This document shows positions 1 to 64,000 of a stretch of DNA of 64,000 bases, piece by piece. Numbering within the stretch: the first letter of the stretch is position 1; the number at the start of each line of letters is the position of its first letter. Made by a program: the position numbers and the translations under genes. This DNA is from an uncultured Candidatus Binatia bacterium (lineage in GTDB: Bacteria; Desulfobacterota; Binatia; HRBIN30; CADEER01): positions 2,337,219 to 2,401,218 of the forward strand of contig CBDCGC010000003.1 of NCBI GenBank assembly GCA_965216585.1, in the 5' to 3' direction. Under the pieces are notes generated by a model. It worked only from the letters and a program-made list of their open reading frames with translations, did not search any database and was not told the origin of the DNA.

Positions 1-1203
1 GGACTCGAGGCGATCGGCGGGGGCGAAGACATACAGACGCCACAGGGCTGCATAGCGCTCGGTCAATGCCTCAATTTCGTATGACCCGGCGACATCGACC
101 TCGTTCATCGGCACCACACCCCAGGGCGTATAGGCCCATGCCGCCGCTTCCTTCATCGCCGTCGACGCTGGGCAATAGATGATGACCTGGTGATCGTCTA
201 TGCCGGCGGCGGCAGCCAGCTCGCGTTCCGCAGCGGCCCTGTCGCGACTCGACGAGTGGTAGGTATTCACCAATTCGAGCCGCTCGTCGGCGGTGATCGA
301 TTCGCCGGACAGAACGTACGCGCGTTTCAACAGATCGCGCGTTTCAATCTGACGGGCGAGGACGCAGATGGGAGGCTGAGCCGATGCGCGCAGGTGCGCG
401 AGCAACGACCAGTCGCTGTGCTCGAGCAGCGAAGCCTCCTCCAGCTCGCCGGCGTCGCAGGCGAGCTCGACCGCCTTCGAGATCATCGCCCCGGCGACGA
501 CCTTGGTGTGGTGGTAGTAGACGCGTTCGGTGAGAAAATAGCGCAGCCGCAACAACTGAACGACCTCGGACCACGCATCGAGACGAGTCATGCCGTGCTT
601 GTTCATGTCGAGCACGAGACGGCCATCGACGACGGTGAAGTAGCGAAAGACGCGATCGTCGAACGTCTGGGCGAGTCCGGTGTACAAGGAGTCGCGGCGC
701 AGGTAGTCGAGAAGATCGGCATCGATCGTGCTCGACACGATCTCACCCGCCCACGACGGCGCGGCGCCGTCGCGCGGCGACAGCAGCGCCGACACCGAAC
801 GACGCAGGCCGAGCTCATCCAGGGTGTCGCCGAGCGCGCCGTCCATCAACCGCTCGTAGCGGCCACCCTTGTCGTGGCGCGGGAAGAGGCGGCGTTCGTC
901 TTCCAAGGTGTGGCCAAAAGGCACGTGAGGCACGTCGTGAATCAGCGCTGCAACCCCGATCGCAGCTTCGCTCTCGGCATCGACGGCGATTCCCGAGCGC
1001 CGCACCGAATCGACAATGCGGTGTGCTATCGCACAGGTGCCGAGCGAGTGCTCAAAGCGGGTGTGCAGGGCGCCGGGGTACACCAGGTAGGCAGTGCCCA
1101 ACTGCTTGATGCCGCGCAGCCGTTGCACGGCTGGGGAGTCGAGCACGCGCACCTCGGCAGGCGAAAGCTCGATGTCCCCGTGCAGGGTGTCGCGAACCAG
1201 CAC
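1..1203 (-). CDS. HD-domain metal-dependent phosphohydrolase (dGTPase/SAMHD1-like), partial: C-terminus lies beyond window start
   Basis: Minus-strand translation from GTG at 1203 reads VLVRDTLHGDIELSPAEVRVLDSPAVQRLRGIKQLGTAYLVYPGALHTRFEHSLGTCAIAH, which is the classic HD-domain signature (H...HD). The plus-strand ORF 190..1305 is its antisense. Confidence 0.75.
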   Translation of the reverse strand, partial: MLVRDTLHGDIELSPAEVRVLDSPAVQRLRGIKQLGTAYLVYPGALHTRFEHSLGTCAIAHRIVDSVRRSGIAVDAESEAAIGVAALIHDVPHVPFGHTLEDERRLFPRHDKGGRYERLMDGALGDTLDELGLRRSVSALLSPRDGAAPSWAGEIVSSTIDADLLDYLRRDSLYTGLAQTFDDRVFRYFTVVDGRLVLDMNKHGMTRLDAWSEVVQLLRLRYFLTERVYYHHTKVVAGAMISKAVELACDAGELEEASLLEHSDWSLLAHLRASAQPPICVLARQIETRDLLKRAYVLSGESITADERLELVNTYHSSSRDRAAAERELAAAAGIDDHQVIIYCPASTAMKEAAAWAYTPWGVVPMNEVDVAGSYEIEALTERYAALWRLYVFAPADRLES

Positions 1204-1210
1204 CGAGCGC

Positions 1211-1861
1211 CTACCCTTTCATGCCGACGGCGGCCGCCGCCGGGTGGAGGCTGCCATCCGCCGAAGGGCGAGCGCCTACGCGGGCAAACCAAGCCTGCAG
1301 GTTGACGAGGTCTTCGGGGATCGCCTGGCCGATGGCGCTGCCGAAGTCGGCAAAGGCGTAGAGCAACACGTCGGCCATGGTGAAGCGGTCGCCGCACAGA
1401 TAGTCGTTGCCCGCCATCAGACCGTCGAGCCACTTCATGTTCTCGCGAGCGACTCGCTTCAAGCCATCGGACGCCTCGGGCACGGTGGGAATCCGGTCTT
1501 GGAAGATTGCCAACCCCTCGCCATAGCGAAACCCATTGGCCATCGGCTCGATGATGTTGAGATCGACGCGACGTGCCCACATACGCGTCTCCGCCTTTTC
1601 GACGGTGTTGCTGCCAATCAGCGGCGGCTCGGGAACGGTATCTTCGATGTACTCGCAGATGGCGGTCACTTCCGAGAGAAACGTCCCGTCGTCGAGCTGT
1701 AGACAGGGGAGCTGACCGGCGGGGTTTCTCTTCTTGTATTCATCCTTGCGGTTCTCCGCACCCATCAGATCGACCTCGACGAGCTCGAGATCGACTCCTT
1801 TTTCGGCAGCGAACATACGGACCATGCGGGGGTTGGGTCCGAGACTGTTGTAGAGCTTCAT
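1211..1861 (-). CDS. glutathione S-transferase family protein
   Basis: 216-aa ORF with GST N-terminal thioredoxin-like and C-terminal helical domain features (MKLYNSLGPNPRMVRMFAAEKGVDLELVEVDL...). Sits directly upstream of the HD gene. Confidence 0.75.
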   Translation of the reverse strand: MKLYNSLGPNPRMVRMFAAEKGVDLELVEVDLMGAENRKDEYKKRNPAGQLPCLQLDDGTFLSEVTAICEYIEDTVPEPPLIGSNTVEKAETRMWARRVDLNIIEPMANGFRYGEGLAIFQDRIPTVPEASDGLKRVARENMKWLDGLMAGNDYLCGDRFTMADVLLYAFADFGSAIGQAIPEDLVNLQAWFARVGARPSADGSLHPAAAAVGMKG

Positions 1862-1897
1862 CGATTTCTCCTCTCAATCGCCACTCGAGAGCGGCGG

Positions 1898-3136
1898 CTA
1901 GGCCGGGCGAATGCTCACCGGCAGCTCCGTCAGCCGGCGCACGAACAGACTGGGTAGGTGGCGCGGGTCGGGTTCGGCCAGCTCGATCGCGCTGCTGCGC
2001 TCGAGCAGTCGCGTCAACGCGACACGCGCTTCCATGCGCGCCAGCTCAGCGCCGATGCACAGATGGACGCCGTGGCCGAAACCGAAGTGGCCGCGCGGAT
2101 TCGGCCGCTGTAGATCGATCTCATCCGGACGAGCAAACTCGCTTTCGTCGCGGTTGGCCGACGCCCAAAGCACCATCAGGCGCGTGCCAGCCGCGACCAG
2201 TTGACCATCGATCTCGGCATCGCGCACGGCCTGGCGGAAATGTCCGTAGAACGGCGACTCGAGGCGCACCGTCTCCTCGATGAACGCGGCCACCAGGCTG
2301 GGGTCGCTGCGCAGCTTCTCTTGCACGTCGCGATGTCGGGCCAGCAAGAGAATCGCACTGCCGATCAGTCCGCCGGTCGTTTCCTGCCCGGCCGTGATGA
2401 GCTGGACGAGAATGGCAACGGCTTCGTCTTCGGACAAAGCGCCACCGTCGCTCGAGACAGAGCGAGCCAGGGTGCCGAGGACGTTCTCCCGCGGCTCCTC
2501 GTAAACTTCGCGCAGACGCGTGCGCAAGTACTGGCCGAGCAAACCGGCCGAGCGCGCGTACTGCATGACCTGCTCACTGGTGTTGATGCCGTCGACCAGG
2601 CTGATGGCGTCGTCGGATAGGGATTGCAGCGTTTCGCGGTGGTCGAGCGGCAGGCCGAGCAGTCGGCAGATGATCGTCATCGGCAGCGGAACCGCATAGC
2701 GTGCCATGGCGTCGACGCTGCCACCTTCGTCGTCGAACAGGCGGTCGAGCAGATCGTCGACCAGCGACTCGACGTCTCCTTGCAGCGCCGCAACACGGCG
2801 CGGGGCAAAGGCCTGATTGACCAGTTTGCGCTGGCGCGTGTGATCGGGAGGATCGGCGATCGCCAATACGTTGGTACCGGCACCGTCGGGAAGCGGCAAC
2901 AAGCTCGGAGCCTCGCCCTGATCGCCGATCATCACGCCGATCATGCGCGAGGAGAAGCTGTCCGTGTCGAGGACGACGCGCCGGCAATCCTCAAAACGGC
3001 TCACCAGCCAGTAGGCGCGGTTGGGCAACTCGTAGAGCGGAGCCTCGCGGCGCAGCGTCGCGAAAAAGGGAAACGGATTTTCGATCGTCGCAGCGTCGAA
3101 CGGATCGATGTCGGCGAGGGCGGGCGCTTCGATCAT
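1898..3136 (-). CDS. cytochrome P450
   Basis: 412 aa; haem-binding loop FGFGHGVHLCIG; ETLR-type EXXR motif and AGQETT oxygen-binding helix. Confidence 0.9.
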   Translation of the reverse strand: MIEAPALADIDPFDAATIENPFPFFATLRREAPLYELPNRAYWLVSRFEDCRRVVLDTDSFSSRMIGVMIGDQGEAPSLLPLPDGAGTNVLAIADPPDHTRQRKLVNQAFAPRRVAALQGDVESLVDDLLDRLFDDEGGSVDAMARYAVPLPMTIICRLLGLPLDHRETLQSLSDDAISLVDGINTSEQVMQYARSAGLLGQYLRTRLREVYEEPRENVLGTLARSVSSDGGALSEDEAVAILVQLITAGQETTGGLIGSAILLLARHRDVQEKLRSDPSLVAAFIEETVRLESPFYGHFRQAVRDAEIDGQLVAAGTRLMVLWASANRDESEFARPDEIDLQRPNPRGHFGFGHGVHLCIGAELARMEARVALTRLLERSSAIELAEPDPRHLPSLFVRRLTELPVSIRPA

Positions 3137-4359
3137 CAGGCGTCGTCGAAGCGAATCGCCAATGATCCGGGCACGCGAAACAGCGACGGTCCCCAGTCGA
3201 CGGTGTCGTTTTCGAGCTCGAAGTTGCGAAAACGCGTCATCAAACCACCGATCGCCAACTCGCCTTCGAGATGAGCCAGGTGAGCACCGAGACAGAAGTG
3301 AGCACCGCCGCCGAAGGCGACATGCTCGTTGTCGGGACGGCGAATGTCAAAGACGTCAGGGTTCGCAAAGCGAGCCGGGTCGCGATTGGCCGCCGACAGC
3401 ATCCCCCATACGACGCTGTTCTTTGCAATCTTCGTCTCACCAAATACGAAGTCGTCGTGGAGAACCCGTGGCGTCAGCGGAATCGGCGAGTCATAGCGCA
3501 GGCACTCATCGACGGCGCCGCCGATGAGACTCGGCTGCTCGCGCAACAACTCGATCTGCTCGGGATGCCGGACCAGAGCTCGGGTTCCGTTGGCGATCAA
3601 ACCAATCGTCGTTTCGAAGCCGGCGATCAACAACCCGATGGACTGCGAGATGAGCTCCTCGGGCGACAGACTGTCTTCGGCATCTTCGGCGCGGATCAAG
3701 TTGGAAAGAATGTCATCGCCCAGATTGGCCCGCCGCTTTTCGATCAGGTCGACGAAATAGGCCGCTAGCGACTCACCGGCAAGGAAGGCTCGTTCGATCA
3801 CCTCGGGCGGAGCGATGCCCGCCGCCAGGCCGTGCGTCGCCTCCGCCGTCCACTGGGTAAAGCGCTCGCGATCACTCAGCGGCACACCCATCATCTCGCA
3901 GATCAAGGTCGACGGCACCGGCAGCGCCAGGTCGGCAACGACGTCCATGCCGCCTTTGCCGGCAACGCTGGCGAGACAAGTGTCGACCACTTCGGCAATC
4001 TTGGGCCGCAGCCGCTCGACCGCGCGCGGTGTGAAGCCGCGGCTCACCAGCTTGCGCAATCGCGTATGGTTGGGGGGGTCCTGCTGCAGCATGAATCGCC
4101 CGGGCCGACCGTCCTGATCCGCCACGAAGGGCAGGGCGCCATCAGTCGTCCGCACGCCCGCCGGCGCCTCGCGCAGCAGACGCACGACGTCGTCGTAGCG
4201 CGTCAGCCGCCACACACCGATGGGCGTGAGATTGACTGGATCGAGCTCGCGCAGCCGGCGCAAAGCCGGATAGGGATTGTCGCGAAAGCTCTGATCGAGC
4301 GGGTTGCAACCCTTCCAGGGATCGTCTTGCAGGATATCCGCTTTTGCTGTCATCGTCAC
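3136..4359 (-). CDS. cytochrome P450
   Basis: 407 aa; haem loop FGGGAHFCLGAHLA; AGFETT I-helix motif. Tandem with the preceding P450, with a 1-nt stop/start overlap. Confidence 0.9.
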   Translation of the reverse strand: MTMTAKADILQDDPWKGCNPLDQSFRDNPYPALRRLRELDPVNLTPIGVWRLTRYDDVVRLLREAPAGVRTTDGALPFVADQDGRPGRFMLQQDPPNHTRLRKLVSRGFTPRAVERLRPKIAEVVDTCLASVAGKGGMDVVADLALPVPSTLICEMMGVPLSDRERFTQWTAEATHGLAAGIAPPEVIERAFLAGESLAAYFVDLIEKRRANLGDDILSNLIRAEDAEDSLSPEELISQSIGLLIAGFETTIGLIANGTRALVRHPEQIELLREQPSLIGGAVDECLRYDSPIPLTPRVLHDDFVFGETKIAKNSVVWGMLSAANRDPARFANPDVFDIRRPDNEHVAFGGGAHFCLGAHLAHLEGELAIGGLMTRFRNFELENDTVDWGPSLFRVPGSLAIRFDDA

Positions 4360-4444
4360 CCTCGGCAGCTTCGACCAAACAACTGTAACGCGGCTTCGTC
4401 AAGCGACGCCCGCTGGGGCGCCGGCGGGTGCGAAAGGGAGTGAA

Positions 4445-5356
4445 ATGAAGATTGGATTGGCAATGGGTGGCGGCGACAACGAAACTCTGGAGGGATTGGT
4501 CGAGCGAATCGTCCAGGCAGAGAAGGCCGGTTTCCCCTCGGTCTGGCTGGCCAACATCTTCAGCCTCGACGCGCTGACCGTGCTGGCGCTGGCCGGCGGT
4601 CGCACCGAGCGCGTCGAGCTCGGCACCGCCGTCGTACCCACCTACCCGCGCCACCCGCACGCCCTGGCCCAGCAGGCCGCGACCGTCAACGTCGCCTGCG
4701 GCGGCCGCCTCGCCCTCGGCTTGGGGCGTTCACACCAAGCCGTGATCGAGCACATGTTCGGCATCCCCTACGACAAGCCGATCTCCCACATGCGCGAATA
4801 CCTCACCATCGTCCGCGACCTGACTCGCGACGGCACCTGCTCGGTCGACGGCAAGGCGTACAAGGTCAACGCAACCTTGAACGTCAAGGGGTCGTCTCCG
4901 TTTCCGGTGTTGGTCGGCGCTCTCATGCCAAAGATGCTCGAGCTCTGCGGCGAGCTCTGCGAGGGCACACTGACCTGGATGTCGGGCCCCAAGCACGTCG
5001 CCAACAACATCGTCCCAACCCTCGAAGCGGCGGCCAGGAAGGTCGGCCGGGAAACGCCGCGCGTCATCTGCTCCCTGCCGATCTGCGTTACCTCCAAAGT
5101 CGAGGAGGCGAGAGCCTTCGCGGCCAAGGCGTTCGAGATCTACGGCGTGCTACCGGTGTACCGCGCATGCCTGGATGAAGAGGGGGTGGCGGGTCCTGCC
5201 GACATCGCCCTGATTGGCGACGAGACGACCGTCCGCGCCGGTCTCGATCGCCTCGCCGACGCCGGTGCCACCGATTTCTACGGCGCGATGTTCCCGGCCC
5301 CCGATGACGCCGCGTCGATCGGGCGAACGACCGACTTTCTCTCAACCTTGACCTGA
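4445..5356 (+). CDS. LLM-class (luciferase-like monooxygenase fold) flavin/F420-dependent oxidoreductase
   Basis: ATG at 4445 preceded by a GGGAG Shine-Dalgarno. The protein MKIGLAMGGGDNETLEGLVERIVQAEKAGFPSVWLANIF... is typical of the TIM-barrel LLM family, F420-dependent subgroup-like. Confidence 0.75.
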   Translation: MKIGLAMGGGDNETLEGLVERIVQAEKAGFPSVWLANIFSLDALTVLALAGGRTERVELGTAVVPTYPRHPHALAQQAATVNVACGGRLALGLGRSHQAVIEHMFGIPYDKPISHMREYLTIVRDLTRDGTCSVDGKAYKVNATLNVKGSSPFPVLVGALMPKMLELCGELCEGTLTWMSGPKHVANNIVPTLEAAARKVGRETPRVICSLPICVTSKVEEARAFAAKAFEIYGVLPVYRACLDEEGVAGPADIALIGDETTVRAGLDRLADAGATDFYGAMFPAPDDAASIGRTTDFLSTLT

Positions 5357-5374
5357 ACGCAGGGCACCGCGAAC

Positions 5375-5875
5375 ATGCCGTCGACCTTGCACCTGATCTC
5401 CGGCTTGCCGGCAGCGGGGAAGTCGACCTACGCGCGGCAACTACGGTCACAGCGAGGCGCCGTCTTGCTCGTGCTCGACCACTGGTTGATCACCGCCTAC
5501 GGAAAGTATCCCGTCGGCATCGACGGACACGACGAGCACCTGCGCCGCGTCCACGCCTGCCGCGATCTCATTTGGGAAGTCGCAGCGGAGTTTCTCCACC
5601 GCGGTTTCGACGTCATCCTCGACGACGGGTTCTTCTTGCGCGACGATCGGATGCACCACATCGAACGTGCGAGTGCGATCGGAGTCCCGACATCGATCCA
5701 CTACATCAATGTCGACGACGACGAGCTGCGCGCGCGAGTCGAGGCTCGCAACCGCCAGCCCGGCGATAAGCACTTCGAAATCACAGCCAAAGCACTGGAC
5801 GTGTACATCGCCTTTTTCCAACCCCCGAGCACAGACGAGGGGGCGGAGCTCGTCGTCGTCACCGATCGCGATTGA
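5375..5875 (+). CDS. P-loop NTPase / predicted kinase (AAA_33 / zeta-toxin-like fold)
   Basis: Walker A motif GLPAAGKST near the N-terminus; 166 aa; 18-nt spacing after the LLM gene. Confidence 0.55.
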   Translation: MPSTLHLISGLPAAGKSTYARQLRSQRGAVLLVLDHWLITAYGKYPVGIDGHDEHLRRVHACRDLIWEVAAEFLHRGFDVILDDGFFLRDDRMHHIERASAIGVPTSIHYINVDDDELRARVEARNRQPGDKHFEITAKALDVYIAFFQPPSTDEGAELVVVTDRD

Positions 5876-5898
5876 GGGCCGAAGCGCCGGCGCCGGTC

Positions 5899-7023
5899 TC
5901 AGGTTTCGTCCGGGTGCTTGGCACCGTCGAAGACTTTGACCTTGCCCCGGCTATCGGCGCCAGCGTAGGAGCCACCCTGGTAGTCCGAAAACACGTGCAA
6001 GGGGGTCGTCGACTTGGGGTTGAACTTTCCCGGGAAGGTGTTGCTGCCGACGCGCTTACCGTCAACCCACAAGGTCGTCACCCCTTCGTCCCACGTTGCC
6101 AGGACCTTGTGAGGCTCTCCCTGCTGCCAATCACCGATCTTGAAGCTGATATCCGCTTCGTGGCCACCGTCGTCGCGGACGATGAAACGAAGGAACTCGC
6201 CGTTCTTGACCAGTTGCATGGCGTTGCTCCACTCGTGTGGCTCACGCATTTGCAACAGCGAGTTGTTGGTCGGATCCGATCCGTTCCAATTGGGAATGAT
6301 GTCGAGTGCGACCGAACCCGACTCGATGTTGGCGTTGCCGAGGTTGGGAAAGGTGAGCTCGGCCTCTTCGCCAACCTCCAACCACTCGCCGTCATCGCTG
6401 TTTTCCACACCGTCGATGACGTTGGCCTTGCGATCGGCATCGTCCTGAGTCGTGACTTCGAGCAACACATCGTCGGTCGGATCGTCGTCGAGCTCGGTGC
6501 CATCATAAAATGGGTCGATGGTCGCTTCCTTGTTGCTCAGTAGCTCGACGCGGTCGCTGTTCGAGCGGCTTGGCGCGCCGGCGCTGCCCGTACGCTTCTT
6601 GCTGCTGATCCCGGGCGCCGTCGAAACCGAGCCACCGGAGGTGCGCCCCCTGCCGCTGCGGCTACCGCCGCCGATGACGCGGCCGCGCCGTGAGCCACGG
6701 CTTCCCGCCGTCACCGTATCGGCCCGTCCACCCTGCTTGCCGGCACCGCGCGCGGTGCCGAAACGAGAGCCGCGACCACCTTCGGCGCGCGCCGAGCGGC
6801 GCATCGAACGATTGCCGGCGCGACTGCTTTGCCGCCCGCCCGACCACTCTTCGCCGTCGAAGGAACCACCGCTGGCGCGGTCGCGCATCGCCATCTCGGT
6901 CCCATCCAAATCGTAGCCGGAGACAGAATCGAACTCACCGGTGTCGTCAGCCGAGAATCGCAGGGCGAAAAACCCAATCGCAATGGCGAGTATTCCGATC
7001 AGAAGAACGTGTGGCTTATCCAT
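5899..7023 (-). CDS. secreted/membrane-anchored protein with Arg/Gly-rich low-complexity region and C-terminal concanavalin/LamG-like jelly-roll domain
   Basis: N-terminal hydrophobic segment (LLIGILAIAIGFFAL), a long RG-rich stretch, and a C-terminal WVDGKRVGSNTFPGKF-type LamG-like region. Divergent from luxE. Confidence 0.5.
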   Translation of the reverse strand: MDKPHVLLIGILAIAIGFFALRFSADDTGEFDSVSGYDLDGTEMAMRDRASGGSFDGEEWSGGRQSSRAGNRSMRRSARAEGGRGSRFGTARGAGKQGGRADTVTAGSRGSRRGRVIGGGSRSGRGRTSGGSVSTAPGISSKKRTGSAGAPSRSNSDRVELLSNKEATIDPFYDGTELDDDPTDDVLLEVTTQDDADRKANVIDGVENSDDGEWLEVGEEAELTFPNLGNANIESGSVALDIIPNWNGSDPTNNSLLQMREPHEWSNAMQLVKNGEFLRFIVRDDGGHEADISFKIGDWQQGEPHKVLATWDEGVTTLWVDGKRVGSNTFPGKFNPKSTTPLHVFSDYQGGSYAGADSRGKVKVFDGAKHPDET

Positions 7024-7194
7024 GGATTGATGATGCCTCCAACCAAAATATGCTGTCCCCAGCGACGAGCCAAGTCAAGCGCGGATCTGCTCCACCGTCA
7101 TGGTCAACACGATATCAAGGGTTTGGACGCTCCTCCGGGCCCCGCGAGGGCACGGCCGTTTGGACGATCGCAGATCGCAGATTATTCTTCCCGG

Positions 7195-8283
7195 ATGCCG
7201 GGAATCTACGATCAGGTGCTCGCGTACATCGACCAGCCGGATGCGAGCGATTTCGACGACCTGGCACTGGCCGTCTTCGCTCACCAATACGCCGCCAATC
7301 GCCCCTACCGAGCGTTCTGTGAGAGCCGCGGCGCCGCGCCGAGCTCGCTGTCGAGTTGGCGCCAGATCCCAGCCGTGCCGATCCAGGCCTTCAAAGAGGT
7401 CGACCTCTGCTGCGGCGAAGCCGAACGCGTGTTCCTCTCGACCGGAACGACGGCGGGCGCAGACAAGCGATCGCGGCACTGCATGCCCGATTTGCGCCTC
7501 TATCGCCGCTCGGCAGTCGCCGGCCTGCGTCGTTTCCTGTTCCCCGACGTCGAGCGGATGAAGATGGTTTCCCTGATTCCACCCGTCACGGCGTGGCCCG
7601 ATTCATCTCTCGCCCAGATGGTGGCATGGGCGGGCGAAGACTTTTCCAGCGACGGCATCACCTACGCAACCGACGGAGAGGCGCCGCGTGTCGAAATGGT
7701 CGTCGATTGTCTGCGCGACAGCGAGCGCAGCGCCGAACCGCTGGCGATCTTCGCGACGACCGCAGCGCTCATTCAATTCCTCGACTACGCGCGCCAGGAG
7801 GGGCTCACCTTCCGCTTGCCGCACGACAGCCGCTTGATGGACACCGGCGGCGGCAAGGGAGCACCGCGACCGATGTCGCGCAAAGGCATTCTTCACGCAG
7901 TGTGGAATGCCTTCGCCATTCCGGGCTACTTCGCCGTCAACGAATACGGCATGGCCGAGATGTCGAGCCAATACTACGACTCGGTGATCTGCGATCGGTA
8001 CCGCGGCATCTTCGCGGCGCGCCGCCTGTTGGCACCCGAGTGGCTGCGCACCTGCGTGCTCGATCCAGTCGACCTCGAGCCGGTCGCCGACGGCGAAGCG
8101 GGACTGCTGTGTCACTACGATCTCGCCAATGCCGGCTCGGTGATGGCAATCCTCTCCGAGGATATGGGGAGAATCACCGGCGGCGGCTTGCAACACCTGG
8201 GACGTGCCCCGCAGGCGGAGGCTCGCGGTTGCTCACTGGCGGCCGGCGAGTGGAAGAGTGCGGCGCCAGCAGCGAGCGCCTGA
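7195..8283 (+). CDS. luxE: acyl-protein synthetase, LuxE family
   Basis: Clear similarity to LuxE: IPAVPIQAFKEV..FLSTGTTAG (compare IPVFPTSVFKF..FTSSGTNG) and MDTGGGKG (compare ITGGGWK). The ORF track starts at 6829 but overlaps the divergent gene, so ATG 7195 is chosen; start uncertain (ATG 7030/7033 also possible). Confidence 0.75.
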   Translation: MPGIYDQVLAYIDQPDASDFDDLALAVFAHQYAANRPYRAFCESRGAAPSSLSSWRQIPAVPIQAFKEVDLCCGEAERVFLSTGTTAGADKRSRHCMPDLRLYRRSAVAGLRRFLFPDVERMKMVSLIPPVTAWPDSSLAQMVAWAGEDFSSDGITYATDGEAPRVEMVVDCLRDSERSAEPLAIFATTAALIQFLDYARQEGLTFRLPHDSRLMDTGGGKGAPRPMSRKGILHAVWNAFAIPGYFAVNEYGMAEMSSQYYDSVICDRYRGIFAARRLLAPEWLRTCVLDPVDLEPVADGEAGLLCHYDLANAGSVMAILSEDMGRITGGGLQHLGRAPQAEARGCSLAAGEWKSAAPAASA

Positions 8284-8305
8284 TCAAACAGCCGTCAGCG
8301 CCATC

Positions 8306-9499
8306 ATGTCGGCGCTGCGCGCGGCGAATGCGCAGGCGGCAGCGTTGTCGCCACGCCAGCGGGCGGCAATCGTCGGCGAGTTGGCTGAGGCGTGGTTGCA
8401 GCCGGCATCACCGTGGTTGGCGCGCGCGGTAGACGCACTCACCGCCGCCGGGCCGTTCTCTCGGCCCATGCTCGAGCACGCTCTGCCGAGGATGATCGAA
8501 CCGCTGCGCGGCGATGCCATCGAACGCCTGGTGCGACGGGAGCTGGGCGACTGGCCCGAGCCAGCCGCAGCCAGTCTGGTAGTGCACATCCTGCCGAGCA
8601 ACCTGGCCGGGCACGCCGCGATTCCAGGCGCCCTGTCGCTCGTCGTCGGCGGCGCCTGCCTGCTCAAGTCCGGCCGTCGCGATCAGGACTTTGGCCGCCT
8701 GTGGGTCGAGTCGCTGCGCGCCACCAACGCCACGCTCGGAGCCTGCATCGAAAACCTGTACTGGCGCGGCGGCGATCGGCAGATTGAAGATTCAGTGTTC
8801 GGCGGTGCGGATGTGGTGATCGCGGCGGGCAGCGATCGCGCCATCGCCGACATCGGGGATCGCTGTCGAGGTCGATTCGCCGGCTACGGGCACCGCCTCA
8901 GCTTTGCCGTCGTCAGCGCCGGCGCCGACGTGCGCGCGGCGGCGAGCTGCTTGGCCGACGACATCGCGATCTGGGACCAACTGGGATGCTTGTCGCCACA
9001 GTCGTGCTTCGTCCAGGGCCCTCGCCAGCGCAGTGTCGAGCTGGCGGAACACCTCGCCGGCGAGCTGGCCGAGCGCGCACGGCGCTGGCCACCAGCCAGG
9101 CTGGAGGTCGGTGAGTTGCTGGCGATACGCCGCTTCCGCGACGCCGCGGCCTGGCGCGGCTTCGCGACAGGTGAGCCGTGTCTGTTTGCCGCCTCTGACG
9201 ATCTGGCCGCCGGCAACGTCGTCATCGACGAGGCCGGCAACTTCGCAGCGACGCCGCTCCACCGCTGCCTGCGCCTACTACCGTTTGCATCGCCAGACGA
9301 GGTGCGCGATGTCGTCGCAACGCAGCGCGGGCTTCTCGAAGGGGCGGCCGTCGCCGCACCGCCAGAGCAATGGGAGTCGTGGTGTGCGATCTTGCACGAG
9401 GCCGGTGTCCCGCAGGTGGTCGGCGCCGGAGAGCTCCAACGACCGACACTCGAGTGGCGGCAGAGCGGACGCGATCGGCTCGCCGGAGTCTATCTCTGA
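8306..9499 (+). CDS. luxC: acyl-CoA reductase, LuxC family (fatty aldehyde-forming)
   Basis: Similarity to LuxC: HILPSNLAGHAAIPGALSLVVGGACLLKSG, GADVVIAAGSDRAI, IWDQLGCLSPQSCFV (compare FYDQQACFSTQNIYY). Starts 23 nt after luxE. Confidence 0.75.
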   Translation: MSALRAANAQAAALSPRQRAAIVGELAEAWLQPASPWLARAVDALTAAGPFSRPMLEHALPRMIEPLRGDAIERLVRRELGDWPEPAAASLVVHILPSNLAGHAAIPGALSLVVGGACLLKSGRRDQDFGRLWVESLRATNATLGACIENLYWRGGDRQIEDSVFGGADVVIAAGSDRAIADIGDRCRGRFAGYGHRLSFAVVSAGADVRAAASCLADDIAIWDQLGCLSPQSCFVQGPRQRSVELAEHLAGELAERARRWPPARLEVGELLAIRRFRDAAAWRGFATGEPCLFAASDDLAAGNVVIDEAGNFAATPLHRCLRLLPFASPDEVRDVVATQRGLLEGAAVAAPPEQWESWCAILHEAGVPQVVGAGELQRPTLEWRQSGRDRLAGVYL

Positions 9500-9552
9500 C
9501 GACGGAAAGAAAAAGAGCGACGACCTTGAACAGCCACGGAATCGAGGAAGCA

Positions 9553-10773
9553 ATGAGCGCACGCAACGATCTGGTGAAACTCTTTCGCAGCCACGTCTGC
9601 CAGACGTCTGCCGAGCCGCTATCGATCGTCGTCGAACGCGCCAGTGGCGCCAAGATCTGGGATGTCGACGGACGCGAGTACCTCGACCTCTTGTCCGGCA
9701 TCGGAGTCACCGGCATCGGCCACTGCAACACCGAAGTCGTTGCTGCGATCGCAGAGCAAGCGCCGCGCTATCTACACGCGATGGTCTACGGCGAAGCGGT
9801 CGAGCGGCCGCAGGTCGAGCTGGCGCGCAAGTTGGCGGAGTTGGCGCCCGGCGACCTCTCGACCTCCTACTTCACCAACAGCGGCACCGAAGCGGTCGAA
9901 GGTGCACTCAAGCTCGCCCGCAAGCGCACGGGTCGAACGCGCTTCATCGCCTTCGAAGGCGGCTACCACGGCGATACGACTGGATCGCTGTCGCTGTGCG
10001 ACAATCGCGTGTACCGCTCGCCGTTCGAGCCACTCGGTCTGGACGTCGACTTTCTTCCCTTCGGCGACGTTGCCACCCTCGGCCGTATCGATGAATCGAT
10101 CGCCGCCGTCATCGTCGAGCCGATCCAGGGCGAGGGCGGCGTCCGTATTCCCACCGACGAGTTTCACCCCGCCCTGCGACATGCCTGCGACGAAGGCGGC
10201 TGCTTGTTGATCTACGACGAAGTGATGACCGGGCTCGGTCGCACCGGCCGATGGTTTGCCTGCCAGCACTGGGATGTCTGTCCGGACATCATGGTGCTGG
10301 CCAAAGCGCTGGGTGGCGGTCTACCGCTCGGGGCGTTCCTCGGATCCCCCGAGCTCATGGCCGAGCTCTCGCACGATCCACCGCTGTGCCACGTGACGAC
10401 CTTTGGCGGGCACCCACTGTCGTGCGCCGCCGGTTTGGCGGGCCTGGCGTATGCCGAAGGCGAAAATCTGCCGCAGCGCGCCGCTGAGCAAGGAAAGCAG
10501 TGGCTACTGAGGCTGTCGGCACTCATCGACGACCGCCTGCTCGACGTCCGCGGTCGCGGCATGTTGATCGCCCTCGAGTTTGCGACGCCGGAGCTGACGA
10601 GCGCGTTCTGCCGAACGGCCTTCGCCAATGGCTTGATCCTCAACTGGACCCTGCACCGCGACACCGTCGTTCGCCTGGCGCCGCCGCTCGTCATGACCGC
10701 CGAGGAAACCGAGAAGGCGTTCGAGCTGATCAGCGAATCGCTGTCGGCAGCCGGCGACGAGGCCGCCCCGTAG
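9553..10773 (+). CDS. class-III pyridoxal-phosphate aminotransferase (omega-transaminase / acetylornithine-aminotransferase family)
   Basis: Motifs FTNSGTEAVEGALKLAR, DEVMTGLGRTGRWFA and LAKALGGGLPLGAF; GAGGAAG Shine-Dalgarno before ATG 9553. Confidence 0.85.
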   Translation: MSARNDLVKLFRSHVCQTSAEPLSIVVERASGAKIWDVDGREYLDLLSGIGVTGIGHCNTEVVAAIAEQAPRYLHAMVYGEAVERPQVELARKLAELAPGDLSTSYFTNSGTEAVEGALKLARKRTGRTRFIAFEGGYHGDTTGSLSLCDNRVYRSPFEPLGLDVDFLPFGDVATLGRIDESIAAVIVEPIQGEGGVRIPTDEFHPALRHACDEGGCLLIYDEVMTGLGRTGRWFACQHWDVCPDIMVLAKALGGGLPLGAFLGSPELMAELSHDPPLCHVTTFGGHPLSCAAGLAGLAYAEGENLPQRAAEQGKQWLLRLSALIDDRLLDVRGRGMLIALEFATPELTSAFCRTAFANGLILNWTLHRDTVVRLAPPLVMTAEETEKAFELISESLSAAGDEAAP

Positions 10774-10810
10774 TCGGGTGTCGCAGCACCGAGCAGGACG
10801 GCGAATCACC

Positions 10811-12052
10811 ATGAAAGCTCTGTTGTACGAGAACAGCCTAGCGCGTCAGGTGGCTACGATGTTGCTTTCGCGTCTGAGCGCGCACGCCTTCGTCGGACCG
10901 CTGGCACCGGTGCAGTTGCGCGAGGTGGCGCAACCGGAGCTGCCAGCGGACGATTGGGTGATTCTGCGCACCCGCCTCTGCGGGTTGTGCGGCAGTGACT
11001 ACAAGCAAGTGTTCATGAATGGCAACTACGACAATCCGATGACCGCCGTCATCTCGTTTCCGCAGGTGCTCGGACACGAAGTGGTCGCCACCGTGGAAGA
11101 GGTGGGACCGGCGGTGACATCCCGCCGCCCCGGCGACCGCGTCGTTCTCAACCCGTGGCTGTCTTGTGCAACGCGCGGCGTCGAGCTCTGCGAGTGGTGC
11201 CGGCGCGGTGAGCTGGCGCAGTGTCGCAACTTCTGCCGCGGCACCATCGACCCCGGTATCCACACTGGCAACAGCAGGCACGCAACCGGCGGATTCGCAC
11301 CGTACTTACCGGCGCACGAGTCACAATGCATCGCCATTCCCGAGGGCATCAGCGACGAGGAGGCGGTTCTCGCCGATCCCTTCTCGGTCGCGCTGCACTC
11401 CGTCCTGCACTGGCCACCGCCGGCAGCGGCAAGCGCGCTCGTCTACGGCTGTGGAACCCTCGGACTGCTGACGATTGCGATCCTGCGCCTGCTCCACCCC
11501 CAGTGCCGGATCCTCGCCGTCGCGCGCTATCCCCACCAGTCCGCCTTGGCACGCCGCCTGGGCGCAGCCCTGGTGCTCGACCACCACCCGGCAGCGTCGA
11601 TCATTGAGGCAGTGGCGGACGACCTCGCAGTCGACGTACAGAGGCCGTGGCGCGGGCTGCCGATGCTCAACGGCGGCGTCGACGTCGTCTACGACACTGT
11701 TTCGGCGCCGCAGACACTCGAAGTGGGCGTACGCGTTGCGCGGCCGCGCGGCTCGATCGTCGTCACGGGCGTCGAGCCACCCAAGCGATTCGAATGGACA
11801 CCACTCTATTTCAAAGAGCTCTCGCTGATCGGCTCCAACGCCTTCGCCATCGAAGAGCACCAGGGGCGACGCATGCACGCGATGGAGTGGTACTTCGAGC
11901 TCATCCGCAGCCATGCGTTCGACGCGACAGCCATCATCACGCACCGCTACGCACTGGAAGACTACAAGCAGGCGTTCATGACTTGCTACGACCAGGGCAC
12001 GAGCAAGGCGGTGAAGGTTCTCTTCGACTATGGCGGCGAAGAGGCGCTCTGA
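10811..12052 (+). CDS. zinc-dependent alcohol dehydrogenase (MDR superfamily)
   Basis: CGLCGSDYKQ and GHEVVATVEEVG catalytic-Zn motifs, structural-Zn Cys cluster (CEWCRRGELAQCRNFC), Rossmann-fold VYGCGTLGL. Last gene of the luxE operon. Confidence 0.8.
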   Translation: MKALLYENSLARQVATMLLSRLSAHAFVGPLAPVQLREVAQPELPADDWVILRTRLCGLCGSDYKQVFMNGNYDNPMTAVISFPQVLGHEVVATVEEVGPAVTSRRPGDRVVLNPWLSCATRGVELCEWCRRGELAQCRNFCRGTIDPGIHTGNSRHATGGFAPYLPAHESQCIAIPEGISDEEAVLADPFSVALHSVLHWPPPAAASALVYGCGTLGLLTIAILRLLHPQCRILAVARYPHQSALARRLGAALVLDHHPAASIIEAVADDLAVDVQRPWRGLPMLNGGVDVVYDTVSAPQTLEVGVRVARPRGSIVVTGVEPPKRFEWTPLYFKELSLIGSNAFAIEEHQGRRMHAMEWYFELIRSHAFDATAIITHRYALEDYKQAFMTCYDQGTSKAVKVLFDYGGEEAL

Positions 12053-12064
12053 TCAGCACGCTCT

Positions 12065-13051
12065 TCAGTAGAGACTCTTCTCGCCCGGAGGTCTGGTTCG
12101 CCACCGCTTGTGAAACCAAATCCAGTGGTCGGGGTGCTTTCGCAGAATCTCCTCGATGGCGCCGTTGCACCGCTCGGTCGTGCGCTGGATGTCGGCTGCA
12201 CGATCGCCAGTGTCGGCGACCTCGATGTCGGGCAAGAAGACGACGCGGTGGCGCTCGCTCTCGCCTTCGCGGACGATGAAGATCGGAACGATCGGTGCTC
12301 CGGTGTGGTGGGCCATCCATGCCGGCCCGGTCGTCGTGCAGGCGGGAATACCAAAGAAATCGGCAAAGACACCGGCGTTGGCGGTTTGGTTCTGATCGGC
12401 GAGCAGGGCAATCATCTTCTTGTCGCGCAGGGCCCGCAACAGCGCGCGCGCGGCGCTCTTCTTGGGCACGGAAACCGAACCGGCGCCGGCCCGGAGATCG
12501 AGGATGAGACGATCGACGAGAGGGTTGCGCATGGTTCGGTGGGCGAGGGTAACCGGATAGCCGAGCAGGCCGTGCGCATGCGCCAGTAGCTCGAAGTTGC
12601 CGAAGTGGGCGGTCAGCATGATTCTGCCCTGACGATCTACGTCTTCGACGACCGACGTCCAGCGCTCGCGATCATCGATGGTGATGTAGCGATCGATGTC
12701 GCCGGCCGTGAGCGAGCGGAAATGGCACACCTCCGCCAACATCCGACCGAGGTTGCGACATGAGCGGCGCAGTACGGTTTCGTTCTCACCCAGCGAACGC
12801 TCGGGAAACGCGCGCGCCAGGTTGGCGAGGGCGACCCGCCGTTTGCTTTGGTCGACATAGTAAAACGCTTCGCCGATCTTGGCTCCGATGGCCAAGGCGC
12901 GGCGACGCGGCATCGAGCCCAGGAGCGCCAGGGCGGCTCGAACGGCACCGTATTCGAGCCGGTCGCGCGCGGTGATCGACGGCGCCGGCGTGCTACAACC
13001 TCGCGGCGAAGGCTTCTGCCTCGCGTGTTTGAAATCCGCTGTAGACCTCAC
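12065..13051 (-). CDS. LpxL/HtrB-family lipid A late acyltransferase (lysophospholipid acyltransferase superfamily)
   Basis: HFGNFE motif (the HX4(D/E)-type LpxL box) and N-terminal ...NLARAFPERS region typical of Kdo2-lipid IVA lauroyl/myristoyl transferases. Start at 13051 overlaps the upstream gene by 58 nt; the alternative ATG at 12913 is less consistent with the family N-terminus. Confidence 0.7.
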   Translation of the reverse strand: MRSTADFKHARQKPSPRGCSTPAPSITARDRLEYGAVRAALALLGSMPRRRALAIGAKIGEAFYYVDQSKRRVALANLARAFPERSLGENETVLRRSCRNLGRMLAEVCHFRSLTAGDIDRYITIDDRERWTSVVEDVDRQGRIMLTAHFGNFELLAHAHGLLGYPVTLAHRTMRNPLVDRLILDLRAGAGSVSVPKKSAARALLRALRDKKMIALLADQNQTANAGVFADFFGIPACTTTGPAWMAHHTGAPIVPIFIVREGESERHRVVFLPDIEVADTGDRAADIQRTTERCNGAIEEILRKHPDHWIWFHKRWRTRPPGEKSLY

Positions 13052-13562
13052 GGTCGATCTCGCGGTACTTCTCCAGCATGTCCGTCGCCCGCTGGGTGGC
13101 CTCTTGCTCGGCGGCGAGATCGTCCAGCTTTCGCTGGATCCACGAGATGTGCCACTTCTCGTCTTTCGTCACCTGATCGAGGATGCGCATCGTCTCGGGG
13201 TCGACATCCGGCCGCCGCGAGTGCTCCTGATAGCGCGCGTACGATCTCTCTTCGACGACCACCGTCAACGCCAGCAGATCGATCAGGCTCCTCGGGATGG
13301 TCCGCCGGCCGATCTGCTTCTGGTAGCCGTCACTCACCGGCAGCGGCTTCGCTCCCAGCTTGGAAATGCGCTCGGTCCACAACCAAGCGTGGTGAGTTTC
13401 TTCGGCAACGTGCAACGTCAACTTGACTTGCGCTTCCCGGTCATCGCGCAACCACTTGGTCAAACGCAAGAGCAAGCCTGCACCGTGCAACTCGGCATCG
13501 CGATAGTACGAGAAGATCTCCACCAAACGCGGATCCGTGCTCATCACACCCCCACCTCCCAT
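12993..13562 (-). CDS. ferritin-like di-iron carboxylate protein (putative oxygenase/hydroxylase)
   Basis: 189 aa with paired E...EXXH motifs (HVAEETHH, EERSYARYQEH, DEKWH) characteristic of the ferritin-like di-iron superfamily (MiaE/COQ7/rubrerythrin-like). Embedded between two LpxL-like genes. Confidence 0.55.
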   Translation of the reverse strand: MGGGGVMSTDPRLVEIFSYYRDAELHGAGLLLRLTKWLRDDREAQVKLTLHVAEETHHAWLWTERISKLGAKPLPVSDGYQKQIGRRTIPRSLIDLLALTVVVEERSYARYQEHSRRPDVDPETMRILDQVTKDEKWHISWIQRKLDDLAAEQEATQRATDMLEKYREIDREVYSGFQTREAEAFAARL

Positions 13563-13586
13563 CAGCCACTCGTGTCTCCTACTCGA

Positions 13587-14594
13587 CTACAAAACGCCGG
13601 CATCCGGATCAAGGTCTGGCTGCGGTCGGCGACGCCAACGCCGGTGCCACCACGCCCATTGACTGGGGTTTCTGCGGATGGCGTCGCCAAGCAAAACGTT
13701 CATGCGAACCGTCAGATCCCGAATGATGGCCGCCTCGTCCGGTCCCTGTGCCGGAAACAGGGGCTTTTCCAGCACCAGCTCGATTCCACCGGCCGGTTTG
13801 TGCAGCGAGTAGCCGACGACGATGGGCAGGTTGCGGCGCACCGCCAGCGTCGCCGGTGCCACCGGCGTCCGCGCATCGAGCCCGAGGAACGGAACGGTAA
13901 TCGAGGGCACGCGCGTGTCCTGGTCGACCAACATCGCCAAGACACCGCCATCCTTCAGTGTGCGCAGCAACTGTCGTCCAGCCCGCGGGCTGCCGCGCAG
14001 GATCGTATCGACGCCATTGGAAGCGCGGAAGTCGACGAGGATCCGGTTGAGCCGTGTTTCGTTCAGCTCGCGCGCCACCGCGGCGACGGGCAGCTTCACC
14101 ACCTGGGAAAAATAGGCGGCCAGCAGCTCCCAATTGCCGAGATGCCCGGAGCAGGCGATCGCACCGCGGTCGGCGTGGGGTCGGACCTCCTCCCAGCCCG
14201 ACACCGTCACGTACTCCTCGAGACGCGGCCGGAGCTCTTCGATCTTCGCCACTTCGAAGAAAGAAAGGGCGAAGCCACGAAGCGACTCGCGCACGATGTC
14301 CCGGCGCTCGCCTTCGCTCAACTCGTCGCCAAATACCATCGACAGATGTTGCATCGACAAGCGTCGCGTCTCGCCAAGGGCGTTGAAGGCCAGATCGCCG
14401 AGGCGGTCGGCGGCGCCTTTCGCCTGTTCGAACGAAACGTGCGAGGCCACTCCCAAGACGGCGCGCACGAGCTGGTAGAGGGCGGCGTCCTTGGCACCGT
14501 TGGCCACCGCGCGCATCCTCGGCGACCTCTTGTAGAGCTTTTTCACCATGGAACGGGCAAACGCTACATGAAACGCTGGAAACCGCGCTGACAA
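13587..14594 (-). CDS. LpxL/HtrB-family lipid A late acyltransferase (second copy)
   Basis: HLGNWE motif and an LpxL-like N-terminal region. Start may instead be the internal Met (MVKKLY..., about 14549). Confidence 0.7.
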   Translation of the reverse strand: MSARFPAFHVAFARSMVKKLYKRSPRMRAVANGAKDAALYQLVRAVLGVASHVSFEQAKGAADRLGDLAFNALGETRRLSMQHLSMVFGDELSEGERRDIVRESLRGFALSFFEVAKIEELRPRLEEYVTVSGWEEVRPHADRGAIACSGHLGNWELLAAYFSQVVKLPVAAVARELNETRLNRILVDFRASNGVDTILRGSPRAGRQLLRTLKDGGVLAMLVDQDTRVPSITVPFLGLDARTPVAPATLAVRRNLPIVVGYSLHKPAGGIELVLEKPLFPAQGPDEAAIIRDLTVRMNVLLGDAIRRNPSQWAWWHRRWRRRPQPDLDPDAGVL

Positions 14595-14618
14595 ATCAAC
14601 GACGGCCGTCGCCCAGTA

Positions 14619-15623
14619 CTACGTGACACCGGCTTTCAGCAGATCGTGTAGATGGACCACACCGACCGGCCGTTGCGATCTCGTCTCGACGATGAACAGG
14701 GATGTGATGCTGCGCTGCTGCATGATGGCGATGGCCTCGGCCGCCAGCGCGCCGGCGTCGACCGTCTTGGGACCGCGCGTCATCACCTCGGCAGCCGTCG
14801 TCCCGCGCACGTCGACGCGGCGCTCCATACTGCGGCGCAGATCGCCGTCGGTGATGACGCCAACCAGCTTGCCGCGCTCATCGACGACGGCCGTTACTCC
14901 CAGACGCTTGCCCGTCATCTCGACGATGGCATCACTCAGGGAGGTCGACGTTTGAACCACCGGCAACTCGCCGTCGCCGTGCATGATCTCTTCGACCCGG
15001 AGAAGCTTGCGTCCCAAGCTGCCCGCCGGATGGAGGATTGCGAAATCGCTTTCGGAAAAACCGCGGCGCTCGAGAAGAGCGACGGCCAGCGCATCGCCGA
15101 GCGCGAGTGCCGCCGTCGTGCTGGCGGTCGGCGCCAGGCCGAGTGGACATGCCTCCTCGGGTACGGCGGCATCGAGGGCGACGTCGGCGGCGCGCGCCAG
15201 CGTCGACTCGCCATCGCCGGTAATCGCTATCAGCGGCAGGGCGTAGCGTTTGACCAGCGGCAGCAGGCGGATCATCTCCTCGGTCTCGCCGCTGTGCGAG
15301 AGCGCCAGGATCGCATCACTGGAACCAACGACGCCGAAGTCGCCATGCACGGCTTCGGCGGCGTGGAGAAACGACGCCGGCGTGCCTGTGCTGGCCAGCG
15401 TGGCTGCGATTTTCCGGCAGATCAGACCCGACTTGCCCATGCCGACGACGACCACCTTGCCCTTACAGTCGGCGAGTATCTCGACCGCGCGTTCCATTCG
15501 ATCGTCGAGTGCCGCGCTGATCGCATCGATGGCAGCGCGCTCGATGGCGAGAACCCGCCGGGCGCTGGCCAGAGCTGACGTGGTCTCAGGCGGACGCGCG
15601 GCTGTTTTCTTTGCGGACGTCAT
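14619..15623 (-). CDS. kdsD: arabinose-5-phosphate isomerase, KpsF/GutQ family (SIS + tandem CBS domains)
   Basis: VVVVGMGKSGLICRKIAATLASTGTPASFLHAAEAVHGDFG SIS domain and a C-terminal CBS pair. In operon with kdsA/kdsB. Confidence 0.85.
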   Translation of the reverse strand: MTSAKKTAARPPETTSALASARRVLAIERAAIDAISAALDDRMERAVEILADCKGKVVVVGMGKSGLICRKIAATLASTGTPASFLHAAEAVHGDFGVVGSSDAILALSHSGETEEMIRLLPLVKRYALPLIAITGDGESTLARAADVALDAAVPEEACPLGLAPTASTTAALALGDALAVALLERRGFSESDFAILHPAGSLGRKLLRVEEIMHGDGELPVVQTSTSLSDAIVEMTGKRLGVTAVVDERGKLVGVITDGDLRRSMERRVDVRGTTAAEVMTRGPKTVDAGALAAEAIAIMQQRSITSLFIVETRSQRPVGVVHLHDLLKAGVT

Positions 15624-16425
15624 CGATCTGCTTGAGCTCTTTCAACAACTCCGGAAGCGCTGCCAGGCGTAGAGAGTTGGGTCCGTCACTGAGCGCTCTC
15701 TCGGGGTCTTCATGGGTCTCGACGAACAGGGCGTCTACGCCAACCGCCAATGCCGCTCGAGCCAACGGCGCGATGAGGTCGCGCTGCCCACCCGATGCAC
15801 CGCCCTGGCCGCCCGGCAACTGGGCGCTGTGCCCGGCGTCGAAGACGACAGGGTAGCCGAGGCCCGCCATGAAGGCGAGGCCACGCATGTCGGCAACCAG
15901 ATTGTTGTAGCCGAAGGTCGTGCCGCGCTCGGTGATCATGATCTGATGGTTGCCACCACTGGTCACCTTCTCGATGATCGGCGCGACATCCCAGGGAGCC
16001 AGGAATTGCCCCTTCTTGATGTTGACCGCCTTGCCGGTGGCGGCGGCGGCGAGCAACAGATCGGTCTGGCGACAGAGAAAGGCGGGGATCTGCAGCAGGT
16101 CGGCGACTGCTGCAACCGCCGGAATCTGCGCAGCCTCGTGCACGTCGGTGACCACCGGTACGCCGACTTCTTTCTTGACGTCGGCGAGAATGGCCAGCCC
16201 GTCCTCGAGACCCGGACCGCGCGGTGAGTCGAGGGACGTGCGATTGGCTTTGTCGAAGGACGACTTGTAGACGAACGGAATCGACAGCGATGCGGTGATC
16301 TCGCGCATCGCCTCGGCGTGGCGCAGCGCGCTGTCGCGGCTTTCGATCGTACAGGTGCCACCGATGAAGACGAAAGGTCGGCCGGCGCCGATGCGCACCG
16401 TGCCGACGGCGACCTCACGGTTCAT
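15586..16425 (-). CDS. kdsA: 3-deoxy-8-phosphooctulonate synthase (Kdo8P synthase)
   Basis: 279 aa; FVFIGGTCTIESRD...PFVYKSSFDKANRTS...GYPVVFDAGHS KdsA signature. 38-nt overlap with kdsD. Confidence 0.9.
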   Translation of the reverse strand: MNREVAVGTVRIGAGRPFVFIGGTCTIESRDSALRHAEAMREITASLSIPFVYKSSFDKANRTSLDSPRGPGLEDGLAILADVKKEVGVPVVTDVHEAAQIPAVAAVADLLQIPAFLCRQTDLLLAAAATGKAVNIKKGQFLAPWDVAPIIEKVTSGGNHQIMITERGTTFGYNNLVADMRGLAFMAGLGYPVVFDAGHSAQLPGGQGGASGGQRDLIAPLARAALAVGVDALFVETHEDPERALSDGPNSLRLAALPELLKELKQIDDVRKENSRASA

Positions 16426-16429
16426 GCGC

Positions 16430-18867
<2,438 letters not shown>

Positions 18868-18984
18868 CGGTCGTTGACGCTATCACCCGCAGCGTTGTAT
18901 TGAAACGACAAAATCGGCGCCAAACAACTTTTGTTGCAGCAAGTGGGCGGCGACGTGCATCTCATCGATTGGGAGGGACATCGA

Positions 18985-19965
18985 ATGGCCAATGCAATCG
19001 CCGGAATTCTCTTCGGAATTCTCCTGCTTGCGCAGCCCGGTACTGCCGCCGCCCAGTGCGCCTGTGACTGCGACGCCGACGGCCGGGTCAGCGTCGCCGA
19101 GTTGGTGCGGGCCGTCGCCATCGCCCTAGGAAGGGCGGACCTTTCGGGGTGCGCCAACGGTTTGAACGCTGGCGAACCGGTGACCATCGACATCCTCATC
19201 GGCTGCGTGCGCAACGCCCTCGATGGCTGTCAGGGGCCGCGGCCAACGACACCCACACCGACGCCTTTCGTCTGCCCCATCACCCCGACGCAATGTCCAT
19301 CACCGCAGGTCATGCACTTTCCGGACAACGCGTGCCCGATCTGCGCGACGCCAACACCGACGCCTTTCGTCTGCCAGGTAACGCCGACGCCGTGCCCGTC
19401 GCCGTTGGTAATGTTCTACCCACCCGAATCGTGTCCGATCTGCGCCACCCCGGTGCCGCCAGCCTGCACGCCGCCGCCTTGTGCAGACGGTGAGGTCTTC
19501 TACTGCGGCAACTGCCCGGATCCGTGCCCCCAAGGCTGCGGCACGATCTGCGCCACGCCGACGGTCACCTGCACGCTGCCGGTGTGTAGGGACGACGAAG
19601 TTCTGCACGGTCGACCCTGCGGCGGTGGATGTCCGATCTGTGCGACACCCACACCGACGCCCTCGCCGACCTCCACATTCACCACCACTCCAACTCCGTT
19701 CGTCTGCCAAGTCACACCAACTCTGTGCCCGTCGCCCCAGGTCATGGTCTTTCCGCCCAAATCCTGCCCGATCTGCGCAACGCCAACGCCGATCCCGGCC
19801 ACACCGACACAGACCTTCACACCCTTTGGTGGTCCGCTGCCGACAGAGTGTCGCACGCCATTGGTATGTCCGACCTCACAACACCCCGTGCGCACCCCCG
19901 GCCGCTGTCCAATTTGCGCCACCATCACCAAGGCGCCGTCGACGCCGACCCATACCCCGACCTGA
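18985..19965 (+). CDS. secreted Cys-rich tandem-repeat protein with N-terminal dockerin-like Ca-binding motif and Pro/Thr linkers
   Basis: Signal peptide MANAIAGILFGILLLAQPGTAAAQ and a GGGAGGG Shine-Dalgarno. Dockerin/EF-hand-like CDCDADGRVSVAELVRAV. At least 3 near-identical 34-aa units TPTPFVCx(V/I)TPTxCPSPxVMxFPxxxCPICATP plus 3 degenerate units. Confidence 0.6.
   Translation: MANAIAGILFGILLLAQPGTAAAQCACDCDADGRVSVAELVRAVAIALGRADLSGCANGLNAGEPVTIDILIGCVRNALDGCQGPRPTTPTPTPFVCPITPTQCPSPQVMHFPDNACPICATPTPTPFVCQVTPTPCPSPLVMFYPPESCPICATPVPPACTPPPCADGEVFYCGNCPDPCPQGCGTICATPTVTCTLPVCRDDEVLHGRPCGGGCPICATPTPTPSPTSTFTTTPTPFVCQVTPTLCPSPQVMVFPPKSCPICATPTPIPATPTQTFTPFGGPLPTECRTPLVCPTSQHPVRTPGRCPICATITKAPSTPTHTPT
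19252..19800 (+). repeat. in-frame tandem coding repeat: 102-nt unit (2 adjacent copies at about 19255-19458, third copy about 19690-19795) encoding the 34-aa 4-Cys module
   Basis: The nucleotide string acaccgacgcctttcgtctgcc... recurs at about 19255 and 19357 and, diverged, near 19690. Copies are separated by PTPTP linker codons. Confidence 0.6.
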
Positions 19966-20140
19966 TCCGCTGATAGGGGCTGATCGGGGAACAAGCCATC
20001 GGCATTCTCAACCAAAAACCCCGACCACCCATCTGCGGCCATCGGCGGATCGTTTCAACCGACTACCTGACTCCCCGAACAATCCATCTGCGGACACCCG
20101 CAGTTTGACGCGGCCGCCCAACTTCGATCAGCATGGGTGA

Positions 20141-21520
20141 ATGGCGATCTCGAAGACTCTCGGCGCGACGTTGGTGGTGCTGGTTGCGTTAGCGGTTTCC
20201 AACGGCCTACTCACCGCAACGTCTCAGGCCGGCGATCCACCTTGTGCCGGGGATTGCAATGGCGACGGGGCCGTTCGCGTCAATGAGCTGATCGCCATGG
20301 TGCGCGTCGCGCTCGGCAACGGCGCAGTTGACGACTGTTCCGCCGGTGATGCCAACGGCGACGGTTCGATCCGGATTGACGACCTGATCGCCGCCGTGCG
20401 CAGCGGGCTCAGAGGTTGCGGCACTTCGGCGTTTGACGGCTTCGACCGGCGCGACGTCGAGCGACTCGCCGATGACGAGCTCGACGGCCGCGACAACGGC
20501 ACACCGGGGTCGCGGTTGGCGCAGGAGTACATCCTCGACCAGATTCGCGAATTCACCGTCGGCCTCGACACCTCGCGCAGCGGCGACGAGGCGTATCGAC
20601 AAACGTTCGACGGCGGCACCAACATCCTCGCTCTCATGCCGGGCGGCGAGCTGGCCGATGAATACGTTTTCATCGGCGGACACTACGACCACTTCGCCGG
20701 CTGCGCTGGCGTGTGCAACGGCGCCACCGACAACGCCGCCGGTAGCGCGATCGTGCTCGCCATCGCCCGCGGTCTCGCCGCCCAGGCCGGGCCGCCGCGC
20801 CGCTCGGTGGTCTTCGCCTTTTGGGATCGCGAGGAAGATGGCTTGCTCGGCTCGGCGCACTACACCAGCAATCCGCTCGTGCCGCTGGCCGATACGGTGG
20901 CCTATCTCAACTTCGACATCCAGGGCGCCAACCTTCTGCCCAGCTTGCGCAACATCTCCTTCGCCGTCGGCGCCGAGACCGGCGGAACGTCGTTCCAGGG
21001 ACAGGTGAGCGACGCCGTGGCGAGCACCGGGCTCGACGTCCGCCTGTTGTCTTCGATCTTCGGCCAGGCACGCAGCGACTACATCCACTTCATCAACGCC
21101 CAGGTGCCGACCGTTTTCTTCAGCGATTCGACAGGCCCCTGCTATCACACCGCCGGGGACGACGTGGAGATCGTCGACTTCGACAAGCTGGAGGCACAGA
21201 GCGGCATCGGTTTCGAGCTGGCGCAAACCGTCATCGGCAGCGACGCGCGGCCGGAGTTCGTCGCCATGACGCCGCTGGCGGTGTTCCAGGACGCGGTCGA
21301 GGTGCGCGACGTCATCGACCGGGCCATCGCCACCGATCTGGATCGTTTTCCCGGCGACAGCCGGGCGACCATTCTGCAGTTGCAGAGCGACCTCGCGGCG
21401 GCGGTGAGCGAGGGAGAGGACAACTTCGACAACGACGACATCGGCACCTTGCTGGTCGGCGTCGTCGCGGTCATCGATCTCCTCACCGAGCTTCCCTGCG
21501 ACGGATTTCTGACTCAATGA
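20141..21520 (+). CDS. secreted M28-family zinc peptidase with N-terminal double dockerin-like repeats
   Basis: Signal peptide; two DxNGDG(x)(V/I)xxx(E/D)L repeats (GDCNGDGAVRVNELIAMV, DANGDGSIRIDDLIAAV); M28 metal ligands HYDH, DNAAGSA, EED. Confidence 0.75.
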   Translation: MAISKTLGATLVVLVALAVSNGLLTATSQAGDPPCAGDCNGDGAVRVNELIAMVRVALGNGAVDDCSAGDANGDGSIRIDDLIAAVRSGLRGCGTSAFDGFDRRDVERLADDELDGRDNGTPGSRLAQEYILDQIREFTVGLDTSRSGDEAYRQTFDGGTNILALMPGGELADEYVFIGGHYDHFAGCAGVCNGATDNAAGSAIVLAIARGLAAQAGPPRRSVVFAFWDREEDGLLGSAHYTSNPLVPLADTVAYLNFDIQGANLLPSLRNISFAVGAETGGTSFQGQVSDAVASTGLDVRLLSSIFGQARSDYIHFINAQVPTVFFSDSTGPCYHTAGDDVEIVDFDKLEAQSGIGFELAQTVIGSDARPEFVAMTPLAVFQDAVEVRDVIDRAIATDLDRFPGDSRATILQLQSDLAAAVSEGEDNFDNDDIGTLLVGVVAVIDLLTELPCDGFLTQ

Positions 21521-21585
21521 ACGTATAATCGCGCCGGCGGCAGTCCTCTGGCTCCGCTAGAGCGATCCGGCTACTCTACGCAGCC

Positions 21586-23304
21586 GTGCGCTACTCTCGA
21601 TCACTCATTCCGACCCTCAAAGAGGATCCTTCCGACGCCGAAGTCGTCAGTCACAAGCTGATGGTGCGAGCTGGGATGATCCGCCAGGTAGCGCGCGGCA
21701 TCTACGACTTTCTCCCACTCGGCCTGCGCGTCGTGCGCAAGGTCGAGCGCATCGTGCGCGAAGAGATGGACCGCGCTGGCGCCCAGGAGATCCTCATGCC
21801 CGCGGTGTGCCCCGCCGAGCTGTGGCAGGAGTCCGGGCGCTGGGACCTCTACGGCCGCGAGTTGCTGCGCCTGAAAGACCGGCACGACCGCGACTTCTGC
21901 ATCGGCCCGACCCACGAGGAAGTGGTGACCGACATCGTGCGCCGCGAGATCCGTTCCTACCGCGACCTGCCGGCCAACCTCTACCAGATCCAGTCGAAGT
22001 TTCGCGACGAGATCCGCCCCCGTTTCGGCCTGATGCGCGGCCGCGAGTTCGTCATGAAAGACGCGTACTCGTTCCACACCGACTACGAGGACTGCAAGCG
22101 CGAGTACCAACACATGTTCGACACCTACACGCGCATCTTCGAGCGCTGTGGTCTCACCTTCCGCCCGGTCGAAGCGGCCACCGGCGCCATCGGCGGTTCG
22201 CTGTCACACGAGTTTCACGTGCTCGCCGAGTCGGGTGAAGACGCCCTGGTCTCCTGCCCGAACTGTACCTACGCCGCCAATGTCGAGAAGGCGGAGATCC
22301 GCGCACGCGCTGCCGGCGGCGGCGAATCCAGTGGCGCATCGGAGATCGTCGAGACACCCGGCAAGAAGACCGTCGAGGAGGTATCTCAGCTCCTCGACAT
22401 CGCGCCCCAACGCTTCATCAAAACGCTGCTCTTCAAGACCGAGAGCGCCGAGGTGATCGCCGCACTGGTACGCGGCGATCACGATCTCAGCGAAGACAAG
22501 CTGGTTTCCGCGCTGGGCTGCGAGCGCGTGGAGTTGGCCGAGGTCGCCGAAGTCGAGAAGCACACCGGCGCAGCTGTCGGCTTTGCCGGGCCAATCGGTT
22601 TGCAGATCCGCACCCTCGCCGACCATGCCATCGACGGCCTGAGCGGCGCCGTCACCGGAGCCAACCAAACCGACCACCACCGCAAGGGTGTCGATCAGCG
22701 GCGCGACTTCCCCGATGTCGCCTTTGCCGATCTGCGCACAGCGGCGCCGGGCGACCCCTGCGCCCGCTGCGACGACGGTGTATATGAAGGCCACCGCGGC
22801 ATCGAAGTCGGGCAGGTGTTCTACCTCGGCACCAAGTACAGCGAGTCGATGGACGCCTCCTACCTGGCCGAGAGCGGCGAGAAGCAGGTCATCGAGATGG
22901 GCTGCTACGGCATTGGCGTGACCCGCACGGTTGCGGCGGCGATCGAGCAAAACCACGACGACGGCGGGATCGTCTGGCCCCTGGCACTGGCGCCGGCACA
23001 CATCCATCTCGTCAACGTCAAGGCCAAGGATGCCGACCTTTGCGCCGCTGCCGACAAGCTCTACGACGATTTGCTCGCCGCCGGGTTGGAAGTTCTCTAC
23101 GACGACCGCGATGAACGAGCCGGCGTGAAGTTCAAGGACGCCGATCTCATCGGCATCCCCCATCGCCTGACACTCGGCCCAAGGGGAATGGCCAACGGCG
23201 TCGTCGAGCTCAAGCGGCGCAACGAGAGCGACGCGCGGGAGATCGCCCTCGCCAATGCGGCACCGGAACTGTCGGCGATGATCGACGCCGAGCTGAACGA
23301 GTGA
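21586..23304 (+). CDS. proS: proline--tRNA ligase (bacterial type with INS editing domain)
   Basis: GTG start; MRYSRSLIPTLKEDPSDAEVVSHKLMVRAGMIRQ..., class II aaRS motifs, 572 aa. Confidence 0.95.
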   Translation: MRYSRSLIPTLKEDPSDAEVVSHKLMVRAGMIRQVARGIYDFLPLGLRVVRKVERIVREEMDRAGAQEILMPAVCPAELWQESGRWDLYGRELLRLKDRHDRDFCIGPTHEEVVTDIVRREIRSYRDLPANLYQIQSKFRDEIRPRFGLMRGREFVMKDAYSFHTDYEDCKREYQHMFDTYTRIFERCGLTFRPVEAATGAIGGSLSHEFHVLAESGEDALVSCPNCTYAANVEKAEIRARAAGGGESSGASEIVETPGKKTVEEVSQLLDIAPQRFIKTLLFKTESAEVIAALVRGDHDLSEDKLVSALGCERVELAEVAEVEKHTGAAVGFAGPIGLQIRTLADHAIDGLSGAVTGANQTDHHRKGVDQRRDFPDVAFADLRTAAPGDPCARCDDGVYEGHRGIEVGQVFYLGTKYSESMDASYLAESGEKQVIEMGCYGIGVTRTVAAAIEQNHDDGGIVWPLALAPAHIHLVNVKAKDADLCAAADKLYDDLLAAGLEVLYDDRDERAGVKFKDADLIGIPHRLTLGPRGMANGVVELKRRNESDAREIALANAAPELSAMIDAELNE

Positions 23305-23348
23305 ACCGCACCGTCGCCCTTCGCGGCGCGAGCCGCTCACAAGCTGCC

Positions 23349-24080
23349 ATGCGCAAGCGGTTGATCTTCGCTCTCGACGTTCCAACGAAGCGCGAAGCGC
23401 TGTCCCTGGTCGACCTGCTCAAGGACGAAGTCGGGTTGTTCAAAGTCGGCAAGCAGCTCTTCGTCAACGCCGGGCCGGAGATCGTTCGCCAGCTTCGCAA
23501 ACGATCTTGCGACGTCTTCCTCGACCTCAAGTTTCACGACATCCCGCGCACCGTCGCCCGCGCCGCCGCCGAGGCGACTCTGCTCGACGTTGCGATGCTC
23601 GACGTGCACGCCACCGGCAGCGTCGAGATGATGCGCCAAACCGTCCACGAGGTCGCCCAAGCGGCGCGGCAGGCGCGGCTGCGCCGCCCCAAGCTGCTGG
23701 CCATCACCGTCCTGACCAGCTTGGGCAGGGAGGATCTCGCCCAGGTGGGCGTGCGCTCGAGCGTCGAGAACCAGGTCGCGCGGCTGGCCAAGCTGGCGCG
23801 CTTCTGCGGAATGGACGGCGTCGTCGGATCGCCGCACGAAGTTGCCCGCATCCGCCACGAATGCGGACCGCGCTTTCTCATCGTCACACCGGGGGTCCGA
23901 CCAACCAGCGCCGACGTCGAAGATCAGAAGCGAGTGATGACGCCAGAGGAGGCCATCCGCGCCGGCGCCAAGTACCTCGTCGTCGGCAGCCCCATCCGCA
24001 ACGCCACCGATCCCGTGCAGGCCGCGCGCGACATCGTCAACGAGATGCGCAAAGGCACTCGCCTGCCGCGCAAGAGCTGA
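23349..24080 (+). CDS. pyrF: orotidine-5'-phosphate decarboxylase
   Basis: LIFALDVP...DLKFHDIPRTV...VVGSPI motifs. ATG 23349 is preferred over the GTG 23301 that overlaps the proS stop. Confidence 0.85.
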   Translation: MRKRLIFALDVPTKREALSLVDLLKDEVGLFKVGKQLFVNAGPEIVRQLRKRSCDVFLDLKFHDIPRTVARAAAEATLLDVAMLDVHATGSVEMMRQTVHEVAQAARQARLRRPKLLAITVLTSLGREDLAQVGVRSSVENQVARLAKLARFCGMDGVVGSPHEVARIRHECGPRFLIVTPGVRPTSADVEDQKRVMTPEEAIRAGAKYLVVGSPIRNATDPVQAARDIVNEMRKGTRLPRKS

Positions 24081-24203
24081 CTCTCACGTCGGAGGATCTC
24101 GAGCTAGGTTGAAACTCGCTGCGCTCGTAGGCTCAGGCTTAGGCAAAGGCAAAGGTTGGTGTCGCTGCGCGAGGCAAATCGAGAGTTTCTCTATATGAAT
24201 TTT

Positions 24204-24226
24204 CCGGCGCCGCGCCGGGGGCTCGG

Positions 24227-24236
<10 letters not shown>
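24204..24236. terminator. two adjacent GC-rich hairpins (ccggcgc-c-gcgccgg; gctcggc-ta-gccgagc) between convergent pyrF and nuoN
   Basis: Perfect 7-bp stems seen directly. No canonical U-tract on either strand, so intrinsic-terminator function is uncertain. Confidence 0.3.
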
Positions 24237-25672
<1,436 letters not shown>

Positions 25673-25691
25673 CGCACGGCTCGTTGCGCAG

Positions 25692-25994
25692 CTACCAGCG
25701 CAACATCCTCACTTCGTCGGCGTTCAGAGTCTCGCGGTGGCGAAACAAGGCGATGATGATCGCCAAGCCAACGGCGACTTCGGCGGCCGCGACGGTCATG
25801 ACGAAGAACACGATGACCTGCCCGTCGAGACTCGCGTGCTGGCGCGAGAACGTGACGAAGGCGAGGTTGGCTGCGTTGAGCATCAACTCGATCGACATGA
25901 ACATCACGATCAGGTTGCGCCGAATCAAAAATCCGACGGCGCCGATGACGAAGAGAACGATGCTCAACAAGATGTAGTAGGTCGCCGGAACCAT
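25692..25994 (-). CDS. nuoK: NADH-quinone oxidoreductase subunit K
   Basis: 100 aa; [26 protein letters not shown]...[17 protein letters not shown], compare E. coli NuoK. Confidence 0.9.
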
Positions 25995-25997
25995 GGC

Positions 25998-26507
25998 TCA
26001 CACCAACTTCTTTTTGGCGAGGACGACGGCGCCGAGAACGGCAACGAGCAGCAGTACCGACGTGATCTCAAAGGGCAGGACAAAGTGGGTGAACAAGCGC
26101 TCGCCGATCGCCTCCGACGTGCCAAACCCGCCCGGCGCCGCAACGCCCATACCGGGCCCGGGCAGCGCACCAGAGCCTCGAAACAGCGACAGTGAGGCGA
26201 TCACAGAAAAGAGTGCGCCGCCGACCACTGCCGCAACGGTAAAGCTCTGCCTTCGTTTGAGCGGTAGATCCGCTTCGAGGTTGAGCAACATGATGACGAA
26301 GAGAAAGAGGACGAGAATCGCGCCGGCGTAGACGATGATCTGCAACGCAGCAACCAGATGCGCCTCGAGAAAAACGAAAACGATGGCCAACAGGAAAAGC
26401 GTCACCGCCAGACAGAGAGCGCTGCGAATCGGGTGCCGGTTGAGAATGACACCGAGCGCGAAGACGACGATCAGCGCGGCGAGCGGGAAAAACGTCCACG
26501 GAGTCAT
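25998..26507 (-). CDS. nuoJ: NADH-quinone oxidoreductase subunit J
   Basis: ALQIIVYAGAILVLFLFVIMLLNLE signature of NuoJ (ND6). Confidence 0.85.
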   Translation of the reverse strand: MTPWTFFPLAALIVVFALGVILNRHPIRSALCLAVTLFLLAIVFVFLEAHLVAALQIIVYAGAILVLFLFVIMLLNLEADLPLKRRQSFTVAAVVGGALFSVIASLSLFRGSGALPGPGMGVAAPGGFGTSEAIGERLFTHFVLPFEITSVLLLVAVLGAVVLAKKKLV

Positions 26508-26511
26508 GCGC

Positions 26512-27606
26512 TCACGCCGCTTCGGTCAGCAACACCGCAAACGCCGTAGCGACGATGTTGACGAAGCCGATGGGCAACAACCCCAGCCACCCGAGCTTCA
26601 TGAGTTGATCGTAGCGAAAACGCGGTATCGTCCAGCGAATCATGATTTGTAGCCAGCAGAAGAAAACGACCTTGAGCAAAAACGCAGCGACTTGCAGGAG
26701 CACCACGGCGAGGTGGGGCAGAGCGATCGAGCCGCCGCCGGGAAATGCGAACCCATCGGCGCCGAGATAAGGGACCTGCCAACCACCAAAGAAGAGTGTG
26801 GCGACCATGCCGGAGACGACGATGACTTCGACGAAGTCAGTCATGAAAAACATCAGGTGTTTGACCCCGGAGTACTCGGTGAAGTACCCGCTGATCAGCT
26901 CCGATTCGCTCTCCGGTAGATCGAAGGGAATGCGCTTGCTCTCGGCGATGCCGGCGCAGAGGAAGATCAAGAACGCCACCGGCTGGTAGAAGATCCCCCA
27001 GGCCGGTAGCCAACCCCAGAGGAGATCGCCCTGGGCGCGCACCATCTCCTGTAGACTGAGCGTGCCGTAGGTGAGGATCATGGCGACGATGGCCAGGCCC
27101 ATCGGCAGCTCGTAGGAGATCATCTGGGCCGAGCCGCGAATGCCACCGAGTAGAGACCAGCGGTTGTTCGAAGCCCAGCCCCCGAGCACGACGCCGTAGA
27201 CTCCCAACGACATCATCGCCAACAAGTACATCACTCCGATGTCGAGCGGCGCTACTTGCAGGTTGATCTCGCGCTCGCCGACGATGAGCACGTTGCCAAA
27301 AGGTAGCACCGCGAACGCCGCGAGTACCGGCAGCAGATTGATGCACGGAGCCAGCGTGTGCAGAAGGCGGTCCGCGCCGCGCGGAATGACGTCTTCTTTG
27401 GTAATGAATTTCAACGGATCGGCAGCGAGGGTGTTGACCAGACCAGCGCCGGTGAATCCGAAAATGCTGGCGCGGTTGGCGCCGATGCGATCGTGGATCA
27501 GAGCGCTGCCCTTGCGCTCGATCCAGCCCAGTGTTCCCGCCAGCGGCAAGACGATACCGAGGACCGCGAGAACCTTTGCTGCAATGATGCCGATCTCGAG
27601 AATCAT
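26512..27606 (-). CDS. nuoH: NADH-quinone oxidoreductase subunit H
   Basis: 364 aa; GWIERKGSALIHDRIGANRA...YELPMGLAIVAMIL...PFDLPESESELISGY NuoH (ND1) signature. Confidence 0.9.
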   Translation of the reverse strand: MILEIGIIAAKVLAVLGIVLPLAGTLGWIERKGSALIHDRIGANRASIFGFTGAGLVNTLAADPLKFITKEDVIPRGADRLLHTLAPCINLLPVLAAFAVLPFGNVLIVGEREINLQVAPLDIGVMYLLAMMSLGVYGVVLGGWASNNRWSLLGGIRGSAQMISYELPMGLAIVAMILTYGTLSLQEMVRAQGDLLWGWLPAWGIFYQPVAFLIFLCAGIAESKRIPFDLPESESELISGYFTEYSGVKHLMFFMTDFVEVIVVSGMVATLFFGGWQVPYLGADGFAFPGGGSIALPHLAVVLLQVAAFLLKVVFFCWLQIMIRWTIPRFRYDQLMKLGWLGLLPIGFVNIVATAFAVLLTEAA

Positions 27607-27621
27607 GACGGCCAGATCGCC

Positions 27622-28101
27622 CTACACGTTGGCCAATCGGTCGATGATGGCCAGCGTTTCGGCGGTGGTCAGATTCTCCCAGTAGTCATCGTTGATCTGC
27701 ATCATCGGTCCCGTGCCGCACGACGCCAGACACTCCACCTCGTCGAGGGAAAACATTCCGTCTTCGGTGGTTTCACCAAAGCCGATGCCGAGCTTCTTCT
27801 TGAGACAGTCGGCGATCGTCGCCGATCCGACGAGAGAGCAAGACAGATTCGTGCACACCTGCACGTGGAACCTGCCCATCGGCTTCTTGTAGTACATCGT
27901 GTAGAATGACGCGACGGAAGCGACGAAGGTCGGCGGTAGATCGAGGAGCTCGGCAACGTGTGCGAGGGCGTCCGTGCTCAGATAGCCGAGCTCTTTCTGC
28001 GCCAACCACAGCGTCGGCATCAGCGCCGCGCGCTTCTCCGGGTAGCGCGAGAGGATCTCGGCGAAGTGTTTCTTTCCCTCTGGTGAAAGCTCGACCGCCA
28101 T
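27622..28101 (-). CDS. nuoE: NADH-quinone oxidoreductase subunit E (24-kDa, 2Fe-2S)
   Basis: Internal Met start chosen (MAVELSPEG...); CTNLSCSLVG and CLASCGTGPMMQIND Cys motifs of NuoE. Confidence 0.85.
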   Translation of the reverse strand: MAVELSPEGKKHFAEILSRYPEKRAALMPTLWLAQKELGYLSTDALAHVAELLDLPPTFVASVASFYTMYYKKPMGRFHVQVCTNLSCSLVGSATIADCLKKKLGIGFGETTEDGMFSLDEVECLASCGTGPMMQINDDYWENLTTAETLAIIDRLANV

Positions 28102-28112
28102 CTTCAACCCGC

Positions 28113-29306
28113 TCAGCGGTCGCACTCGCCACCGATCATGTTGATCATGCCAAAGGTTGGAATGATGTCGGCAACCATGTGACCGCGGATCATTGCGGCA
28201 AAGGCCGACATGCCGAGAAAGCACGGTGGCCGCACCCGACAGCGATAGGGCCGGCCACTACCGTCACTGACGACGTAGAACCCGACCTCGCCATTCGCAC
28301 CCTCGACCGCCTGGTAGACCTCACCGGCCGGCACCTTGGCGCCCTCCATGATCAGTTTGAAGTGGTTCATCAGACCTTCGATCGTGTTGTAGACTTCGTG
28401 CTTCTCCGGTAGCACGTAGCGCGCATCGTCGATGCGCACCGGGCCGTCGGGAAGGTTCTGCATCGCCTGGTCGATGATCTTCAGGCTCTCGCCGATCTCG
28501 TTGAAACGCACGAGAAAGCGGTCGTAGTTGTCGCCCTGTTCGCCGAGCGGGACGTCGAAGTCGAAGTTCTCATAGCCGCAGTAGGGAGACGCCTTGCGCA
28601 CGTCGTAGTCGACGCCGCTGGCCCGCAGCAGCGGTCCGGTGAGACCGTAGGAGATCGCATCGTCTTGCGAGAGAACACCGATCCCCGACATGCGGTCGTA
28701 GAAGATGCGATTGCGCGTGAGCAACTTGTCGCAGTCGTCGAGGATCGCGTGCAGGTGCTTGAAGGCATCACCGATGCGCTGCTCGAAGTCGGGCGGCAAA
28801 TCGTTGGTGACACCGCCAATACGCGTATAGGAAACCGTAACGCGCGCGCCGGTCACCGCTTCGACGATGTCCCACAACAACTCGCGAGCTTCGTTGAGCA
28901 GAAAACCGACCGTCATCGCGCCCATCTCTCCGGCCGCCATACCGAGGCAAGTGAGGTGGTCGGTAACGCGCGACACCTCACTCATGATGACGCGAATGAA
29001 GCGACAACGCGGCGGCACCTCGACACCACACAAACGTTCGACCGCAATCGCGAAACCAACGTTGTTGATCAGCGGCGAAACGTAGTTGAGGCGATCGGTG
29101 TAGGGAATCGCCTGCGTCCACGTTCCCTGCTCGATCATCTTCTCGAATCCCCGGTGCAGGTAGCCGACCTCGGTGTCGCAACCGACCACCTCTTCGCCGT
29201 CGAGCTCGAGGTTGAACTTGATCGTACCGTGCGTCGCCGGATGGGAAGGACCCATCTGGATGCGCATGATCTCTTCGGTCGGGTCGCGGTGTGCCGGCTC
29301 GGCCAT
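28113..29306 (-). CDS. nuoD: NADH-quinone oxidoreductase subunit D (49-kDa)
   Basis: Start at MAEPAHRD (ATG 29306, single-base overlap with the nuoC stop); MGPSHPATHGTIKFNLELDGEEVV signature. Confidence 0.9.
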   Translation of the reverse strand: MAEPAHRDPTEEIMRIQMGPSHPATHGTIKFNLELDGEEVVGCDTEVGYLHRGFEKMIEQGTWTQAIPYTDRLNYVSPLINNVGFAIAVERLCGVEVPPRCRFIRVIMSEVSRVTDHLTCLGMAAGEMGAMTVGFLLNEARELLWDIVEAVTGARVTVSYTRIGGVTNDLPPDFEQRIGDAFKHLHAILDDCDKLLTRNRIFYDRMSGIGVLSQDDAISYGLTGPLLRASGVDYDVRKASPYCGYENFDFDVPLGEQGDNYDRFLVRFNEIGESLKIIDQAMQNLPDGPVRIDDARYVLPEKHEVYNTIEGLMNHFKLIMEGAKVPAGEVYQAVEGANGEVGFYVVSDGSGRPYRCRVRPPCFLGMSAFAAMIRGHMVADIIPTFGMINMIGGECDR

Positions 29307-29812
29307 CAGAACTTCCAATCCTGCACGATCGGGTCGCGTTCTTCGGTCAGCGGTTGCCGCTTGTCGACCGGATAGTCTTTGCGCAGCGGGTGACCCTCGA
29401 ACTCCTCGTACATGAGGATGCGCCGCAGGTCGGGGTGGCCGTCGAAGTGGATGCCCAGCATGTCCCACGCTTCGCGCTCCAGCCAATTCGCCGACTTCCA
29501 GATTTCACACAAGGAGTGGACGCGCGCGTCATTCTCAGGAACCCGGATCTTGACGCGCAGGAAGTGATTCCGCGCCAGTGATCGCAGATGGTAGACCACC
29601 TCGAAGCGCGGCTCGCGGCCGAGGTAGTCGACTGCCGTCACATCGGTCAGACAAGAGAAGTCGAGATCCGGGTCGGCGCTCAACTTGCGAAAGAACCCCA
29701 ACGCCCCCTCGCGCTCGATGACGACCGCTGCCTCGGCGAAAGCCTCGCTCGCTTCGACGAGCAGCGCGCCGGCCAGTGGCCGCACCGCTTCGATCAGATC
29801 GGCCGGGCTCAT
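29306..29812 (-). CDS. nuoC: NADH-quinone oxidoreductase subunit C (30-kDa)
   Basis: Start MSPADLIEAV (ATG 29812, ATGA overlap with the nuoA stop); WKSANWLEREAWDMLGIHFDGHPDLRRIL signature. Confidence 0.8.
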   Translation of the reverse strand: MSPADLIEAVRPLAGALLVEASEAFAEAAVVIEREGALGFFRKLSADPDLDFSCLTDVTAVDYLGREPRFEVVYHLRSLARNHFLRVKIRVPENDARVHSLCEIWKSANWLEREAWDMLGIHFDGHPDLRRILMYEEFEGHPLRKDYPVDKRQPLTEERDPIVQDWKF

Positions 29813-30165
29813 TCCCACTCCAGTGCGCCTTTGCGCCATTCGTAGAGCAATCCGAGACTGAGCACGGCGATGAAGATGCCCATCGAGCCCATGCCGAACC
29901 AGCCCAAGCGGCGGAAGACGAGTGCCCAGGGGTACATGAAGACCACTTCGACGTCGAAGACGATGAAGAGGATCGCGGTGAGGTAGAACTTGACCGAGAA
30001 ACGACCCCAGGCAGAGCCGCTCGACTCGTTGCCACACTCGAAGGCATCGAGCTTCGATTCAGTCTGGTTGCGCGGGCCCAGCAGACGACCGGCGTTGACC
30101 ATCAGCGTTACCACCGCTCCGGCGATCAGCAACATGATCACCACCGGAAGGTATTCGTTTGCCAT
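29809..30165 (-). CDS. nuoA: NADH-quinone oxidoreductase subunit A
   Basis: 118 aa; FYLTAILFIVFDVEVVFMYPWA NuoA (ND3) signature. Confidence 0.85.
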   Translation of the reverse strand: MANEYLPVVIMLLIAGAVVTLMVNAGRLLGPRNQTESKLDAFECGNESSGSAWGRFSVKFYLTAILFIVFDVEVVFMYPWALVFRRLGWFGMGSMGIFIAVLSLGLLYEWRKGALEWE

Positions 30166-30344
30166 CGTCGATTTGTGGATGATTTTCGAAGGTTTGTAGT
30201 TGTCGCGAAGGACGCTGAGGGACTTTCCCGGCTATGTGAAGGCCGTTTCGAAGTCAAGGTAACGAGGGTTCCCGCGCCACCCGACGCACTCCACCGCCGC
30301 ACTCCACCGTTGCACTGAGTCACCCGGCCGGGCTAGCTGAGCGC

Positions 30345-31439
30345 GTGGCCGAGAATCTCCTGACAATCCACCCCGATCTGGACGAGATGATGCGCGTCCG
30401 TTTTGGTGGCTGCGTCACCATCTCCCGGCGCGAGCCAATCGCCGGCGACGCCTCCTCTCTGCGCTCGTACGTCCGCCTGTGGCTCGACGGCCAGGACGCA
30501 CCGGCAACGGCGGTCGCCATGGTGATGCAGGGACTCGAGGCGGCGAAAACTTCGGAGGAGGGGGGCGAAGAGGTCGAAAGCGACGAGATTCCCTTCGTCA
30601 ACGTCTACCATTTTCTCGTCGCCAACGAGGTGTCGGTACCGGAGATCTACGTCGACGCCGCTGAGGATGGCGTGTTGATCCTCGAAGACGTCGGCGACGT
30701 CGCGCTGTGGGACGCGGTGGAAAACGCACCGGCAAACGAGACCCGCCGTCTCTTCGGTCTCGCCATCGAGCAGCTCTTGCGCATCCAGATCGACGGCACC
30801 GCGTCGCGCGACGAAGCGTGCATCGGCTTCTCGCGCCAATTCGACGAGGATCTCTACATGTGGGAGCTCGAGCACTTTCTCGAGTGGGGTTTCAGCGGTA
30901 TCGACGGTCCTCCTGCCGCCGCCGAGCTACGCGAGTTGCGGCGCTGCTTTGCCAAGCTCGCCGCCGATCTGGGCAACCAACCGCGCGTCCTCAACCACCG
31001 CGACTATCACGCCTGGAATCTCTACCTGCACGACGGCCGTATCCGCGTCATCGACTTCCAGGATCTACTCCTCGCGGCGGCGCCGTACGATCTGGCAACA
31101 CTGCTCGGCGATCGCATCACACCGAGCGCCATCGATGCCGAGCTCGAGCGAGCTCTGGTAGCCGACTACGGAAACGCCTGGGCACAGCATCCGGCGGCGC
31201 CGTGGCGTTTTGACGATGAAGAGCTCTGGCGCGTGTACCGCGATTGCGCCCTTCAGAAGGCCTTCAAGGTCGTGGGAAGGTTTCACTACCTCGACCGCGT
31301 CAAGCAGAAGTCGTCTCACCTGCGCTTCATTCCGCCAACCCTCGAACGCATCCAGACATTGTTGACCGAGCGAGACGACCCCGAGATGCGCGTCGTACAC
31401 GAAATCCTGCAGCCGTATTTTGCGGAGCTGCGGGCGTGA
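30345..31439 (+). CDS. aminoglycoside-phosphotransferase/choline-kinase-fold kinase, AmgK-like (anomeric MurNAc/GlcNAc kinase candidate)
   Basis: Brenner motif HRDYHAWNL and DFQD. Adjacent to an NTP-transferase, as in the AmgK-MurU peptidoglycan-recycling pair. Start uncertain (GTG 30345 or ATG about 30387). Confidence 0.65.
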   Translation: MAENLLTIHPDLDEMMRVRFGGCVTISRREPIAGDASSLRSYVRLWLDGQDAPATAVAMVMQGLEAAKTSEEGGEEVESDEIPFVNVYHFLVANEVSVPEIYVDAAEDGVLILEDVGDVALWDAVENAPANETRRLFGLAIEQLLRIQIDGTASRDEACIGFSRQFDEDLYMWELEHFLEWGFSGIDGPPAAAELRELRRCFAKLAADLGNQPRVLNHRDYHAWNLYLHDGRIRVIDFQDLLLAAAPYDLATLLGDRITPSAIDAELERALVADYGNAWAQHPAAPWRFDDEELWRVYRDCALQKAFKVVGRFHYLDRVKQKSSHLRFIPPTLERIQTLLTERDDPEMRVVHEILQPYFAELRA

Positions 31440-31444
31440 AGGCG

Positions 31445-32182
31445 ATGATCCTGGCGGCCGGCTTCGGCAGCCGGCTGCGCCCGATCACCGATGAGATTCC
31501 CAAACCGCTGATCGACGTCGGCGGCCACCCGATGATCGCCTATCCGCTGGCGATCCTGCGCGAGGCAGGGATCGAAAAGGTCATCATCAATCTCCACCAC
31601 CACGGCGAACGACTGCGCGACGCCCTCGGCGACGGCTCGCGCTACGGCGTGTCTCTCACCTACTCAGACGAAAACCCAATCCTCGACACCGGCGGCGGCA
31701 TCAAGAAGGCGGAGTGGTTCTTGCAAGACGACACCTTCGTCGTCCTCAACGGCGACACCATCATGGATCTCGACCTGCGGGCGGCCGTCGACTTCCACCG
31801 CGACAACGAGTCGGTGGCGACCATGGTCCTGCGCACCGCAGACCCGACCGCTGGCTACGGTGTCATCGAGGTCGACGCCGACCACCGTATCCGCCGCTTC
31901 CTCGGAAAACCGGCCGAGGTCAGCGCCGAGCTGGCGCCGATGATGTTTACCGGTGTCCACATCTTCGAGCCCCGCGTCTTCGACTTCATGGGTGAAGGCC
32001 GCTTCGGCATCAACAGCGAAACCTACCCAGCCATGTTGGCAGCCGGCGAAGCCCTCTACGGCTACCCGTTTGCCGGCTTTTGGAGCGTTCTCGACACCCA
32101 CCCGCTGCTGGCAGCCGGACGCGCCGCGGTCGCCTCCGGCAAGGCTTTGGCAGCGAGCCGAATGCCAAAAAACGCGTCTTGA
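31445..32182 (+). CDS. sugar-1-phosphate nucleotidyltransferase, MurU-like
   Basis: MILAAGFGSRLRPITDEIPKPLIDVGG nucleotidyltransferase signature (G-x-G-t-R-L). Overlaps/abuts the kinase gene (GTG 31436 is the alternative start). Confidence 0.7.
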   Translation: MILAAGFGSRLRPITDEIPKPLIDVGGHPMIAYPLAILREAGIEKVIINLHHHGERLRDALGDGSRYGVSLTYSDENPILDTGGGIKKAEWFLQDDTFVVLNGDTIMDLDLRAAVDFHRDNESVATMVLRTADPTAGYGVIEVDADHRIRRFLGKPAEVSAELAPMMFTGVHIFEPRVFDFMGEGRFGINSETYPAMLAAGEALYGYPFAGFWSVLDTHPLLAAGRAAVASGKALAASRMPKNAS

Positions 32183-32319
32183 CAAGGTGCGTCATGCGCG
32201 AGACACTTCTCAGGTGTAAAGAGTCTGTCCGAGTTTGGGGTTGACCGTGGGGGCGGCTTTTCCGGCTGGGACGGATATCGGGGGTTCTCCGAGACGATTC
32301 GAGGGGGAAGGTCAGCCAA

Positions 32320-33657
32320 ATGGGAATCACGATCGTTGAGAAAAGCGAGTCGAAGCGGCGCAAGAAAAAGGCGAAAATCGCACTGGTTCTAGCCGGTGGC
32401 GCGGTGTCCGGGGGGGCATTCAAGCTGGGTGGGATCAAGGCCCTGGACGACTTCCTCGTCAATCGCAAGACCACCGATTTCGACACCTACGTCGGCTTAT
32501 CGGCCGGTGCGGTCTTGGCCGTGCCGCTGTCGGCGGGAATCTCGCCGGCGGAGATGCTGAAGAGCCTCGAGGGCAAATCATCGCTCGTCGACCGCTTTCA
32601 AGCACTCGACTTCTACAGCCCCAACTTTCGCGAGCTCCTCAGCCGGCCGCTCGAGTATATGTTCACCGCGGCACTCTACTTTCCCAGCGCCGTCGTCGAC
32701 CTGCTGCGCTCCTCGCCGAAGCTGGCCGGCGACATCGAAAAGGCGGGTCGCCGATACTTGAAGAAGCCGACGCGCAGCAACTTCTCCCGCGTCGCCGGCC
32801 CGCTGGCGGAGTGGTACTGGAACCGGCCCAACTTCCCCTCGGTGATGGCTCACTTTCCCTCGGGGTTGTTCGACAACGCCAGCATCGAGCGATACATCCG
32901 CCGCAACCTGGAGAAGGCCGGTCTGCCGAACGACTTCAAGGACCTCTACCAGACGCGCAAGCGCGAGCTCTACATCGCGGCGATGAATCTCGACACAGCC
33001 GAGCGCGCGATCTTCGGCCACGACAGAGAGTCCACACTCACCGTCTCGGAAGCCGTCCAGGCATCGACCGCCTTGCCCGGGTTCTACCGGCCGGCGCGCT
33101 TGAACGGCGACGACTACGTCGACGGCGGCGTGCGGCGTACCGCCAATCTCGACGTCGCCGTCGAGCACGGCGCTGACTTGATCATCTGCTACAACCCTTT
33201 CCGGCCGTTTTCCAATCGGCCGAAGAAGACGGCAAGAGGCTTCGAGCTCAACGGCCAACGCATGGCCGACGCCGGTCTGTTGACGATTCTCAACCAGGTC
33301 TTCCGCACCATGCTCCACTCGCGCCTGCAGTACGGCTTGCGCCAACTGCGCAACGATCCAAAGTTCAAGGGCGACATCATCGTCGTCGAACCCAAGGAGT
33401 CCGACGCGCACTTCTTCGAGCTCAACGCCCTGGCCTATTGGGAACGCATGCGCGCCGCACAACTCGGCTACCAATCTGTGACCGATTCGATCCGCCGCAA
33501 CTACGATCGCATGCGTGACATCCTCAGCCGCCACGGCCTGACGATGACCAAGGTCAACGTCGAAAGAAACCTGCGGCGTATGAAACGCGACTCGTCGACC
33601 GCCGTCGACTCTCTGACCCGAGAATTCCCAGCCCGCCGACTGCGCATCGCGTCGTAG
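32320..33657 (+). CDS. patatin-like phospholipase
   Basis: Oxyanion GGAVSGG, nucleophile elbow GLSAG, catalytic Asp in YVDGGV. Confidence 0.8.
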   Translation: MGITIVEKSESKRRKKKAKIALVLAGGAVSGGAFKLGGIKALDDFLVNRKTTDFDTYVGLSAGAVLAVPLSAGISPAEMLKSLEGKSSLVDRFQALDFYSPNFRELLSRPLEYMFTAALYFPSAVVDLLRSSPKLAGDIEKAGRRYLKKPTRSNFSRVAGPLAEWYWNRPNFPSVMAHFPSGLFDNASIERYIRRNLEKAGLPNDFKDLYQTRKRELYIAAMNLDTAERAIFGHDRESTLTVSEAVQASTALPGFYRPARLNGDDYVDGGVRRTANLDVAVEHGADLIICYNPFRPFSNRPKKTARGFELNGQRMADAGLLTILNQVFRTMLHSRLQYGLRQLRNDPKFKGDIIVVEPKESDAHFFELNALAYWERMRAAQLGYQSVTDSIRRNYDRMRDILSRHGLTMTKVNVERNLRRMKRDSSTAVDSLTREFPARRLRIAS

Positions 33658-33837
33658 CGCCGTTCCCACCTGCGAGCCTCTGGCGCGACGGCCATGGGCG
33701 GGTCGACCTAGATCCCGTGAACGCCGTTCTATTCATTTGAGCGGCGGGCCTCATTGTCGACCCGGGGCTGTGGTGCTAGGTCTACCGGCTTTCGATCCGT
33801 TCGGTACGTTTTGTCACCGATCGAAAGGGGGAATGCA

Positions 33838-36213
33838 ATGTCGACAAAATCGAGAGCGTGGCGGCGTCTCATTACTGCGCTCGCCCTTCTGGGCATCGCG
33901 GCGGCTTGCGGGGACGACGACTCCGCCGGCGAAATCACTGAACCGGCGGCCTTCACGGTGAGCCCGGGGGTGCGGCTGGTGACCGTCAGCGGCGCCGAGG
34001 CCAAGCAGCCGCTGACTCTGCGCGACGCCTCGGGGCGGCGCTTGATCACGCTCATCGCCGACGACAACGGCAACGCCGCCTTCTCGCCGATTACCGAGGA
34101 GCACACGGTCTATGAAACCGGCACCGGCGAAGCGCCACCGAGCGGGCGCGGGTTCACCCTGCGCGCCGGTGATGGCTACGTCATTCGCGACGAGTCGACC
34201 GACCCGATCCAGACCTCCGAACCGTTCCGCGTCCTGGCGCGCGACGACCTTCCCGACGAATCTCTCTACGACGAACAGGTGGTGAACGGTGTGCCCTGGG
34301 AGATCACCGGCGGCGCCGCCCTCGAAGAGCACGACGTCGAAGAGGGCGTCAACTATCTCGAGATGCGCGACGGCACGCTGCTCTCCGCCATGGTCCGCCT
34401 TCCCGATCCGCGCTTCTACGGCGATCCACCTTATCCAACCGTCATCGAGCTGTCCGGCTACGATCCGTCCAACCCGAGCAGTCCCGAGCCCGGCTCGCTG
34501 ATCGCAGGCGCCTTGGGCTACGCGACGGTCGGCGTCAACCTGCGCGGCACTGGCTGCTCGGGCGGAGTGTTCGACGTCTTCTCGCCGGCCGAACAAGCCG
34601 ACGGCTACGACCTGGTCGAGATCATCGCCCGCCAGCCGTGGGTGCTCCACAACCACGTCGGCATGGTCGGTTTGAGCTACTCCGGCATCACCCAGCTCTT
34701 CACCGCATCGACACAGCCGCCCAGCTTGGCCGCCATTGCACCGCTGTCGGTCATCGAGGACTCGTGGCAGATGGCATGGCCCGGCGGAATCTACAACGCC
34801 GGTTTCACCAAACAGTGGGTCGCCGAGCGCGAGCGCCAGTCGTCCGGCCAGCAGGGTTGGACGCGACGCCGCATCGAAGCTGGCGATACGGTCTGCGAAG
34901 CCAACCAGGCGTTGCGCGATCAGAGCGTCGGCTTCGAGGCCTTCGTGCGCTCACTGCAAACGCGCCCCGACGATGCAGACGAACGCGACCTCGCCAGGCT
35001 GGCTCCGTCGATCAACCGGCCGGTCTTTCTCACCGGCGCCTGGCAGGACGAGCAGACCGGTCCGCGTTTTGCCACCATGCTCGATAACTTCACCGGTGCC
35101 GGCAACAAGAGCTTCGTCCTCTTCAACGGCCACCACCCCGATGGCTACAGCGCCCACAACCTGAGCCGCTGGTACGAGTTCCTCGACCTCTACGTCGCTC
35201 GACGCGTGCCGCGTTTGCTCGATCTGGTGCGCGCGGTATTGCCGGACGAGCTCGAGAACAACTTCGGCGCGCCGCTCGCTCTCGACCCCGACCGCTTTGC
35301 CGACCTCGACGACTCGCAATACGACGAGGCACTCGCCCGCTGGGAATCGGATCCCACCATCACGATCGACTTCGAGGTCGGCATGGGCGACGTCGACAAC
35401 GCCCTCGGCGCGCCGGTGCCGCGCTTTACGGCGCAATTCGATCACTTCCCACCGGCCGACGCGGAAGCGTGGCGCCTCTACCTGGACGCCGGCGGACGCC
35501 TCGTAGATGCCGCACCGGCGGAAGAGGGCGCCGACCGCTTCACCTTCGATGCCGACATCGGCTTGGTCGGCTACGCCAACGAAGGCGGTTTCGACTTCAT
35601 CATGCCGAGTTTCGATCTCGACTTCGACTGGCAACCGACGCCGGACGGAAAGGGCCTTTCCTACCTGACCGAGCCAATCGACGAAGACGTCGTCATCGCC
35701 GGCTCCGGCCACGCCGATTTGTGGTTGCGCAGTGAAAGCAGCGAAGCCGCGATCGAGCTGGTTCTCTCAGAAGTCACACCCGACGGCGACGAAGTTCGTA
35801 TCCAGAACGGAGTCCTGCGCGCCGGATTTCCGGTCGACGAAGAACGCTCGGACGATTTCACGATTCAAATTCTATACCACCCGGACTCCTACCAACCGCT
35901 ACCGGTCGGCGAGCTCGTCCTCGTGCGCGTACCGATCTTCCCGGTTGCCCACCCGCTGCGCGCCGGCTCGCAACTGCGCCTTCAGATCAACACCCCGGGC
36001 GGCGACCTGCCGTTGTGGTTCTTCGAAAACCGCGACCCCGGCGGCGAGGACATCGGCTACAACATCGGCCGCGGCGGCTCCGCCGCGTCGTCGATCGTCC
36101 TGCCCGTGCTGCCGGCCGGCGCGATCGATATCCCCGCCGAAAGGCCGATCTGCGGCGCCTTGCGCGGCCAGCCATGCCGAGCCTACGTCCCGCTGGAGAA
36201 CGAGCCCTCCTGA
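33838..36213 (+). CDS. secreted CocE/NonD-family (S15 X-Pro dipeptidyl-peptidase-like) alpha/beta hydrolase, probable lipoprotein
   Basis: AAGGGGG Shine-Dalgarno; signal peptide ending ...LLGIAAAC; GLSYSG nucleophile motif; about 790 aa. Confidence 0.65.
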   Translation: MSTKSRAWRRLITALALLGIAAACGDDDSAGEITEPAAFTVSPGVRLVTVSGAEAKQPLTLRDASGRRLITLIADDNGNAAFSPITEEHTVYETGTGEAPPSGRGFTLRAGDGYVIRDESTDPIQTSEPFRVLARDDLPDESLYDEQVVNGVPWEITGGAALEEHDVEEGVNYLEMRDGTLLSAMVRLPDPRFYGDPPYPTVIELSGYDPSNPSSPEPGSLIAGALGYATVGVNLRGTGCSGGVFDVFSPAEQADGYDLVEIIARQPWVLHNHVGMVGLSYSGITQLFTASTQPPSLAAIAPLSVIEDSWQMAWPGGIYNAGFTKQWVAERERQSSGQQGWTRRRIEAGDTVCEANQALRDQSVGFEAFVRSLQTRPDDADERDLARLAPSINRPVFLTGAWQDEQTGPRFATMLDNFTGAGNKSFVLFNGHHPDGYSAHNLSRWYEFLDLYVARRVPRLLDLVRAVLPDELENNFGAPLALDPDRFADLDDSQYDEALARWESDPTITIDFEVGMGDVDNALGAPVPRFTAQFDHFPPADAEAWRLYLDAGGRLVDAAPAEEGADRFTFDADIGLVGYANEGGFDFIMPSFDLDFDWQPTPDGKGLSYLTEPIDEDVVIAGSGHADLWLRSESSEAAIELVLSEVTPDGDEVRIQNGVLRAGFPVDEERSDDFTIQILYHPDSYQPLPVGELVLVRVPIFPVAHPLRAGSQLRLQINTPGGDLPLWFFENRDPGGEDIGYNIGRGGSAASSIVLPVLPAGAIDIPAERPICGALRGQPCRAYVPLENEPS

Positions 36214-36360
36214 CCCCAATCGAATCGCGAAGCTCTACTCACCGCCACGGAAAGATCCATTGTCGCTGCTGCCGCGGCTCTTCCTTGACTCGGATCGCAC
36301 GGAACGACTAAGACTGAACCTTGCGATTGAGGACATTCCAGAAGGTAGAATGGAGAATCC

Positions 36361-37503
36361 ATGAAGTCTGTTCGCGCACTGACCTTTGCCCCGCTGTTTC
36401 TGCTTCTGCCGATCGCCTTCGCTCCGACGTTGGCAACGGCGGCTCGCCACACGGTTCACCCCGGCGAATCGATTCAGGCGGCGATCGACGCCGCGGCCCC
36501 CGGCGATACGGTCAAGGTGATGCCCGGTGACTACATCGAGCCCGGCCCGGGTCCCGCCGCAGTGAGAATCACCAAGCGGCTCAAATTGATCGCCAAGAGC
36601 AAGTTGCCGGATGTGAAGGTTCGCATCCTGCCCGGCGCGGGGCAGACCGACGGCATCGTCGTCGAGCCCGAAAACCCGGGCGACCCGGACGTCGAAAAGG
36701 TCCTCATCAAGGGTTTCACCGTCGAGGGTTTCCCCAACAACGGCATCTGGCTGCGCCACGTCAACAAGTTCAAGATCAAGAACAACGAGTCGATCGACAA
36801 TCTCGAGAACGGAATCTGGCCAACGCTTTCCGCCAACGGCCTGGTGAAGAACAACGTTTCGTACGGTTCGCTGGACGCCGCCTTGTGGATCGAGGCCGCA
36901 GAGAACGTACGCGTCATCAAGAACGATCTCCATCACAGTCCGACCGGCCTCGAAATCACGGTGTCGCGGAACATCATCGCCAAGAAGAACGACATCCACC
37001 ACAACACCGTTGGCGTCGGCCTCTACCATCCCAACGGGGCGGGACTGCCGCCGCTCGGCAACGACGGTGACTGGTACATCATCAACAACCACATCCACGA
37101 CAACAACGAGATGAATACCGCGCCACCGGGGTCGTTGTCGGCAGAGCTACCGCCTGGGGGTGGAATCCTGTTGATCGGCGTCGACCGGGTTACGGTCAAG
37201 AACAACCTGATCGAAAACAACAACTTCTTCGGACTCGCGGTGGTGGACTGGTGTTTGGGCTTCGACTGCGATGTCAGCCCGCCGATCGTCGCCGATCAGT
37301 TTCCAGACGAGAACAGGGTCATCAAGAACAACCTCATCGACAACGGACTCAGCCCCATTCCGTTTGGTGGCTTGGAAATCTTCGCCAACGACATCATCTA
37401 CCTCTTGCTAGAACCCGGCCACGAAAACTGCTTCGCGAAAAACACCGGTACGTTCGGGGGGCTTGGAACACCCATACACGCCAACTCCTGCCCGCGATTC
37501 TGA
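36361..37503 (+). CDS. secreted right-handed parallel beta-helix repeat protein (pectate-lyase fold)
   Basis: Signal peptide; repeated NNxIxxN / IKNN turns (IKNNESIDN, VKNNVSYG, IKNDLHHS, KKNDIHHN, INNHIHDN, VKNNLIENN, IKNNLIDN). Asn/Lys-rich and visibly lower GC than its neighbours. Confidence 0.6.
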   Translation: MKSVRALTFAPLFLLLPIAFAPTLATAARHTVHPGESIQAAIDAAAPGDTVKVMPGDYIEPGPGPAAVRITKRLKLIAKSKLPDVKVRILPGAGQTDGIVVEPENPGDPDVEKVLIKGFTVEGFPNNGIWLRHVNKFKIKNNESIDNLENGIWPTLSANGLVKNNVSYGSLDAALWIEAAENVRVIKNDLHHSPTGLEITVSRNIIAKKNDIHHNTVGVGLYHPNGAGLPPLGNDGDWYIINNHIHDNNEMNTAPPGSLSAELPPGGGILLIGVDRVTVKNNLIENNNFFGLAVVDWCLGFDCDVSPPIVADQFPDENRVIKNNLIDNGLSPIPFGGLEIFANDIIYLLLEPGHENCFAKNTGTFGGLGTPIHANSCPRF

Positions 37504-37611
37504 CACCGGAATCGTTTCCACGGCCTGATCGGCGCGGGTTGGTGAAGGTGCGTCCCCCTTTGTCCAACCCAGCTGCCCGAATGGCGTAGGGTGCCACGTG
37601 TTTGTCGTTCC

Positions 37612-39966
37612 ATGACCGCCCGCGCCGCCTTTTGGGTCGTTCTCGCGATCGGTTTCCTCGCTGCCGGCCCCGGAGACCTCGCCTTCGCGCGCGAGACGAA
37701 GGGCACCGACCCTGTCAAACCCTCCGAAGGGCTCCTGAAAATCACCTACCCTCAGGAGGGAACGCTGTTCCCCCCTGAAATCGTCGCCCCCACTTTCCTG
37801 TGGGAAGAGGGCACCGCCAACGTCGAAGTCTGGAATGTCGTCGTTCGCGACGACAGTGGTGGCGAGTTGCTCAAAGCCACGGTTGATGCACCGCAGTGGC
37901 GCCCCTCCGAGGAAACGTGGAACCAGATCAAGCTGCAGAGCTCGGAGCGCGACGCTGCAGTGACCGTCGAAGGAGTAGACCGCGACGACGGCGCGGCGGT
38001 CCTGTCGTCGGCAAGTGTCCACATTCGCACTTCGAAAGACCCGGTTGGCGACTCTCTGTTCTATCGCGAGGTGCCGCTGCCTTTTTTGACGGCTGTACAG
38101 GACCCGTCACTCATTCGCTGGCGCTACGGAACCATCGACTCGCAGTCGGGCCCGCCGATCGTACTGCAGAACTTGCCGGTGTGTGGCAACTGCCACTCCT
38201 TTGCCGACAACGGCAGCGTACTCGGTCTCGACGTCGACTACGGCAACGACAAGGGCGCCTACGCGATCATGACCGTTTCTTCTCACATGGTGATGGACGA
38301 CGAGAAGATCATCACCTGGGCGGACTACAAGCGTCAGGACGGAGAGATCACCTTTGGCTTACTGTCGCGTGTTTCGCCCAGCGGCCGGTACGTGATCAGC
38401 ACCGTCAAAGACCGCTCGGTGTTCGTCGCCATCCCGGACATCATGATCTCGCAGCTCTTCTTTCCGATCAAAGGCATTCTCGTCGTCTACGATCGGGAGA
38501 ACGAGACCTACAAGGCGTTGCCCGGTGCTGACGACCCGCGCTACGTGCAGAGCAACGCGGTCTGGAGTCCGGATGGCAAAGAGATCGTCTTCGCCCGGGC
38601 AAAGGCCTACCACGCGCAAAGTCTCGATCAGCAAAACAGCGCCATCGTCGACGAGAAAGACGTCCCAGAGTTCATCGTCGACAAGAAGCCCTTTCGCTAC
38701 GACCTGTACCGAATTCCGTTCAACGACGGCCAAGGCGGGACGGCAGTACCGCTCGAAGGCGCCTCGAGCAACGGGATGAGCAACTTCTTTCCGAAATACT
38801 CACCCGACGGCAAGTGGATCATCTTCTGCAAAGCAGAGAACTACATGTTGCTTCAGCCCGACGCCGAGCTCTACATCATCCCCGCCAAAGGTGGCAGGGC
38901 GCGCCGCCTGCGCTACAACACCGCGCGCATGAATTCCTGGCACAGTTGGTCTTCCAACAGCCGGTGGCTGGTCTTCTCTTCCAAGGTCAACACGGCCTAC
39001 ACGCAGCTCTTTCTCACTCACATCGACGCCGACGGAAACGATAGCCCGCCCGTCCTCCTCGAGCGCTTCACCTCTCCCGACCGCGCGGCGAACATTCCTG
39101 AGTTCGTCAATTTGCCGGGCGACGCCATCGCCGCCATCCGCGAGAATTTCCTCGACGCCTACTCGTTCTTACGGGCCGGTATGGCCAACGAACGCACCGG
39201 CGACCACAAGGGCGCCGAACGCGCCTTCCGGCGGGGGCTGGGGCTCTCCCCACAAGACGCCGAACTGCGCAACGCATTGGGTTGGACGTTGTTTCAGAGC
39301 GGCAGGACCGACGAGGCGTTGGCAGAATACCGGCGAGCCCTGGCGGTGGATCCGCAACACGTCAAGTCGCACAACAACATGGCTCTTGCCCTGGTCGAGC
39401 TCGGTAGGTTGGAGGATGCGGCCGCACACTTCGAAAAGTCCCTCCAAATCGAACCGAAGGCCGAAATCTACAGCGATCTCGGTTTCATCAAGGCCCGTCT
39501 GGGCAAGTCAGACGAGGCCCTCGCCGACTATCGCAAAGCGCTGGAGCTGGATCCAAAGTGTGCATCGGCACACGTGAACCTCGCCGTCGCGTTCATCCAA
39601 GCAGGCGCGCTCTCCAAAGCCGAGTCCCACTACCGCCAGGCTCTGGAAGAAAAGCCCGCCGCCGCTACCCACAACGGCCTGGGTTTCGCGCTGGCGCGAC
39701 AGGGCCGCGTGGACGAGGCGCTCGCCGAGTACGGCAAGGCGGTCGAAGTCGACCCAAACTTCACCCCAGCCTACAACAACCTCGCGGCTTCGTTGGCAAA
39801 GCAAGGCAAGCTCGAAGATGCGGAGCGCTACTACCGACGTTCGCTAGAGCTCAAGCCGAGCGCCTCCGTACACAACGCATTGGGAATTCTGTTGGGCCGA
39901 CTCGGCAGATCCGAGGAGGCCGCAGATCACTTCCGCCAGTCGAAAGCTTTGGAATCGGCAAGGTGA
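37612..39966 (+). CDS. secreted protein with CxxCH haem-binding motif, TolB-like PD40 beta-propeller repeats and C-terminal TPR repeat array
   Basis: Signal peptide MTARAAFWVVLAIGFLAAG; CGNCH; WSPDGKEIVF and YSPDGKWIIF PD40 motifs; about 10 TPR units in the last 330 aa. Confidence 0.65.
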   Translation: MTARAAFWVVLAIGFLAAGPGDLAFARETKGTDPVKPSEGLLKITYPQEGTLFPPEIVAPTFLWEEGTANVEVWNVVVRDDSGGELLKATVDAPQWRPSEETWNQIKLQSSERDAAVTVEGVDRDDGAAVLSSASVHIRTSKDPVGDSLFYREVPLPFLTAVQDPSLIRWRYGTIDSQSGPPIVLQNLPVCGNCHSFADNGSVLGLDVDYGNDKGAYAIMTVSSHMVMDDEKIITWADYKRQDGEITFGLLSRVSPSGRYVISTVKDRSVFVAIPDIMISQLFFPIKGILVVYDRENETYKALPGADDPRYVQSNAVWSPDGKEIVFARAKAYHAQSLDQQNSAIVDEKDVPEFIVDKKPFRYDLYRIPFNDGQGGTAVPLEGASSNGMSNFFPKYSPDGKWIIFCKAENYMLLQPDAELYIIPAKGGRARRLRYNTARMNSWHSWSSNSRWLVFSSKVNTAYTQLFLTHIDADGNDSPPVLLERFTSPDRAANIPEFVNLPGDAIAAIRENFLDAYSFLRAGMANERTGDHKGAERAFRRGLGLSPQDAELRNALGWTLFQSGRTDEALAEYRRALAVDPQHVKSHNNMALALVELGRLEDAAAHFEKSLQIEPKAEIYSDLGFIKARLGKSDEALADYRKALELDPKCASAHVNLAVAFIQAGALSKAESHYRQALEEKPAAATHNGLGFALARQGRVDEALAEYGKAVEVDPNFTPAYNNLAASLAKQGKLEDAERYYRRSLELKPSASVHNALGILLGRLGRSEEAADHFRQSKALESAR

Positions 39967-40164
39967 GCCGGAACTATCACCTGCCGCACGGCAACCCAGA
40001 CCATGTCGCGCTCCGGCCCGATCATATTCCTTGACAATCGATAAGTCTTCTTGGGATTGTACACGTTGGCGTCGTAGGCGTTGTCGACAGACAGGAGCGT
40101 TGAACGACATATCGGTCGAGCAAACCCTCTGAACAGCGAACAGCCGTATGAACGTGGGAGCAAG

Positions 40165-41391
40165 ATGATTCGATTTCGACTGAGGCAGGAAGCCATGACA
40201 ACCATTGCAACGCGGATCGGCGCTGCCGTCACCCTCGCAGCGACCGTCATGATACAGACTTCGCACGCCTACCCGACCTACAACGACGGTATGGGTAACG
40301 GCTGCGTGCAGTGTCACAACGGCTTCAACGGAGGCACCGGTGCTTTGCACACCAATCACCGGGATCAGTTGGGGGTTCAGACCTGCAACCTGTGTCACCC
40401 CAACGGCGGCGGCACGACTCCGGTGTCGACATACACCAGCGGTACGGGTGGCGCCCTCGGCTGCGCCGGGTGTCACGGTCAGGATTACGGCGAGACGTCA
40501 CCCAACAGCGGCCAGCCAAAGGCGACCGCCTACGGCTTGCGCCAACACCACGTCAACAACGGCATCAGCTCGTGCGGAACCGGAGGCTGCCACGCGCCAG
40601 GGTCCCTCGGACACCCCAATCCCTTCCCGCCGCTATTTGGTGAGGATGAGGTGCCGCCCTACTACGATCCTATTTTCAGCGGTCTGACCGATCCGTGCTC
40701 GAGCTCGGACGAAGACATGCCTTTCGATATGGACTCTCTCGGCCTCGACAACGACGGCGACGGCGACATCGACGGAGCCGATCTGGATTGCGCCGTGTCG
40801 GGAACACCGACGGCGACACCCAGCCCGACATCGACTCCCGCGCCGACCACGGCATTGAGTTGTGGGAGTGGGCCTGTAGCCGGTTGCATCGCCCCTGCAA
40901 AAGGGGTGCTGGTCGTCAAAGAAAAAGCCGCCGGCAAGGAGAAGATCAAAGTCGCGCTCAAGAAGCTGCAGCCTGCACTCGTCCCGAATGACTTCGGCGA
41001 CCCGGTTACCGGAGCGACGGCGTACAAGATCTGTATCTACGATTCCACCGACCAGCCGGTGGGAGAGTACACCGTCGACCAAGCCGGAGCCTTGTGCAAC
41101 GGCGTGTCCTGTTGGTCGTCGATCACCAAGGGCTACAAGTACCGCGACAAGGGCACCTCGACGGACGGAATCTTGAAGATCAATCTGTTCGGCGGCGACG
41201 CCGGCAAGGGCAAGGTGATCGTCGTCGGCAAGAACAAGACCGGAAATTTGCCGACCGGGGTAGCGTCGGCAATGCAAGGCGAAACCAGCGCAACGGTTCA
41301 GGTCTTGTCGAGCGATGCCTCTTGCGTCGGCATGAATCTGCCGCAAGTCAAGAAGGCCGACGGCCTGATCTTCAAAGCTACCGGGCCCTGA
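40165..41391 (+). CDS. secreted multihaem c-type cytochrome (cytochrome-c3-like motif set) with Asp-rich dockerin-like segment, PT linker and novel C-terminal domain
   Basis: CVQCH, CNLCH, CAGCH plus CGTGGCH (CX4CH as in class III cytochromes); DNDGDGDIDGADLD; TPTATPSPTSTPAPTT linker. Start 40165 or 40195. Confidence 0.65.
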   Translation: MIRFRLRQEAMTTIATRIGAAVTLAATVMIQTSHAYPTYNDGMGNGCVQCHNGFNGGTGALHTNHRDQLGVQTCNLCHPNGGGTTPVSTYTSGTGGALGCAGCHGQDYGETSPNSGQPKATAYGLRQHHVNNGISSCGTGGCHAPGSLGHPNPFPPLFGEDEVPPYYDPIFSGLTDPCSSSDEDMPFDMDSLGLDNDGDGDIDGADLDCAVSGTPTATPSPTSTPAPTTALSCGSGPVAGCIAPAKGVLVVKEKAAGKEKIKVALKKLQPALVPNDFGDPVTGATAYKICIYDSTDQPVGEYTVDQAGALCNGVSCWSSITKGYKYRDKGTSTDGILKINLFGGDAGKGKVIVVGKNKTGNLPTGVASAMQGETSATVQVLSSDASCVGMNLPQVKKADGLIFKATGP

Positions 41392-41497
41392 GCCGAGCCA
41401 TCCAAGCAGACGGCGACCCGTACGGTCTGGGGCGGCCAGCCGTGGCGTGCAAGGCGCGGCTGGCGCTCATTCGACCATTTCGGGATCATGAGGGTCG

Positions 41498-42094
41498 ATG
41501 ACCCACCCGATGGCCATGGCGCTGCCCATCCTCGCCACCGCAGCGCTTTGCAGCGCTCGCGCCGACACGCCACCGGTCGTGGGTGAGGCGCTGATCGGCG
41601 CGGCGATGGAACGAACGACCAGGGCCGTGCGCTACGACGGCAGCTACCGGCGGCTCGCCTACCCAATGGGAGACGTCGACGACGACGTCGGCGTATGCAC
41701 CGACCTCATCATTCGCGCCTATCGCAAGGTCGGTATCGATCTGCAGCAACTCGTCCACGAAGACATGACGGCCGCCTTCGGCGAATATCCGCCGCGCTGG
41801 GGCCTGAAGAGACCCGACGCCAACATCGACCATCGCCGTGTTCCCAACCTGCAGGCCTTCTTTCGCCGGCATGGCCGTGTGCTACCAAAAGGCCGCAACC
41901 CCAACCGCTACTTTCCGGGCGAGCTGGTGACCTAGGTGTTGCCCGGCAACCTGCCGCACATCGGCATCGTCGCCGCTCGGCGTTCACCCGGTGGCCAACG
42001 TCCACTCATCATCCACAACATCGGCGCCGGACCAGTCGTCGAGGACATCCTCTTCAAATTTCCGATCGACGGGCACTACCAGTATCCGCGATAG
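41498..42094 (+). pseudogene. DUF1287-family secreted protein gene interrupted by an in-frame amber codon (TAG at 41933-41935, replacing a conserved Trp codon)
   Basis: The reading frame continues unbroken after the stop: ...YFPGELVT*VLPGNLPHIGIVAARR...IIHNIGAGPVVEDILF... Family members have W at this position (PGDIVAW...HIGIV), so TGG->TAG. Confidence 0.65.
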
Positions 42095-42114
42095 AAGATC
42101 AGCAAGGAAATCCA

Positions 42115-42216
42115 ATGAGCTTCGACACGCTGCTGATAGCCACTCGGGGCGAAGTTGCCATTCGCGTCATCCGCACCTGCGCCAACCTCGGCTGCGAGAG
42201 TGTCGCCACCTGGTGA
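42115..42216 (+). pseudogene. remnant of biotin carboxylase (accC / ATP-grasp biotin-dependent carboxylase) N-terminus, 33 codons then stop
   Basis: MSFDTLLIATRGEVAIRVIRTCANLGCESVATW* matches the conserved N-terminus (KILIANRGEIA(V/L)R(V/I)IRAC.ELGI.TVAV) and then terminates; nothing further downstream. Confidence 0.5.
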
Positions 42217-42251
42217 TCGTCGGTCGCAAACCCGTCGGTGAACCGGCTCCC

Positions 42252-43007
42252 CTACGGATCGCGATCCGCCCAGGCCTCTTCGTAGAACGCGAGAAGATCT
42301 TCGCCGAGGTTCTTGATCAACCAGCGGTGAACGAGCCCGGCGCGCGCTTCCCAACCGTCGTCGACGTGCAGCGCATGGGCACCGGCCACAGCTTCAAAAT
42401 CGCCGTGCAACGCCGCGGCGAGAGCCTGAACCTCGCCGGCCGGAGCGACTTCGTCCTCCTCGCCGGCAACCACCAGGGTGCCAAGAAACTTGGCGGTCCC
42501 ACCGGTGGGCACCGAGTCGATGAGCCGGGGGGAGGCTACCAGCTCGTCGATCAGCCCGTCCGGCTCGCGGACATCACCGTCCGGGTACGAACCCGCGAGA
42601 CCCTTGCCCGGTTGCCGGTCGGCGCGGCGCAACCTCTGCAACCATGTGCCCGAATCGCGCAGCGCCGCGGCACTGACCAAGGGCGCAAGAGCGACGACGG
42701 CGCGCACGCTGTCCCGCAGGTTCAAGGCGAGCGATGCGCCGAGATCTTGCCCGATCAGCACCGGCACCGCATCGAGATCGGCAATCGCTTCACGCAACGA
42801 ATCGTGCCTCGAGCGCAGCGACCTGCCTTGCTGCCTGTCCCAACCGAGCGAAATACAGCGCCAGCCGCGGTGAGAAAGGAAGCTCGTCATGCGTCGCCAC
42901 GAGTGGCGCGCGTCCCACAGACCGTGAGCGAAGACCAGCGGCGCGGTGAACTTCGCACTCTCCGCCTCGCTGTATTCCGCATGCAGTGGGCCGAGAGTTT
43001 GCGCCAT
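42252..43007 (-). CDS. alpha/beta-hydrolase fold protein (Asp-nucleophile type, epoxide-hydrolase/dehalogenase-like)
   Basis: LVFAHGLWDARHSW (HG oxyanion region) and IGQDLGASLAL elbow with Asp in the nucleophile position. Start at ATG 43007 (alternative 43085). Confidence 0.55.
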   Translation of the reverse strand: MAQTLGPLHAEYSEAESAKFTAPLVFAHGLWDARHSWRRMTSFLSHRGWRCISLGWDRQQGRSLRSRHDSLREAIADLDAVPVLIGQDLGASLALNLRDSVRAVVALAPLVSAAALRDSGTWLQRLRRADRQPGKGLAGSYPDGDVREPDGLIDELVASPRLIDSVPTGGTAKFLGTLVVAGEEDEVAPAGEVQALAAALHGDFEAVAGAHALHVDDGWEARAGLVHRWLIKNLGEDLLAFYEEAWADRDP

Positions 43008-43183
43008 CCACCCATTTCTAGAGAAAGCGCAGGCGAGCGCAAGGCAAGTCGATACGACGGAACCACGCCTTCGATGTACCCACAATGCGAAAAGGCTCTC
43101 CGCTTGGAGAGCCTTTCCGTGAGCCTGGTGTCTGCTTGAGAGAGAGAGAAATCTGGCCGAGTGTATGGCCCTACGTGTGCTGC

Positions 43184-43369
43184 CTACTTCTTCTTCTTGG
43201 CTGCCGAACGGGTCTTCTTCCGTGCCGGAGCTTTCTTCTTGGCACGCGACGTGCGCTTCTTCGTGGTCTTCTTGCGCGTCGCCTTCTTGCGAGTGGTCTT
43301 CTTTCTCGCCGTGCGCTTCTTCGTGGTCTTCTTACGCGTCGTCTTTCTCTTTTTCCTTGCTACTGGCAT
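43184..43369 (-). CDS. small histone-H1-like Lys/Arg-rich DNA-binding protein (repeats of RKKTTKKRTA)
   Basis: Perfect AAGGAGG Shine-Dalgarno 7 nt upstream of ATG 43369; 61 aa, more than 55% K/R: MPVARKKRKTTRKKTTKKRTARKKTTRKKATRKKTTKKRTSRAKKKAPARKKTRSAAKKKK. Confidence 0.6.
   Translation of the reverse strand: MPVARKKRKTTRKKTTKKRTARKKTTRKKATRKKTTKKRTSRAKKKAPARKKTRSAAKKKK
43215..43360. repeat. tandem 60-nt (30-nt sub-periodic) duplication inside the histone-like gene
   Basis: gtgcgcttcttcgtggtcttcttgcgcgtcg... (43251-43310) is repeated from 43311 with a single mismatch over more than 30 nt. Confidence 0.6.
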
Positions 43370-43751
43370 AACAGCCTCCTTGATGAAGCGTTCTGTGATT
43401 TCGTGACCTCTCTCATCACAGACACTCTCCTCAACAGCCACACCTCACCAGAACTTGCCGGATTATAGGGTCCACTTTGGGGTTGGTCAAGCCAGAATGC
43501 CATTTTGGAAATGATTTTTTAAAACCAATTTCTTCCATTCTTTAGCGGAAGTCTGTGCACACAGTCGTTGCAGTGCATGCGCGCAGCTTCTCCATTCACG
43601 GATCACTCGAAGACCCCAGTGAAACGCATCGGACTTATTCCACCGCCAATACATACCACAAAAATCTTGACCGTTGGTCGCTGCGGTGCCACGCACCGCC
43701 CAAGCACAACGCCGCTACGTCGTGTGCCGCAAGGGGTTGCCGCGTCGGCGC

Positions 43752-45450
<1,699 letters not shown>

Positions 45451-45485
45451 TCGATCCGGCTGGATTCTTTCAGCCTCGTCCCAGC

Positions 45486-45941
45486 CTAGCCCTCCTCCTC
45501 GGCGACGAGATCTTCGTATTCATCGGTCGAGAGCATTTCGTCGAGCTCACCGGCATCGTCCAGGTTGACCTCGAGCAACCAGCCTTCGTAATAAGGATCC
45601 TCGTTGGCCAGGCTGGGCTGTTCCTCCAGCTCGGGATTGCTGGCGGCGACGCTGCCGGTAACGGGAGAGCGGATTTCCTGCACCGTCCGCGAAGTCTCGA
45701 GCTCGCCGCAGACTTCACCGCGCTCGATTCGCTCGCCGACCTCGGGAAGCTCGATGGCAAGGATTTCACCGGTCTTCAGTTGGCCGATCTCCGAGATTCC
45801 GAGCTGCGCAATGTCGTCCTCGACGCGGACCCAGAAATGGTCGCGTGTAAACCTCAACACCGGCTCGGATGCACGGTCGTCGATCTTCGCCTTCTTCTTG
45901 CGCGGCGCCACGGCGCGGTAGTTACAAAGGTGCGCCGGCAT
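45486..45941 (-). CDS. gcvH: glycine cleavage system H protein (lipoyl carrier)
   Basis: HFWVRVEDDIAQLGISE...LPEVGERIERGEVCGELETSRTVQEIRSPVTGSV with the lipoyl-Lys context (ETSKT-like) and EPY..GWL. N-terminal extension suggests the true start may be internal. Confidence 0.75.
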   Translation of the reverse strand: MPAHLCNYRAVAPRKKKAKIDDRASEPVLRFTRDHFWVRVEDDIAQLGISEIGQLKTGEILAIELPEVGERIERGEVCGELETSRTVQEIRSPVTGSVAASNPELEEQPSLANEDPYYEGWLLEVNLDDAGELDEMLSTDEYEDLVAEEEG

Positions 45942-46145
45942 GTCAAGACCTGGATTTCACCCGGATTTTGTGGCTCCCCGGCTCTGTGGTCGCCAACGAG
46001 AACCTGCCGCGGCGCAGCGCCGTGAATCCAATCGCGCCGGCCACTCGTAACGTCATCGAAGGTCGGCAAGAAAGTTTCGAGTTCACTCATCCCCTCGGAT
46101 GCGTCGAAGCGATTCCACGTGTTTCGTCCCAATGAAGGTGTTCCC

Positions 46146-46652
46146 ATGCGTCCCCGCAAACCTCACCCCGCTTCGCTCGACGAAGTCGTGATCCGCCGCG
46201 CCGGCCACGAGGCCGTGATCGACTTTCGCGAGCCCGGATTCGCGACGACCCACCTCCAGCTCGGAGCAGACGCCGACGCGATGTCAGACGGTGAGATTCT
46301 TCACTGCTTCAACGAGACGTTACGGACGCAGCTCGCAGCCGTCGAGGCGTACGAAAACGTCGCCGTCGAGATCCCGCCCGGGCAACCTCAGATCCGCTTT
46401 TTCGAAGCGGGAGAACAGTGGACGCCTCGCGGTTCGGTGCTGCGCTGCCTGGTCGACGACGGCGGGCCGCAGGGAGAGGCGATCATCCACGTCGACGATG
46501 TCGAGCTTTCTCTAGCGGAGTTTGGCCGCCTCCTGTGCACCTACGCCGGCTGGGGAATGCGCATATGCTTCGTTCCCGAGGAGCGCTTGGAGGAATCGCC
46601 TGAAATCGAAATCGGCACACCGGAGGACGAGCCCGGTGCAATCGACACGTGA
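46146..46652 (+). CDS. hypothetical protein
   Basis: ORF with a plausible Shine-Dalgarno; no recognisable family. Immediately upstream of the molybdoenzyme gene. Confidence 0.35.
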   Translation: MRPRKPHPASLDEVVIRRAGHEAVIDFREPGFATTHLQLGADADAMSDGEILHCFNETLRTQLAAVEAYENVAVEIPPGQPQIRFFEAGEQWTPRGSVLRCLVDDGGPQGEAIIHVDDVELSLAEFGRLLCTYAGWGMRICFVPEERLEESPEIEIGTPEDEPGAIDT

Positions 46653-46746
46653 GGCGACGAGCGGATCCTATCCGGCGATCCGAAGCGGCTCTTCTCTCCT
46701 GTTGGCCTCTGGGCTACGACTTGCTCGGGTGATCGAGGAGACGAAG

Positions 46747-48918
46747 ATGGAGAGCGCGAGCACCAAGACGGTCTACCGAACCTGCCCGCTGTGCGAAGCC
46801 TGTTGCGGCCTGGCCATCGAGGTCGAGAACGACCGAGTCGTACAGGTACGACCCGACGCCGAGGACGTGTTCTCAAGGGGTTTCATCTGCCCCAAGGGCG
46901 TCGCTGTCGCCGAGATCCACAACGACCCCGACCGGATCCGCTCGCCGCTGCGGCGCACCGCCGGCGGCGACTTCGAGGAAATCTCGTGGTCGAGCGCGCT
47001 CGATCTCGCTGCCGAGAAGTTGGCAGCGACACGCGACCGCCACGGTGCCAACGCGGTCGGCATCTACTACGGCAACCCGATCATCCACAACCACGGCGCC
47101 CTGATGCTGCGCAAGGCGCTGCTCGCCGCCGTCGGCACCCGCAATGTCTTCAGTGCCGGCTCGCAGGACACCGCACCGCGCTTCGCAACCTCCTACTACC
47201 TCTTCGGCAGCTCGCTGGTCACGCCGGTTCCCGACGTCGATCGCTGCGACTACTTCCTCTGCATCGGAGCCAACCCCGTCGTTTCCAACGGCAGCGCCAT
47301 GACGGCGCCCAACATGCGCGCGCGCCTGCGCGCGATCCGCGAACGCGGCGGCAAGATCGTCGTCGCCGACCCGCGCCGCACGGAAACCGCTCAGGTGGCG
47401 GACGAGCACATTGCCATCCGACCGGGTGGCGACGCCGCATTTCTGCTGGCGCTGGTGCGAGTTCTCATCGACGGTGGCCACGTCGACAATTCCTTCGTCG
47501 CAGACCACACGGTCGGTTGGCACGATGTCGCCGAGAAGCTGGCCAAGCTCGACCTCCGCCAGGCAGCGGAATGCTGCGCCATCGACCTCGTGACGATCGA
47601 GCGCGTCGCTCACGAGCTCGTGGATGCAACGGCTGGCGTCGCCTACTCGCGCGTCGGCACCTGCAACAACCGCTACGGCACGCTCGCCACGTGGGCGACG
47701 GATCTGCTGAACATCGCCGCCGGTCGGCTCGGTCGCGAGGGCGGATGGATGTTTTCGACACCTGCCTTCGACAGTACGTTGGTGACGCGCCTACCAGGCG
47801 GCGACGGCCATGCGCGCTGGCACAGCCGCGTGCGCGGCCTACCGGAAACGCTGGGCGACCTACCGGCAGCCTGTCTGGCCGAGGAGATCGAGGCGCCGGG
47901 CGACGGCCAGATCCGCGCGCTGATGACCTTTGCCGGCAATCCGGTCCTCTCCACACCCAACGGCCGCCGCCTCGCCAGCGCTCTCGGCGAACTCGACTTC
48001 ATGGTGTCGATCGATCTCTACGTCAACGAGACGACGCGGCACGCCGACCTGATTCTGCCTTCGGCCTGGGCGCTGGCAGAAGATCACGTCGACATGTTGG
48101 TGTCGGGATTCGCCGTGCGCAACTTCGCGCGCTGGTCGCCACCGGTGGTGCGGGCGTCTGAGAACGAGCGAGCCGATTGGGAAATCCTGCTCGCCATCAT
48201 CCGCCGCTTGGGTGGCGGGCCGACCGGCGACCGCATCCCCGACACCCTCCTTTCGGCATGCGAGAAGCTCGGTTACCGCTGGCATCCAACCAAGATGGCG
48301 AACCTGCTGCTCCGCGTCGGCCCACACGGCGACCGCTTCCTGCCGTGGCGAGATGGCTTGAACATGAAAAAGCTGCAGGCGGCGCCACACGGTATCGATC
48401 TCGGTGCCCTGCAACCGGGTTTGCAGCGCGTCCAGCACGGCGATGGCCGGGTCCATCTCGCCGCCGAACCGATCCTGCGCGCCTTCGATGCGTTGCTCGA
48501 CGACCTGCGCACCAAGCCTGCACCGGATCAGGTTCTCTTGATCGGCCGGCGCGAGGTGCGCACGTGCAACTCGTGGATCCACAACGCGCCATCGATGGTC
48601 AATGGCCGTGAACGATGCGTTCTCTACGTCCATCCGGACGATGCAGCGAGCGCCAACCTCAGCGACGGTGGCATCGCCCGCATCGAGAGTCGAGTCCACA
48701 GCGGCGATGTCCGGGTGCACGTTACCAAAGACGTCCGCCCCGGTGTCGTCAGCCTACCGCACGGCTGGGGCCATGCCGACGCCGCTCGCTGGCAAGAAGT
48801 CGCGGGTGCCCGCCCGGGAGTATCCGCCAACGACTGGACGGACGACCAGGACGTCGAGCTCGTCGTCGGGCAATCGATCCTCAACGGCGTCCCCGTGCGC
48901 CTGAGCGCCGCCGCTTGA
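46747..48918 (+). CDS. molybdopterin-dependent oxidoreductase, MopB superfamily (NasA/NarB- or formate-dehydrogenase-like catalytic subunit with N-terminal 4Fe-4S)
   Basis: GAGGAG Shine-Dalgarno; CPLCEACCGL...FICPKG Fe-S motif; 723 aa; molybdopterin-binding and C-terminal MopB-barrel-like segments. Confidence 0.8.
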   Translation: MESASTKTVYRTCPLCEACCGLAIEVENDRVVQVRPDAEDVFSRGFICPKGVAVAEIHNDPDRIRSPLRRTAGGDFEEISWSSALDLAAEKLAATRDRHGANAVGIYYGNPIIHNHGALMLRKALLAAVGTRNVFSAGSQDTAPRFATSYYLFGSSLVTPVPDVDRCDYFLCIGANPVVSNGSAMTAPNMRARLRAIRERGGKIVVADPRRTETAQVADEHIAIRPGGDAAFLLALVRVLIDGGHVDNSFVADHTVGWHDVAEKLAKLDLRQAAECCAIDLVTIERVAHELVDATAGVAYSRVGTCNNRYGTLATWATDLLNIAAGRLGREGGWMFSTPAFDSTLVTRLPGGDGHARWHSRVRGLPETLGDLPAACLAEEIEAPGDGQIRALMTFAGNPVLSTPNGRRLASALGELDFMVSIDLYVNETTRHADLILPSAWALAEDHVDMLVSGFAVRNFARWSPPVVRASENERADWEILLAIIRRLGGGPTGDRIPDTLLSACEKLGYRWHPTKMANLLLRVGPHGDRFLPWRDGLNMKKLQAAPHGIDLGALQPGLQRVQHGDGRVHLAAEPILRAFDALLDDLRTKPAPDQVLLIGRREVRTCNSWIHNAPSMVNGRERCVLYVHPDDAASANLSDGGIARIESRVHSGDVRVHVTKDVRPGVVSLPHGWGHADAARWQEVAGARPGVSANDWTDDQDVELVVGQSILNGVPVRLSAAA

Positions 48919-48963
48919 TCGGCGCCGGTTGGTCGGCGCCTACCGGCCCGGTACATTGACCGA

Positions 48964-50112
48964 GTGAGCCTGGAGGTATCTCTCGAGCAGCGCATTGCCG
49001 ACATCGATCGCGCCGCATGGGATGGTTTGGTCGGCTCCGAGCAGTCACCGTTCCTCGAATGGGACTGGCTGCAGGCGCTGGAAGAGTCGGGGTGCGTCGC
49101 CGCCGCCACCGGCTGGCGAGCGCATCACCTGACGGTCCGACAAGACGGAGCGCTGGTCGCCGCGGCGCCCGCCTATCTCAAGGCACACAGCCAGGGGGAA
49201 TTCGTCTTCGACCACGGTTGGGCCGACGCTGCCGATCGCGCCGGCATACGATACTATCCCAAGCTGCTGCTTGGCATCCCGTTCACGCCGGCGAGTGGAC
49301 GGCGAATCCTCACCCATGCCGAACACGACCGGGGCGCTCTGGTGGGCATGGTCGGCAAAGCGTTGCGGCAGATCTGCGAGGGCAACGACATCTCATCGGC
49401 GCACGTCAACTTCTGCCAAGACGACGAGGTCGCGGCCTTGTCCGCCGTCGGTTTCCTCCACCGGCAGGGCGTGCAGTACCACTGGCAAAACCGAAACTAC
49501 GCCGTCTTTGACGATTACCTCGACGCCTTGAAGAGCAAGCGGCGCAATCAGATCCGGCGCGAACGGCGCGAGCTGCAGAAGAGTGGAGTCGCACTCGAGG
49601 TTCTCGAAGGCGAGGCAATCCCCGACGACATCTTCGAGCCGATGTTTCGCATCTACCTCTCGACGATCGAGAAGCTCTACTGGGGGCAGCAGTACCTGAA
49701 CCGCGAGCTCTTCGAGTTGCTGCGTGGTCCGTGGCGCAAAAACCTCTGTTTCGTCGTCGCTCGCCGAGACGGCAAGCTCGTCGCCGGCGCCATCAACGTG
49801 CAAAAGGCTGGCATTCTATACGGCCGTTACTGGGGCTGTTTCGAGAACATTCGCAACCTGCATTTCGAAGTCTGCTACTACCAGGGCATCGAACACTGCA
49901 TCCGCCGCGGCTGGCGCTCCTTCGAACCCGGCGCCGGCGGTGACTTCAAGTATCTACGCGGCTTCGAGCCAACGGCGACACACAGCATGCACTACGTCGC
50001 CCACCCTGCGTTTGCCCGCGCCGTTGATGAGTTCCTCGCCAGCGAGCGCAGCCACGTCGACGACGCGATCCAACACATGAAGACGCGCGGCCCCGTCAAA
50101 GTGGCGCGCTGA
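48964..50112 (+). CDS. GNAT-fold acyltransferase of the FemAB-like family (PF04339/DUF482-type)
   Basis: 382 aa with the architecture and motifs of DUF482/FemAB-like proteins (...NFCQDDEV...YWGQQYLNRELFELL...FEPGAGGDFKYLRGFEP). Confidence 0.55.
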   Translation: MSLEVSLEQRIADIDRAAWDGLVGSEQSPFLEWDWLQALEESGCVAAATGWRAHHLTVRQDGALVAAAPAYLKAHSQGEFVFDHGWADAADRAGIRYYPKLLLGIPFTPASGRRILTHAEHDRGALVGMVGKALRQICEGNDISSAHVNFCQDDEVAALSAVGFLHRQGVQYHWQNRNYAVFDDYLDALKSKRRNQIRRERRELQKSGVALEVLEGEAIPDDIFEPMFRIYLSTIEKLYWGQQYLNRELFELLRGPWRKNLCFVVARRDGKLVAGAINVQKAGILYGRYWGCFENIRNLHFEVCYYQGIEHCIRRGWRSFEPGAGGDFKYLRGFEPTATHSMHYVAHPAFARAVDEFLASERSHVDDAIQHMKTRGPVKVAR

Positions 50113-50118
50113 CGCCGC

Positions 50119-51309
50119 TCAGGCACAGCGAACCGGCATCTCTTCAATGCCGACGATGAAGTTCGACGGCCGCATCGGCAACGCCTCGCTGGTGGCCAGC
50201 TCGAGGTTGTTTAGCTCTCGGCAGATCTCGTCAAACATCGCCGTCAGCTCGAGGCGAGCCAGGCTGGCGCCAAGACAGAAGTGGGCGCCATACCCGCCAA
50301 AGGCAACGTGCGGATTCGGGTGGCGTTCGATATCGAAGGTAAACGGATCGTCGAACACGCTCTCGTCGCGATTGCCCGAGGGGTAGAGCAACATCAGCTT
50401 GTCGCCTTCTCTGATCTGCTCACCGTGCAGCTCGACGTCGCGTGTCGCGGTGCGCGACATGTTCTGAATAGGAGTGACCCAACGCAGCATCTCCTCGATC
50501 GCCAGCGGAATCTTCTGCCGATCGTCAACCAGCGCCGCATACTGCCCGCGGTGCATCAAGAGCTGGTACATCCCACCGGAGAGCACGTGTCGAGTCGTCT
50601 CGTCACCGCCAATCAGGATGAGCAAAGACTCCTGCAAGAGCGCCTCGTCGTCGAGCTTCTCACCGTCGATCTCGGCGTGCACCAGGATGCTCATGAGATC
50701 GTCGGCCGGTCCATTGGCTCGTCGGTCGGCGACGACCTCGCGATTGTAGGCGCTGTATTCCTCGAACGCCTGCATCGCCGCCGCGGCCGCTTCGGGTGTT
50801 GCCGTGGCCGACGTCCCGATGATCAAGTCGTCCGACCAGCGCAGCAAACGGTCGCGGTCCTCCGGTGCCACTCCGAGAAGATCGCCAATCACGATCATCG
50901 GCAGCGGTGCCGCGACATCGCGGACGAAATCAAAACTGCCCTTTGCTTTCGCTTCGCTCACCAGAGTGCGGCAGATGCCGCGGATTTTCGGTCCGTGATC
51001 TGTGACCCGGCGCGGCGTAAAACCGCTGCTGACCAACCGGCGCCGCTGCACGTGCTCGGGATCGTCCATGTTGATCATCGAGGGAATTGCCGGCTGGTCG
51101 GGGCGCATTCCCTGGCTGTTGCAAAAAACCGCAGGGGTCTTCGAGACGTGCATGATGTCGGCGTGCGTCGAGACGCCCCAGACCCGGCATCCTTCGTCCC
51201 AAAAGACCGGGGCATTGGCGCGCATCCAGCGAAACGACGGGTGTGGATCGGCGGCGTAGAAATGGCCGTCCAGCAAGTTGATGGCGGGGTTTGGTAGGTG
51301 GTTCGGCAT
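50119..51309 (-). CDS. cytochrome P450
   Basis: Haem loop FGGYGAHFCLGASLA; GGDETT I-helix; EEMLRW EXXR motif. Confidence 0.9.
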   Translation of the reverse strand: MPNHLPNPAINLLDGHFYAADPHPSFRWMRANAPVFWDEGCRVWGVSTHADIMHVSKTPAVFCNSQGMRPDQPAIPSMINMDDPEHVQRRRLVSSGFTPRRVTDHGPKIRGICRTLVSEAKAKGSFDFVRDVAAPLPMIVIGDLLGVAPEDRDRLLRWSDDLIIGTSATATPEAAAAAMQAFEEYSAYNREVVADRRANGPADDLMSILVHAEIDGEKLDDEALLQESLLILIGGDETTRHVLSGGMYQLLMHRGQYAALVDDRQKIPLAIEEMLRWVTPIQNMSRTATRDVELHGEQIREGDKLMLLYPSGNRDESVFDDPFTFDIERHPNPHVAFGGYGAHFCLGASLARLELTAMFDEICRELNNLELATSEALPMRPSNFIVGIEEMPVRCA

Positions 51310-51368
51310 GCGCCCATCCCTCGTCTACTACAAGCAGCAGGGCACTGAAACGCCGCCCATTCGTTTGC

Positions 51369-51397
51369 CATGTCGTGCCATTTTTTGGCACGACATG
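51369..51397. promoter_or_regulatory. perfect 12-bp inverted repeat catgtcgtgcca-ttttt-tggcacgacatg in the divergent P450 / membrane-protein intergenic region (candidate operator)
   Basis: Seen directly. Followed by TTGACA at 51400-51405. Confidence 0.4.
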
Positions 51398-51507
51398 ACT
51401 TGACAGAACGCAATTCGGCCGGGTCGCCTCGCAACTCGTAATGGTCAATGAAAAATTCAGTCGTGGCGACGTTCTTGCTACTACCTGCATGAACGGGAGG
51501 TAACTCG

Positions 51508-52227
51508 ATGAGCGACGTCGAAAAAACCAACGATGCCGCGGTGCCAAGCAAGGACAGCGACCGCTATACGACGCTCTTGCACATTCAATGGGCATTCGCT
51601 TTGTCCTGTGCGTATCTCGTCCTCTTCAACGAGCAGGCCGAGTGGTCCCTGGCCGGCGCCCTGTTGATCGTCGCCCTCTTCGCCCTCAACCTGGTTCTCG
51701 GCCGCCTCGGCCCGAGCGTCTTGTCGAAGAGCGGCTTCGTCTTCTTTCTCGCCGGCATCGACATCGCGCTGGTTACAGCTTGCCTGTTCGTCGCCGACCA
51801 GCTTTCGATTCAAATCGTTCTGCTGTGCCTCGGCGTCCTCGTACTGTCGATCGCCGGACTCCGCATCGGGACGATCGCCGTCAGCACTCTGGTCATGATG
51901 GCTCTGTACCTGCTCTCGGTATGGCTGACCAGCAGCGAGTCTTTCCTGCGCTCGAGCGTCCTGTTGCGCGTTCCTCTTCTCTTCACCTCGGCCTTCGTCT
52001 TCGCCTGGCTGGTAGAGGCCGGCTCGAGCAGCTCGCAACGCATGACCAGTGACATTGCCGCGCCCTCGGCGGAGATCGAAGAGAAGCTGAACGCGCAGTT
52101 GGCGGCCATCGAGCGCTGCAGATCGGCTGCGAGTGAGGGCGCAACCGACGAGATCGCCACCGCACTCGATGAAATCGGAGAGCAGAACCGCACCATCCAC
52201 GCCCGCATGCGGGCGCTACTCGGTTGA
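51508..52227 (+). CDS. integral membrane protein (about 5 TM helices) with C-terminal coiled-coil
   Basis: Hydrophobic segments and a C-terminal EIEEKLNAQLAAIERCRSAASEG coiled coil; no recognisable family. Confidence 0.45.
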   Translation: MSDVEKTNDAAVPSKDSDRYTTLLHIQWAFALSCAYLVLFNEQAEWSLAGALLIVALFALNLVLGRLGPSVLSKSGFVFFLAGIDIALVTACLFVADQLSIQIVLLCLGVLVLSIAGLRIGTIAVSTLVMMALYLLSVWLTSSESFLRSSVLLRVPLLFTSAFVFAWLVEAGSSSSQRMTSDIAAPSAEIEEKLNAQLAAIERCRSAASEGATDEIATALDEIGEQNRTIHARMRALLG

Positions 52228-52785
52228 GAGCTCGCCGTCCGTCTTGGTCGACACAGCCGGTTCGGTCGCGAGGATGACGACGGGGATGTGACGGTCGGTG
52301 TTGGCTCGGTGGCGAGCGTAGAAGAAGTTCTCGGCGTGCAAGATCGGCCAGATCTCTTGCTCTTCCCGAGCATCGGCAGCGCGAGCCGACACGCGCAGGG
52401 TCGCTCCCTCGATTTGCACCGAAGCCTTCGGATTCGCTTGCAGATTCAGCCACCATATCGGATCCCGGTCAGCACCGCCGTTCGACGCAACGACGACGAT
52501 GTCGTCTCGGTGACGAACGTACGAGAGTGGAACGGTCCGCGGCTCGCCCGAACGGCGGCCGGTCGTCGTCAACAAGAGGTTGGTAATCCTGCCCGACGAA
52601 TGACCGACGAGTCCGCGGGTCAGCTTGTACACAGCGGCGTGCACACGACCCCACCGACTCCACAGCCGCCGCTCGGCGATCCACTTCAAGATTCGAAGCT
52701 CGATGTTGGTCACCTCACCTTGGTGGCAGGCACCGGCAGCCGGTGCAAGATCTCTCGCGCTAGCAACAGGCGCTAGACACGGCAT
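52216..52785 (-). CDS. nitroreductase-fold deazaflavin(F420H2)-dependent reductase, DUF385/PNPOx-like family
   Basis: LLTTTGRRSGEPRTVPLSYV...VVVASNGGADRDPIWWLNLQANP signature. The start is uncertain: ORF begins at 52896, Met at 52785 used. Confidence 0.6.
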   Translation of the reverse strand: MPCLAPVASARDLAPAAGACHQGEVTNIELRILKWIAERRLWSRWGRVHAAVYKLTRGLVGHSSGRITNLLLTTTGRRSGEPRTVPLSYVRHRDDIVVVASNGGADRDPIWWLNLQANPKASVQIEGATLRVSARAADAREEQEIWPILHAENFFYARHRANTDRHIPVVILATEPAVSTKTDGELSTE

Positions 52786-52856
52786 CTCACCGTCACCAAC
52801 GCAGTTCGCCCGCAGCGCAGATACGTGCTTGGCTAGCAGCGTGAGGGCTGCTCCCG

Positions 52857-55800
52857 GTGATTCCCAGGCTACCGCCAGAGGACGCGATCGAACCACTGTA
52901 CCGCGAGTTTCTCGACGAGCTCGGCGCAGGGCCCTTCAGCGGCGACATCCGCACCGACTTCGCCTCGCGCATCGTCCTCGCGACCGACAATAGCGTCCAC
53001 CAGATCGTACCTCAGGCCATCCTCTTCCCGCGCACGCGCAGCGACGTGCAGGCGGTCGGACGTCTCGCCAATCAACACCGATTTCACCGCATCCGTTTCG
53101 CTCCTCGCGGTGGAGGCACAGGAACCAACGGCGGCTCGCTCGGCACGGGAGTGTGTGTCGATCTATCGCGCTACATGAACCGCATTCTCGACCTCGACGT
53201 CGAGGCCAAACGGTTGCGCGTCGAGCCGGGTGTGACACTCGATCAAGTCAACCACTTCCTGGCAGCGCACGGGTTGTTCTTCGCGCCTCACGTCGCCCCG
53301 TCGGATCGCGCCACCTTGGGCGGCATGGTCAGTACCGACGCCAGCGGTATCGGTTCGCGCGTCTATGGCCGCACCAGCAATCACGTCGAGTCGATCGGAG
53401 TGGTTCTCGCCGACGGATCGTACTGGCGCTCGCAGCCCCTGCGGAGCGATGACGCAACGACTGAGTTGCCCGAGCGAATCGCCGCAGCAGCGGCTCTCGT
53501 CGCCAAAATCACACGCACACATGCCGGCGAAATCCAAACCCGTTTCCCGACCCACGACCGCTTCCTCACCGGCTACGACCTCGCCCACGCAGCGCGAGAC
53601 GACGAGATCAATCTGACCGCCATTCTCTGCGGTTCGGAAGGGACTCTCGGCTTCGTCGTCGACGTCGAGCTGCAGTTGACGGCGCGGCCGGCATGCACCG
53701 AGTTGACGGCTCTCTTCTACGCCTCCTTCGACGACGCGCTGGCCGATGCCCAGGCGTTGGTGGATCTCGACCCGACGGCGATCGAGACGATCGACGAGAC
53801 GATTCTCTCGTTGGCGCGCCAGGATCCGGTTTGGCGGCGAGTGGCATCCTGCGTCGAGTCCGCCGGCGCCGGACAAGCGAGGGCGATGAACCTGGTCGAA
53901 GTCAGCGGCAACGACGCCGGCGAGGTCAGCCGGCGGATGACGGAAGTCGACGCGATGGCGGCGCGGGGAGTCGCACTCGGATCCCATCGCGCCGCCCGTC
54001 GCGACGACGCCGAGGCCCTGTGGGAGCTGCGCAAGAAGGGCGTCGGGTTGCTCGGTGCGATGGCGGGCCGACGCCAACCCGTCGCCTTCGTCGAGGACTG
54101 CGCGCTACCACCGTCGGAGCTGCCGGCTTTCGTTCGCGAGATGCGCGAGATCTTGGCAAGCGAGAACCTCGACTACGGAATGTACGGACATGTCGACGTC
54201 GGCTGTCTACACGTCCGGCCGGCCCTCGACCTGCGCGACCCGGCCGACGAGCGGCGCCTGCGCGACATCTCCGACAGAGTCTTCGAGCTCGTACGGGCGC
54301 ACGGCGGTGTGTTCTGGGGCGAGCACGGAAAGGGGTTGCGATCGCACTACAACCCGCAGGTCTTCGGCCCCGTCCTCTACGAGGACTTGTGCCGGATCAA
54401 ACGGGCATTCGATCCGCACGACCAAATGAATCCGGGCAAGGTGGCCACCGCGTCACCGAATGCCAGCCTGGCACCAATCGGTGGGGACTTGCGCGGCACA
54501 CGCGATCGCGACATCGCCGCATCAGTAGAGCGACGGATCGCAGCCACCGTTGCCTGCAACGGCAACGGCGCATGTTTCTCTCTTTCGACGGGGCAGACGA
54601 TGTGCCCATCGATGAAGGAGCGCGGCGACCGCGTTCACTCACCCAAGGGCCGCGCCGCCCTCCTGCGAGAGTGGGCACGCGGTTTGTCGCGGCTCGGCTG
54701 GGACGGCACCGAGCCCTACGCCGCCGCTCGCCTTCGCAACGCCATCGATCCGCAGCGCTGGTCGCGCTTCTTCGCCGGCGCACCGGATTTCTCCCACCAG
54801 GTGTACGACGCCCTCGACGGATGCCTCGCTTGCAAGGCCTGTGTCGGTCAGTGCCCCATCCACGTCGACATACCATCGTACAAAGCCGAGTTCCTCTACG
54901 AGTACCACCAGCGCTACCCGCGTTCCGCCGAAGACGTTCTCATCGCGCGACTGGAATCGGCGCTACCGCACCTTGCGCCGCACGCCGGCGCACTCAACTT
55001 CCTCTTGCAATCGCGGTTCGCCGAATGGTTGTCCGGCAAGGTTTTCGGACTGACCTCCTTGCCACGTCTCGCGTCTCGCCCAGCGGATGCGATCCTGCGC
55101 GAACGCGGCGCGTTGATCCTCGACGGCAACGACTTCGGCGAAGGCGAGGCAGAGGTGGCTCTGTTGCTCGACGCCTTTTCCAACTTCCTGGCGCCGCAGG
55201 TCGCGCTCAGCGCCTACGAAACGATGCGCCAAACCGGCAGAACAGTCGCGGTGTTACCGTACCGCCCGAGCGGCAAATCCTTTCACGTCAAGGGCTACCT
55301 CGCCGAGGCACGCCGATTGGCGGAGGACAACTCGCGGGCCCTGGCGCCGCTCGCCGCCAGCGGTGTGGAAGTTTTTTGCGTCGATCCGGCGATCGCCTTG
55401 TTGTTTCGCCAGGAGTATCCCGCCCTACTCGGAAAGACCGCGGCGGCGCGCGTCTTTCTGCCACAAGAGATTTTGGCGGCGAGTCCAGATCGCCTACCAC
55501 CTGCCGGCGGCAGCGGTAGCTACGTTCTCCTCGCGCACTGCACCGAATCGACGACCCTGGCGAGCGCCGGAGACGATTGGAAGCGCGTTTTCGCTGCAGC
55601 CGGGTTGCGGCTCGAGACGAGGCGAGTTGGTTGTTGTGGCATGGCCGGCGCCTACGGACACCAAGCGCGACACCAAGAGGCGTCACGCCGCATCTTCAAT
55701 CTCTCCTGGGCTCAGCCGATCAAAGATCTGAGCCCATCGAGAATCCTCGTTACCGGCCACTCGTGCCGCACCCAGGTCGAACGCCTGGCCGGCTTTTCTC

Positions 55801-55871
55801 CGCGCCACCCGCTGCAGGTTCTGGAGGAAAGATGGGCATCATCAGCGCCCGATCCGGTTGAGACGCTGTAG
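52857..55871 (+). CDS. FAD-linked oxidase fused to (Fe-S)/CCG-domain module, YdiJ-like (D-2-hydroxyacid dehydrogenase-type)
   Basis: 1004 aa; N-terminal FAD-binding PCMH domain (RGGGTGTNGGS), central 4Fe-4S motif (CLACKACVGQCP), C-terminal Cys-rich CCG domains (CCGMAGAYG...HSCRTQ). Same size and architecture as E. coli YdiJ. Confidence 0.8.
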   Translation: MIPRLPPEDAIEPLYREFLDELGAGPFSGDIRTDFASRIVLATDNSVHQIVPQAILFPRTRSDVQAVGRLANQHRFHRIRFAPRGGGTGTNGGSLGTGVCVDLSRYMNRILDLDVEAKRLRVEPGVTLDQVNHFLAAHGLFFAPHVAPSDRATLGGMVSTDASGIGSRVYGRTSNHVESIGVVLADGSYWRSQPLRSDDATTELPERIAAAAALVAKITRTHAGEIQTRFPTHDRFLTGYDLAHAARDDEINLTAILCGSEGTLGFVVDVELQLTARPACTELTALFYASFDDALADAQALVDLDPTAIETIDETILSLARQDPVWRRVASCVESAGAGQARAMNLVEVSGNDAGEVSRRMTEVDAMAARGVALGSHRAARRDDAEALWELRKKGVGLLGAMAGRRQPVAFVEDCALPPSELPAFVREMREILASENLDYGMYGHVDVGCLHVRPALDLRDPADERRLRDISDRVFELVRAHGGVFWGEHGKGLRSHYNPQVFGPVLYEDLCRIKRAFDPHDQMNPGKVATASPNASLAPIGGDLRGTRDRDIAASVERRIAATVACNGNGACFSLSTGQTMCPSMKERGDRVHSPKGRAALLREWARGLSRLGWDGTEPYAAARLRNAIDPQRWSRFFAGAPDFSHQVYDALDGCLACKACVGQCPIHVDIPSYKAEFLYEYHQRYPRSAEDVLIARLESALPHLAPHAGALNFLLQSRFAEWLSGKVFGLTSLPRLASRPADAILRERGALILDGNDFGEGEAEVALLLDAFSNFLAPQVALSAYETMRQTGRTVAVLPYRPSGKSFHVKGYLAEARRLAEDNSRALAPLAASGVEVFCVDPAIALLFRQEYPALLGKTAAARVFLPQEILAASPDRLPPAGGSGSYVLLAHCTESTTLASAGDDWKRVFAAAGLRLETRRVGCCGMAGAYGHQARHQEASRRIFNLSWAQPIKDLSPSRILVTGHSCRTQVERLAGFSPRHPLQVLEERWASSAPDPVETL

Positions 55872-56251
55872 TTCCACACGATCTTCACGGCGGCTTGGGG
55901 GTCGTTAGGATCGATGTCCGGAAAAGGCCATCCGTAGACGTAGTTCGGTACGTTGCCGCTGCTGCGTTCGATGACCGTGCCGTCCGGAGGCAAAGCGTAG
56001 CGGCCGCGGTTGCGTTCGAGCGCTGCCTGAAAGATCGGATCGTCACCGATCTCTTCGACGTCGAAGTCGCGAACCTCGTGGCGCAAATCGCCACGCCGAT
56101 AGGCCTCCAGAAACTCCGCCGGCAGCAAGCCCCGAGCCTGCTGCCAACTCTCGGTGCCGAGGACGACACCCGGCTCAACGCCGCGCGCGGCCGGCGTACA
56201 GAGCAGGCAAACCAGCAGCTGTGCTAGTATCCTGAAGCGGACTTTCGACAC
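55872..56251 (-). CDS. small secreted protein, probably a truncated remnant
   Basis: Signal peptide MSKVRFRILAQLLVCLLCTPAARG. The 55712..56251 ORF runs 160 nt into the 3' end of the ydiJ-like gene, suggesting truncation. Confidence 0.3.
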
Positions 56252-56275
56252 CCGCTCACAGCGCCGCGAACGAAA

Positions 56276-56575
56276 CTACCAGCAGAGAATCGCGGCCGTA
56301 CCGTCCGGCTTGCGGCATTCCAGACCGACGTGGAGGCGGCGCTCGTCCCGGAGGTCGGCTCCGGCATCATCGACCGGCTCGTGGAGAAAGAGTTGGCTCT
56401 CGTCACGAGTAAAGTAGGTCGCCACGAGCACGACGAGGATCGCCGCGCCGGTGCCAACGGCGCTCCAAAGCAGGATTTCGTCCGTGTCCAAAGCATCCGC
56501 CGGGTGCGGGTTGGTCGCGGCAATCGCAAACAACGCCACTACCGCCATCAGCACAGCTCTCATCCACTTTCTCAT
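56276..56575 (-). CDS. small membrane protein (two hydrophobic helices), hypothetical
   Basis: MRKWMRAVLMAVVALFAIAA...GAAILVVLVATYF. Confidence 0.35.
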   Translation of the reverse strand: MRKWMRAVLMAVVALFAIAATNPHPADALDTDEILLWSAVGTGAAILVVLVATYFTRDESQLFLHEPVDDAGADLRDERRLHVGLECRKPDGTAAILCW

Positions 56576-56929
56576 CTCAAGCCTCCGTCAGCTCTCTTGC
56601 GAACGACGGCGACTGATCCGTGATCCGCGTTGCGAGCGATGCATCGATCGTAGTGCGCAGCGTATGACGCATCCCAAAGCAAGTCCACACAGAAAAACCT
56701 CCCACTGGGCCGGCCGCCTATCCAACCCCGCGGAAAATATGCATAACAACATACAAGCCCAAAAACAGAGAGCCTCCCAGGGCGAGCGATCTCTTGTCAA
56801 ACGATCGTTTGCTGCGAATGAATTTGAGACAAACGGTATTGCAAGAAGTCCGACGCGAGGAAGACTCAGTGTGCCCAAAGATCGACAGGCCCCGACCGGA
56901 CGAATCCTGCCGAGGCCTGTGAGTCTCCG

Positions 56930-56988
56930 CTACTCTGGTGAGAGTAGGTGCGGAGCGTGAAACGGATTCTGTCAGACCTACTCTCACC
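56930..56988. promoter_or_regulatory. operator-like inverted repeat: ctactct-GGTGAGAGTAGG ... 29 nt ... CCTACTCTCACC downstream of the XRE repressor gene; same 13-mer recurs at 57393-57405
   Basis: tGGTGAGAGTAGG at 56936-56948, its reverse complement at 56977-56988, and catGGTGAGAGTAGG at 57391-57405 in the divergent promoter region. Confidence 0.35.
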
Positions 56989-57023
56989 ATGTCCAGTATC
57001 GTGCCACAGGCTCCCCGCTCCAG

Positions 57024-57275
57024 TCAATCACAGTCCACAAAGAAACGGCCGACCGGTATGCCGAATGCGCGTGAGATCGCCTCCAAACTGCGGGCATTAG
57101 GCACCCTCTCGCCCGACTCCCAGCGCCGGACGGTCATCCCTCGCAACTTCGGCGCCTCCAGGCCCTGAGCCTCCAGTGAGCGACAAATAGTATCCGCGAA
57201 GCGCTCGGGGCTCATGTCCATCCCCTCGCGCAGTGTACGGATCTCCCCGGGCTCAAACCTCTGACCTAGTCCCAT
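57024..57275 (-). CDS. XRE-family helix-turn-helix transcriptional repressor (phage Cro/CI-like)
   Basis: MSPERFADTICRSL...GMTVRRWESGERVPNARSLEAISRAFGIP HTH_3 signature. True start is probably the internal Met (about 57221). Confidence 0.7.
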   Translation of the reverse strand: MGLGQRFEPGEIRTLREGMDMSPERFADTICRSLEAQGLEAPKLRGMTVRRWESGERVPNARSLEAISRAFGIPVGRFFVDCD

Positions 57276-57345
57276 ATCGGGGGTTGCACTACCACACTCC
57301 TTCAGGCTATGTCAAATCGATGTTCTCTTTTCGGTTGAAACATAC

Positions 57346-57385
57346 TCCTCATTTCGGTTGACATTTGGGCGCGGGGATGCGACTA
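57346..57385 (+). promoter_or_regulatory. putative rightward early promoter: TTGACA, then about 18-20 nt, then TATAAG; preceded by direct repeat tttcggttga x2
   Basis: cggTTGACAtttgggcgcggggatgcgacTATAAGg immediately upstream of the 57392 ORF. Confidence 0.3.
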
Positions 57386-57391
57386 TAAGGC

Positions 57392-57793
57392 ATGGTGAGA
57401 GTAGGAACAGAGGCAAGAACCCCCGCCGAAACCAGCAGATTTTCAGCGGATTGCCCATATTGCGGGCGCATCGACTGCGGTTGCTACGACGGCCGCGTTG
57501 TCGCCGGCGGCCTGGTGGCAGTGATCGCTGGCTACGAGGGGGCGGGCGTCGACTGGCCGGTATATCCGACCACCGGAGTGGAGCACTCGACCAATCGGGA
57601 GATCCCCGGCGAGGCGATCGACACCGGCCACCTGGCCGACTGGCTCGGTCTGCCGGCGGGCGAGATTGAGCGACTGACGGCGATCGCCAACGAGGGTGAC
57701 CTCAGGCGCGCGCTTGCCGCGATGATCGAATGTCCGGATTGCGCCGAGTTCCCGAGCTGGTGCGAGTGTGCGGCCAGCGAGGTGGCGGCATGA
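57392..57793 (+). CDS. hypothetical Cys-rich protein (CPYCGRIDCGC ... CPDCAEFPSWCEC)
   Basis: 133-aa ORF whose first codons overlap the operator-like 13-mer. Translationally coupled (ATGA) to the next ORF. Confidence 0.4.
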   Translation: MVRVGTEARTPAETSRFSADCPYCGRIDCGCYDGRVVAGGLVAVIAGYEGAGVDWPVYPTTGVEHSTNREIPGEAIDTGHLADWLGLPAGEIERLTAIANEGDLRRALAAMIECPDCAEFPSWCECAASEVAA

Positions 57794-58011
57794 TCGAGGA
57801 TCGGTGGCTGACGCAGTCGCGGGCGATCTATAGGCGCCTGCTGGACGGCACCGCAACCGCGCGCGATCGACTCGACATCGCGATCATGGTGCATGAGATG
57901 CGCGAGGCGCACCTGCCGGTACCGGCCGAGATCGTGGCGGCTGCCGGCGCGCCGCCGGCTTGGTACCTCGCTGGCGACCCGATGCCGGCGGCAGAGCGGA
58001 GGAGGGTTTAG
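57790..58011 (+). CDS. hypothetical protein
   Basis: MIEDRWLTQSRAIYRRLLDG...; ATGA overlap with the upstream ORF. Confidence 0.3.
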   Translation: MIEDRWLTQSRAIYRRLLDGTATARDRLDIAIMVHEMREAHLPVPAEIVAAAGAPPAWYLAGDPMPAAERRRV

Positions 58012-58013
58012 GG

Positions 58014-59894
58014 ATGAGGATCTCCCGGGACGCAGAGCGCTGGGTGGCCGAGAGCACCTACGAGGAGCGGGCCATTCCGAAACGCGCCGGCTGGCGTTGG
58101 GACCCGAAGGACAAGTGCTGGTGGACGGACGACATCGAGAAGGCGGCGCGACTAGCGGAGTACGCCGACGAGGGTTGCGCCGATGAACTGCGGCCGATCC
58201 TCGATGAGCAGCAGGCCGCACTGGCGGCGTCGCGCGCTGTAGATTCCGACATCGACGTCCCCGCGCCGGACGGCCTGGCGTACCTCCCGTACCAACGCGG
58301 AGGCATTGCCTTCGCCGCCGCGCGCGAAGCCTGCCTGATCGGCGACGAGATGGGGCTTGGCAAGACGATTCAGGCCCTCGGCGTGATCAACCTCGACGAA
58401 TCGATCCGCCGCGTCCTGGTTGTCTGTCCCGCGTCACTCAAGGCCAACTGGGCCATCGAGGCGCGCAAGTGGCTGGTCCGCGACATGTCGGTGGGCATCG
58501 CGGCAGGTAGGCGCCTGCCCGACGCCGATGTCGTGATCGTCAACTACGCAATCCTCACCAAGCTGCCGCTCGATTCCGTGGAGTGGGACCTGCTCATCGC
58601 CGACGAGTGCCACTACGCGAAGAATCCCAAAGCCAAGCGCACGAAAGCGCTCTTTGCGGTCAAGGCGGCGCGCAGGATTCTTCTCACCGGAACCCCGATC
58701 GTCAACCGGCCCGTCGAGCTCTGGCCGCTGATCAAGTACCTCGACCCGAAGCGCTGGAAGAACAAGATGAGGTTCGGCTGGCGCTACTGCGGCGCGCATC
58801 AGAACGCCTACGGGTACTGGGACTTCTCGGGCGCCACGAATCTCGACGAGCTGCAGGAGATTCTCCGTAGCACGATCATGGTTCGCCGGTTGAAGGTCGA
58901 CGTTCTTACTGACCTTCCGCCCAAGGTCCGCCAGGTTGTCGAGTTGCCGTCGGATGGCATGGACTGGGCGCACGAATCGGACGCCAGCGACGCCTACGAC
59001 GACCTGCAAGCTGCGGAGGAAGAGGTCGACGCCCTCGACGAGTCCGCGCCCGGGTACGAGGCCGCGGTCGGCCGACTCAAGCAGGCCAGGCGGTTTTTCT
59101 TCGACGAAATCAGCCGGGTGCGGCACGAGACGGCGCTCGCGAAAGTGCCGCACGCAATCGAGCACCTGCACAACGCGCTCGAGGACGGCCGCAAGATCGT
59201 GTGCTTCGCGCACCACCATGACGTCATCGAGGCGCTGGCCTCCGAGTTTGGTGACTCGGCGGTAGTGATCTACGGCGAAACGAATGTGGACGACCGGCAG
59301 GGCGCCGTCGACCGCTTCCAGTCCGATCCGGATTGCCGCCTCTTCGTTGGCAGCATCGGCGCCGCCGGAGTCGGGCTAACGCTCACCGCGGCGGCGCACG
59401 TTGTCTTTGTCGAGCTCGACTGGGTGCCGGGCAATGTCAGCCAGGCAGAGGATCGCTGCCACCGCATCGGACAGCGCGATAGCGTGCTGGTGCAACACCT
59501 GGTCTTCAACGGATCAATCGACGCCCGTATCGCGCGCACGATCATCGCCAAGCAGCGGGTGATTGACGATGCACTCGATACGCAGCACCTGCCCGCCGAA
59601 CCCGCACAACCGAAGCCGGTCGCACACGACCCGGAGCTACCGGCCGCGCAGGTGGAAGCGATCCACAATGGGTTGCGGATGTTGGCCGCATTCTGCGACG
59701 GAGCTCGCGAGGTCGATGGGGCCGGATTCAACAAACTCGATACCGACTTTGGGAAATCCCTTGCAGGTGCCCAGTCGCTGAGCCCTAAGCAGGCCAGGGC
59801 TGGTCGCAAGCTCGTGAGGAAGTACCGGCGACAGTTACCAGATGACCTGGTCGCAGTAGCCGTCGACGGCCCGCAAGCCGAGGTAACGGCATGA
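58014..59894 (+). CDS. SNF2/RAD54-family DEAD/DEAH-box helicase (phage-type)
   Basis: GGAGG Shine-Dalgarno; motifs GDEMGLGKT (I), DECH (II), LLTGTPIVN (III), C-terminal helicase domain (GSIGAAGVGLTLTAA, QAEDRCHRIGQ). Confidence 0.85.
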   Translation: MRISRDAERWVAESTYEERAIPKRAGWRWDPKDKCWWTDDIEKAARLAEYADEGCADELRPILDEQQAALAASRAVDSDIDVPAPDGLAYLPYQRGGIAFAAAREACLIGDEMGLGKTIQALGVINLDESIRRVLVVCPASLKANWAIEARKWLVRDMSVGIAAGRRLPDADVVIVNYAILTKLPLDSVEWDLLIADECHYAKNPKAKRTKALFAVKAARRILLTGTPIVNRPVELWPLIKYLDPKRWKNKMRFGWRYCGAHQNAYGYWDFSGATNLDELQEILRSTIMVRRLKVDVLTDLPPKVRQVVELPSDGMDWAHESDASDAYDDLQAAEEEVDALDESAPGYEAAVGRLKQARRFFFDEISRVRHETALAKVPHAIEHLHNALEDGRKIVCFAHHHDVIEALASEFGDSAVVIYGETNVDDRQGAVDRFQSDPDCRLFVGSIGAAGVGLTLTAAAHVVFVELDWVPGNVSQAEDRCHRIGQRDSVLVQHLVFNGSIDARIARTIIAKQRVIDDALDTQHLPAEPAQPKPVAHDPELPAAQVEAIHNGLRMLAAFCDGAREVDGAGFNKLDTDFGKSLAGAQSLSPKQARAGRKLVRKYRRQLPDDLVAVAVDGPQAEVTA

Positions 59895-60181
59895 CCGGCC
59901 GCTATTGCCCGAAGTGCCGCGCCATCTGGTGTCACCCCTCGGCGTACTGCGAGCACCTGCGAGTCGACGGCTACGCGCAGGATATGCGGCTCTACGTCGA
60001 CGCGGTGCGCCGGGAGGCCGAGGCGATCGCGCAGGCGGTGGAGGGCATCGACCGCACCGCACTGTCGAGCCCGGAGCTCGCGGCGATCGCGGATCGGATG
60101 GAGCAGCGCAGCAGCGAGCTGCTCGACATCACGGACACGGCCGCGACGACGATTGAGCGGCTACAGCGGGGGCTGTCGTGA
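59891..60181 (+). CDS. hypothetical zinc-ribbon-like protein
   Basis: CPKCRAIWCHPSAYCEH N-terminus; overlaps the helicase stop. Confidence 0.35.
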   Translation: MTGRYCPKCRAIWCHPSAYCEHLRVDGYAQDMRLYVDAVRREAEAIAQAVEGIDRTALSSPELAAIADRMEQRSSELLDITDTAATTIERLQRGLS

Positions 60182-60450
60182 TGGTTGGGGCCGCATTCGG
60201 GATTATTGCCGGAATCGAACTGGGAAAGGTCTTTCGGCTCGAGATCTTGCGGCGGGTGCAGACCCTAACCGGCCCGGATCGGCTTCACATCTGGGCGTAC
60301 TGGCTGGCGGACTATCACCCCGGGCACCCAGACGGAGAACACCGAATCGCCGAACGCGGCCAGTTCTTTGTCGTGTACGAAGACGAAGCCGATCGGCGCT
60401 GGCCCGACGCCGTCAGTGTGGACACGGACATTGGCCGGGAGGCGGCGTGA
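60178..60450 (+). CDS. hypothetical protein
   Basis: 90-aa ORF in the translationally coupled phage-like array. Confidence 0.3.
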   Translation: MMVGAAFGIIAGIELGKVFRLEILRRVQTLTGPDRLHIWAYWLADYHPGHPDGEHRIAERGQFFVVYEDEADRRWPDAVSVDTDIGREAA

Positions 60451-60890
60451 TGGCCGCCAGGGTTTCCGTTGCCGAAGCTCGATCGCGACGAGATGCGGAC
60501 TTTGCCGCCGGCGCTGATGCGCGCCGCAAGCAGATCGCCCGCGAGCTGCGATCCATTGCACGTCAGGTTGAGTGCGGCGACTCCGACGAAACGGTGCTCG
60601 CCGCCGCCGGGCGACTGATCCAGCACAACCAAGCCAGCCGCGAACGGTGCGCGGCCTTCTACTCAATCCACGAAGCGGCCGCCGGCACCGGGTCGAGCGT
60701 GTCCTACCGCGTCGACGCGCACGTTGAGAGCGAGACGGTCCCTGCCGGGTCGTTTCCGGCCTTCGACGAGGCGCTCGACTACTGCCGCGACGTCTTCGCG
60801 CGCCGCGGGGCCAGGTTCGGAATCGATCGAGTCTGCGACGGGCACTGGGTGACCGCGTCGCTACAGATCACGGGAGGTACAACGACATGA
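60450..60890 (+). CDS. hypothetical protein
   Basis: ATG 60450 overlaps the upstream stop; 146 aa. Confidence 0.35.
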   Translation: MAARVSVAEARSRRDADFAAGADARRKQIARELRSIARQVECGDSDETVLAAAGRLIQHNQASRERCAAFYSIHEAAAGTGSSVSYRVDAHVESETVPAGSFPAFDEALDYCRDVFARRGARFGIDRVCDGHWVTASLQITGGTTT

Positions 60891-61810
60891 TCACAGAAGA
60901 GCAACGACAGCGACGCAAGGGCTTTCTCGGGTCGTCCGATGCGGCGGCGGTATTCGATCTCGACCCCTTCCGAGACAAGACCTCAGTCTACTGGGACAAG
61001 GTCGCGGACATGCCCGACGATGGGCCAACCGCATCAATGCGCGCGGGCAACCTGCTCGAGGGCGCCATCCTCGACTACGCAGCGCAGGAGCTCGGCGTTG
61101 AGATCGAGCGAGATATCGAAATTGCGCCGCCGGCAGATCTGCCGTACATGGGCGCCAATCTCGACGGGCGCGTCGACGGCAAGACTCACGAGGGCGTCGA
61201 GGCTAAGTACGACACCTTCACGGTCGACCAGTGGGGCGACGAAGGGACGGACCAGGTACCCGAGCGCGTCATCGTGCAGGTGCACCACCAGATGGCGGTG
61301 GCGGCGCTCGACCGAGTGTGGGTTCCGGTGCTCAAGCCGCGCGGCTTCGGCTTGTACGTGGTCGACCGATCCGAGGAGTTGATATCCCAGGTCATCGAGG
61401 GCGAGCGGAAGTTCTGGGACGAGCATGTGTTGGCAGAGTTGCCGCCGTCGGGCGACCCGACCCCGCCGCTGGCGTACCTCAAGGCGCGCAACCGTGAACC
61501 GGAGTCGATCGTAGATCTCGACGAGGCGGCCCTTGAAGCCTGGCGCGAGCTCGAAGAGAGGCGCGCAACCGCTAAGGCCGCGAAAGAGGATGTCGACGCG
61601 GCGCAGGCGCGCGTGATTGATCTACTCGGGGACGCCGAGGGTGGACGTCTGCCCTCCGGTGACCTGATCACTTTCCTCGAGCAGAAGTCGGCGCCGTCGT
61701 GCGACAGCAAGCGGCTGCGCGCGTTGCATCCGGACGTGTACCGCGAGTTCTTCCGCCAAGGTACGCACCGGCGACTCAGGCTCAAGGCAGCGAAGAGGGC
61801 GGCGGCGTGA
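60887..61810 (+). CDS. YqaJ-like viral recombinase-domain exonuclease (PD-(D/E)XK, lambda-Exo-like)
   Basis: RRKGFLGSSDAAAVFDLDPFRDKTSVYWDK...MRAGNLLEGAILDYAAQELG...ANLDGRVDG...EAKYD pattern typical of YqaJ; paired with RecT. Confidence 0.7.
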   Translation: MITEEQRQRRKGFLGSSDAAAVFDLDPFRDKTSVYWDKVADMPDDGPTASMRAGNLLEGAILDYAAQELGVEIERDIEIAPPADLPYMGANLDGRVDGKTHEGVEAKYDTFTVDQWGDEGTDQVPERVIVQVHHQMAVAALDRVWVPVLKPRGFGLYVVDRSEELISQVIEGERKFWDEHVLAELPPSGDPTPPLAYLKARNREPESIVDLDEAALEAWRELEERRATAKAAKEDVDAAQARVIDLLGDAEGGRLPSGDLITFLEQKSAPSCDSKRLRALHPDVYREFFRQGTHRRLRLKAAKRAAA

Positions 61811-62013
61811 CGAACCACCCGTCAGCGCCGAGCGGCTCCGTGCTTCCCCTAGGGGCACGGGGAGTCTCGAAGGGGGCTCGTGCGCAGTTTCCTTGTTGTA
61901 TCGGCGCAAGCGCACCGCGTGCCGTCCGCTGCGCTGCTCATCGGCTGGCCCTCCGGGAGCAATAGACGGCAAGGGCCGATTTTCATCGACGAAAATCCAG
62001 AAAGGAGATTGTG

Positions 62014-62844
62014 ATGGCAAACGCAGTGGCAAAGGTCTCAACCCTGCGCGAGATGCTCGAGAAGAGTAAGGCGCAGATCCAACAAGCACTCCCCCGCCAC
62101 ATGGACGCCGACAAGATGGCGCGCGTGGCGATGACCAGCATCCAGAACACACCGGCACTGCTCGAGTGCGATCCCAAGACGGTGCTCGGCGCGGTGATGG
62201 AAGCAGCGCAACTCGGACTCGAGCCCGACGGCGTACTCGGGCATGCATACCTCGTGCCGTACAAGCGCAAGTGCACTCTGATCGTCGGCTACAAGGGGAT
62301 GATCGCGCTCGCGTACCGCAGCGGGCAGGTGCTCTCGCTCAAGGGCAACGTGGTCTACGAGACCGACGAATTCGAGGTCGCCTTCGGCATCGACGAGAAG
62401 TTGAAACACGTACCGGATTACGAGTCGAAGAAGCGAGGCAATCGAGTCTGCACCTACGCAATCGCGCACATGAAAGACGGAGGGCACGCCTTCGTAGTGC
62501 TCTCGATGCACGAGGTCGAGGCGCACCGGAAGAAATCAGCGTCGGCCAACTCGCCGGCATGGAAGGATCACTACGACGCGATGGCGATCAAGACCGCGGT
62601 GCGCGTCTTGGCGCGGTGGATTCCGCAGTGTCCCGAGCTCCAGCAGGCGGGCGCGAGAGAGGATTCCATGGAGGGCGGTGCGGATCCCGATGGGTTGGTG
62701 ATCGACATCACCGAGGATCAGGACGACAACCGCACCGACCAGGTGGCGCGCAAGATCAAGGGGGATGCGGACAAGCCCAAGGCCGAGGATAAGCCCAAGG
62801 CTGACAAAGCCCCTGACCCCGACGACGACGGTGAGGCGGTCTGA
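62014..62844 (+). CDS. recT: RecT-family single-strand annealing recombinase
   Basis: AAAGGAG Shine-Dalgarno; ...SIQNTPALLECDPKTVLGAVMEAAQLGLEPDGVLGHAYLVPYKRKCTLIVGYKGMIALAYRSGQV... RecT signature; acidic C-terminal tail. Confidence 0.8.
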   Translation: MANAVAKVSTLREMLEKSKAQIQQALPRHMDADKMARVAMTSIQNTPALLECDPKTVLGAVMEAAQLGLEPDGVLGHAYLVPYKRKCTLIVGYKGMIALAYRSGQVLSLKGNVVYETDEFEVAFGIDEKLKHVPDYESKKRGNRVCTYAIAHMKDGGHAFVVLSMHEVEAHRKKSASANSPAWKDHYDAMAIKTAVRVLARWIPQCPELQQAGAREDSMEGGADPDGLVIDITEDQDDNRTDQVARKIKGDADKPKAEDKPKADKAPDPDDDGEAV

Positions 62845-64000
62845 TGCGGATCAGGACCGAGGGGCTAGGGGAGTACGACCACGACGTCAGGCTCGGCAAG
62901 CTGGCGCTGGTGGTCGGTGCTAACGGTAGCGGCAAGACCAAGCTGGCTGAGGCGGTGCGCCTGGTCGCACTCGGCTACTCCCCAGCGTTCGGCAAGCGGC
63001 CGGCTGACACCGCCGACCTGATGCACGGATCGAAGATGTCGGTGTTGGTCGAGCCGTTCGACGACGGCCGCACCGCAGAGTTTCGGCTCAAGTCCCACGG
63101 CAAGGGCTACCGGACCGAGCGGCGCGCAAGCTGGCTCGAGGAAAAGGCCACGTCGCCCGAGCACGCAGCGGCGGCGATGGCGCTTTTCGGGCGCGAGGAG
63201 TCCGAGATCGCCGAGCTGATGCACATCGAGTCGCTCACGCACGCCACGCCGAACCAGCGCGACGCCCGCATACAAGAGCTGATCGAGTCCGCGGTCGACC
63301 CAGAGCGCACGGTGCGCGCCTTCGGGCGCTACGCACTGGCGCGCCTGGCCGGGCGCGAGGACGACATCCCCGCCAACTACAAAGCGCTGCGCTCATCAAT
63401 CCCCGGTTACAGCGAGGACGGCGATCACGAGGGGCAGTACGCCCTCCTGCGCGAGGTGGCGGCGCGCGTAAAGCAGGCGCTACGCCAGGGCATTGCCGAC
63501 GCGATCAACCTCTGCAACGTCGAGAAGCGCAAGGCGGCGGGCGACATGCGCGAGCTGAAGGCGGCGCGCCGCGAATTCGAGGCGCGCATGAAAGAGCTGG
63601 GCGAGGTCTCAGACGACGAGATCGCCAAGCTGACCAAGCGCTCGCAGGAGCTCCAGCGGCGTATCGGCGGCGTCGAGGAGCGACTACTCGACGTGCGGCG
63701 CGCCGCGAAGCGTATTCGCGAGGCCGAAGCGCTCGTCGCGCGCAAGGAGGATGCGTTGGCCGAGGCCGAGCGGGAGCGGGGATTCTTCGAAGAGGACGAC
63801 GACCGAGAGACTCAGCTTGACCGCATCGACCTTTGTGACTCTGAGATTGCAAAGATCAAAGAGGGCGCCGAACCGGCAACACCCGATGTCGCCGAGCTGG
63901 AGACTGACCTTGCCGCCCTCGACGAAGAGATTTCGTCGACGAAAGTCCCAGACGTTCCGGAGCCCAGCGTGGCGCTCGAGCTGGAGCTACGCGAAGCGCG
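62844..64000 (+). CDS. AAA/SMC-like ATPase with long coiled-coil (phage recombination/repair associated), partial: continues beyond window
   Basis: Walker A GANGSGKT near the N-terminus; extended coiled-coil (KELGEVSDDEIAKLTKRSQELQRRIGGVEERLLD...); TGATG overlap with recT. Confidence 0.55.
   Translation, partial: MRIRTEGLGEYDHDVRLGKLALVVGANGSGKTKLAEAVRLVALGYSPAFGKRPADTADLMHGSKMSVLVEPFDDGRTAEFRLKSHGKGYRTERRASWLEEKATSPEHAAAAMALFGREESEIAELMHIESLTHATPNQRDARIQELIESAVDPERTVRAFGRYALARLAGREDDIPANYKALRSSIPGYSEDGDHEGQYALLREVAARVKQALRQGIADAINLCNVEKRKAAGDMRELKAARREFEARMKELGEVSDDEIAKLTKRSQELQRRIGGVEERLLDVRRAAKRIREAEALVARKEDALAEAERERGFFEEDDDRETQLDRIDLCDSEIAKIKEGAEPATPDVAELETDLAALDEEISSTKVPDVPEPSVALELELREA

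Follow-up and report, generated by a model that had tools for sequence, protein, structure and literature searches.

Three exact copies of a 13-nt sequence, TGGTGAGAGTAGG, surround the gene for an 83-aa XRE-type protein at the left margin of a prophage early region that also encodes an SNF2 helicase, a YqaJ exonuclease and RecT, and we propose, with a probability of about 0.6, that the three sites are candidate operators of this adjacent protein, the presumed immunity repressor of the prophage. The features on which the proposal is based are collected in Table 1; the window in what follows is the whole 64-kb stretch of DNA that was analysed.

Table 1. Features of the putative immunity region, in window coordinates
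Feature	Position	Strand	Remarks
Terminator-like GC hairpin	56874..56920	-	arms 56885-56900 and 56905-56920, then a weak T-run on the - strand
Distal site (copy 1)	56930..56948	+	13-mer 56936-56948 (12-mer 56937-56948) inside the palindrome CTACTCT-GGTG-AGAGTAG
Proximal site (copy 2)	56977..56991	-	CATGGTGAGAGTAGG on the - strand; 13-mer 56977-56989 (12-mer 56977-56988); 32 nt past the repressor stop codon; converges on copy 1
83-aa XRE/HTH_3 protein gene, presumed immunity repressor	57024..57275	-	Pfam HTH_3, PHROGs, AF2 model
Predicted repressor promoter	57286..57315	-	-35 TTGACA (57315-57310), 18-nt spacer, weak -10 TAGTGC (57291-57286), 10 nt to ATG
Predicted early rightward promoter	57358..57386	+	-35 TTGACA (57358-63), 17-nt spacer, hexamer GACTAT (57381-86), 5 nt to ATG
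Promoter-side site (copy 3)	57391..57405	+	CATGGTGAGAGTAGG; 13-mer 57393-57405 (12-mer 57394-57405); includes the predicted start of transcription and the first five codons (MVRVG) of the early ORF
First early ORF, 133 aa, Cys-rich, no family match	57392..57793	+	opens the rightward operon
SNF2	57960-59894		rightward early operon
YqaJ	60887-61810		rightward early operon
RecT	62011-62844		rightward early operon

A conserved 13-mer set around the presumed repressor gene

The sequence-only reading of this DNA had placed a 12/13-mer in three copies around the repressor gene, and exact matches were found at all three sites, each copy of the 12-mer GGTGAGAGTAGG being extendable to the 13-mer. The half-palindrome CTACTCT that it had seen ahead of copy 1 is real (56930-36), and copy 3 does overlap the start codon of the first rightward ORF, the ATG of which is at 57392. 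It had further described copy 2 as inverted after a gap of 29 nt; the inversion stands, but the gap does not, as the first two 12-mers are 28 nt apart. When up to one mismatch to the 13-mer was allowed, the window yielded 3 matches against 0.03 expected, a number that none of 100 shuffles reached, whereas the 43 matches at three mismatches compare with a chance level of 39.6. A fourth copy with two or fewer mismatches was not present anywhere across the 64 kb, and the mismatch scan detected none in the 6.6 kb of the early operon contained in the window. The set is specific and locally confined, and with the same layout recurring in related lineages it is scarcely conceivable that the three sites arose by chance or belong to a generic dispersed repeat.

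The copies form perfect inverted repeats, of 14 nt between copies 1 and 2 (56936-49 and 56976-89, separated by 26 nt) and of 15 nt between copies 2 and 3 (56977-91 and 57391-405). Fifteen is accordingly the length of the longest word common to both 150-bp flanks of the HTH gene; the same measure was usually 7, and at most 12, in 2000 shuffles of these flanks. In fourteen unrelated XRE loci that served as controls, the two flanks had no motif in common; the longest word present on both was a 12-mer at one locus and 10 nt or shorter at the rest, and the layout was absent from broader XRE relatives of other subfamilies used as negative controls (L003, L022-L031 and L033-L037). The 13-mer itself is asymmetric: neither copy 2 nor copy 3 has a symmetric partner, and copy 1 is quasi-palindromic. 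As dimers of small XRE proteins usually recognise sites with dyad symmetry, an asymmetric 13-mer with a (quasi-)palindrome at copy 1 only counts against the operator reading.

The repressor family is very rare: 5.8 billion clusters yielded only five members, and sequenced phages yielded none. Exact look-ups of the HTH, RecT and SNF2 proteins of the window, and of the called SNF2 protein P0002, returned no record, a word-index homology search with the HTH protein alone returned only the query itself, peptide-pattern scans of metagenome and genome collections gave no relatives, a viral scan with the first early ORF gave no match, and the INPHARED phages held neither a protein nor a DNA match. 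Scans of genome, metagenome and viral collections for a convergent pair (TGGTGAGANNAGG N20-50 CCTNNTCTCACCA) retrieved only the contig of locus L001 and unrelated palindromes, among them a Corynebacterium locus and a 70-nt palindrome adjacent to grpE; none of these palindromes has an HTH relative. Locus L020, which encodes a homolog of SNF2 (P0008), was likewise rejected as a related element, not being syntenic.

Three other lineages were recovered in which the repressor proteins are 49-61% identical, and in these the motif lies at the same positions as far as the contigs reach. It is this comparison between lineages that carries most weight. All three sites are present in L001 and L012, two are seen in L019 before the contig ends, and L018 shows the promoter copy only. 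The equivalents of copy 1 (L001, 8897; L012, 1372) are also quasi-palindromes, those of copy 2 have the same position and orientation (L001, 8953-8968; L012, 1417-1431; L019, about 411-425), and those of copy 3 are found at 9392 in L001, at 1808 in L012, and in L018 and L019. As in the 64-kb window, there are three sites per element and no more in L001, where no further motif copy occurs in 21.8 kb.

The motif consists of a core, TGGTGAGA, kept in three lineages and replaced by TGGTCAGG in the fourth, and of a 3' part that hardly varies between copies within an element but differs from lineage to lineage. In the window the variable part is GTAGG in 3/3 copies; the core is followed by ACAGG, GCAGG and ACAGA in L001 and by GTCGC, GTCGA and GTCGA in L012, the promoter copy of L018 is identical to that of L012, and the L019 copies at the promoter and after the stop codon read ATGGTCAGG(A/G)T. 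In L001 and L012 the outer 4 nt of the copy 1 equivalents vary together with the lineage-specific part of the motif. Such near-uniformity inside each element, together with divergence from one element to the next, is what would be expected for sites read by one co-evolving protein.

The presumed repressor, its predicted promoters and the prophage end

The 83-aa protein matches PF01381 (HTH_3) with 30.1 bits against a cut-off of 23 and HTH_31 with 19.2 bits, which is under the cut-off of that family; its PHROGs matches are families of transcriptional regulators and repressors. The AF2 model (pLDDT 87.2) has five helices, with a 9-residue loop separating helices 2 and 3 that is longer in L001. 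The top Foldseek matches were P22 c2 (TMt 0.79), the N-terminal domain of TP901-1 CI (TM 0.70), the 434 repressor and C.AhdI, all with a probability of about 1.0 but with E values of at least 0.01. As modelled, the protein is a five-helix bundle with the DNA-binding fold of phage repressors. Profile search and the AF2 model found the HTH domain only, with no C-terminal oligomerisation domain or S24 self-cleavage domain, and the N- and C-terminal beta-strands of the model might mediate dimerisation. A single 83-aa domain that has no evident oligomerisation module counts against looping over about 400 bp.

Both predicted switch promoters were assigned by eye from conserved spacing; a sigma-70 consensus scan called neither. 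The repressor gene has no Shine-Dalgarno sequence, and the layout of its predicted promoter, TTGAC(A/C)-18-TAnnnn-7..10-ATG, also occurs in L001, L012, L018 and L019. In the same four loci the predicted early promoter has the layout TTGACA-17-GA(T/G)AA(A/G)-6-ATG, so that in five loci the promoter-side copy is preceded by TTGACA, 17 nt, a hexamer and 5 or 6 nt. It follows from this arrangement that the motif begins at the predicted transcription start and includes the ATG, which puts the promoter-side copy at about +1 to +14 of the predicted rightward promoter, its 13-mer occupying about +2 to +14. Judging from this layout, the first early ORF is probably translated from a leaderless mRNA; its homologue in L012 has no alternative usable start codon 3' of the promoter. 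Close to the repressor's own promoter no copy of the 13-mer was found even with four mismatches allowed, which argues against autoregulation of the lambda type. Other short palindromes (AACAGTTCTGTT, GACAAAATTGTC) are located between the two promoters in L001 and L012/L018, where they could be the true dimer operators; the window has none.

On the other side of the gene, copies 1 and 2 converge between the repressor stop codon and the GC hairpin that probably ends the repressor transcript, and the distance from this distal pair to the promoter-side site is 390-440 bp in the window, L001 and L012. In L001 and L012 the homologous hairpins are followed by strong T-runs, and changes in their stems are compensatory. 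Within the hairpin an invariant GACGAATCC is read on the + strand at 56899-56907, and the terminator segment in L012 resembles the rnpB 3' end. A role as small-RNA seed was considered for the conserved loop of the terminator, GGAUUCGUC, and rejected, as the early regions contain no complementary site and a relic of the rnpB 3' end explains the conservation better.

No leftward promoter is conserved at the distal pair across the three lineages that show copies 1 and 2. The scan called one weak consensus match in the window (TGGACA-18-CAGAAT), the -35 and -10 positions of which are not conserved in L001 or L012, and called nothing in these two loci; the terminator follows the pair. A conserved leftward promoter at copy 2 was also rejected: the window and L001 each have a TTGACT that overlaps the stop codon, with spacings to a -10 of 21 and 16 nt, and L012 lacks a -35. 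Nor is there a conserved small ORF starting from the ATG of copy 2, only MVR being common to the translations from three lineages.

Proposed operators, possible other readers of the motif, and inversion

The sequence-only reading had named the HTH protein as the likely reader of the repeats. The specific local set, its recurrence at the same positions with co-varying variants in related elements, and the repressor fold of the protein agree with that proposal, and from these we infer that the protein binds the sites. Repressor bound at the promoter-side 13-mer would keep RNA polymerase from initiation or from promoter clearance, and with the rightward promoter blocked the SNF2/YqaJ/RecT early operon would be silent in the lysogen. 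The convergent downstream sites, at the very end of the prophage, would serve as auxiliary sites, which probably either increase the concentration of repressor locally or make a loop with the promoter site some 400 bp away; they may also act as roadblocks that insulate the switch from host-side transcription.

The co-variation among copies is equally expected if another phage protein, or RNA-RNA pairing, reads the motif. We regard it as unlikely that the sites are bound by a phage protein other than the adjacent HTH protein, candidates for which would be the N-terminal domain of the integrase (at arm-type sites), an excisionase or directionality factor, and the Cys-rich product of the first early ORF, as a counter-regulator in the manner of Cro. 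Directionality factors such as Apl of 186 and Cox of P2 also regulate transcription; arm-type and Cox/Apl sites are asymmetric as well, and lineage-wise co-variation would hold for any co-inherited phage protein. Copies 1 and 2 are situated at the prophage end, 64-110 bp from the rnpB junction in L012 and 100-160 bp from the rnpB 3' fragment beside the integrase gene in L001, and these distances are like those of arm sites. However, the other attP arm of L001, from the integrase gene to the core, carries no copy of the motif, and copy 3 is about 500 bp from the putative core and precisely at the start of the early promoter. The window element, moreover, is not beside rnpB and yet keeps the same core motif, and it is the HTH gene, bracketed by the three sites, that is most tightly and invariably linked to them.

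An action at the RNA level, in which the 3' UTR of the repressor mRNA or a small RNA derived from it blocks translation or stability of the early mRNA, also appears improbable. Copy 2 and the complement of copy 1 both lie in the repressor 3' UTR, where they pair into a 14-bp hairpin immediately ahead of the terminator. The copy 1 complement (CCUACUCUCACCA) is also a perfect antisense match to the first 13-14 nt of the predicted leaderless early mRNA, AUG included, the promoter copy being exactly at the predicted 5' end of that mRNA. The predicted fold of the 3' UTR has two hairpins (-66.3 kcal/mol, z = -2.4), and a consensus fold of three lineages retains a 12-bp stem, in which two positions are compensatory and one G-U is a wobble only on the repressor-sense strand; this covariation is also predicted by the operator model. 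Motif reading by RNA as well as, or instead of, protein would then mean a 13-nt antisense segment directed against the AUG-proximal part of a leaderless early mRNA, with copy 2 as a cis-decoy that gates its availability, an arrangement we think has little chance of being correct. Known antisense regulators expose their antisense segment, but the fold predicted for the whole 3' UTR sequesters the segment in the 14-bp stem and does not expose it in a loop. Transcription from a promoter after copy 2 could yield an RNA with the antisense segment but no copy 2, and a -10-like hexamer follows copy 2 directly in each lineage (CAGAAT, CAACAT and TATATA); no -35 for such a promoter is conserved, however, and Rfam gave no match at the locus or elsewhere in the window, including no C4-type RNA. 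The 3' UTR hairpin may instead simply stabilise the repressor mRNA, but a mere stabilising hairpin leaves unexplained why the same lineage-specific variant is present at the promoter copy.

A DNA inversion switch with copies 2 and 3 as crossover sites is very improbable. The 15-nt perfect inverted repeat brackets exactly a 399-bp segment with the repressor gene and both promoters, and the A of the ATG is preserved ahead of copies 2 and 3 in all lineages, so that the start codon of the early ORF would survive inversion. Copy 1 is unexplained by such a switch, however, and 15 nt is little for the recognition site of a recombinase; the nearby part of the window has no gene for an invertase or recombinase, and all independent contigs of one lineage (L012, L015, L016 and L017) have the segment in the same orientation.

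If the adjacent repressor does use the sites as operators, then sequence defines almost completely the switch of a family of prophage repressors that is very rare, including the target motif, its invariant core, a specificity part of 4-5 bp and the promoter layout. The related elements would then offer three or four natural orthogonal repressor/operator pairs for studying the recognition of an asymmetric site by a small XRE domain, and the promoter-side copy would be a compact case in which an operator takes in the start codon of a leaderless mRNA. In genome annotation, it would pin down where the prophage ends on the left and where the immunity region lies. We regard the system as real but rather ordinary, a phage immunity switch whose protein family is rare, and the understanding of phage switches is unchanged unless the RNA-level reading is true, in which case this prophage end would hold a protein-plus-RNA immunity switch.

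Comparison with known phage switches

The resemblance to the OL/OR operators of lambda, which had been suggested from the sequence, fails in detail, there being one asymmetric site on the promoter side, none at the repressor promoter, and a single-domain protein of 83 aa. What is shared with lambda is a leftward repressor gene that diverges from a rightward early operon, with related sites on both sides of the gene. Lambda cI is expressed from PRM as a leaderless mRNA, and the repressor gene described here, having no Shine-Dalgarno sequence, is probably leaderless or nearly so. In contrast to the three adjacent dyad-symmetric sites of lambda, which lie over the -35 and -10 regions of the divergent PR and PRM promoters, the early promoter here has one asymmetric site that is downstream of the -10, at about +1 to +14. 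The downstream pair is inside the repressor transcription unit, before the terminator, and has no conserved leftward promoter, and the protein lacks an oligomerisation or S24 domain.

Antisense immunity RNAs are exemplified by the CI RNA of P4 and the c4 RNA of P1 and P7. The likeness to these is that there are three copies of a short sequence, one of which can pair, as RNA, with the other two and so with the 5' end of the transcript that is to be silenced; the differences are that the present locus has no Rfam match, that its antisense segment is buried in a predicted stem, and that a protein repressor gene is present. Looping in lambda has been summarised elsewhere (PMC11149083).

A small set of about three related sites, some of them remote from the regulated promoter, is also a property of the switches of TP901-1 and coliphage 186. 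The CI protein of 186 is said to have flanking FL and FR sites, as Dodd and Egan reportedly described in 2002. The TP901-1 CI protein has three palindromic sites, OR, OL and OD (PMC11149083). Here, as in these phages, the set of sites would act cooperatively. The palindromes of TP901-1 and 186 are bound by dimers, with higher oligomers formed through C-terminal domains, whereas two of the three sites here are asymmetric and the protein has a single domain.

In mycobacteriophage L5 and its cluster A relatives, the repressor recognises 13-bp asymmetric operators and stoperators (PMC9283540). The present motif is likewise an asymmetric 13-mer with an orientation that follows transcription, of the early operon at copy 3 and of the repressor transcript at copy 2. 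L5 differs in having more than 20 sites dispersed over intergenic spaces of its genome, compared with three here and no further one in the 6.6 kb of early operon in the window or in the 21.8 kb of L001, and in having a two-domain monomer of 183 aa as its repressor. With a site downstream of the transcription start point, a roadblock mode of action similar to that of L5 is conceivable for the switch described here.

Three repeats beside the repressor gene and their conservation

As the sequence-only reading had reported, the 12-mer GGTGAGAGTAGG occurs three times near the repressor gene; the extended 13-mer TGGTGAGAGTAGG is common to all three copies, which we number from the distal site (copy 1) through the site after the repressor stop codon, which reads on the strand of that gene (copy 2), to the promoter side (copy 3). 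In agreement with that reading, copy 1 comes after CTACTCT, with which it makes up the palindrome CTACTCT-GGTG-AGAGTAG, and copy 3 overlaps the start codon (ATG) of the first rightward ORF. Only one detail given there needs correction: the first two 12-mers are 28 nt apart, not 29. Copies 1 and 2 form a perfect 14-nt inverted repeat spaced by 26 nt, and copies 2 and 3 a perfect 15-nt inverted repeat (CATGGTGAGAGTAGG) spaced by 399 nt. At ≤1 mismatch, three matches were observed in the window against 0.03 expected (0 of 100 shuffles gave three), and matches with three mismatches were at chance level (43 vs 39.6). We regard chance as excluded, and likewise the generic dispersed repeat that the earlier reading had named as its possible undoing, since no further copy with ≤2 mismatches was found in the 64 kb.

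The repressor, an 83-aa protein, scores above the cut-off for Pfam HTH_3 and also matches repressor/regulator families in PHROGs. Rightward of it lie a Cys-rich 133-aa ORF without family match and then genes for an SNF2 helicase, YqaJ exonuclease and RecT, which are the phage early region; to its left are a 450-bp non-coding stretch of lower G+C and ordinary metabolic genes, so the repressor is placed at the left end of the prophage. No tRNA or Rfam family was found in the window, and no integrase beside the prophage left end. A 179-aa ORF with a weak partial match to DUF1329 (E = 0.0034, 17.2 bits, cut-off 23.1) overlaps the 3' end of a convergent 1004-aa FAD-oxidase/Fe-S gene, and may represent a gene cut short near the prophage junction.

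The repressor has hardly any relatives. Among 5.8 billion clusters, a word-index search returned only the query itself; a profile search gave five proteins. An HMM run exhaustively against 1.84 billion representatives gave 3 matches at E <= 1e-30, rising to 17 when the threshold was E <= 1e-10, and 50,697 sequenced phages were without match. Relatives were found through the neighbouring SNF2 gene and afterwards through the profile (pairwise identities to the window protein in brackets): a 22.6-kb JGI/IMG-VR viral contig, L001 (56-61%); Logan reads and an NCBI MAG, L012 with L015, L016 and L017 (57%); a 907-bp JGI contig, L018 (59%, and 88% to the L012 protein); and a 468-bp NCBI MAG contig, L019 (49%). 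The AF2 model built from the five family members was confident (pLDDT 87.2), showing five helices, with a loop of 9 residues between the second and third, and short strands at both termini; its top structural matches were the DNA-binding domains of P22 c2 and TP901-1 CI, CylR2, the 434 repressor and C.AhdI, and no solved structure of a close sequence relative was found. The best match outside the family in the exhaustive protein search (P0126, 761 aa) carries this HTH type eight times in tandem, long helix 2-3 loop included; it could be a relative with several domains or an array of paralogs that became fused.

The window, L001 and L012 have exactly three sites each, and scanning 21.8 kb of L001 and 5.3 kb of L012 revealed no extra site with ≤2 mismatches. 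The three lineages share an unchanged core, TGGTGAGA, and the 4-5 nt that follow vary between lineages while being identical or one base apart among the copies of one element. Copy 1 is quasi-palindromic in all three lineages showing it, and its outer four bases track the lineage-specific part (CTAC..GTAG in the window, CCTG..CAGG in L001, GCGA..TCGC in L012). A matched motif on both flanks was not seen in fourteen unrelated XRE loci. This conservation across diverged DNA is the main evidence for a function of the repeats and for their being read by a single lineage-specific factor.

Positions of the repeats and neighbouring features in the window and related loci
Locus	Feature	Position	Sequence or remark
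Window	FAD-oxidase/Fe-S gene	52857-55871 (+)	
Window	179-aa ORF	55712-56251 (-)	signal-peptide-like N-terminus
Window	hairpin	56885-56920	
Window	copy 1	56937 (+, 12-mer)	TGGTGAGAGTAGG
Window	rnpB-like segment	56964-56973	GGATTCTGTC
Window	copy 2	56977 (-, 12-mer)	TGGTGAGAGTAGG
Window	repressor gene	57024-57275 (-)	
Window	repressor gene upstream segment	57273-57291	no Shine-Dalgarno
Window	early gene upstream segment	57381-57394	no Shine-Dalgarno
Window	first rightward ORF, ATG	57392	
Window	copy 3	57394 (+, 12-mer)	TGGTGAGAGTAGG
L001	integrase gene	7603-8463	
L001	rnpB fragment	8766-8795 (-)	GGACAGAATCCGGCTTATCGACCCTCT
L001	hairpin	8841-8884	
L001	copy 1	8897	TGGTGAGAACAGG
L001	copy 2	8953-65	TGGTGAGAGCAGG
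L001	palindrome	9323-9334	AACAGTTCTGTT
L001	copy 3	9393	TGGTGAGAACAGA
L012	rnpB	955-1308	RF00010, 249 bits
L012	hairpin	1320-1357	
L012	copy 1	1372	TGGTGAGAGTCGC
L012	copy 2	1417-29	TGGTGAGAGTCGA
L012	palindrome	1751-1762	GACAAAATTGTC; also L018 equivalent
L012	copy 3	1809	TGGTGAGAGTCGA
L018	copy 1		past contig end
L018	second HTH gene	846-907	MGIGQRFAKEKITQ...; follows the repressor stop codon
L018	copy 3		as in L012
L019	copy 1		past contig end
L019	copy 2		CGCATGGTCAGGGT
L019	copy 3		CGCATGGTCAGGAT

Predicted promoters, terminator-like hairpin and probable attachment site

Upstream of the promoter-side copy, all five loci carry TTGACA as a perfect -35, then 17 nt of spacer and a hexamer, which is GACTAT in the window and GATAAA, GATAAG or GAGAAG elsewhere; 5-6 nt separate the hexamer from the ATGG of the motif. 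The usual sigma-70 geometry puts the transcript start at the A of this ATG, and the operator would then cover about +2 to +14. In L012, the homologous first ORF offers no alternative start codon past the promoter, so the ATG within the motif likely begins a leaderless mRNA. A layout is conserved at the repressor gene too, with TTGAC(A/C), 18 nt, a weak TAnnnn and 7-10 nt to the ATG, and without a Shine-Dalgarno sequence. These promoter assignments are our reading of the conserved spacing; a consensus scan called neither predicted promoter. The equivalent segments in L001, L012, L018 and L019 likewise lack a Shine-Dalgarno sequence before either divergent gene, and with starts 5-10 nt past the -10-like hexamer, both mRNAs may have no leader or almost none. 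The palindromes between the divergent promoters, which have no counterpart in the window, are lineage-specific; a second regulator might bind there.

Past the repressor stop codon come copy 2, after 23-32 nt, and copy 1, after about 70-90 nt; next is a GC hairpin that has its T-run on the repressor strand. Both copies are thus placed inside the repressor transcription unit. No leftward promoter conserved across the three lineages was found. In L018, the second, paralogous HTH gene starts about 20 nt past the stop codon of the first, where other lineages have the operator pair, and the contig extends no further.

The hairpin left of copy 1 contains the invariant GACGAATCC. The L012-type prophage directly follows the RNase P RNA gene, rnpB, whose 3' part recurs as a 94% direct repeat in the left half of the L012 hairpin. 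This suggests that the hairpin is a relic duplicate of the 3' end of rnpB, and perhaps an old attachment core. In L001, 30 nt between the integrase gene and the repressor terminator are identical to the 3' end of rnpB; this fragment, whose orientation relative to the repressor is the reverse of that in L012, is probably attP. The window has no rnpB gene; the 26-nt loop between its copies 1 and 2 carries the conserved rnpB segment GACAGAATCC in reverse complement.

Readings of the repeats

The best-supported reading, to which we give a probability of about 0.6, is that the 13-mers are operators of the adjacent repressor. With the promoter-side site bound, transcription of the early operon would be blocked at initiation or promoter clearance; the distal pair, in convergent orientation, would be auxiliary, acting through local concentration or looping across about 390-440 bp, and could also be a roadblock to transcription arriving from the host side, where in L012 the neighbouring rnpB is directed into the prophage. 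Several features are difficult for this reading: the site is asymmetric, the protein is small and single-domain, the repressor promoter has no site, and other short palindromes lie between the promoters in L001 and L012/L018.

The repeats could instead work at the RNA level, given that the repressor 3' UTR is predicted to fold into a copy 2/copy 1 hairpin plus terminator and the complement of copy 1 matches the early mRNA 5' end; we consider this unlikely, as the segment complementary to the early mRNA is buried in the stem and a simple hairpin leaves the lineage-specific variant of copy 3 unexplained. Binding by another protein, either integrase at arm sites or an Apl/Cox-like factor, appears equally improbable: although the distal pair is near the attachment site, in L001 no copy is present on the other arm, and the position of copy 3 precisely at the promoter start argues against it. 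An inversion switch is very improbable, with no recombinase gene nearby and a single orientation in all contigs of one lineage.

Comparison with known phage switches

The resemblance to OL/OR operators seen in the sequence-only reading holds in part: as in lambda, sites flank the repressor gene, but the tripartite dyad operators overlapping PR/PRM and the two-domain repressor of lambda are absent, and no counterpart of its PL promoter is conserved across the three lineages. The small number of sites, some of them remote, is shared with TP901-1 and 186. Phage 186 has the FL/FR sites. Those of TP901-1 are OR, OL and OD (PMC11149083). An asymmetric 13-mer oriented with transcription is also found in L5, which differs in having many dispersed sites and a two-domain protein (PMC9283540). 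The system resembles a phage immunity operator set, with an unusual layout.

Follow-up and report, generated by a model that had tools for sequence, protein, structure and literature searches.

A repressor switch and an early recombination operon of a probable temperate-phage-type element in a bacterial chromosome

At the end of the 64-kb window (the whole stretch of DNA analyzed in this study), a bacterial chromosome carries what is probably the repressor switch of a temperate-phage-type element, together with its early operon for replication and recombination. We consider this region to be the left end of an integrated element of this type, that is, its immunity switch and early rightward operon, with a probability of roughly 0.78. 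An XRE-family repressor gene on the minus strand faces two small open reading frames (ORFs), a SNF2-family helicase gene, three further small ORFs, and the genes for a YqaJ exonuclease, the annealing protein RecT, and an SMC-like ATPase. All genes named in the first-pass annotation were recovered at their places by Pfam and PHROG domain matches and by the source's own gene calls, six start and stop coordinates of which agree exactly with our analysis. The region is of an ordinary kind; its lineage is rare in the databases, and the switch carries a conserved repeat.

The closest relatives of the element are mosaic phage-type loci, which bears out the phage-type character initially assigned to the module. 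Two of them, the IMG/VR viral contig IMGVR_UViG_3300037722_001605 (L007) and the Logan contig SRR28170462_262441 (L008), resemble the window in the divergent XRE regulator (56-57% identity; 56% in L007, 83 aa long in L008), promoter, 13-mer repeat, double hairpin, small ORFs, SNF2 helicase (64% and 63% identity, respectively), and a homolog of the conserved hypothetical protein p147. L007, where the XRE, SNF2, and p147-like genes follow the same order, also carries an integrase gene beside XRE, as well as Phage_rep_O, DnaB, HNH, and SbcCD-like genes, and has no virion (capsid or tail) genes within 22.6 kb. It differs from the window in that SbcD-like, SbcC-like, and DUF87 genes occupy the place of YqaJ, RecT, and the ATPase, and in that the integrase and a 28-nt 3' fragment of rnpB adjoin XRE. 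L008 has the same XRE end, which there abuts a complete rnpB (RNase P RNA) gene. Neither rnpB nor an integrase is present at the XRE end of the window; the absence of the integrase is expected, because a layout of the L007 type would put it at the far end of the element upon integration. The recombination genes are matched in the same order by the Logan contig SRR33375167_114821 (L002), encoding p143 (a homolog of p147), YqaJ (56% identity), RecT (65%), and the ATPase (46%).

The repressor (57024-57275, minus strand) is an 83-aa protein of the XRE family (Pfam HTH_3, 5e-07; PHROG transcriptional regulator and repressor families), identical to a called gene in the source and facing the co-oriented operon across the divergent promoter region at 57276-57391. 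The rightward promoter is predicted from a -35 box TTGACA (57358-57363), a 17-nt spacer, and a -10 box GACTAT (57381-57386), and the leftward one from a -35 box at 57310-57315 (TGTCAA on the plus strand); the direct repeat CTCNTTTCGGTTGA occurs between the genes at 57325 and 57348. The rightward layout is retained in both L008 and L007 as TTGACA, 17 nt, GATAAG or GATAAA, 6 nt, and ATGGTGAGA. Promoters and terminators are arranged alike in all three elements. Both promoters are predictions, since a generic sigma-70 scan did not call them, which counts against the prophage reading. The first-pass term 'lambdoid' fits the module only loosely: the helicase and recombination genes share one rightward operon beside the repressor, which itself lacks an S24 peptidase domain.

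The segment 56879-57023, just past the end of the repressor gene, forms the conserved 3' part of the XRE transcript and holds two conserved hairpins. The distal one, H2 (56879-56927, minus strand; core 56888-56917), has a GC-rich stem, a UUCG loop, and then a short U tract. It appears in both the minimum-free-energy and the centroid folds and is maintained in L007 and L008 through compensatory base-pair changes, with U runs after it in all three elements; it is predicted from these features to be the intrinsic terminator of the XRE transcript. The second hairpin, H1 (56936-56989, minus strand), is formed by the arms TGGTGAGAGTAGG (56936-56948) and CCTACTCTCACCA (56977-56989). Its stem is preserved in L007 and L008 by two compensatory pairs and one G-U pair, functional only on the minus-strand RNA, and its loop varies in length from element to element (28 nt in the window, about 34 and about 43 nt in the others). 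The 13-mer of the stem has exactly three exact copies in the 64 kb. The third, TGGTGAGAGTAGG at 57393-57405 on the plus strand, overlaps the ATG of the first ORF, coincides with the predicted start (+1) of early transcription, and makes up a 15-nt inverted repeat together with the arm at 56977. In the relatives this copy co-varies with the hairpin arms, being GAGAGTCG in L008 and GAGAACAG in L007.

The early operon opens with p133 (57392-57793, plus strand; GC3 0.76), which is possibly translated from a leaderless mRNA and has no match in Pfam, PHROG, NCBIfam, or PADLOC. It is followed by p73 (57790-58011; GC3 0.84) and, beyond the helicase gene, by p96 (59891-60181; GC3 0.91), p90 (60178-60450; GC3 0.74), and p147 (60450-60890), all on the plus strand; p133, p73, and p96 are called genes in the source. 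The small Cys-rich ORFs noticed earlier are indeed present: p133 contains eight Cys residues in CxxC-type clusters, and p96 has an N-terminal CxxC...C...C cluster with four Cys within the first 20 residues. p90, which starts at GTG 60178 or ATG 60181 (the version starting at 60178 is absent from the protein collection), is 35% identical to an 88-aa ORF upstream of SNF2 in L008. p147, located directly ahead of the recombination genes, is 32-47% identical to ORFs of 143-152 aa that occupy the corresponding place in L002, L007, L008, and a further locus (L009); it has no family match, and an AlphaFold model built from its sequence alone is unreliable (pLDDT 60). All called genes have GC3 of 0.71-0.91, compared with 0.49-0.57 for ORFs in 56576-56990, which supports their coding status.

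The co-orientation and translational coupling proposed for these genes hold with one exception. ATGA overlaps join p133 to p73, SNF2 to p96, and p147 to YqaJ, TGATG overlaps join p96 to p90, p90 to p147, and RecT to the ATPase, and a 2-nt spacer separates p73 from SNF2. The coupling is broken once, by a non-coding gap of 203 nt (61811-62013, plus strand) between YqaJ and RecT. The gap contains two GC-rich hairpins (fold z-score -1.4, not significant) and the RecT Shine-Dalgarno site AAGGAG; ORFs inside it have no coding signal, and L002 has a 124-aa gene in its place.

The SNF2-family helicase or translocase (58014-59894, plus strand; 626 aa) has both ATPase lobes (SNF2-rel_dom, PF00176, 6e-36, 124.5 bits; Helicase_C, PF00271, 2.5e-14, 53.9 bits) with the motifs GLGKT (Walker A) and DECH (DExH), and matches phrog_62 at 2e-115, in line with its first-pass assignment. 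Its homologs of the full-length type number 6903 at E<=1e-30, the best with 63-64% identity, and include IMG/VR loci at about 50% and more than 1100 cultured-phage records, led by Thermus phage phiLo (41%). Phage helicases of PHROG 62, for instance, those of Thermus phages phiLo and MN1, Rhodothermus phage RM378, and the Caulobacter phiCbK-like phages, are collinear with the protein over its full length, N-terminal extension included (35-41% identity over 81-99%). These phages are mostly large and lytic, with the gene in replication clusters, whereas in the window it comes third in an early operon under predicted repressor control.

The exonuclease and annealase also agree with the initial assignment. 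The former (60887-61810, plus strand; 307 aa) is a YqaJ/RecE-like PD-(D/E)XK 5'-3' exonuclease (PF09588, 7e-18, 65.8 bits against a cut-off of 22; phrog_434 'RecE-like exonuclease', 5e-59; TIGR03033, 2e-16), 56% identical to its syntenic counterpart in L002. The latter, RecT (62014-62844, plus strand; 276 aa), begins 203 nt after it in the same orientation (PF03837, 4e-49, 167 bits against a cut-off of 24; TIGR00616, 216 bits against 52.65; phrog_148 and NF007351, both 2e-81) and is 100% identical to protein P0001. RecT homologs of about 50% identity are found on contigs with tail, lysin or amidase, and terminase genes (L005) and at a prophage end beside host genes (L006). Two-component phage recombinases include RecE-RecT of the Rac prophage, YqaJ-YqaK of the Bacillus subtilis skin element, and gp60-gp61 of mycobacteriophage Che9c, with lambda Exo-Bet as a functional analog. 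The pair described here resembles RecET and YqaJ-YqaK in that, among phage early genes, a YqaJ-family PD-(D/E)XK exonuclease gene has a co-oriented gene for a RecT annealase as its neighbor, but it is split by the non-coding gap, is flanked by the conserved 147-aa protein on one side and the conserved SMC-like ATPase of 761 aa on the other, and has no recognizable Gam-like gene in the window.

The ATPase gene (62844-64000, plus strand) runs past the window end. The 385 residues encoded here contain the Walker A motif GANGSGKT and are identical to residues 1-385 of P0251, a 761-aa protein of the source proteome, from the length of which the gene is expected to end near 65129. Matches to SMC_N, AAA_23, and Rad50 are weak, all Pfam and NCBIfam scores being below cut-offs; together with the Walker A motif they agree with the AAA/SMC-like label given previously. 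As in Rad50 and SbcC, the ABC head is split by a long coiled coil, P0251 further carrying LSGGE (signature) and VLLVEAD (Walker B) motifs, but P0251 has no CxxC zinc hook and carries a conserved Trp (W397) at its apex. No Metallophos gene that could encode a partner nuclease of the Mre11/SbcD type is present within the window. The ATPase also follows RecT in L002 and two other loci (L003 and L004). It has no match among cultured phages or in IMG/VR, another point against the prophage reading.

We suggest the following scheme. The small XRE repressor, transcribed leftward with termination at the two hairpins, would keep the divergent sigma-70-type early promoter closed. Once repression is lifted, a single polycistronic, translationally coupled, and perhaps leaderless transcript would supply the small proteins of unknown role, the SNF2 translocase, and the two-component recombinase. 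The YqaJ exonuclease would then resect double-strand ends and RecT anneal the resulting single strand, and the SMC-like ABC ATPase, kept beside RecT in this lineage, may tether or process DNA ends.

On the left, the most likely chromosome/element junction (attL) is the non-coding zone 56576-56868, with GC of about 0.55 and a minimum of 0.40 at 56800-56849; ORFs in 56576-56990 lack a coding signal. The DNA up to 56575 is chromosomal by synteny with L001, a distant chromosomal relative, and homology to L007 and L008 starts only at about 56868, so that the junction narrows to this interval. The zone 56580-57020 proposed for it in the first-pass annotation is right but can be made smaller in this way, and its part from 56879 onward belongs to the XRE transcript. 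The comparison with an empty site relies on L001 as one distant relative (about 60% protein identity), in which synteny runs to the p99 gene, after which the genes differ; among the host genes nearby, p179 is truncated. A direct repeat of the junction DNA, suggested as a check, was searched for within the 64-kb window and not found. The zone has no similarity to rnpB, the window contains no homolog of the L007 integrase and no tRNA or tmRNA, and no Rfam family scores above threshold; the absence of tRNA, att repeat, and integrase noted previously holds for the window.

The absence of structural, lysis, integrase, and att features from the 64-kb window counts against a prophage, although an integrase and att repeat may lie at the far end of the element, beyond the window. 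Another point against is the GC content of the operon (0.62-0.70), which does not set it apart from the host flank. Furthermore, among the relatives at hand, none has capsid or tail genes joined to a module of exactly this make-up, and every protein of the element remains a singleton when 15 billion sequences are compared at 90% identity, which leaves no population evidence of mobility. It is possible, if rather doubtful, that the region is a defective or cryptic remnant, in which immunity and early genes survive and the virion and integrase genes are lost. The missing integrase beside XRE, unlike in L007, the L002 gene replaced by a gap without coding signal, and the truncation of p179, indicative of local deletion activity, would fit such a history. 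Against it, all ten ORFs are intact with strong GC3 and preserved overlaps, the regulatory motifs are exact, and an L007-type layout places the integrase at the far end.

An integrative element other than a phage (ICE, IME, or phage satellite) that has acquired a phage-like switch and a Red/RecET-type module appears unlikely. Exonuclease and annealase pairs are also carried by some integrative conjugative elements, SXT among them, L007 combines 22.6 kb free of virion genes with a DUF87 ATPase of the FtsK/HerA type, and searches of viral collections gave no member of the ATPase family. But none of the ten proteins matches a relaxase, T4SS, or plasmid replication family, matches in the plasmid database reflect only generic helicase similarity, L007 is classified as viral by IMG/VR and has Phage_rep_O, HNH, and DnaB, and for each of the three large proteins the best family match is a PHROG with a strong score. 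An anti-phage defense island, uniting a SNF2 protein of the Zorya ZorD, DISARM DrmD, or Dpd type with a Lamassu- or Wadjet-type SMC-like ATPase, is highly improbable and effectively refuted. The PADLOC models ZorD, DrmD, and DpdE do match the SNF2 protein (down to 1e-49), and LmuB, DndD, and JetC match the ATPase weakly; however, the former span the generic core only and fall far under the curated cut-offs (133 of 1500, 88 of 950, and 78 of 500 bits, respectively), much behind the phage family phrog_62, and the latter cover only the Walker A motif or coiled coil. The partner genes ZorABC, DrmABC/MI, DpdABC, LmuA, and JetABD are absent among the neighbors, and the intervening RecT and YqaJ belong to none of the Zorya, DISARM, Dpd, Lamassu, and Wadjet systems.

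For the switch of the temperate-phage-type element, a possible parallel is provided by cluster A mycobacteriophages, in which repressors of the L5 gp71 type bind asymmetric 13-bp operator and 'stoperator' sites (PMC9283540, PMC6550527). By analogy, the exact 13-nt repeat of the window may be comparable, being asymmetric, having one copy at the early promoter, and co-varying in sequence among heteroimmune-like relatives. It differs in that only three copies are present, two of them forming a hairpin stem with a variable loop downstream of the repressor gene, and in that the 83-aa repressor has a single HTH_3 domain rather than the two-domain gp71-type structure. Immunity of the integration-dependent BPs type, where attP lies within the repressor gene and integration truncates the repressor (PMC4557955), was considered and rejected: the XRE proteins of the integrated type (the window and L008) align at their C-termini with the integrase-adjacent copy in L007, in which the putative attP lies about 200 nt past the XRE stop codon.

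The genes at the right end of the window are best explained as part of an integrated temperate-phage-type element, of which an immunity switch and an early replication and recombination operon are visible; we put the probability of this reading at about 0.78. ORF listing and translation gave a minus-strand 83-aa ORF encoding the repressor XRE (57024-57275; HTH_3, 5e-07), a 116-nt intergenic region, and about ten plus-strand ORFs continuing to the window end. These include the SNF2 helicase (58014-59894; SNF2-rel_dom 6e-36, Helicase_C 2.5e-14, phrog_62 'DNA helicase' 2e-115), an exonuclease (60887-61810; YqaJ 7e-18, phrog_434 'RecE-like recombination exonuclease' 5e-59), RecT (62014-62844; RecT 4e-49, phrog_148 2e-81, NF007351 2e-81), and an ATPase with the Walker A motif GANGSGKT (62844 to the window end), whose matches to SMC_N, AAA_23, and Rad50 are all below threshold. 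The small ORFs p133, p73, p96, p90, and p147, named by their length in amino acids, had no match in the family scans, and the AlphaFold single-sequence model of p147 (pLDDT 60) was too poor for a fold search. Exact-sequence look-up identified the XRE, p133, p73, SNF2, p96, and YqaJ models as the source's own gene calls (six identical), and RecT as protein P0001, starting from the ATG at 62014. The matched proteins are all encoded on a single contig of 4,773,090 bp (NCBI/ENA). Family scans and gene calls thus confirm the co-oriented early genes of the first-pass annotation, with XRE, SNF2, YqaJ, RecT, and an AAA/SMC-like ATPase.

The same annotation described these genes as translationally coupled throughout. 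Direct reading revealed ATGA overlaps at p133/p73, SNF2/p96, and p147/YqaJ and TGATG overlaps at p96/p90, p90/p147, and RecT/ATPase, with a 2-nt spacer between p73 and SNF2, but the coupling is broken once, by 203 nt before RecT (61811-62013). Within this gap, the one non-overlapping junction that stands out as an exception, are two hairpins rich in GC as well as a good Shine-Dalgarno site. GC3 is 0.71-0.91 in XRE and every operon ORF; spurious ORFs have 0.49-0.57 in 56576-56990 and 0.53-0.64 in the gap, where by this measure none shows a coding signal. In L002, a Logan contig with the closest related locus, the position of the gap is occupied by a 124-aa gene of unassigned function (2209-2583), so that the gap may represent either a deletion scar or a regulatory site inside the operon. 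A match at 62818-62871 to sR53, an archaeal snoRNA family in Rfam, is put down to chance (27.7 bits at a gathering score of 49).

Protein searches turned up mosaic relatives of the element among viral and metagenomic contigs. The 22.6-kb JGI contig L007, present in IMG/VR as UViG_3300037722_001605, has a divergent XRE (56% identity), a small ORF, SNF2 (64%), further small ORFs, and a p147 homologue (47%); leftward of XRE it encodes a tyrosine integrase, HTH and HNH proteins, Phage_rep_O, and DnaB. The Logan contigs L008 and L009 contain an 83-aa XRE (57%), two small ORFs, SNF2 (63%), small ORFs, and a p147 homologue (44%). A homologue of p90 (35%; L008 2002-2268) precedes SNF2 in L008 and follows it in the window (60178-60450), and thus this small gene has been shuffled inside the operon. 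The other half of the operon is matched by L002, with a p147 homologue (32%), YqaJ (56%), the extra 124-aa gene, RecT (65%), and the ATPase (46%), and by L003 and L004, where RecT is followed by the ATPase. In L007, the closest relative of the left arm, genes for SbcD-like, SbcC-like, and DUF87 (HerA/FtsK-type) ATPase proteins (12969-21093) replace the YqaJ, RecT, and ATPase block, an exchange of end-processing modules at one and the same position. RecT homologues of about 50% identity reside in contigs of clearly phage character: L005 carries tail fibre, amidase, RusA, HNH, TerS, and TerL genes, and in L006 YqaJ and RecT lie about 1.4 kb from a prophage/host boundary. Cultured phages and plasmids yielded no close DNA relative; for the immunity region, cultured phages gave no relatives at the DNA level, and the plasmids showed only generic helicase similarity. 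The element adds a divergent lineage: among about 15 billion proteins, each matched protein stands alone in its cluster at 90% identity, and its best relatives share 56-65% identity.

The genes upstream of the element are ordinary chromosomal ones, encoding enolase, a molybdopterin oxidoreductase, a FemAB-like protein, a P450, and a 1004-aa FAD/Fe-S oxidase. The sole genomic relative found in GTDB is L001, a contig of a metagenome-assembled genome with about 60% protein identity, which is syntenic through the P450, p226, and the FAD oxidase to homologues of the host ORFs p179 and p99 and divergent after them; the chromosome therefore reaches at least 56575, the start of p99. From the other side, the homology among the window, L008, and L007 ends at a U tract at about 56868 in the window. 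Together these limits confine the junction to 56576-56868, within which one stretch of 50 nt has 40% GC. The junction had previously been sought in 56580-57020; the zone was right, but only 56576-56868 can be retained, the remainder being conserved in L007 and L008 3' of XRE. For annotation, this marks a phage-derived mobile segment in a 4.77-Mb genome, with its left junction placed within about 290 nt. The 179-aa ORF (55712-56251, minus strand) extends in antisense into the FAD/Fe-S oxidase gene, whose 3' end it overlaps at 55712-55871, and it matches only about 110 residues from the N-terminal region of an L001 protein of roughly 430 aa. Compared with L001, about 1.7 kb is absent from the window, comprising an isochorismatase-like gene and the remainder of the p179-related protein; by this comparison, the ORF is probably a truncated gene.

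The DNA past the XRE stop codon could be aligned in the window, L008, and L007 as a conserved non-coding block, folding on the minus strand, in the sense of XRE, into two hairpins, H1 and H2. The three-sequence consensus retains 32 pairs, of which eight show compensatory changes. In H2 (core 56888-56917) the loop is UUCG, and a U tract comes after the hairpin in each of the three sequences. Because of the U tract and the compensatory changes, H2 is read as the predicted XRE terminator, and for the same reasons its interpretation as a decayed 3' end of rnpB was dropped in favor of this simpler one. The stem of H1 is an exact 13-mer, with the arm TGGTGAGAGTAGG at 56936-56948 and its complement at 56977-56989. 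A third exact copy is located at 57393-57405, and there are just three copies in the 64 kb; together with the arm at 56977, the third copy forms a 15-nt inverted repeat. It lies 6 nt past a promoter-like sequence (TTGACA, 17 nt, GACTAT), where the +1 of the early operon is predicted, and covers the ATG of p133. The layout in L008 and L007 matches (TTGACA, 17 nt, GATAAG or GATAAA, 6 nt, ATGGTGAGA), and its occurrence in three elements suggests a leaderless early mRNA. The divergent promoter region also contains the direct repeat TTTCGGTTGA (57325 and 57348).

The corresponding 13-mer sites are at 1372-1431 and 1809-1821 in L008 and at 8897-8968 and 9393-9405 in L007. Within each element the variable part of the 13-mer changes in concert across all three copies, being GAGAGTAGG in the window, GAGAGTCG in L008, and GAGAACAG in L007 (GAGAGCAG in one arm, where pairing is retained, as G-U, solely in the minus-strand RNA). 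The H1 loop measures 28, about 34, or about 43 nt depending on the element, a variation that argues for selection as a hairpin and not as a protein dyad of fixed spacing. Pattern scans for further copies of the hairpin architecture gave only L007 itself and one chance match in a low-GC contig, and more distant IMG/VR relatives lack the three 13-mers upstream of SNF2. The architecture co-varies in a small phage lineage, two relatives of which are associated with the RNase P RNA gene rnpB.

Two readings of the 13-mers are considered. They may be candidate asymmetric repressor operators, for which the nearest precedent is the L5-type stoperator (PMC9283540, PMC6550527). Alternatively, the XRE 3' region may specify an RNA complementary to the 5' end of the early mRNA. 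The first 13 nt of the possibly leaderless early mRNA, AUG included, would have an exact antisense in one arm of H1, and the other arm would mimic the 5' end of that mRNA; an RNA derived from the XRE 3'-UTR could thus act in trans to silence the early operon, bearing a loose likeness to the antisense immunity RNAs P4 CI and P1 C4. That the immunity switch works partly at the RNA level in this way seems to us an unlikely proposal.

The link to rnpB comes from the relatives. L008 contains an entire bacterial rnpB gene (RF00010, 249 bits; 955-1308), which ends 14 nt before H2. In L007, a 28-nt exact copy of the L008 rnpB 3' end, GGGACAGAATCCGGCTTATCGACCCTCT (8773-8800; blastn E=5e-12), is situated in the opposite orientation between the integrase gene and H2. 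We infer that the rnpB 3' end would be the attachment site of these relatives. With the L007-type layout, integration would separate the integrase from XRE and leave it at the opposite end of the prophage, and this would account for the lack of an integrase next to XRE in the window. Full-text literature searches found no report of integration at rnpB. No rnpB sequence is present in the window (no Rfam match, and a local alignment with the L008 gene no better than with shuffled sequence), and an 11-nt rnpB match in the H1 loop, CGGATTCTGTC, was judged to be chance. It had already been remarked that no tRNA, att repeat, or integrase was visible, and the searches agree: the 64 kb contain no tRNA or tmRNA and no above-threshold match to any Rfam family, sequence from 56500-57030 recurs in the rest of the window only as the 13-mer motif, and the L007 integrase has no homologue in the window.

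The ATPase following RecT, whose gene runs past the window and is expected to end near 65129, is a member of a modest family of SMC-like ABC proteins. Scans of GTDB genomes, JGI metagenomes, and IMG/VR with the fragment in the window were negative, as was a word-indexed homologue search. Exhaustive HMMER recovered, at E<=0.001, 227 representatives, typically of 740-780 aa and corresponding to about 230 clusters at 50% identity. One of them, the 761-aa protein P0251, is identical to the window ATPase over residues 1-385 and further contains a long coiled coil, an LSGGE signature, and a VLLVEAD Walker B motif. P0251 has no CxxC hook; the family has a conserved Trp at the coiled-coil apex in place of the Rad50 zinc hook. 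The family has no Pfam assignment above threshold, no sequence relative in PDB, no match in cultured phages, and none in an IMG/VR profile scan. In all three related loci found (L002, L003, and L004) RecT directly precedes the ATPase, and this protein of about 760 aa may assist RecT-type recombination as a new accessory factor.

A cryptic prophage remnant, a sub-case of the temperate-phage reading, we regard as possible and somewhat doubtful. A non-phage integrative element is considerably less probable, as no conjugation or plasmid functions were seen among the element genes and the relatives carry phage replication genes. An anti-phage defence island is effectively excluded: the defence models match only generic SNF2 or Walker-A/coiled-coil regions, far below curated cut-offs, and the partner genes are absent. 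The temperate-phage-type element is thus a divergent lineage within a well-known kind, and the first-pass account is supported with slight refinement. The candidate accessory ATPase beside RecT, the co-varying 13-mer, and the rnpB-linked relatives are modest leads that leave this ordinary classification unchanged.

The SNF2 proteins, of about 650 aa, form a very large family (6903 matches at E<=1e-30, some with inteins), with homologues at about 50% identity in IMG/VR contigs. More than 1100 cultured-phage records contain matches, with Thermus phage phiLo as the best of them (41% over 99% of the protein). In three close homologues of 937-1002 aa (P0134, P0189, and P0244), intein/LAGLIDADG domains (PF14528, PF14890) are inserted in the helicase.
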